A stretch of DNA of 25,793 nucleotides, from assembly GCA_037441385.1 (NCBI GenBank), contig JBBISH010000092.1:1-25793 (forward strand), read 5' to 3'. The position numbers and the translations under genes are program-made. Source of the DNA: Myxococcales bacterium. Lineage in GTDB: Bacteria; Myxococcota_A; UBA9042. Of this stretch, positions 1-25,793 are shown one piece after another (the first letter of the stretch is position 1; the number at the start of each line of letters is the position of its first letter). Below the pieces are notes generated by a model. It ran no database searches, was not told the origin of the DNA, and saw only the letters and a list, made by a program, of their open reading frames with translations.

Positions 1-1
1 G

Positions 2-2836
2 ACGGACAACGGCTGCGACGACGACAAGGACGGCTACTGCGACTCGGCCTACACCGTGGTGGGCACGCCGGCCATCTGCACGTCGGGCGGCGGCGACTGC
101 GACGACCAGAACAACCTGGTACGCCCCGGCAAGCCCGAAATCTGCGACAACGCCGACAACAACTGCTCGGGCGCCACCGACGAAGGCTGCGACGACGACT
201 TGGACCAGTACTGCGACAGCTCGATGTCGATCATCGGCACGCCCACCAAGTGCATCAAGGGCGGCGGTGACTGCAACGACACGAACGCCGCGATCAACCC
301 GGGCGCGACGGAAGTCTGCGACGGCGTGGACAACAACTGCGCGGCCGGCACCGACGAAGTCTGCAAGGACTCGGACGGCGACGGCTACTGCGTGGGCACG
401 GTGGCGGTCAGCACGGCTTGCCCCAAGGGCGGTGGTGACTGCAACGATACGAACATTAACGTCAACCCCGGCAAGACCGAGACGTGCGCAACCGAGTTCG
501 ACGACAACTGCGACGGCAACAACAACCCGGTTGGCGCCACCGCGTGCACCAACTTCTACGCAGACGTCGACGGCGACGGGTTTGGCGCTGGCGCGGCCAC
601 ATGTCAGTGCTTCCAGTCCGCGGGCAAGACGGCCCTGACCAACGGCGACTGCAACGACAACTCGGCCGCCATCAATCCTGGCGCGACCGAGATCTGCGAC
701 GGCGCTGACAACAACTGCACGGGCGGCTTGGACGAAGGCTGCGACGTTGACGGCGACCTCTACTGCGCAAGCAGCATGTCGATCACCTCGACGGCGGCCT
801 GCACCAAGAGCGCCAAGCCAGCCGCCGGCCAGACCAAGGCCGGCGACGACTGCAACGACAACGCCAACACGGTCAACCCGGGCACCGCCGAGATCTGCGA
901 CAACCTGGACAACAACTGCAACGGCGCCGTCGACGAGGGCTGCGACGACGACAACGACAACTACTGCGACTCGGGCATGACCATCTCTGGCACCGTGTCT
1001 ACGTGCACGGCGGGCGGCGGCGACTGCAACGACACGGACGCGGCCGTCAAGCCGGGCGCAGTCGAGAACTGCACCACCGCGGCCGACGAGAACTGCAACG
1101 GCGTCACCAACGAGCAGGGCGGCGCAGGCTGCACCAACTTCTACCTGGATGTCGACGGCGACGGTTACGGCGTCTCGACCGTGCAGTGCTGGTGCGCCGC
1201 CAGCGGCAACTACCGCGCCACCAAGGGCGGCGACTGCAACGACGCCAACCCACTGGTGTACCCGAACACCAGCGCCGAGTCGTGCAACAACGTCGACGAC
1301 AACTGCAACGGCGTCACCGACGAAGGTTGCGACGACGACAAGGATGGCTACTGCGACAAGAGCATGACGTACACCACTTCGACGGCCTGCCCGTCGGGCG
1401 GTGGCGACTGCGACGACAACAGCGCCTTGGTCAAGCCCAGCGCCACCGAGTTGTGCGACGACGTGGACAACAACTGCAACGCCCAGACCGACGAAGCCTG
1501 CAATGCCGACGGCGACGCCTACTGCAGCAGCGCCAAGGTGACCATCGGCACGCCTGCCGTGTGTACCTCGGGCGGCGGCGACTGCGACGACACCAACCCG
1601 GCGATCAAGCCCGGCGGCAGCGAGACCTGCAACAGCAAGGACGACAACTGCAACGGCCTGACCGACGAGCTGGGTGCCACAGGCTGCGCCAACTGGTACT
1701 ACGATGGCGATCAGGACGGCGTGGGCATCAGCTCGTTTGTGTGCTCGTGCGCGGCCACCGGCCTGTACACCACCAAGACCACGGGAGATTGCGACGATAC
1801 GTGCCCGACTTGCGCCCCTGGCAAGCCCGAGCTGTGCGACGCCAAGGACAACAACTGCAACAGCAGCGTCGACGAAGGCTGCAACGCCGACAACGATGGC
1901 TACTGCACCGCGGCCATGGTCACGGTCGGCACGCCGGCGGTCTGTACCAAGGGCGGCGGCGACTGTGCCGACACCAACGCCAGCATCAACCCCGGAGCGG
2001 CCGAGTCGTGCAACAACGTGGACGACAACTGCAACGGCACGACCGACGAGAACGCCAGCGATCAGTGCCCGGCCTACGCCAACGCCGTGGTCCAGTGCGT
2101 GGCGGGCTCGTGCCAGCTGAAGAACTGCTTCAAGGACTTCTACAACTTGAACGGCTCGGTCAGCGACGGCTGCGAGTGCAACGGTACCGACGTGTACGAA
2201 CCGAACGACACCTGCGCAGCGGCGTACGTCGTCAGCACCAACTTGAAGGACGGCTATGGCAGCAACGGCGCCAAGGAGATCGTCAGTGCGCGCCTGGTCG
2301 ACACGACCGATACCGACTGGTACGCCGTGTACGCGACGGACAACGCCGACGGCGGCTACGCGGCCTGCGACGCCTTCAACCTCCGCGTGGTCTTTACCAA
2401 CAACCCCGGCGGCAACCTGCGCTTTGACGTGTGGCGCGGCACCTGCCCGGCCGGCGGCACCAACTCCGTCTGCTGCGGCCGGACCGACTTCAATTGGTTC
2501 ACCAACTTCAAGTCGGGCACTTCGGTCGGCGGCAACTGGTCGGGCTACGGCGAGTGCCCATGCCAGACCGGCAACCAGTTTGACCAAAGCAACACGGGCT
2601 GGAGCATTCCGCCGGGCTACCCGGGCGGCGGCGGTCCGTACTGCATGAACTACAACAGCGGCTACGTCTGCGTGCCGACGGGCTTCTACTTTACGCAGTG
2701 CCAGGACGACTCGGCTTGGTTCTACGTGAAGGTCTACAAAGCTTCGGGCTCGCCCAACTGCGCCAACTACTCGCTCGAGTTCACCAACGGCATCTACGGT
2801 CAGCCCGGCACGGGCGCCGGCAGGGCCGGCTACTGA
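2..2836 (+). CDS. Large extracellular Cys/Asp-rich protein with putative metal-binding (MopE-type, PF11617-like) repeats and a C-terminal PPC-like beta domain; 5'-truncated
   Basis: Frame open from base 2 (TDNGCDDDKDGYCD...) to TGA at 2834-2836. Contains 11 copies of DC[ND]D-x6-PG-x2-E-x-C-x3-D[ND]NC-x4-DE, interspersed DxDxDG Ca-binding-like motifs, and a C-terminal YEPNDT...DTDWY...FYVKVY...YSLEF domain. Confidence 0.85.
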   Translation, partial: TDNGCDDDKDGYCDSAYTVVGTPAICTSGGGDCDDQNNLVRPGKPEICDNADNNCSGATDEGCDDDLDQYCDSSMSIIGTPTKCIKGGGDCNDTNAAINPGATEVCDGVDNNCAAGTDEVCKDSDGDGYCVGTVAVSTACPKGGGDCNDTNINVNPGKTETCATEFDDNCDGNNNPVGATACTNFYADVDGDGFGAGAATCQCFQSAGKTALTNGDCNDNSAAINPGATEICDGADNNCTGGLDEGCDVDGDLYCASSMSITSTAACTKSAKPAAGQTKAGDDCNDNANTVNPGTAEICDNLDNNCNGAVDEGCDDDNDNYCDSGMTISGTVSTCTAGGGDCNDTDAAVKPGAVENCTTAADENCNGVTNEQGGAGCTNFYLDVDGDGYGVSTVQCWCAASGNYRATKGGDCNDANPLVYPNTSAESCNNVDDNCNGVTDEGCDDDKDGYCDKSMTYTTSTACPSGGGDCDDNSALVKPSATELCDDVDNNCNAQTDEACNADGDAYCSSAKVTIGTPAVCTSGGGDCDDTNPAIKPGGSETCNSKDDNCNGLTDELGATGCANWYYDGDQDGVGISSFVCSCAATGLYTTKTTGDCDDTCPTCAPGKPELCDAKDNNCNSSVDEGCNADNDGYCTAAMVTVGTPAVCTKGGGDCADTNASINPGAAESCNNVDDNCNGTTDENASDQCPAYANAVVQCVAGSCQLKNCFKDFYNLNGSVSDGCECNGTDVYEPNDTCAAAYVVSTNLKDGYGSNGAKEIVSARLVDTTDTDWYAVYATDNADGGYAACDAFNLRVVFTNNPGGNLRFDVWRGTCPAGGTNSVCCGRTDFNWFTNFKSGTSVGGNWSGYGECPCQTGNQFDQSNTGWSIPPGYPGGGGPYCMNYNSGYVCVPTGFYFTQCQDDSAWFYVKVYKASGSPNCANYSLEFTNGIYGQPGTGAGRAGY
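95..2052 (+). repeat. Intragenic tandem array of 11 MopE-type metal-binding repeats
   Basis: Recurring gactgc(a/g)acgac...ga(c)(a/g)acaactgc...gacga(a/g) units, counted in the translation. Confidence 0.85.
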
Positions 2837-3011
2837 CGCCCATAGCTCTTGCCGAAGCTGCTGCCTGATCGCCAAGGAATTCAACGCGATCGGGCTGGCA
2901 GCCAGGGCAACGTCGGCGCGCTCCCTTCGACTCGGCCAGCGCTGGGCCTGCGTTCAACGCTGTCCTTGTTGAGCTTGCCTTGCCCCAGTTGGTGCGGGTG
3001 GGCGGGGCGCA

Positions 3012-3039
3012 TTGAGGCGGCTACGCTTTCGTCTATGAT
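3012..3039 (+). promoter_or_regulatory. Sigma70-like promoter for tRNA-Leu (and possibly the helicase)
   Basis: TTGAGG (3012-3017), 16-bp spacer, TATGAT (3034-3039), then a GC-rich stretch; about 50 bp upstream of the tRNA. Confidence 0.55.
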
Positions 3040-3087
3040 ACGCGTACCGCGCGGAGCCGAGTGGCGCGCAAGGGGCGACAGGGAAAG

Positions 3088-3171
3088 GCCGGGATGGCGG
3101 AATGGTAGACGCAGGGGACTTAAACTCCCCAGGGCGCAAAGCTCGTACGGGTTCGAGTCCCGTTCCCGGCA
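3088..3171 (+). tRNA. tRNA-Leu, anticodon TAA (reads UUA); CCA end not encoded
   Basis: Acceptor stem GCCGGGA/TCCCGGC, D-arm GCGGAATGGTAGACGC, anticodon arm GGGGA-CTTAAAC-TCCCC, long variable arm GGGC-GCAAA-GCTC, T-arm ACGGG-TTCGAGT-CCCGT, discriminator A followed by CCG. Confidence 0.96.
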
Positions 3172-3213
3172 CCGCTGCCACCCCAACAGGACCCTGGTCC
3201 CGAAGGAACTGGC

Positions 3214-5751
3214 GTGCAAAATCATCCCTCTGCGGCCGAGCTTCAGGCGCGGGCCAAGCAGCTGCCGATTGCTGCGTGCGAGCAACAGCTGGTCAACACG
3301 ATCCGTCGCCACCAAGTGACGGTGGTGGTAGGGCCCACCGGCTGCGGCAAGACGACCCAACTCCCCCAAATGCTGCTGCGGGCTGGGCTTGCAGAAAAGG
3401 CCATCTGCGTCACGCAGCCGCGGCGCATTGCGGCGGTCTCGGTGGCGTGGCGCGTGGCGGCGGAGATGGGCGTGGAGTGCGGCCGCGAGGTAGGATACTG
3501 CATTCGCTTTGACGACTGCAGCGAGCCCGACACCCGTCTGCGCATTGTTACTGACGGAATCCTGTTGCAAGAAGCGCACTTTGACGCCCACTGGCAACGC
3601 TACAGCGTCATCGTGATCGACGAAGCGCACGAGCGCACGCTGAACATCGATTTCGCCCTTGGCCTGCTGCACGAGGCGCTTCTGGCGCGGCCAGATTTAC
3701 GCGTCGTGATCAGCTCTGCCACGTTGAATCCGCAGAAATTTGTGGATTTCTTTGCAGATGTGGGTGGGGCTGTGCCGGTTGTTGAGATTCCGTCGCGGCC
3801 GCATCCCGTGCAAATCCACTACCGGCCCATGGCCGACAGCCGCACCGATGCGATGGTTGATGCGGTGGTCCGCGAGGCGATGGCGATCTTGCGGAGCCGC
3901 GAGCCTGGCCACGTCTTGGTGTTCTTGCCGGGCGAGGACGCGATCAAGCGGACCGCCACCGCCCTGCGCAGCTACGGGGTGGACCGCGACTGCGCGATCA
4001 TGCCGCTCTACGGTGCGCTGCGACGCGAGGATCAAGAGAGCATTTTTGACGAGGTTGGGCGGCGCAAGATCATCATTGCCACCAACATCGCCGAGACGTC
4101 GATCACCATCGACGGCGTGCGCTTCGTCATCGACAGCGGCCTGGCCAAGGTGCCGCGGACGGTGGCGCAGCGCGGCATCACCATTCTGCGCGAAGAGGGG
4201 ATCAGCCGGGCTTCCGCGGACCAGCGGGCCGGGCGGGCCGGTCGCACCGCGCCGGGTATCTGCGTCCGCCTGTACTCGCCCGAAGACTACCAAAGGCGAC
4301 CTGCATTTACCGACGAAGAGATTCTGCGGTTGGACCTGGCCGAGACTGTGCTGCGCCTGACCGACTTGGGCGTCAAGAAGATCGAGAGCTTTGCGTTCCC
4401 AACCGCGCCGCCGCGGGGCCGGATCTTGGCGGCGATCGAGCAGTTGCAGCTCTTGGGTGCGCTGGACGCGGACCGCAACCTGACAGCGGCGGGCAAGCTG
4501 ATGGCGATCCTGCCGCTGACGCCTAGCCTGGGCCGGATGGTGGTCGAGGCGGTGGAGCACCACCCGCAAGCGGCGGACGACGCCGTTTGGCTCGCAGCGT
4601 GGCTCTCGGGTCGGCTGGCCTTTGTCTACCCCGATCAGGAAGAGGATCGAGCACGCCGCCGCCACGAACAGCTGGGCGATCCGCTGGGCGATGCCGCAAC
4701 GGCCTTGCGCATCATCCACGAGTGGCAGAGTTCGGGCGACAGCCGCGTCTACTGTGCGCGCAACTACCTGGACCACGACGTGCTGGCTTTTGCCGAAAGT
4801 GCCCACGATCAGTTGGTGGACACGCTGACGGGCCTGGGCAAGTCCGTGGGGAGCGGCGGCGATGCCGAGGCCGTGCTGTACTGCATGGCCACTGGGTTTG
4901 CCCAGAACTTCTTGATCTGCTGCGGCAAGCATTACCAGGGTTCCAGCGACGACCGCATTTGGCTCCACCCGTCGAGCTCGCTGTACGGCCGCACGCCGCG
5001 CTTTGTCGTCGCAGCGGAGATTGTGGTTTCGCAACGGGCCTACGCCCGCCAGGTGTCGCAGATTCGCGGTCACTGGGTCAGCACGCTGCGCCCGGATCTT
5101 GCTGAGTTGTGGCATTTGCGGCCCGAGCGCCTTGCCAAGGCCGAAGGCCAGCAAGCCCCAGCGCCGACCACGCTGCAGCTTGGGCCGGTGGCGGTGCCCG
5201 TCTCGGCTGCCAAGGGCAAACCGCGGGTCGAGATCGCCGTGGACCAAGTGCCGGCCTTGATCGCCGCCCAGCCCATCGAGCTTCCCAAGACCGTGCAACG
5301 GTTTGCCGCGAGCGTCCGCGTTGGTATCTACGAGTTTGCCCAGGGCACGCCGCTTGGGGCGCTGCTCGCTGTCCTCCCGCTGTTGCCGCTGCCGGCGCCG
5401 GGGCAAGACTTGCATTGTCGGGTTCCAGAGGGCGCCTTGCTCGACGTGCACCGCAACCGGCACAACCTGCTGCGTCACCTGGACTTGCTGCTGACGCCGA
5501 TGCTACCGCACGCCGGCAAGCGCCCCGGCTGGGTTGGCCTGCTCTGCAACGGGGACGAGGGCTACTGGTACGAGATCCTTAGCGATTACCGCGAGGCCGT
5601 GCTCGCCAGCGATGCGGCAACGGCGCTCTTGGCCGAGCAACTGGGCGATGACCCAGAAGCCACTGCCGTCGTCGCTCCGGTTGCCGATCGCCTGGACACG
5701 GCGGCCCGCGCCGTGCGGCAGGCCTACGCCCAGGGCCGAGGCGACCGCTAG
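3214..5751 (+). CDS. hrpA: DEAH-box ATP-dependent RNA helicase, HrpA-like (845 aa)
   Basis: Motifs GPTGCGKTTQLPQ, TQPRRIAA, TDGIL, DEAHER, SAT, ATNIAETSITIDG and QRAGRAGR, followed by HA2 and OB-fold (IWLHPSSSL) regions. GTG start preceded by AAGGAA. Confidence 0.9.
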   Translation: MQNHPSAAELQARAKQLPIAACEQQLVNTIRRHQVTVVVGPTGCGKTTQLPQMLLRAGLAEKAICVTQPRRIAAVSVAWRVAAEMGVECGREVGYCIRFDDCSEPDTRLRIVTDGILLQEAHFDAHWQRYSVIVIDEAHERTLNIDFALGLLHEALLARPDLRVVISSATLNPQKFVDFFADVGGAVPVVEIPSRPHPVQIHYRPMADSRTDAMVDAVVREAMAILRSREPGHVLVFLPGEDAIKRTATALRSYGVDRDCAIMPLYGALRREDQESIFDEVGRRKIIIATNIAETSITIDGVRFVIDSGLAKVPRTVAQRGITILREEGISRASADQRAGRAGRTAPGICVRLYSPEDYQRRPAFTDEEILRLDLAETVLRLTDLGVKKIESFAFPTAPPRGRILAAIEQLQLLGALDADRNLTAAGKLMAILPLTPSLGRMVVEAVEHHPQAADDAVWLAAWLSGRLAFVYPDQEEDRARRRHEQLGDPLGDAATALRIIHEWQSSGDSRVYCARNYLDHDVLAFAESAHDQLVDTLTGLGKSVGSGGDAEAVLYCMATGFAQNFLICCGKHYQGSSDDRIWLHPSSSLYGRTPRFVVAAEIVVSQRAYARQVSQIRGHWVSTLRPDLAELWHLRPERLAKAEGQQAPAPTTLQLGPVAVPVSAAKGKPRVEIAVDQVPALIAAQPIELPKTVQRFAASVRVGIYEFAQGTPLGALLAVLPLLPLPAPGQDLHCRVPEGALLDVHRNRHNLLRHLDLLLTPMLPHAGKRPGWVGLLCNGDEGYWYEILSDYREAVLASDAATALLAEQLGDDPEATAVVAPVADRLDTAARAVRQAYAQGRGDR

Positions 5752-6058
5752 CACACCAACTACAAACCTCCGAAGCTCAGACCAACGAAGGCAGGCGCCG
5801 GCGAAAACGCGTTGATGCTTGTCCGGAATCCGTCAGAGTCGGCTCGAAAACTCTGGCAATTCTTCGGGCCCCCCCACCGGGGTCCCGATTGGCATGCGCT
5901 CCGCCGCCGCTTGCTCCGGCGCGACCTTCCAATCGACGACGGCGTACGCCCCTTGTGGCCGAAAAACGCCAACGGCGGACAGCCCGCTAGGGCACATCCG
6001 CCGCTGGTGAATCCGGAAGCGTTCGGACCGAAGCCCGCCACGCCAAGATCGAGGCGAC

Positions 6059-6334
6059 TTACTTGTCGGCCTTCTTCTCTTCCTTCTTCTCGGCCTTCTT
6101 CTCGGCCTTCTCAGCCTTCTTCTCGGCCTTGTCGGCCTTCTTCTCGGCCTTCTCAGCCTTCTTCTCGGCCTTGTCGGCCTTCTTCTCGGCCTTCTCAGCC
6201 TTCTTCTCGGCCTTCTCGGCCTTCTTCTCGACCTTCTCGGCCTTCTTCTCGGCCTTCGGGGCAGCATCATCAGCCATCACGGGAGCGGCGAAAGCAAGAC
6301 CCAGAACGACGGCGAGAGCGGTGATCAGACGCAT
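6059..6334 (-). CDS. Small secreted Lys/Glu/Ala-rich repeat protein (91 aa)
   Basis: ATG at 6334 with a GGAG RBS, signal peptide MRLITALAVVLGLAFAAPVMA, then (AEKKAEK)n; TAA stop at 6059-6061. Confidence 0.8.
   Translation of the reverse strand: MRLITALAVVLGLAFAAPVMADDAAPKAEKKAEKVEKKAEKAEKKAEKAEKKADKAEKKAEKAEKKADKAEKKAEKAEKKAEKKEEKKADK
6062..6256 (-). repeat. 21-bp tandem repeat encoding AEKKA[ED]K heptads
   Basis: About 8-9 near-identical copies of gccgagaagaaggccga(g/c)aag on the - strand, with a 42-bp super-period in the middle. Confidence 0.9.
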
Positions 6335-6575
6335 GATGACTCCAAGATGCAGCGGCGCTGCTGTAGTTTGCGCGAAGTGCGCAGAATTAGCGACCGGTGG
6401 TCGCGATGATGGCCGGTGAGCAGTGGCACTCGCCACACCCCGGCCTCCGTCACGAAGGGCTACCCGACCGCCGGACGCGCACTCGGTCGGACTGTCGGTC
6501 TGGTGCAGCGCCAAGAGCGTGCCTGACCGACAACCATTCTGACACGGCGACCAGGCGAAAGGTAAAATGCCGAAA

Positions 6576-6591
6576 TGGCATCTTGCTCGCT
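6576..6591 (+). promoter_or_regulatory. Possible sigma54 (-24/-12) promoter upstream of the C39-like peptidase gene
   Basis: TGGCATCTTGCTCGCT fits the GG-N10-GC spacing of TGGCACG-N4-TTGCW with 3 mismatches. Confidence 0.3.
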
Positions 6592-6755
6592 CTGTCACCG
6601 CCCGCCAGCGCGAAGCCAGCCGGTTGCGTAGGGTCCATGAAAAACGTCGCGCCGTCAAGCACCTTCCAACTGGGTGCGCGACGCCCCAGCCGGCCGGGCG
6701 ACCGCTTGCACCCAGCAAACGGCAGTGCCATCCTGACCCGAGTACGGAGGACGTC

Positions 6756-9191
6756 ATGCGCGGCAAGGTTTTTTCGCTGGCTTTTCTAGCAGTCGCAGGC
6801 TTGGCGAGCGCTGAGCCGGCCTGGGCTGACTTCTGTGCCGGCAAGTTGAGCGGTTATTGGTGCAACGGAAGCGCGCTTGTGCTCTGCAAGGGCGGCGCGA
6901 TCGCTTCGAGCCAAAACTGCCCCAGCGGCTGCCAGTCGATGCCAGTTGGGACCAATGACCAGTGCTACGCCGCCAGTAGCCCCTGCTCGGGCAAGCAGAA
7001 TGGCGCTTGGTGCGACGGCGACAAGTTGCTGCAGTGCAAGAGCAATCAGGTCGCCTCAAGCCAGAAATGCCAGTACGGCTGCCAGTCGATGCCGACCGGC
7101 GTGCCTGATGCCTGCAAGAGCGCCCCGGCGCAAAGTGGACCGTGCGCGGGCAAGGCCGACGGCGCCTGGTGCGACGGCGACAAACTGCTCAAGTGCCAGG
7201 GCGGTGCCTTGGCCTCTTCGCAGACGTGCCAGTACGGCTGCCAGTCGATGCCGCCCGGCGTCGCCGACGTGTGCAAAACGGCGGTGGTCACCGGCCCCTG
7301 CAGCGGCAAACCCGACGGCGCTTGGTGCGACGGCGATACGTTGCTCACCTGCAGCGGCGGCAAGACCAGCGCAAGCAAGCTCTGCACCTACGGTTGCCAG
7401 GCGATGCCGCCCGGGATCGCCGATCAATGCAAGGCTGCGCCCGCTGCGACGGGCCCGTGTGCCGGCAAGAGCGACGGAGCTTGGTGCGATGGCGACAAGC
7501 TGCTCCAGTGCAAGGACGGCACCACCCAGTCGAGCAACAGCTGCCAGTACGGCTGCCAGTCGATGCCCGCGGGCGTGGCAGATCAGTGCAAACCCGCGCC
7601 AGCGCCTGCCGGGCCCTGCACAGGCAAGGCCGACGGGGCCTGGTGCGACGGCGAGAGCCTGCTGGTCTGCAAGGGCGGCCAGTCGGTCGGTTCGCAAAGC
7701 TGTGCCTACGGTTGCCAGGCCGCCGCCAGCGGCACTGCCGGCAGCTGCAAAGAGCCGCCCTACGATCCCACCAAGTCGTGTGCGGGCAAGGCCAACGGCA
7801 CCTGGTGCAACGGCGACACGTTGCTGAACTGCCAGGGCGGCCAGGTCGGCAGTGCCTTTGCCTGCCCGGGCGGCTGCCAGGCCATGCCCGCCGGCGTGCC
7901 AGACGTATGCAAGTCCGCGGGCAGCAACGCCTGCACCGGCAAGGCCAATGGCACCTGGTGTTCTGGAACCGACGTTGTGCAATGCAGCGGCGGCCAGATC
8001 ATCAAGGCGGTGTCTTGCGCCAAGGGTTGCGCCCAACCTGCCGACGGGGCAGGCGCCTGTAAGCTAAAAAGCTCGGGCTTTTGCTCTGGAAAGGCAGATG
8101 GAGAGTACTGCGACGGCACCGTGCTGGTGACCTGCGCCACCGGCGGTCTGATCGGCAACTTTGTCTGTCCCAAGGGCTGCCAGGGCACGGCGTGCACCAG
8201 CGTTGGCGCCGGCGCGAGTGGCAGCTTGAGCGTGGATGACGGAGGCAGCTGCGCCGCCTTTTCGGGCTCGATCGATCTCTGGGCGGGCAAGAACCTGCCG
8301 GTTTGGAACCAGAAGGACTATTCGCAGGGGTTGGGCACGTGCCCAGGCCTAACCATCCACAACTCGGGCTGCACGATCACGTCGCTGTCGATGTTGCACA
8401 ACTTCTTGGGGCTCAAGCGCCAAGTGGACGGCAAAGAGGGCAACGACCCCGCTACCGAGAACGCGTGGCGCAGCCAAAACGGCGGCTACGCCGGGACTTC
8501 CTACGAGTTGGCCGGCAAAAAAGTCTCAGGCAAATGCTTGGTGCTGTGGGGACAGGCCCCAGGCGGGCTGGTGCCCAGCAAGGCCCACAACGACAGCGCC
8601 TCGTGCATCACCCCCAAGGCCGGGAAATTCATCGCCAGCGCCCTCAAGTCGGGCATGCCGGTGGTGGCGGGCGTTCACTGGGCCGGCGGCGACGCTTCGT
8701 TCTACGGCAGCAGCGAGGATTGGCACTGGGTCTTGATCGTCGGCGCGGACGAAGGCGGCGTGCGCATCAACGACCCGTGGGGCGGCAAAGCTGGCGTGCA
8801 CCTGAACGAAGGCGGCCTGGGCAAGTACGTGCTGGATGATCTCTACGTATTCTGGTTTGCTGGCCAGCAACCGGGCGGCATGGCGCCCGTACCGGTCGAC
8901 GATGGCGAGCCGACGACCGAAGACGGCCTGCCCAAGACCCTGGAGTTCGTCGACGAGACTTTGCCCACTGTTGTGACCGCCACCGTGGATGCCGGCGGCT
9001 CGACGGACAGCGCGGGATCGGACGCGGACGCCAGTGCCGACGGCTTTGCGATCGGCAAGGGCCAGAGCAGCACCCCCGCCGCCAGCGACAGCGGCTGTGG
9101 CGCGGTTCACTACCCTGCGAGCATTGCGCAGGTACTGGCGCTATTGGCTTTGGGGCTGTTGGCGATTGGGCGGCGCCGGGGCCGGGCGTAG
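6756..9191 (+). CDS. Secreted, surface-sorted C39-like (papain-fold) cysteine peptidase with nine 6-Cys repeats and a MYXO-CTERM-like tail (811 aa)
   Basis: ATG at 6756 after GGAGG; signal peptide MRGKVFSLAFLAVAGLASAEPAWA; nine C-x-GK-x-[DN]G-x-WC...C...C-x2-GC...C repeats; catalytic-type motifs NQKD...SGCTITSLSM, WHWVLIVG and INDPW; acidic linker, then SDSGC + hydrophobic helix + RRR. Confidence 0.8.
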   Translation: MRGKVFSLAFLAVAGLASAEPAWADFCAGKLSGYWCNGSALVLCKGGAIASSQNCPSGCQSMPVGTNDQCYAASSPCSGKQNGAWCDGDKLLQCKSNQVASSQKCQYGCQSMPTGVPDACKSAPAQSGPCAGKADGAWCDGDKLLKCQGGALASSQTCQYGCQSMPPGVADVCKTAVVTGPCSGKPDGAWCDGDTLLTCSGGKTSASKLCTYGCQAMPPGIADQCKAAPAATGPCAGKSDGAWCDGDKLLQCKDGTTQSSNSCQYGCQSMPAGVADQCKPAPAPAGPCTGKADGAWCDGESLLVCKGGQSVGSQSCAYGCQAAASGTAGSCKEPPYDPTKSCAGKANGTWCNGDTLLNCQGGQVGSAFACPGGCQAMPAGVPDVCKSAGSNACTGKANGTWCSGTDVVQCSGGQIIKAVSCAKGCAQPADGAGACKLKSSGFCSGKADGEYCDGTVLVTCATGGLIGNFVCPKGCQGTACTSVGAGASGSLSVDDGGSCAAFSGSIDLWAGKNLPVWNQKDYSQGLGTCPGLTIHNSGCTITSLSMLHNFLGLKRQVDGKEGNDPATENAWRSQNGGYAGTSYELAGKKVSGKCLVLWGQAPGGLVPSKAHNDSASCITPKAGKFIASALKSGMPVVAGVHWAGGDASFYGSSEDWHWVLIVGADEGGVRINDPWGGKAGVHLNEGGLGKYVLDDLYVFWFAGQQPGGMAPVPVDDGEPTTEDGLPKTLEFVDETLPTVVTATVDAGGSTDSAGSDADASADGFAIGKGQSSTPAASDSGCGAVHYPASIAQVLALLALGLLAIGRRRGRA

Positions 9192-9241
9192 GAGCGTCGC
9201 TACGGCCTGGGGGCCGACTCGCGTAGACCCTGAATGGACGG

Positions 9242-11278
9242 TTAGAGCTTGCCTTCGAGCAGCTGCTGGATGACCTGCTGCATCTTGTCCGGGCGGGGCG
9301 CGGCGTTGTACTGGCGACCATTGATGAACAGCGAGGGCGTACCGCGCACACCGGCGGCAGTCGCTTCTTCCACGTCCTTGTTCAGCTTGGTCTCGTACTT
9401 CTTGGCGGCGACATAGGCTTCCGCCTTGGCTACGTCCATGCCGGCGTCCTTGGCGTACTTCTTCAGATTTTCGGTCTGGGCCTTCAGGCGGGCATCCATT
9501 TCGCCGTCCTGCGGCATCATCTGCGAGAAGTTCTGGTAGACGATGTCTTCGAATTCCCAGAACTTGCCCTGCTCCTCAGCCGCGAGCGACCAGTAGTGCG
9601 CCAGGCACGCGGCCGGGTGCATGTCGCGGGGCATCTTCTTGTTGCACTGGCTGGACAGCGGGTAGTGCTTGAACACCACGGCCACCTTGCCGTTGCTCTC
9701 TTTCTGCACCTGCTTCAGGGTCGGGTTGACCTTGGCGCAGAAGGGGCACTGGAAGTCCTTGAACTCGACGATCTTCACCTTGGCATCCTTGGGGCCCAGG
9801 ATCGGCGAGCCGTTGAAGTCGAACTCGGTGACCTTGGTGTCCAGCGGCGGCGGCGGGATGATCTCCTTGCCGTCCTTGATGGCCGCGGCATACAGATCCT
9901 TCTTGGCGGTGCCGGCTTTGACCTTGTCCTCGGCCTTGGTGAGCTCTTCGTCGATGATCTTCTTGAAATCGTCGAACGGACGGGCGCCACCCAGCTTGCG
10001 GCCCATGATGTAGAAGGCCGGTGTGCCGGTCGCGGTGATCTTGTCGGCCGTGGCCACGTCCTTGGCGATGGCATCCTTGAACTTGTGGTCGCTCATGCAC
10101 TTTTCGAACTTGGCGACGTCCAGACCCACTTCCTTGGCGTGGCCGGGTAGCTTCTCGGGATCGAGCTCGCCCTGGTTGCTGAACAAGCGGTTCTCCATCT
10201 CCCAGAACTTGCCCTGATCCTTGGCGCACAGGGCGGCCTCGGCGGCGGGCATCGCGTTCTTGTGGAAATCGAGCGGGCGGTTCTTGAAGACGATCTGCAC
10301 CTTCTCGCCGTAGTTCTTCTCGACTTCGTCGAGCGAGCCGCGGGCCTTGCCGCAGAAGGGGCACTGGAAGTCGGTGAACTCGACCACGGTCACCAGCGGG
10401 TCCTTGCCGCCCTTGCGCGGCTCGTCGCCGGTCAACTCGACTTTCCACACGGTCTTGTCATCTTCCGGGGGCTTGCGCTGCTTGTCGGCGGCCTGGGCCG
10501 GATCGCCGGCCGGCGGCTGATCACCCTTGAAGACCAGGCCGATGATCTGCGCGCCCAGGGCCGGGTTGGCGTCCTTGGTCAGCTTCTCGTTCAGATCGCC
10601 CGCCTTGGTGCCGGCGGCCAGCGCGTCGTTGGCCTTCTTGATCTGCTCGTCGATGATCTTCTTGAACTCTTCTTTGGGCTGGGCGCCCGACAGGTTGACA
10701 CCGTTGATGAAGAAGCCGGGCGTGCCGCGCACACCCAGGGCGTTGGCGACGCGCTGATCGCGATCGACCGCTGCGGCCACCGCCGGATCCTTCAGGTCGG
10801 CGTTGAACTTGGCCATGTCCAGCCCGATTTCTTGCGCCCACTTCAGGTAATTGGCGTCGTTCAGGTCGCGCTGGTTGGTGAACAGCTTGTCGTACATCGG
10901 CCAGAACTTGCCCTGCTTGTGGGCGGCCCAGGCGGCGATCGCGGCAGGCTTGGCGTTGGGGTGGAACGGCAACGGCTGGTTCACAAAAACCATCCGCACG
11001 TCCTTGGGGTACTCTTTGGCCAGTTCGTCCAGCGTGGCCTTGGCTTTGCTGCAGAACGGGCACTGGAAGTCGCTGATTTCGATGATGGTGACCTTGGCGT
11101 CGTCCGGACCTTGCGCCGGATTGGCCTGGGGCGCGGCTGCAGCAGGAGCCGGAGCCTTGACCTCCGCGGGCGCGACCGCGGTAGCCGGCGCCTGCTGGGG
11201 CTTGTTCAGCATCGTCCCTGCGGCAAAAGCCAGCACCGCGACGGCGATGATGGCAATGATGGCTGTATCCTTCTTCAT
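9242..11278 (-). CDS. Membrane-anchored/periplasmic DsbA-like oxidoreductase with three tandem thioredoxin domains (678 aa)
   Basis: ATG at 11278 after GAGGA; N-terminal hydrophobic helix; three D-F-Q-CPFC active sites, each followed by a GTP cis-Pro motif (GVRGTP, TATGTP, GVRGTP). Confidence 0.92.
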   Translation of the reverse strand: MKKDTAIIAIIAVAVLAFAAGTMLNKPQQAPATAVAPAEVKAPAPAAAAPQANPAQGPDDAKVTIIEISDFQCPFCSKAKATLDELAKEYPKDVRMVFVNQPLPFHPNAKPAAIAAWAAHKQGKFWPMYDKLFTNQRDLNDANYLKWAQEIGLDMAKFNADLKDPAVAAAVDRDQRVANALGVRGTPGFFINGVNLSGAQPKEEFKKIIDEQIKKANDALAAGTKAGDLNEKLTKDANPALGAQIIGLVFKGDQPPAGDPAQAADKQRKPPEDDKTVWKVELTGDEPRKGGKDPLVTVVEFTDFQCPFCGKARGSLDEVEKNYGEKVQIVFKNRPLDFHKNAMPAAEAALCAKDQGKFWEMENRLFSNQGELDPEKLPGHAKEVGLDVAKFEKCMSDHKFKDAIAKDVATADKITATGTPAFYIMGRKLGGARPFDDFKKIIDEELTKAEDKVKAGTAKKDLYAAAIKDGKEIIPPPPLDTKVTEFDFNGSPILGPKDAKVKIVEFKDFQCPFCAKVNPTLKQVQKESNGKVAVVFKHYPLSSQCNKKMPRDMHPAACLAHYWSLAAEEQGKFWEFEDIVYQNFSQMMPQDGEMDARLKAQTENLKKYAKDAGMDVAKAEAYVAAKKYETKLNKDVEEATAAGVRGTPSLFINGRQYNAAPRPDKMQQVIQQLLEGKL

Positions 11279-11382
11279 GCATTCCTCTGCGAGGCGGGGG
11301 CAGGTTCCGAACCCATCAACCCTGTGTGCGCACAGAGTTTTTGGACCCAAGCGGCGCGGAAGTGTTCCGCGGCGAGCGCAAT

Positions 11383-11411
11383 AGTTTACGCGCGATGTCA
11401 CATCGTTGCAA
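11383..11411 (-). promoter_or_regulatory. Sigma70-like promoter for the DsbA-like gene, with an inverted repeat in the spacer
   Basis: Minus strand reads TTGCAA-17 bp-TAAACT; the spacer contains CGATGT-G-ACATCG. Confidence 0.5.
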
Positions 11412-11502
11412 CGTGGGTTGCCCTGGCTTATGGCTTGCGGCGGCCGCCAAGATGCGCTGCAATCCCCAGTGCTGGGCCGGTGTCCTGGCCCGGCGAGTTC
11501 CC

Positions 11503-12453
11503 ATGACCCGCGAGCCGAATTGCAGTGTGCCGATGGCCTGTTTCATCGCAACGGTGATCGCTCTTTCACTTGCAGTTGGGGTTGGTTGCGACCCGGGCGC
11601 CCGGTCGACCACGCCGACTGTTGCCGACTCCGAAGCTGGCGCGCCGCCACCCTCGCTCCGGCAACAAGCCGTGGGTCGCGATCCAGAGCCGAGCGACGAG
11701 GCACTGTATGACCTGATCAACGCCCTAAAGGACCGCTTTGCCTGCAATACCGTGTCGGGTTGTCCGGCGCACGCCGCGCTGGTGGCCTATGGTTGGGGCG
11801 CTCGGCCACTGCTCGAGGCGTTGTTTGCCCGAGCTCCCCAACAATCCACGTGGCGTTCGCGCACCGTGGCGGTCGTGGCCGACCTGGGAGACCCGCAGGC
11901 GCAGCCGTTCTTGCAGCACCTGTTGGACGACCGCGACCCCGAGGTGCGCGCCTACGCGATCCTGGGGTTGGGACGCATCGACGCCCGCGATCAGCGCGCC
12001 CGCATTCGCGAATTGGCCGACACGTCCGATAGTCTCTGGTCCGCGCCAGTCAAGGTGGCCGCGCTTTTCGTCCTGGCCGGTTGGGGAGAGCCGGGCTGCG
12101 CTCAAGATTTCACCGCCACCCTGGCCGACTTGGCCGGAAAGCAGCTAGCGACCACCGCGCTCATGATCGGCGCGCATCTGTGTGCCGAGCCGATCGCGCC
12201 GGACTGCCGCCCGGTGTTGCCGGCCATGGCCAGCCACCCGGCCTTTCAGGCCCGCCGCGACGCGCTTCGCACCATGCAGCGCATGCTCCGGCCCGAGTTC
12301 GCGCGTTCGCTGGTGCGGCTGACTGGGGACCCCGCACAGTCGATTCGCCGCGAGGCCGAAAACGCCTTGATGGGCATCAGCGGCCGCACCGACGTGAAGG
12401 GACACGCGGCGTGGCTACAGTGGTGCCAGTCGGGTGGTTGCCAGCAGAACTAG
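11503..12453 (+). CDS. HEAT/PBS-lyase repeat protein, probable lipoprotein (start uncertain: 11503 or 11533)
   Basis: Hydrophobic N-terminus ending VGVGC; repeats such as LLDDRDPEVRAYAILGLGRI and LTGDPAQSIRREAENAL. Confidence 0.7.
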   Translation: MTREPNCSVPMACFIATVIALSLAVGVGCDPGARSTTPTVADSEAGAPPPSLRQQAVGRDPEPSDEALYDLINALKDRFACNTVSGCPAHAALVAYGWGARPLLEALFARAPQQSTWRSRTVAVVADLGDPQAQPFLQHLLDDRDPEVRAYAILGLGRIDARDQRARIRELADTSDSLWSAPVKVAALFVLAGWGEPGCAQDFTATLADLAGKQLATTALMIGAHLCAEPIAPDCRPVLPAMASHPAFQARRDALRTMQRMLRPEFARSLVRLTGDPAQSIRREAENALMGISGRTDVKGHAAWLQWCQSGGCQQN

Positions 12454-12459
12454 CCGAAA

Positions 12460-13749
12460 TCAAGCCCGTTGCAGCGGCAAAGTGAGGCAGCGGGGACCGC
12501 CGCGGCCGCGCGACAGCTCCGAGCCGGGCAGGGCCACCACCCAGTGGCGGTCGCCCAGCATCAGCAAGTCCGCGTTCGCGATGAACTCGTCCGGCGACAG
12601 CACTTGATAATCGCGCCGGTTCAGCTCGCGGAGCGTGGCGCGGTTGCGGCCGTACAGCACGATGCGCCCGGGTCCCAGGCAGACGGCGTTGGCCCCATCG
12701 GACCACTGCTCGCGCGCACCGGCGCGCGGATCGGCCCCGCCGCACGGCACCAAGTCCAAGGCGCGCCCGCGGGCTTCTAGCAAGGCGCGCAGATCCCGCC
12801 CGATGGGCGTGCCACCGGCGACCAGGTCGACCACTTGCGCTTGATCGCCGCCCAGGCCGGGCAGCCATGCCAGCGCCCGCCCCGGCTCGATCCAGGTCAT
12901 CACGGTGTCCAAGTGCATCGTCGCCCGTTGGTGCGGCAGGCGAACGCCCCAGACTTGGGCAATTCCGCGCGCATGCAGGGCCGCCGCCAAAAGCAAGGCG
13001 CCATGTTCGCTGGTGCGCTCGCCCAGGCCGACCAGCACCAGGTCCTTGGCCACCACCAGCACGTCGCCCCCCTCGACCGTTCGGTCGTCAACCGCCTCGC
13101 TTGGGCTCTCGTCGCCCTCACGAATATCGATGAGTTGGGCGCCGGCCAAGCGTGGATGGTGGCGGGCGATGCCGCGGGCGATGATGCCGTCGCGCTTGCG
13201 CGCCCTCGCCCGCGGATACGACAGCACCAGCGAGCTGCCGACTACGGCGGCCAAATCGCGAGCAAACAACAGGTTGGGCGAGGGCGAAGCCAGCAGCGCC
13301 GCATCGTCATCGGGGTCCAGACCGGTCACCAAGGCCGCGCTCAATTCCACCGGCGTCAGGTCGGCCAGGCGCTGGCGGGCGTGGCGCAATTGCGGCGCCG
13401 GCGTGCCCAGTTGAGCCTCCACGTCCAAGACCTGCTCGACGATCTCGCCGCGGACCACGGGCTCGGCCAGTACCGAGGTCAGCATGTCGCGCAGGTCTAG
13501 GCAGTTGCGTTCGCCGGTCGCCGCCGCCACCACCGCACGCAAGATCGCGTGCTCCTGGCGCAAGTGGTCGAGCAGCACCAGGTCGTCGAACAGGAGGTAG
13601 TCTGGATTCGGCTCCCAGCCGTGTCGGCCCAAGCGCAGTGGCGCGATGTGATCCGGCGCCATGGCGTCGAATTCGCTGCCCGGCCCCCACAGCGCGCAGG
13701 CCCGCAACTGCCCAGTCTCGCTGGTAACATGCAGATCGAGTTGGGCCAT
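12460..13749 (-). CDS. arcA: Arginine deiminase family protein (429 aa)
   Basis: Motifs VTSETGQLR, LLFDD, PNLLFARD, VEGGD, MHLDTV, EQWSDGAN and the C-terminal SELSRGRGGPRCLTLPL carrying the catalytic Cys. Confidence 0.9.
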   Translation of the reverse strand: MAQLDLHVTSETGQLRACALWGPGSEFDAMAPDHIAPLRLGRHGWEPNPDYLLFDDLVLLDHLRQEHAILRAVVAAATGERNCLDLRDMLTSVLAEPVVRGEIVEQVLDVEAQLGTPAPQLRHARQRLADLTPVELSAALVTGLDPDDDAALLASPSPNLLFARDLAAVVGSSLVLSYPRARARKRDGIIARGIARHHPRLAGAQLIDIREGDESPSEAVDDRTVEGGDVLVVAKDLVLVGLGERTSEHGALLLAAALHARGIAQVWGVRLPHQRATMHLDTVMTWIEPGRALAWLPGLGGDQAQVVDLVAGGTPIGRDLRALLEARGRALDLVPCGGADPRAGAREQWSDGANAVCLGPGRIVLYGRNRATLRELNRRDYQVLSPDEFIANADLLMLGDRHWVVALPGSELSRGRGGPRCLTLPLQRA

Positions 13750-13897
13750 GCTGCCCTCGCGCCCTTGGGGGCTATGCGGAACTAGATTTCTTGGATGCGT
13801 ACGCGTGGAGCGGTGCGACGCCCAGCAGGGGCGCGCACTTGCGACGCGCCGAGCAGGAGGCAAGGGGCCCGAAAATCGCGTAGATTTGCATGGACCC

Positions 13898-15838
13898 TTA
13901 CTTGGCGGTGAACTTGACTTTGACCTGCGGGCTGTACGCGTCGGCGTTGGTTTCGCTGACGAGCTGCACCTGGCCCGAGATCTCGTACTCGCCGGCCAAG
14001 TCTGGGATCACCGACAAGTTGGCCGTCTCGCTGGTGCCTTGGAGCTCCAACGGAATCCACACGGCCGAGCCCTCGGGCCGCTTGGTGACGGTCCACCAGT
14101 AGAACTTGGTGGCCATGGCGGTGAAGCCGCCCAAGTCGGCCGCGCCCATCGCGAGGTTGACGGGCTTGCCCACCACGATCTTGTCGGCCGCGGTGGTGAC
14201 GCTGAGGGTGGCGGTGGGCACTTTGGGCGTTGTGTCGACGGCCACGGTTCCTGTCAGATTCACCACCCGCGATGCCAATTCGACGCTGCAGGCGCCACTT
14301 GCGAACGTGCCGGGACAATATTGGATGAAAAGGACGTCGTTGATAGTCTTCTTGTTGCCATTGGCGGGCTTGAAGTTGATGTCCACGTTCATCAAACCAA
14401 AGGCGGGCAGGGTGGTGGTCGCGAAGCCCTTGGCCAGCGCAAAGTGCTTGGACGGGGCCGAGCAGGGGTCCTTGCCGGTGTAGCCCGAGTCGTACGGGCA
14501 GATGTTGGTGATGGCCAGGCCACCGCAGCTTTGGTTGGCGATGGAGACCGTGGTGGTCCAAGTCTCGCCCACGGCTGCCTGCCCGCGCACCGGGTTGGGG
14601 CCAAAGTCGGGCTGCGGCGTGTCGCACGAGCCGGGCACGATCGGGATGGCGCCATAGTTGCTGATGCCCACGCTGCTGTAGGTGAAGGCCACATACGCCG
14701 GCGGACCAGGCAGGCCGCCCTGCGGCGTGTAGTTGACCACCACGTCGACGCACTTGTCCTTGGCCAGCGAGTATAGCTGCTGCACGTTGCCCTGGATGTC
14801 GACCAACTGCGCCTTGTAGTTCGCGTCGGCCTTGATCTGGCCGGCGTCGGTGTAGGCCTTGACCAGGACGTTGTTGATCTTGAGGGGCGGCGGGCCCTCG
14901 CCACAGATCTTGCACTTGGCGCTGCCGACGATGGGGTCGGGGAACGAGAAGATCTTCTTGCCGGTGGCCTCGGTGCAGCTGACGTTGAACGAGGCCTGTT
15001 CTTGGGTCTGCGCATCGAGCGACGACTTGCACTCGGCCGGCTTGCCGCTGGTCAGCACGACCAAAGTCGCCTTTTCGTTGCTGGGGTCGCTATCCGGGGC
15101 GTAGCGCACGCAGACCTTGAGCGACTTGCTGCCGTCGAGGTTGTCTGCCGTGCCCTTGCCGGGCAGCGTCTCGTTGCTGTTGGGCTGCTCGACGATGGTG
15201 TATTGGGCGTTGGCCGGGTCGATGGCGGCGCCCATGAACGCCATGGAGTCGTTGCCGGCGTTGCGCAGGCTGAAGCAGGCGGTCTGCGGGTTGGCGGCGG
15301 TCACGTTGGTAAAGGTGAAGGCCGTGGGGTCCAGTTGGCAGACGGCGCCCAGCGTGGCGATGCCAAAGCACAAGCTCTTGGTCTTGGCCGTGGGGTCGTT
15401 GGTGGTAAAGGTGATCGTGACGGGATCGACGTCGCCACTCTCGTTGGCGGCGTACTCGACGTCGAACGAAATGCCCGCGGTGTTGATGGCCAGACCGGCC
15501 TTCCAGTCGCCCCCACACGCGGCGTCCGTGGGCAAATTGCTGGGAGGGGTGATCTTCAGCTGGCTGTTGTTGTCCTTGATCTCCCACTTCACGCACAGCG
15601 GCATGGGGGTCTTGGTGCCCACTGTCGCAGTATTCTTGAGGACGATCGTGCGGTTGTACTTCTTCTGTCCTCGGGTCGAGTCGGGCGTGAAGGTGGTGCA
15701 AGCACTGCCCGTGGGAGGGGCCTTGCCGTCCACTTGCAGCGACAGCACCGGATCGGCCTCGCTCACGTACTGATCACTGCTGCCGCAGGCGGCCAGTAGC
15801 ATCGCGCCCGCTACCACACCGAACTTCAGATAACGCAT
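13898..15838 (-). CDS. Cys-rich lipoprotein with tandem Ig-like (choice-of-anchor D/ASH-like) domains and a C-terminal PKD-like domain (646 aa)
   Basis: ATG at 15838 after GAGGA; lipobox LLAAC|GSS; repeated beta-sandwich signatures (F-x-TNDP, L-x-N-x-G, V-x-Y-x-P); C-terminal YWWTVTKRPEGS...PDLAGEYEI. Confidence 0.75.
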   Translation of the reverse strand: MRYLKFGVVAGAMLLAACGSSDQYVSEADPVLSLQVDGKAPPTGSACTTFTPDSTRGQKKYNRTIVLKNTATVGTKTPMPLCVKWEIKDNNSQLKITPPSNLPTDAACGGDWKAGLAINTAGISFDVEYAANESGDVDPVTITFTTNDPTAKTKSLCFGIATLGAVCQLDPTAFTFTNVTAANPQTACFSLRNAGNDSMAFMGAAIDPANAQYTIVEQPNSNETLPGKGTADNLDGSKSLKVCVRYAPDSDPSNEKATLVVLTSGKPAECKSSLDAQTQEQASFNVSCTEATGKKIFSFPDPIVGSAKCKICGEGPPPLKINNVLVKAYTDAGQIKADANYKAQLVDIQGNVQQLYSLAKDKCVDVVVNYTPQGGLPGPPAYVAFTYSSVGISNYGAIPIVPGSCDTPQPDFGPNPVRGQAAVGETWTTTVSIANQSCGGLAITNICPYDSGYTGKDPCSAPSKHFALAKGFATTTLPAFGLMNVDINFKPANGNKKTINDVLFIQYCPGTFASGACSVELASRVVNLTGTVAVDTTPKVPTATLSVTTAADKIVVGKPVNLAMGAADLGGFTAMATKFYWWTVTKRPEGSAVWIPLELQGTSETANLSVIPDLAGEYEISGQVQLVSETNADAYSPQVKVKFTAK

Positions 15839-15884
15839 GATCGTCCTCGGGTCGTCCCTGGCGCCACGGCCGTGCGCCAAGCGA

Positions 15885-15914
15885 AGTGTACCTGCACCGT
15901 GCAGCCTGAGCCAA
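15885..15914 (-). promoter_or_regulatory. Possible internal promoter with an inverted repeat in the spacer
   Basis: Minus strand reads TTGGCT-18 bp-TACACT; the spacer contains CTGCAC-G-GTGCAG. Confidence 0.35.
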
Positions 15915-15925
15915 TCGGCTTACGG

Positions 15926-18900
15926 CTACGGGAAGCAGAGCATCTTGTAGTGGATGTCGACTTTGTCGCCTTTTTGCGGCACGCACGGGCTGTTCGGCGG
16001 GAAAATTACCGAATTCGAAGCCGAATCGTACTGCCAGTTGCCAGCTTGGCATACGGTCCCGTTCACCTTGACCTCGATGGTCGACGCCTCGGGAGTGCGG
16101 GTCAGGAAGAACTGCTGCGACAGACCGAACGCTACCTGTCCGATGTCCTTGAGCGTATTGGCAAAATTCGCATCGCAGATCGAGCCGACCTTGCCGCCGG
16201 TGTTGTTCGCCACCTGGATGTAGCGTTCGCCCGCCTCGGCGTCGCCGTTGGCGCTGGTGCAACCACCCTTGGGGCCGACGATGGCGTGGAAGTGGAAAAG
16301 GGCCTTGTTGGCCAAGCCTTTGATCGAGTAGAAGAAATTGGTGTAGTACGCGACGGTTGCGGCCGATTGATCTTCCTCGTCGCTCATGACGACGACCTCT
16401 AGGCCGGCCGTCTTGCGCACGAAGGTGCGGTTGGTGCCGCCGCACATGGTGGTGGCCGGATCATCGGCGTTGGGGATGCAGAAGCCGCCGTCGCTCTTGC
16501 AGTCCGCGTCGGTCTTGCAGGCTTTGCTGCTGTCGTAGACGTTGGGCAGCGTGAGCGCCGCCTCGGCCGCGCCCATACCCTGCTCGGTCGACGAGCCGTT
16601 GGTGCCCTGGTTGGCCAACTTCACCAGCAGGGCCGGGCCGCTGGGGGTGGCCGGGGTCACCACGCGGATGCCGCCGCTGGCCTGCAGCTTGCCGGTCATG
16701 GCGCTCGACTCCATGTCGGTGGTGGTCAGGCCAATGTGGTAGTTGTTCTGCCACAGGTCGGCGATCTGTGTGAACGTCTTGAAATTGTTGGCCAGGTTCT
16801 GTTGCTCCTCGCTCATCGACCCCGAGTTGTCGACCACGAACAGCACGTCGACCTGCTTGCCTACGCCTTGCACGAAGGTGTCAGTGAATTCCGTGTCCAG
16901 CGTGCCCTCACCATTGACCGGCACGGTGAACAACTGGCCCGCGCAGAACTCGCCCGCCTGGCAGTCGCCGTTGACGTTGCAGGTCACGCCGGTCTGGACG
17001 TCGGTCGTCGCATTTTGGCACACGCCGGACAGGCTGGTGTAGACCTCGAGCTGGCACTGATCCTTGCCCGTGTTCTGTGGGCCGTACTGGACCTGGAAGG
17101 TCACCGGCTTGGCTTGCGAGATCGGCAGGCCGGACTTGGGGATGGCCGGCCAATTGACGCCTTGCACCTCCAAGCCGCAGTTCTTCAGGGCCAGCTTGTT
17201 CACGTACGCATCGGTCGTACCCGTGTTGAAGACGCTGACGTCCTTGACGGGCGACTTGCAACCCACCGTGACCACGCCAAAATCGAGCTGACCTGGCAGC
17301 ACCGTGACCTGGGCCTTGCCCACCTTGGCCTCCAGATCCGGCTTGGACGTGCTGGCCTTGGCCGTCTCGACCGGGAAGCTCTTGATGGCGCCCGAGGAGG
17401 AGTCCTCGAAGTCGGCGATCAGCAGCGCGGCGAACGGAGTCACTTCGTTGGGCTTGCCCATCAAGAAGCCGAGATCGTCCGGCGCCGCGAAGGTGACCTG
17501 CACCTTGCCTTGCTCGCCAGGCCCGAGTTGGAAGAGGTTGGTCGACGGCGCGCCGGCCGAGAAGCTCTTGCTACCCGTGGCCTTGCACGTCATTGGACCG
17601 GGACCCAGCGGCGGCGGCAGGCCGTTGCCGCTGCAATCCAGCACTTTGACCGACTTGAACACGCACGGGCCCGTGCCGACGTTCTTCAAGATGAGCGGCA
17701 GGGTTTTTTGGGTGCCATAGGGCAGCAGGCCAAAGTTCAGTACGGGCGGGACCAGCGCGACCTTGCAGACCAGACCGTCGGCCCGCTCGGCGTACATCGG
17801 CAGGATCGCCTCGGGTAGGCCCGGATCGTTCGACTTGATGTGCAGTTTGGCCTGTACTTTCTGGTTGATCGGGCCTTTGGCCTCGAACTGAACTTGGAAG
17901 ACCGCATTCTTGCCGGGCTGGATCGTGGCCGGGCCTGGACTGGCCGCGGCGGGAGCGAAGTTGCCGGGAACGATGGTGAACTCGCCCAGCGAGTCGTCGG
18001 TGATCGACACCGGCTCCACGATCAGGTCCGCCGTCCCTTCGTTGAACAACTCGATATTCCGCTTGGTCTTGCCGCCCTTGCCCACGATCGCGAAGTCCAC
18101 GTAGTCATCGGGGGTCAGCAGCAGCTTGGGCGCGTTGGTCTGCGCGAACACCGGCAGGAAGTAGGTTGGGCTGGCCGGGTCGTTGCTCGTGAACACCAGG
18201 CTGGCGACCGGACTGCCATTGGCCGGCAGCGGTACCGCGGTCTTGGCGGTGATGGTGAACACCACGCCGGTGTCGCAGGTCTGGGCCACGTTGGGCGGCG
18301 TGATCGAGGTCGGCAACTTCAGCGAGAACTGCATGTCCTTGAGCGCCGACACCGCCGACACCTCGAGTTTGCTGATATCGAGCTGCGCCAGGCCAAAGTT
18401 GCACACCTTGATGTCGCGGGTGATGGGCACGCCCAGCTCCATCGGACCCAGGTCCAGGCTTTCGGGCGGCACCGTCCCGATGTGCGGGGCGATCTCCGCA
18501 CCCTTGACGTCCACCACGATCTTCTTCTGGTCGGCCGTCTCGATGGTGAGGTGGGACAAATCCGCGTCGCCGCCCTTGGGTGTGTAAGTAAGGGTAATCT
18601 TGACTGTATCTTGCGCCGGAATCGTGTCGCCGGCCTTGGGCGCTTCGGCAATGGCGAAGTCGGGGCTGTCGGTCTTGCTCAAATTGATCGAGCTGATCGC
18701 CACCGGAATGGTGCCCATGTTGGCCACGGTGGCCGTCAGCTTGGCGACCTCGCCGGCCGCGACGTAGCCAAAATCGACCGGATTGGGCTGCACGTTCAGC
18801 ATCGCCATGCCAGGCGAGACGGTGATCGGCACCGGGAACTTGCGCTTGGAGGCTGTGATGTCGTTGTTGTTCAGGTACAGGGTCAGCGACTTCTTGCCCG

Positions 18901-19300
18901 CCGCCTTGGGGGCGTAGCGGACCTTGATCTGCGCCTTTTGGCCTTTTTGCAGCGAGATCGGCTGCCAGTCGACCACGGTGAACTCGTCGGTCGCGGGCTC
19001 GAAGCTGAACGAGTCCACTTTGAGCACGTCGCTGTTGCCCACGTGCGAGATGGTCAGAGCCTGTTCTTGCGAGCCGCCCGGCGCCAAATCCGCGTACTGG
19101 AGCTTGGCCGGCGAGACCGCGATGCGCACGTCGGTGTCCGTGCAGAAGGCGCCCGAGCAAGTGGTCGTGTTGCCGCTGCTATTGGCATCGCCGCCGCTGT
19201 TGCCGTCCTTGGTGTCAGAGCAGCTTGCCGCCAGCGCGCAGCCAATCGTGGCCAGAGCGAGCCACGCCGCCGCGCGGCCAAGACTCAGGGTGGTGCGCAT
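15926..19300 (-). CDS. Large lipoprotein adhesin: about six Ig-like (choice-of-anchor D/ASH-like) domains plus a C-terminal VWA domain with MIDAS (1124 aa)
   Basis: GGAGG RBS; lipobox LAASC|SD; repeated P-x-x-[LV]-DFG / N-x-G / F-x-V-x-[FY]-x-P / SNDP units; VDVLFVVDNSGSMSEEQ (DxSxS at 16817-16831), IGLTTTD, STEQG, MSDEED and GSICD. Confidence 0.85.
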   Translation of the reverse strand: MRTTLSLGRAAAWLALATIGCALAASCSDTKDGNSGGDANSSGNTTTCSGAFCTDTDVRIAVSPAKLQYADLAPGGSQEQALTISHVGNSDVLKVDSFSFEPATDEFTVVDWQPISLQKGQKAQIKVRYAPKAAGKKSLTLYLNNNDITASKRKFPVPITVSPGMAMLNVQPNPVDFGYVAAGEVAKLTATVANMGTIPVAISSINLSKTDSPDFAIAEAPKAGDTIPAQDTVKITLTYTPKGGDADLSHLTIETADQKKIVVDVKGAEIAPHIGTVPPESLDLGPMELGVPITRDIKVCNFGLAQLDISKLEVSAVSALKDMQFSLKLPTSITPPNVAQTCDTGVVFTITAKTAVPLPANGSPVASLVFTSNDPASPTYFLPVFAQTNAPKLLLTPDDYVDFAIVGKGGKTKRNIELFNEGTADLIVEPVSITDDSLGEFTIVPGNFAPAAASPGPATIQPGKNAVFQVQFEAKGPINQKVQAKLHIKSNDPGLPEAILPMYAERADGLVCKVALVPPVLNFGLLPYGTQKTLPLILKNVGTGPCVFKSVKVLDCSGNGLPPPLGPGPMTCKATGSKSFSAGAPSTNLFQLGPGEQGKVQVTFAAPDDLGFLMGKPNEVTPFAALLIADFEDSSSGAIKSFPVETAKASTSKPDLEAKVGKAQVTVLPGQLDFGVVTVGCKSPVKDVSVFNTGTTDAYVNKLALKNCGLEVQGVNWPAIPKSGLPISQAKPVTFQVQYGPQNTGKDQCQLEVYTSLSGVCQNATTDVQTGVTCNVNGDCQAGEFCAGQLFTVPVNGEGTLDTEFTDTFVQGVGKQVDVLFVVDNSGSMSEEQQNLANNFKTFTQIADLWQNNYHIGLTTTDMESSAMTGKLQASGGIRVVTPATPSGPALLVKLANQGTNGSSTEQGMGAAEAALTLPNVYDSSKACKTDADCKSDGGFCIPNADDPATTMCGGTNRTFVRKTAGLEVVVMSDEEDQSAATVAYYTNFFYSIKGLANKALFHFHAIVGPKGGCTSANGDAEAGERYIQVANNTGGKVGSICDANFANTLKDIGQVAFGLSQQFFLTRTPEASTIEVKVNGTVCQAGNWQYDSASNSVIFPPNSPCVPQKGDKVDIHYKMLCFP

Positions 19301-19380
19301 CCGATACCTCCAGCTGTGGCGAATCGTTCGTCGTAACCCGCGCTTTGGGATACTGCCTGTTCTGGGGCCGCAGCTGCGGC

Positions 19381-21594
19381 CTATTCAAGCGACGGCGCGG
19401 GGTACTTGTGGGTGATGAACAACCCAGAGCCGCCTCCGCTGGCAGCGTCGATGCTGGCGTCGGGCCAGCTGATGGTTGCCACGTACCACATGTCGCTCTT
19501 GACCAGATTGGTCGAAGTCACTTCGTACTGCAAGACGCCGTAGATGTAGACGCGAATGGTGGCGACGCTGGGCCCCAGGCCAAAGTCGTTGTAGTAGTGG
19601 ACGCCCACGCTGTAGGTGCGGCCGTCTTCAGGTAGGGTCAGGTTCAGATTCTCGGGGCCGGCGCCATCGGTGTCGTCGCGGTCCAGATGCGGATCGTCAT
19701 CGATGTTCGGGTCATACGAGCCCCATTGCACTGAGTTGCCGTTGCCGCAGTTCAGCCAGAAGCAGTCGTACTGACCTGCGAACCACGGATCCGGCTTGCC
19801 GTCTTTGTCATAGTCCTGGCCGGCGGCGTACTGGTGGGCAAAGTGCAGATCCAAATCCGAGCCGGCGCCCGGGCCCGAGTCGCTCTCGTCTTTGTCGCCG
19901 GGGGTCTTCCACAGCAATTCCACGTGGATGGCCTGGTCAGGAATGACCTTGACGATCTTCTCGGCCGGCGCGCAGCTGGCCTTGCCGGTTGAGTCCTTGA
20001 TCTGCAAGCGGAACTTGTAGTCGCCCGCGACGTTGGGCTGGAACGTAACCGCGGCCGACTTGTCATTGGGCAGGATCAGGCCCACCGAACCCTTGGGCTG
20101 CTCGACGCTCCACTGGAATTCCGTGATGCTGGCGGTCTGGACCGACGCGTAGCTCTGCTTGCCGTCCAGGTGCAGGATCGTCTGCGGCGTCACCGTGTCG
20201 CCTTCCATGATCGTGACGATCGGCACGGGGCAATCCGACGACGCGCCGTAGCCTTCCAGCGTGGCCGTGCTCTTGATGGCGGCGATGTTGCTGGTGAACA
20301 CCAGGTTGGCCTTGTCGGACTCCACGCCGCCGTCCGCGCCCACCTTGGCCAGCGCCGCGGGCGTGTACAGCAAGTTGAGTTGAACCACGCCGTTGACGGG
20401 GATGGTGAGCGGGTTGGCCTGGCTGGGCGCTTGGTTGTTGCCGGCGGCGAAGCTGGCCCAGTCGGGCGCAAAGTTGCCGGCAGCCGGCGAGTCGTCCAAC
20501 GCGATATTCGAAATGACCACCGCCTCGTCGCCACATGACTTGATCTGCAGCGCCTGCTTCTTGGTCTGGCCCACGGTCGTGGGGCCAAAGACCACCGCCT
20601 TGGGGCTGAGGAGCAGGCACGGGCCGGTGGAGTTGACCTTGACGGCCACGCGCTTGATACCGGGGCCGGGCTGAGTCAGCGTGGGATCGTTGGTCTGGAA
20701 GAAGATCTCGGACGAGCGGGGCTTGTCGTCCACGGCGTTGAACAGCATCGAAGCATTGACGATGTCGCCGGGCTTGATGGTCAGCGGCGGGTTGAACTGC
20801 ACCTTGGCGCCAGCGGCGTACTCTTGTCCGGCCAACACGAGCTTGAACAATTCGGCCTCTAGGTTGGTCAGGTCGACCGAGCTGACCACCAGGTCCGTAT
20901 TGCCCAGGTTCAGGACCTGCAGCGGGACGGGCGTATTCGAGCCGACCTGCACGGGGCCAAAGTCGATGACTTCGGGGTTGACCTTGATCTTGGCGGCGCC
21001 GGTCGAGGTGGTGAAGTCGATGCAGTACTTCTGCTTGGCCGTCGAAACGTCGTTGGTGGCCAGGCAGAGCGTCGCTTTGCGGCTGGCGGCGTCGTCGTAG
21101 CGCAAGAAGTGCACTTGCAGCGACAGGATGTTACCCGGCGTCAGGTCCGGAAAGGTCATGGAGTCGCACGGTACGTCTTGGCCATTGGCCTTGCCGGTGC
21201 AGGTAAAGGCGGGCTTGTCGCCTTCCGTCGGCGAGGCGGCGACGTAGGTGAAGGTCGCCTTGCTGATCTTCAGGGCGCCGGTGCTTCCCGAATTGCTGAG
21301 TAGCAGCGGGATGTTGGTCGTGGCGCCGATCTCGACGTCGGACGCGACCACCGGCACCTTGCCGTTGTTGTAGATGTTCGCGTTGGTCTGGCCGTTCTTG
21401 ACCGTCAGCGTCTGGGTGGTGTCCAGGCCGAACCCGCCGCCACTGCCGTTGCCGGTGCCCGTGCCGTTGGAGGCGGTGCCGGAGCCGCCCGACCCGGAGC
21501 AGCCGGCCACCAGGGCCACCAGGGCCGCGGCAGTCAGCTGAGTCGCGGCTGTGAACGGGGCCGTGCGGCGCAGGTCAAAAAGGTGGGGCAACAT
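19381..21594 (-). CDS. Lipoprotein with Ig-like (choice-of-anchor D/ASH-like) domains, a PKD-like domain and a C-terminal YfaP/DUF2135-like domain (737 aa)
   Basis: ATG at 21594 after GGAGG; lipobox LVAGC|SG with a Gly/Ser tether; IDFG/VVFG...N-x-G...TNDP units; LDGKQSY...FQWSVEQP...AGDYKFRL; IHVELLW...DLDLH...LDRDDTDGAGPENLN. Confidence 0.8.
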   Translation of the reverse strand: MLPHLFDLRRTAPFTAATQLTAAALVALVAGCSGSGGSGTASNGTGTGNGSGGGFGLDTTQTLTVKNGQTNANIYNNGKVPVVASDVEIGATTNIPLLLSNSGSTGALKISKATFTYVAASPTEGDKPAFTCTGKANGQDVPCDSMTFPDLTPGNILSLQVHFLRYDDAASRKATLCLATNDVSTAKQKYCIDFTTSTGAAKIKVNPEVIDFGPVQVGSNTPVPLQVLNLGNTDLVVSSVDLTNLEAELFKLVLAGQEYAAGAKVQFNPPLTIKPGDIVNASMLFNAVDDKPRSSEIFFQTNDPTLTQPGPGIKRVAVKVNSTGPCLLLSPKAVVFGPTTVGQTKKQALQIKSCGDEAVVISNIALDDSPAAGNFAPDWASFAAGNNQAPSQANPLTIPVNGVVQLNLLYTPAALAKVGADGGVESDKANLVFTSNIAAIKSTATLEGYGASSDCPVPIVTIMEGDTVTPQTILHLDGKQSYASVQTASITEFQWSVEQPKGSVGLILPNDKSAAVTFQPNVAGDYKFRLQIKDSTGKASCAPAEKIVKVIPDQAIHVELLWKTPGDKDESDSGPGAGSDLDLHFAHQYAAGQDYDKDGKPDPWFAGQYDCFWLNCGNGNSVQWGSYDPNIDDDPHLDRDDTDGAGPENLNLTLPEDGRTYSVGVHYYNDFGLGPSVATIRVYIYGVLQYEVTSTNLVKSDMWYVATISWPDASIDAASGGGSGLFITHKYPAPSLE

Positions 21595-21669
21595 AGGGGC
21601 CTCCAGGGCGGCGGGCAGGGGATAGTGTGCGGGCGGCGCCTTGCCAGGCGGGCACCGGCGAAACGCGAC

Positions 21670-21698
21670 AGGATAGCGAAGCTGCCGTGCTACAGCAA
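21670..21698 (-). promoter_or_regulatory. Sigma70-like promoter upstream of the lipoprotein trio
   Basis: Minus strand reads TTGCTG-17 bp-TATCCT, about 75 bp upstream of ATG 21594. Confidence 0.45.
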
Positions 21699-21830
21699 TA
21701 GAATTCCTCGCTGAGCATGGGCCCAGGTCGCCCTTTGGGGCCGTGAACGGGGGCCAAAACGAGCTGCGCCGCGGGCAGAGCCTTTTACCCTGCGCCGCGG
21801 CGCCAACCACTGCTGTTCAATTCGACGAAA

Positions 21831-22100
21831 TCACTTGAGTTGTCGCTCTTTTGCCGTCTCGATCATCGCCGGGCGGAACGACTTCTTCAGCTTGAGCAGC
21901 TTGTCGAACTTGGCGCGCTTGCGCGATTCGATATAGATCTGCGTAGGCTTCTTGATGTCGCCGTCGATGAGCTGGTCCGAGAAGTCGTAGAACTTCGACT
22001 TTTCCTCCGCGGCCCACACCACGCTAGTACTGGCCAGACTGGCCACGCCCATCAGCAGCGACGTCAACACCGCGCCAAACGCAAGCTTCTTGGTCATCAT
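21831..22100 (-). CDS. gltF: Gliding motility protein GltF/CglF-like (89 aa)
   Basis: AGGAG RBS; signal peptide followed by YDFSDQLIDGDIKKPTQIYIESRKRAKFDKLLKLKKSF, matching the CglF-type D-F-x-D-x-x-I-x-G-x3-KP...F-x-x-L...F pattern; lies directly after gltD/gltE-like genes. Confidence 0.8.
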   Translation of the reverse strand: MMTKKLAFGAVLTSLLMGVASLASTSVVWAAEEKSKFYDFSDQLIDGDIKKPTQIYIESRKRAKFDKLLKLKKSFRPAMIETAKERQLK

Positions 22101-22211
22101 GGCGAACTCCTGAATGGTTGGCGCTGGGCCAGTCTTGAGCGGCGCGGCGGCGCGCCCGAGTTGCAGGCTACTTGCGGCAGGTCCACAGCGCAAGCGCTTT
22201 GACGCGCGCGC

Positions 22212-24275
22212 CTACTTGGGGGCAGGCTCTTTGGCCTGCTTCTCCAGGGTCTTGGCCGCCTCGATTTCCTGGATGCGCGACACGATCGCCACGAGGTTCT
22301 TCCATTTGACGTCCAACTCGTCGCATTTCTTGATGAGCTCGGTCCGCTTGGCGGCAAAATCGGGCCCGCCCTTCTTGGGCGCCGGCGCGGACTTGATCAG
22401 GACCAAAGTGGCCGGCCAGTCGGCACCGGGCTTCTTCAGCGCCACGTGGGCCTTCAGTGCTTCGCGCGCCGCGTCGCGCTCGGCTTTGAGCTTGTCGGCG
22501 GTCGCCTGCGCCGTGTCGGGATCGGTCGCCAGCGCGTCCTTGAGGTACTGCTTCCACAGCGCCACAGCCTTCTCGCCGTTGTTGAAGTGCTTGTACTGGA
22601 TAATCGCAAGACGCACCAAGATGGCGTAGCGCTGTGGGTCCTTGGCCAGCACCTTCTCGTAGTACTCGGCGGCTCGCTTGGGATCGCGGCGACCTTCCAG
22701 GGTCAGCGCGTAGCCGGTCAGCGCTTCCAGGTTGTTGGGCTCCAGCTCCAACGCCTCTTTGTAGACCTTCTCGGCGTCGCGGTAGTTTAGGTATTCCAGG
22801 TAGATGGCGCCCAGGTTCATGCGGGCGGACACCGCGCCGGCACTCAGTTGCACGGCGTTCTTGAACGCCACCACCGCGCGCGGCAGGTCCTTCAAGCTCA
22901 CGTAGGCCATGCCCAGGTTACCCCAAGCCTCGGGGTTGGCGGGGTCGATCGACAGCACCTTCTCTTCCAAAATCCAGCGCGCGATCTCGTACTTGCCTTG
23001 CTTGAGGTTGATCAGACCGCGGATGTTCAGGGCGATGGTGTCCTCGCGGTTGACGCGCAGGGCCAAGCGCAGGAAATCCTCTGAAATTTTGAGGTCGCCA
23101 CTTTCTAGCCAGTACATGGCCAGCGCCACGTTGTTCATGGCGTTGTCCGGGTCTTGGCTCATGATCGAGTCGCAGATCCCCTTGGCTTGCTCGCGGATCT
23201 GCTTGGCTTTTTCCATGTCGCCGGCATCCACGTAGCGGTGCGACTGGGCCAGCAGCGAGCGGGCGATGTAGGCGCTGGCCGAGTAGTGCAGGCTGCGCTC
23301 GCGGTCGTCCTTGGGCTCGATGCCTTTGGCGGTCTCGTAGGCCTTGCGGGCTTCGTCGTACTTGCCCAGGCGCTCCAGGGCCATGCCGAGGTTGAAGTAG
23401 GCCTCGTAGAAACGCTTGTCCGCGCTGGCCGCTTTCTGGAATTCCTGAGCCGCGCTCTGGTAGTCCGGGCCACACTTGGTGCAGCGGCCGTCTTCGGTCT
23501 TGCACGCGCCCGGGCAGCCGTACGCCGTGCACTTGTTGCTGGCGGGGTCGATGTACTCACCCACCTTGCAGGGGCCGGCGCCGTCCGAGGTCCCGCTCTC
23601 GAGTTCCTTCTCGGTGCATTCGCGCGGGATCAGGTCGCAGCCTTCGGAGCCCGGCTTGCAGCGCTGGTACTTGAAGTTGGGCGCGCCGGCCACGGGCTTG
23701 CCGGCCTCGTCGGCGGCGGGCATGGCTTCCACCTTCTTGATCCAGTCGGCGCACCATTTGGGCGGGCTGGTCATCAGCTTCTTGTCGCAGGTCTTGGTGT
23801 CCAGCTCGCAGGCCAGATCGCGGACGCCGGCCACCCATGGCTCGCAAGGCAATTCGATGTCCTTTTCGACCTCTTCTTCCTTGCCGTCTTCGGTCTTGAT
23901 TTTCTCTTTCTTCTTCTCGGTCTTGACGAACTTGGCGCATTGGTCCAGCGAGCAACCGGCCGGATTCTCGATCGCGACCGAGGCGCACTGGTTGGGGCCG
24001 ATGCGTGCGCAGGACTTGCCCAGCGAGACGAAGCCCGCTGGACAGCATTGGCCGTCGTCTAGAATCTGGTACGGATTGCACTTGGGCACCTTGCGCAACG
24101 CCGCGGAAAGGCCAGCGCGCATGGCGTCTTGGGCTTTGTCGTCGATGCCTGGCAGGTACTCTTGCTCGGCCGCAGCGGCTGGCGCCACCAGGCCGTCGGT
24201 CTGGATCATCAGGGTCGCCACCGCCAGCACTGGCAGGGCCCACCCGAACACGAGCTTTTTCATCGTCGTCTTCAT
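22212..24275 (-). CDS. Secreted TPR protein, GltE/AglT-like by position, with an extra N-terminal Cys-rich domain (687 aa)
   Basis: AAGGAG RBS; Sec signal ending APAAAA; about 20 Cys in the N-terminal third; TPR repeats (AYFNLGMALERLG, AWGNLGMAY, ARMNLGAIYLEYLNY); located between gltD-like and gltF-like genes. Confidence 0.7.
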   Translation of the reverse strand: MKTTMKKLVFGWALPVLAVATLMIQTDGLVAPAAAAEQEYLPGIDDKAQDAMRAGLSAALRKVPKCNPYQILDDGQCCPAGFVSLGKSCARIGPNQCASVAIENPAGCSLDQCAKFVKTEKKKEKIKTEDGKEEEVEKDIELPCEPWVAGVRDLACELDTKTCDKKLMTSPPKWCADWIKKVEAMPAADEAGKPVAGAPNFKYQRCKPGSEGCDLIPRECTEKELESGTSDGAGPCKVGEYIDPASNKCTAYGCPGACKTEDGRCTKCGPDYQSAAQEFQKAASADKRFYEAYFNLGMALERLGKYDEARKAYETAKGIEPKDDRERSLHYSASAYIARSLLAQSHRYVDAGDMEKAKQIREQAKGICDSIMSQDPDNAMNNVALAMYWLESGDLKISEDFLRLALRVNREDTIALNIRGLINLKQGKYEIARWILEEKVLSIDPANPEAWGNLGMAYVSLKDLPRAVVAFKNAVQLSAGAVSARMNLGAIYLEYLNYRDAEKVYKEALELEPNNLEALTGYALTLEGRRDPKRAAEYYEKVLAKDPQRYAILVRLAIIQYKHFNNGEKAVALWKQYLKDALATDPDTAQATADKLKAERDAAREALKAHVALKKPGADWPATLVLIKSAPAPKKGGPDFAAKRTELIKKCDELDVKWKNLVAIVSRIQEIEAAKTLEKQAKEPAPK

Positions 24276-24305
24276 GGTTTTGCGGACTCCTTTGCGCTGG
24301 GCGGG

Positions 24306-25793
24306 CTACTTGCCGCCGTTCTTGGCTTTGTCATCACCCTTGGCGCGGTCGTCGGCCTTGGGCTTGGCGTTCTCGGCATCGGTCTTGGGCTTGTACGACA
24401 CGGTGAACTTGCCGCGGCGCACGTTGGTGACAAAGGCCGCCGACGACGCGGGGTCCGTCGACGAGTCCGCGCTCACGGTCGCCGCCGCCTTGGGCAGGTT
24501 CGGGTCCTTTTCGACGGTGGGATACTCGTCGGGGTTGACCTTGGCGGCGTAGTCACCGGCTTCCTTGGACCACTTGTTGTAGACGCCCAGGTTGTGGGCG
24601 ATCTGGATGGCGTTGCGGAGCGCGGCCAGCGACTGCTCTTCGATCGGCGCGGCCTTCTGCTCGATGGCGAGCTTGTACTGGTCGGCCAGCTCGGGGAAGC
24701 GCTCGACCTCGGGCGGCACCGGCGCGTTGAACAGGTCTTCTTTGAAGTTGAAGTACAGCATGCCGACGCGGAACATCGACGCCGCCGCCCAGGCCTTGCC
24801 GCCGCTGGCCGCCGCCTGCTCGAACACCTTGAAGTAGTTGCCCTCGGCCTTCTTCAGCGCCTCGGCCTTCTTCTGCAGGGTGGGCAGCAGGCCCTTCATG
24901 TTCTTGACGGTTTTCAGCGTGATGGCGTTGAAGTCATCGTAGTCATACTCGGTCTTGTAGAACATCGCCTGGGCCACGTAGTAGGCCGCGGGGCCCTTGC
25001 GCGCGCCTTCCTTGTCCCACGACTTGATGGCGCCATCGGCGGCGCCGACCACGTCCTTGCGGTTCTTGACCGCGTCGGCGGTGCGCAGCGTCTCGACCTT
25101 GCGGCTCAGCGCCTCGACGTGCAGGTCGGGGCGGCCTGGGTACTTGGTGACCACGTTGTTGTAGAAGCCTGCGGCCTGCTTGGCGCCGTCGACGCCCATC
25201 TTGTCGTACACGTGACCCTTTTCCATCTCGGCGTCGGCGACCAAGTCCTTGAGTCGCTTGGTCTCGTCGTCTTGGCCCTTGAGCGCGTTGGCCACCGTGA
25301 TGAACTTGTCGTAGGCGGCCGCCGACTCTTTGTACTGCTGCAGCGCGTTGAGGATCTGGCCGGCGTTGATGAGCGCCTGCGCCGCGTCGGCATTGTCGCG
25401 GAACTTGGCCATGTCCAAGAAGGCGTCGGCCGCTTCTTTGAACTGGGTCATGGCTTCGTAGAGCATACCGACCTGGAACTTGGCTTCCGGCGCGATCTTG
25501 CTCTTGGGGAATTCCTTCACCACGCGCTCGTAGGTCTCGATCGCCACCTTGTCCATCTTCTGGAATTCATACAGGCGCGCCTTGTTGTACAGCGCGGTGG
25601 CCGCCATCTCGGGCTCTTCGGTCTTGAATTCGCGGAGGATGGTGTCGAACTTGGCGTGCGCCGCGTCAAATTCCTTTTTCTCGTACAGTTCCTGCGCCTG
25701 CTCGGCGACCGACACGGCCACGTACTTGCGCAGGTCCTTGACGGTCAGCAACTCCAGCTTCTTGCGCTTGAGCATCAGGCGCGACCATTCCTC
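24306..25793 (-). CDS. gltD: TPR protein, C-terminal part of a GltD/AgmU-like gliding protein; 5'-truncated
   Basis: Frame open to the window edge; TPR repeats (ALYNKARLY, APEAKFQVGMLY); GltD-type C-terminus FRVGMLY-x-x-F...NAPVP...Y...AAPIEEQ...A...YNKW...NPDEYP. Confidence 0.72.
   Translation of the reverse strand, partial: EEWSRLMLKRKKLELLTVKDLRKYVAVSVAEQAQELYEKKEFDAAHAKFDTILREFKTEEPEMAATALYNKARLYEFQKMDKVAIETYERVVKEFPKSKIAPEAKFQVGMLYEAMTQFKEAADAFLDMAKFRDNADAAQALINAGQILNALQQYKESAAAYDKFITVANALKGQDDETKRLKDLVADAEMEKGHVYDKMGVDGAKQAAGFYNNVVTKYPGRPDLHVEALSRKVETLRTADAVKNRKDVVGAADGAIKSWDKEGARKGPAAYYVAQAMFYKTEYDYDDFNAITLKTVKNMKGLLPTLQKKAEALKKAEGNYFKVFEQAAASGGKAWAAASMFRVGMLYFNFKEDLFNAPVPPEVERFPELADQYKLAIEQKAAPIEEQSLAALRNAIQIAHNLGVYNKWSKEAGDYAAKVNPDEYPTVEKDPNLPKAAATVSADSSTDPASSAAFVTNVRRGKFTVSYKPKTDAENAKPKADDRAKGDDKAKNGGK

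Follow-up and report, generated by a model that had tools for sequence, protein, structure and literature searches.

A putative Glt/Nfs-type envelope locus of uncultured Myxococcota with three candidate adhesin lipoproteins encoded in cis

The closest described relatives of the locus analyzed here are the Glt (GltA-K) and Nfs (NfsA-H) systems of Myxococcus xanthus. The nfs genes are described as a single cluster, nfsA-H (Wartel 2013), and in both the glt and nfs clusters gltF is followed by gltG, encoding a TonB-like protein, and gltH, encoding a barrel (Luciano 2011; Wartel 2013). Two VWA lipoproteins, CglB and CglD, work with the Glt outer-membrane module; CglB is described as an adhesin that is loaded into GltABHK (Islam 2023) and CglD as a beta-integrin-like lipoprotein of gliding (bioRxiv 10.1101/2023.10.19.562135). 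A further point of comparison is the MIDAS family of Bdellovibrio adhesins, such as Bd0875, which according to Tyson 2024 carry a lipobox and a MIDAS and occur at the predator-prey contact site.

In our best reading of the sequence, the 25,793-nt stretch of DNA studied here (the window) belongs to a locus that occurs in a clade of uncultured Myxococcota and would encode those components of a Glt/Nfs-type envelope machine that reside in the outer membrane and periplasm. We put at about one in two the probability that the window covers the distal half of a Glt/Nfs-type locus, conserved and ~20–30 kb long, in which three lipoproteins, D, E, and F, are adhesin or cargo heads encoded in cis. Six minus-strand ORFs with GC3 of 0.80–0.92 occupy positions 13898–25793 (Table 1), in agreement with the original prediction of six co-oriented genes.

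Table 1. Positions of genes and intergenic elements in the window
Feature	Coordinates	Strand	Remarks
GltD-like TPR protein	24306..25793	-	495 aa, C-terminal part; 5′ end beyond window edge
GltE-like TPR protein	22212..24275	-	687 aa
GltF/CglF-like small secreted protein	21831..22100	-	89 aa
Terminator-like hairpin and T-run	21754..21803	-	GC-rich stem 21766-21803, then AGCUCGUUUUGG
Weak promoter-like hexamers TTGCTG-17 nt-TATCCT	21670..21698	-	8/12 consensus matches
Lipoprotein D	19381..21594	-	737 aa
Lipoprotein E	15926..19300	-	1124 aa
Lipoprotein F	13898..15838	-	646 aa

The original prediction named the first three genes GltD-, GltE-, and GltF-like, and profile searches treat the three names differently. 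The small gene is confirmed by its profile match as a GltF/CglF homologue: the NCBIfam model NF033764 (gliding_CglF) is the sole match of its product (E 1.1e-11, 44.6 bits against a curated cutoff of 90, profile positions 9–87 of 88), and 13/13 members of the family match this model and no other. The two TPR genes are GltE-like and GltD-like mainly by context. Although the GltE-like protein has a real match to NF033758 (gliding_GltE; E 4.9e-23, 81.8 bits against a cutoff of 225, residues 269–579 on profile positions 65–353 of 411), many TPR families also match it, and the generic TPR models PrsT and MamA score higher. It consists of a signal peptide, a Cys-rich N-terminal insert (20 Cys within residues 66–268), TPRs, and a long C-terminal helix-like tail. 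The GltD-like protein matches generic TPR/YbgF-type models and no Glt-specific profile; its name is upheld by the size of its orthologue in a related locus (L002; 1210 aa with a signal peptide), its position in relatives between the GltC-like and GltE-like genes, and a collinear similarity of 22–23% to large TPR proteins from Anaeromyxobacteraceae and Myxococcaceae. It counts against a Glt/Nfs assignment that every Glt-specific match lies below the NCBIfam curated cutoff, identity to cultured myxobacterial proteins being ~22–23%, and that the GltD-like and GltE-like proteins have ordinary signal peptides without a lipobox, whereas the NCBIfam model name calls GltE a lipoprotein and a 2025 model paper numbers GltD and GltE from Cys1. 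The Cys-rich insert of the GltE-like protein is a further difference from Nfs and Glt.

Support for a locus of the Glt/Nfs kind, predicted as Agl-Glt-type, comes from the genes that stand upstream in relatives. There the order is a VWA lipoprotein, one or two OMP_myx_plus barrels in the GltA/B position, GltC-, GltD-, GltE-, and GltF-like genes, and then D, E, and F. The GltC-like genes match the GltC model far better than any other (E 1.3e-53, 4.5e-51, and 1.1e-54; profile positions ~62–620 of 622), and the barrels exceed their cutoff (76–111 bits against 60). This order, barrel(s)-C-D-E-F in one cluster, equals that reported for nfsA-F within nfsA-H (Wartel 2013). At the head of the cluster in relatives, in the gltK position and outside the window, stands a gene for a further VWA-like lipoprotein (family U689) with DxSGS and TDGPDT motifs. 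E and U689 have no relationship detectable by hhalign (2%), and although both resemble CglB as VWA lipoproteins placed with a Glt outer-membrane module, neither matches a CglB model at the sequence level.

Downstream of gltF the resemblance ends, as three Ig-stalk lipoproteins stand where Nfs and Glt have G and H. In the window and the annotated flanking genes of relatives we found no gltG, gltH, gltI, or gltJ, no TonB/TolA/GltG-like gene, and no TolQR/AglRQS-like (MotA/ExbB, ExbD) gene. The prediction that the trio is present "instead of gltG" holds for position only. That neither a motor nor a TonB-like gene lies in the window or the annotated flanks of relatives counts against our reading and leaves an energised machine hypothetical.

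At the level of sequence profiles, D, E, and F are shown to be paralogues, each with a lipid anchor, an Ig-like stalk of the ASH/HYDIN/PapD type, and a head of its own. Both the lipoproteins and their common stalks had been predicted. The lipoboxes are LVAGC32 in D, LAASC27 in E, and LLAAC18 in F, and the lipobox Cys is invariant in 27/27 E homologues and 29/29 F homologues (Cys18); of 15 D homologues, at least 90% have it. The stalks align by hhalign with probabilities of 99.5% for D and F (E 1.5e-22), 99.8% for E and D (E 1.1e-28), and 99.9% for E and F (E 3.2e-31). Heads are better conserved than stalks, with pairwise column identities of 0.70 for the D tip against 0.43 for its stalk and 0.61 against 0.46 in E. 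Cys-richness, which was counted as support, is expected of extracytoplasmic proteins.

The heads differ. E has a long ASH/HYDIN-type Ig array (residues ~55–790; HYDIN Ig 6.8e-31, ASH 9.8e-17, choice_anch_D 7e-40, Hydin 7sqc E 4.9e-56), a Cys-rich linker, the VWA domain that had been predicted, and a small C-terminal domain. The MIDAS (DNSGS, residues 824–828, nt 16817–16831) is intact, with D824, S826, S828, and D974 invariant in 27/27 sequences. The best-scoring named model for this head is the Bdellovibrio MIDAS adhesin (NCBIfam NF052240; E 1.3e-16, profile positions 49–219 of 378), but its 60.7 bits are far under the cutoff of 700 and the alignment covers the VWA core only; moreover, the Bdellovibrio adhesins as presented in Tyson 2024 have no long Ig stalk and do not figure as members of gliding clusters. 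E shares with CglD its large size (1124 aa in E), Cys-richness, lipid anchor, and C-terminal VWA/MIDAS domain, which aligns to positions 642–884 of the CglD profile (E 2.3e-12), again far under the cutoff (45.6 bits against 400). The stalks of the two differ, as CglD has COMP-like DxDxDG repeats and an EGF-like stalk and E has ASH/HYDIN Ig domains and not one DxDxDG motif. In M. xanthus, cglD lies apart from the glt clusters, whereas E is encoded beside glt-like genes.

In D, a Gly/Ser linker follows the lipobox, and after the Ig-like stalk (residues ~57–452) come a K319L-like PKD domain (residues 455–551, nt 19942–20232; E 2.3e-9 against KIAA0319L) and a very conserved acidic C-terminal tip (residues 547–737, nt 19381–19956) with a single DxDxDGxxD motif (DYDKDGKPD, residues 594–602). 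The original prediction of a YfaP/DUF2135-like tip was not borne out: the tip matches no Pfam model at E ≤ 1, DUF2135 included, and 0/47 tip-bearing relatives match DUF2135. A C-terminal domain without a model of its own, usually placed after a K319L-like PKD, is a better description of the tip. YfaP itself belongs to the E. coli yfa cluster. One D relative (P0014) carries the NCBI name "YfaP family protein," and a language-model search gave at rank 30 a cluster (score 0.87) with DUF2135 on 10% of its members; both are weak leads. The F stalk is a homologue of the D and E stalks and is followed by a further Ig-like region and a PKD-like C-terminal domain (residues ~541–630, nt 13949–14218), which had been predicted and aligns to the D PKD by hhalign (96.5%, E 1e-9). 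The F protein of the window has no family match; among its 29 homologues, nine match DUF1573, seven HYDIN Ig, and six Cep192_D4.

Is the trio a chance neighbor of the glt-like genes? The synteny in relatives indicates otherwise, in line with the original interpretation. D-E-F is present in 35 of the 80 loci retrieved. Upstream sequence extends for 4 kb or more at 29 of these related loci, and at 27 of the 29 the trio adjoins Glt-like genes, which argues for a functional link. The adjacency takes two different arrangements. At 23/29 loci, GltD-GltE(-GltF) lies directly upstream of the trio and co-oriented, and at four (L035, L042, L044, and L046) the Glt cluster is head-to-head with it amid quite different outer flanks; of the four annotated, three have RNase H and LexA there. 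In relatives, two to four tandem D paralogues also stand head-to-head with the further VWA lipoprotein at the cluster head, outside the window, and 11 of the 12 such arrays with upstream sequence face this same Glt-like cluster. One locus (L057) has four D paralogues so placed and, ~4.5 kb further downstream, an E-type gene separated from them by three other genes, including a kinase. In the D-family tree every positional class forms its own well-supported clade (FastTree, local support only); that is, the classes are old, retained copies.

All of these loci come from related MAGs, and part of the synteny is therefore inheritance. Among the alternatives, it is least unlikely, although still improbable, that the trio consists of independent surface or envelope lipoproteins, such as general adhesins or an S-layer-like coat, whose adjacency reflects shared descent in one clade and no mechanistic link. 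Housekeeping neighbors (ADI, HEAT, and DsbA) are syntenic in most window-type loci, showing that inheritance alone keeps gene order in this clade. The remaining 2/29 loci also favor independence: in L034 the trio has FtsK/M74 peptidase genes on one side and a GH31 gene on the other, and in L077 the neighbors are no more than weakly TPR-like, so that neither has recognisable Glt genes nearby. Solitary D-family genes are found in housekeeping surroundings, next to rpoD, dnaG, and priA, the tip domain is carried by 2686 representative proteins of many lengths, and a terminator-like hairpin parts the trio from gltF in the window. However, the adjacency outlasts a complete change of arrangement and outer flanks in the four more distant genomes, and the L057 layout, the tandem arrays, and the separate clades of the positional classes likewise speak against independence.

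If the trio does belong to a Glt/Nfs-type machine, how might it act? By analogy with CglB and CglD, D, E, and F would be outer-membrane lipoproteins presented by the barrel/GltC module, acting as contact heads that bind the substratum, a polymer, or another cell via metal-dependent sites, with force supplied by a TolQR-like motor and a TonB-like linker whose genes would lie elsewhere. On this analogy, D, E, and F may be surface-exposed, adhesive, and linked to motility; that surface exposure is not predictable from sequence counts against our reading. The three proteins may also bind one another, as a three-part surface adhesin platform of the kind originally proposed.

A doubtful variant, somewhat less probable than independence, is that the machine is Nfs-like and not Glt-like: it would move or organise a secreted polymer, such as a coat or exopolysaccharide, or other cargo on the surface of cells that do not glide and may be planktonic, and D, E, and F would serve as heads that bind the polymer. 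The single-cluster A-to-F order is that of nfs, no gltI-, gltJ-, or gltK-like genes lie nearby, and many of the related records are, going by their titles, water-column metagenome bins. Agl-Glt/Nfs systems have been proposed to be versatile surface transporters (Wartel 2013), and core complexes are reported in non-gliding bacteria (Luciano 2011). However, there are no polysaccharide synthesis or export genes in the window or annotated flanks, and VWA/MIDAS heads are more familiar as protein or surface adhesins.

One Ig domain measures ~4 nm, and the ~730 residues of Ig-like domains in the E stalk could span tens of nm. Yet it is quite unlikely, the more so than the variants above, that D, E, and F face the periplasm on stalks long enough to span it and replace the GltG/GltH/GltJ linkers, tying the outer-membrane module to peptidoglycan or an inner-membrane partner: the trio does take the gltG/gltH place after gltF (Luciano 2011; Wartel 2013), no TonB-like gene lies nearby in the window or annotated flanks, and the default orientation of lipoproteins is periplasmic, but D, E, and F have no similarity to the TonB, TolA, FHA, or GYF parts of GltG/J, their VWA/MIDAS and PKD heads are typical of extracellular binding, and the profiles that match them most closely are those of surface adhesins (CglD and the Bdellovibrio MIDAS adhesin). 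Since they also lack a transmembrane or motor-contact element, they would be unable to couple, in the manner of GltG, to a TolQR-type motor. GltF, modelled as a GltG binder in M. xanthus in the published account, is retained, suggesting that a GltG-like partner exists somewhere.

Returning to the adhesin or cargo heads that we favor, the trio probably has its own transcript in this window, since gltF is separated from D by a terminator-like hairpin and a weak promoter. The suggestion that a separate promoter makes co-transcription uncertain is strengthened by the hairpin 3′ of gltF and its T-run (−35.6 kcal/mol, z −2.6, 2/200 shuffles folding as well), which counts against a single six-gene operon here. 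The hairpin is not listed by the terminator scan, its T-run having just four T, and by script a terminator-like hairpin was found in only 2/22 related loci; L002, L003, and L004 also form hairpins there (z −3.5 to −4.7), with stems that differ in sequence. The promoter scan returned 0 promoters, as TTGCTG and TATCCT, at just 8/12, fall below its threshold. L002 carries an almost identical promoter-like block, and L003, L004, and L008 conserve it in part. Both flanking genes start with ATG, preceded by AGGAG 7 nt ahead in the gltF-like gene and by GGAGG in D.

In the window and its relatives, a Glt-type gene set is regularly joined by genes for three lipoproteins, paralogues of one another whose heads are better conserved than their stalks. 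The set comprises Glt/Nfs-type periplasmic TPR proteins and GltF and, in relatives, GltC, β-barrels and a VWA lipoprotein. In the window, the right-hand 11.9 kb holds six minus-strand ORFs (third-position G+C 0.80–0.92), here called A, B and C (the GltD-, GltE- and GltF-like genes) and D, E and F (the lipoprotein trio). ORF analysis bore out both the coordinates and the count of six co-oriented genes in the original prediction. The intergenic gaps are 30 nt (A–B), 111 nt (B–C), 236 nt (C–D), 80 nt (D–E) and 87 nt (E–F).

Features of the window, in order of position
Feature	Coordinates	Strand	Details
Large 5′-cut protein	2-2836	plus	11 copies of Cu-binding_MopE (PF11617, E 8.7e-93), 'putative metal-binding motif'
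tRNA-Leu (anticodon TAA)	3088-3173	plus	Rfam and ARAGORN; between the MopE-repeat gene and a helicase gene
Putative alanine-zipper-like ORF	6059-6844	minus	21-nt repeat, ~9 copies, at 3′ end (6062-6257)
874-aa protein with C39-like peptidase domain	6567-9191	plus	Domain E 5.2e-8; 159-nt tandem repeat, 3.9 copies, inside the gene (7068-7679)
719-aa triple-DsbA protein	9242-11401	minus	Three DsbA/thioredoxin-like domains
Arginine-deiminase-family gene	12460-13863	minus	PF02274, E 1.4e-56; co-oriented with and directly downstream of F
Lipoprotein F	13898-15838	minus	646 aa
Lipoprotein E	15926-19300	minus	1124 aa
Lipoprotein D	19381-21594	minus	737 aa, counted from ATG behind GGAGG
Promoter-like site	21698-21670	minus	TTGCTG-17-TATCCT; 8/12 consensus positions
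Terminator-like GC-rich hairpin	21766-21803	minus	27 nt after gltF stop; -35.6 kcal/mol, z -2.6; then AGCUCGUUUUGG
C, GltF-like	21831-22100	minus	89 aa, counted from ATG behind AGGAG
B, GltE-like	22212-24275	minus	687 aa
A, GltD-like	24306-25793	minus	495 aa, 5′ end cut by window edge

D, E and F are predicted bacterial lipoproteins, whose signal peptides end in the lipoboxes LVAGC32, LAASC27 and LLAAC18, respectively. The lipoboxes were read by eye from the translated sequence together with conservation: the cysteine is invariant in 27 of 27 homologues of E and 29 of 29 of F, and is kept in at least 90% of 15 homologues of D. In profile-profile comparisons, residues 57–465 of D align with 26–414 of F (99.5%, E = 1.5e-22), and E shares 357 aligned columns with D (99.8%, E = 1.1e-28) and 471 with F (99.9%, E = 3.2e-31); the three are paralogues. 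The conserved cysteines and these alignments agree with the original description of three lipoproteins with common Ig-like stalks. The common region consists of ASH/HYDIN/PapD-type Ig domains ('choice-of-anchor D'), as judged, like the other domains discussed here, from HMM and profile comparisons. The stalk of E matches HYDIN Ig (6.8e-31), ASH (9.8e-17) and choice_anch_D (7e-40), and in the PDB its profile hits ciliary Hydin over the ASH arrays (E = 4.9e-56). F of the window has no family match itself; among its 29 homologues, DUF1573 is matched in 9, HYDIN Ig in 7 and Cep192_D4 in 6. All three proteins are rich in cysteine (11 residues in D, 26 in E and 19 in F).

The heads differ. E ends in a VWA domain with a well-kept metal site: among 27 sequences, D974 and the DxSxS residues D824, S826 and S828 never vary, and T861 is found in at least 90%, which supports the VWA-MIDAS head proposed for it. 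The match of this head to Pfam VWA_2 is weak (E = 0.0033) and PDB sequence searches returned nothing for it; among named models, it is closest to the Bdellovibrio MIDAS-adhesin model (E = 1.3e-16) and the β-I region of CglD (E = 2.3e-12, profile 642–884). Residues 455–551 of D are a K319L-like PKD domain (PF22352, 26.4 bits versus a cutoff of 27; PDB KIAA0319L, E = 2.3e-9). The C-terminal domain of F is homologous to it (hhalign, 96.5%, E = 1e-9), as expected for the PKD-like end that F had been assigned, and the Pfam PKD model itself matches 1 of the 29 F homologues. After its PKD, D carries a 185-residue acidic domain, the tip, which contains DYDKDGKPD. No other part of the trio is as conserved (pairwise column identity 0.70 versus 0.43 for the stalk). 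No Pfam model covers the tip, which belongs to a large family of C-terminal domains, and it has no PDB sequence match beyond the neighboring PKD; it ends 2686 representative proteins (459 at E ≤ 1e-30) and most often follows a PKD directly. The label YfaP/DUF2135-like, originally given to this tip, comes from one NCBI protein name and a rank-30 language-model match. It is a lead only, because PF09906 does not match the tip at E ≤ 1 and matches none of the 47 tip-bearing proteins scanned, of 150 listed, at E ≤ 0.001.

Of the Glt-like genes, C is the one most clearly identified by its sequence. Its sole NCBIfam match is gliding_CglF (= GltF; NF033764, E = 1.1e-11, profile 9–87 of 88), and all 13 aligned relatives match this model and no other. 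Because its 44.6 bits fall under the equivalog cutoff of 90, we regard C as a GltF/CglF homologue rather than a certified orthologue; a search with the GltF-like protein gave no named proteins among the best 120 of 3156 matches. Gene B matches gliding_GltE (NF033758) with E = 4.9e-23 and 81.8 bits (cutoff 225), residues 269–579 aligning with profile 65–353 of 411. Since the unrelated TPR models PrsT and MamA outscore it, the profile alone does not single out GltE; the position of B, between the GltD-like and GltF-like genes, fits GltE. Ahead of the TPRs of B is a Cys-rich N-terminal insert (residues 66–268, 20 Cys) that has no family match and is missing from the 469-aa homologue in L044, one of the head-to-head loci described below. 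Gene A matches generic TPR/YbgF/BamD-type models only, and its full-length orthologue, 1210 aa in the related locus L002 as against about 1200 aa for the periplasmic TPR protein GltD, has no match to a Glt-specific model even at E ≤ 10. Over ~750 residues the GltD-like protein aligns collinearly, at 22–23% identity, with two large TPR proteins that their sources do not call GltD, one from an Anaeromyxobacteraceae MAG (pairwise E = 2e-36) and one from a Myxococcaceae isolate (3e-15); the 117 matches in a search with it bear generic names only ('TPR protein', 'TolA-binding protein'). The Glt assignment that had been made for all three genes is therefore borne out by the CglF profile for C, and for A and B, which lack a decisive profile, rests on context, which is strong. 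The GltD- and GltE-like proteins have ordinary signal peptides and no lipobox, whereas GltE of M. xanthus is a lipoprotein, NCBIfam calls its model 'lipoprotein GltE', and residue numbering starts at Cys1 for both GltD and GltE in the 2025 model paper.

That context comes from relatives, which were collected with a profile of D homologues. This yielded 80 loci from species-representative genomes, all of them MAGs and mostly labeled Myxococcota, Myxococcales or Deltaproteobacteria (the remainder are labeled Proteobacteria/Pseudomonadota, 'bacterium' or with clearly wrong names), and family-specific HMMs were used to label their ORFs. As the window stops within gltD, GltC and the barrels were tested in the relatives only. 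In L002, the closest locus having upstream sequence (its D is 85% identical to that of the window), the A orthologue is preceded by a 658-aa protein whose best match by far is gliding_GltC (E = 1.3e-53, profile 62–620 of 622, 182.7 bits versus a cutoff of 450), and upstream of this gene are two OMP_myx_plus β-barrels (76–86 bits, cutoff 60). GltC-like and barrel genes are likewise found upstream in L066 and the more distant L044; across relatives, the GltC model scores 174–186 bits against the same cutoff (E down to 1.1e-54) and the barrels score 76–111 bits, above theirs. By HMM labels, the order barrel(s)-GltC-GltD-GltE-GltF is kept in 23 loci and departs from nfs/glt after F. This single cluster has the order of nfsA-F; nfsA-H lie in one region that is syntenic with gltA-C plus gltD-H (Wartel 2013). 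Because gltF, gltA and gltB are listed among genes confined to Myxococcales and Bdellovibrionales (Luciano 2011), the gltF and gltA/B-type genes here point to an expanded rather than a minimal 'core' type of system. In relatives, the cluster opens with a VWA-like lipoprotein of the family U689 (577–697 aa), which has conserved SCDSTAKF, DxSGS and TDGPDT motifs and a Cys-rich tail; its best match in a PDB sequence search, Plasmodium TRAP (E = 0.087), is not significant. A second, diverged gltF-like gene (78–108 aa) lies directly before D in L010–L012, L016, L020, L021 and L025, and no remnant of it was found in the C–D gap of the window.

The D-E-F trio is present in 35 of the 80 loci. Six have less than 700 nt of upstream sequence, and three of these still show the end of a gltF-like gene. 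In 23 of the remaining 29, GltD-GltE(-GltF) is directly upstream and co-oriented, as in the window. In four others (L035, L042, L044 and L046) a cluster ordered GltE<GltD<GltC<barrel<VWA-lipoprotein stands head-to-head with D>E>F, and two (L034 and L077) have a trio without a recognizable Glt gene. Trio and Glt-like genes are thus adjacent in 27 of 29 loci, and the juxtaposition noted in the window recurs in most of these relatives. The TPR genes adjoining the trio in L077, L080 and L052 match the GltE profile weakly (E = 1.4e-4 to 2.7e-8).

One alternative, which we consider unlikely, is that the trio and the Glt-like genes are neighbors by descent only. Since all the genomes are related, part of the synteny is inheritance. 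The outer flanks of the window-type loci carry arginine-deiminase-family, HEAT and triple-DsbA genes, and those of the head-to-head type, annotated for three of the four loci, carry RNase H and LexA (L035, L042) or LexA (L046). The only feature common to the two types is the association of Glt genes and trio itself. Eight genomes, each represented by two overlapping loci, show the whole region, with two to three further tandem D paralogues head-to-head with the U689 gene that opens the cluster. Tandem-D arrays face a U689-led cluster in 11 of the 12 cases having upstream sequence, and loci with U689 facing two to four such paralogues are L041, L049, L057, L061–L064, L066, L067, L072 and L076; in the window, this region would fall past the right end. 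In a tree of 99 D-family proteins (FastTree, a quick method with local support only), the D proteins of the trio type group together, those of the head-to-head type make up a separate clade (99*), and every tandem position has a clade to itself. The D-family copies are therefore old and have been retained. Single D-family genes are found too, beside rpoD, dnaG and priA; in L037 (2772–3578) and L045 (8710–9468), a lone copy is found beside a T4 gp19-like tail-tube gene and priA.

How might such a set of proteins work? M. xanthus CglB is described as a VWA lipoprotein that is held and exposed by GltA/B/H/K, and CglD as a second, β-integrin-like VWA lipoprotein that stabilizes adhesion. By analogy with this pair, the barrel/GltC module would present D, E and F as lipoproteins of the outer membrane. 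Substratum, polymer or prey would be contacted by E through its MIDAS site and by D through a probable calcium site. A motor encoded elsewhere would supply the force, with the GltD/E/F scaffold passing it on. Candidate outputs are gliding, Nfs-like surface transport of polymer, or contact with prey, the setting of the Bdellovibrio MIDAS adhesin Bd0875 (Tyson 2024). A specifically Nfs-like, polymer-handling role would suit the nfs-like gene order up to F, where the resemblance ends and the trio begins; we think it quite improbable.

The window contains no TonB/TolA-like, MotA/ExbB or ExbD gene, and the annotated flanks of nine relatives (L002, L066, L044, L035, L042, L046, L041, L057 and L013) contain neither a GltG/NfsG-type linker nor a TolQR/AglRQS-type motor. 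Because of this, the original phrase that three lipoproteins stand 'instead of gltG' is true of the position after gltF, within the window and these flanks. In an AlphaFold model of the M. xanthus complex, GltF bridges GltC, GltD and the TonB-like domain of GltG (2025 model paper); since GltF is retained here, a GltG-like partner is to be expected by analogy. That the trio are periplasm-facing struts replacing GltG/H would account for their position; the retained GltF speaks against it, and we give this reading little weight.

No sigma-70-like promoter was found by a scan tool in 12300–25793; the promoter-like block noted in the original prediction recurs almost unchanged in L002, and three more relatives keep part of it. 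L002, L003 and L004 have hairpins as strong as that following gltF in the window, in the same place and with other stem sequences (z −3.5 to −4.7). The other four intergenic gaps contain nothing comparable (z −0.8 to +1.2), and folding of the whole gap as RNA revealed no unusual structure (z −0.77). As a general feature, the hairpin-plus-T-run was rejected: our script found it in just 2 of 22 relatives with a called gltF, and direct folding also found it in L003, so it is local to the subclade or nearest relatives of the window. For this window, two transcription units, gltD-E-F and D-E-F, are likely, perhaps with read-through.

E resembles CglD in having a VWA/MIDAS domain and a lipobox. However, it scores 39.1–45.6 bits against the CglD equivalog NF033765 (cutoff 400), and CglD has COMP-like DxDxDG repeats and an EGF-like stalk, whereas E has no DxDxDG and an ASH/HYDIN Ig stalk. 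Against the Bdellovibrio MIDAS-family adhesin equivalog (NF052240, cutoff 700), E scores 55.6–60.7 bits, and only profile 47–219 of 378 aligns. In the open-access and bioRxiv text searched, no Glt/Nfs cluster carrying a comparable trio of lipoproteins is described.

To our knowledge, the route from Agl motor force to a surface adhesin is known from one organism only, in which the adhesin genes cglB and cglD are separate from those of the machine. In the present locus, genes for candidate heads adjoin the outer-membrane/periplasmic module, as paralogues with a common stalk and exchangeable tips. For specialists, this is a natural case of candidate adhesin heads encoded together with the machine; the trio offers a natural set of pairings for co-folding and pull-down tests, and the locus can serve as a marker when genomes of uncultured predators are searched for similar systems. 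A broader and distinctly doubtful reading is that an uncultured, largely aquatic Myxococcota clade rebuilt a Glt/Nfs machine into a multi-headed adhesion organelle for capture, not gliding. The barrel/GltC-F module would then carry a whole set of lipid-anchored Ig stalks, made up of the trio, as many as three or four additional D paralogues and the second VWA lipoprotein, which heads the cluster; their heads would be an integrin-like pair of VWA domains plus calcium-binding ones. Such an organelle would capture prey or particles, perhaps using a linker other than GltG or no dedicated one.

Several other features deserve mention. By tblastn, 21 of 28 window-type loci have a homologue of the triple-DsbA protein a few kb downstream of the trio. 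D, E, F and the GltE-like protein contain many cysteines, and this protein might assist in their oxidative folding; alternatively, it may just be syntenic. The arginine-deiminase-family gene also keeps its place in 21 of the 28 window-type loci. The MAGs of L011, L019, L021, L023, L029, L039, L041, L058, L062 and L072 are titled Enterobacteriaceae or Klebsiella pneumoniae; their loci have the cluster of the Myxococcota type and fall among Myxococcota MAGs in the D tree, and these bins are probably mislabeled. The Rfam search of the window returned the tRNA only. In the region of the alanine-zipper-like ORF, a GC3-based gene picker favored a plus-strand ORF at 6063–6419.
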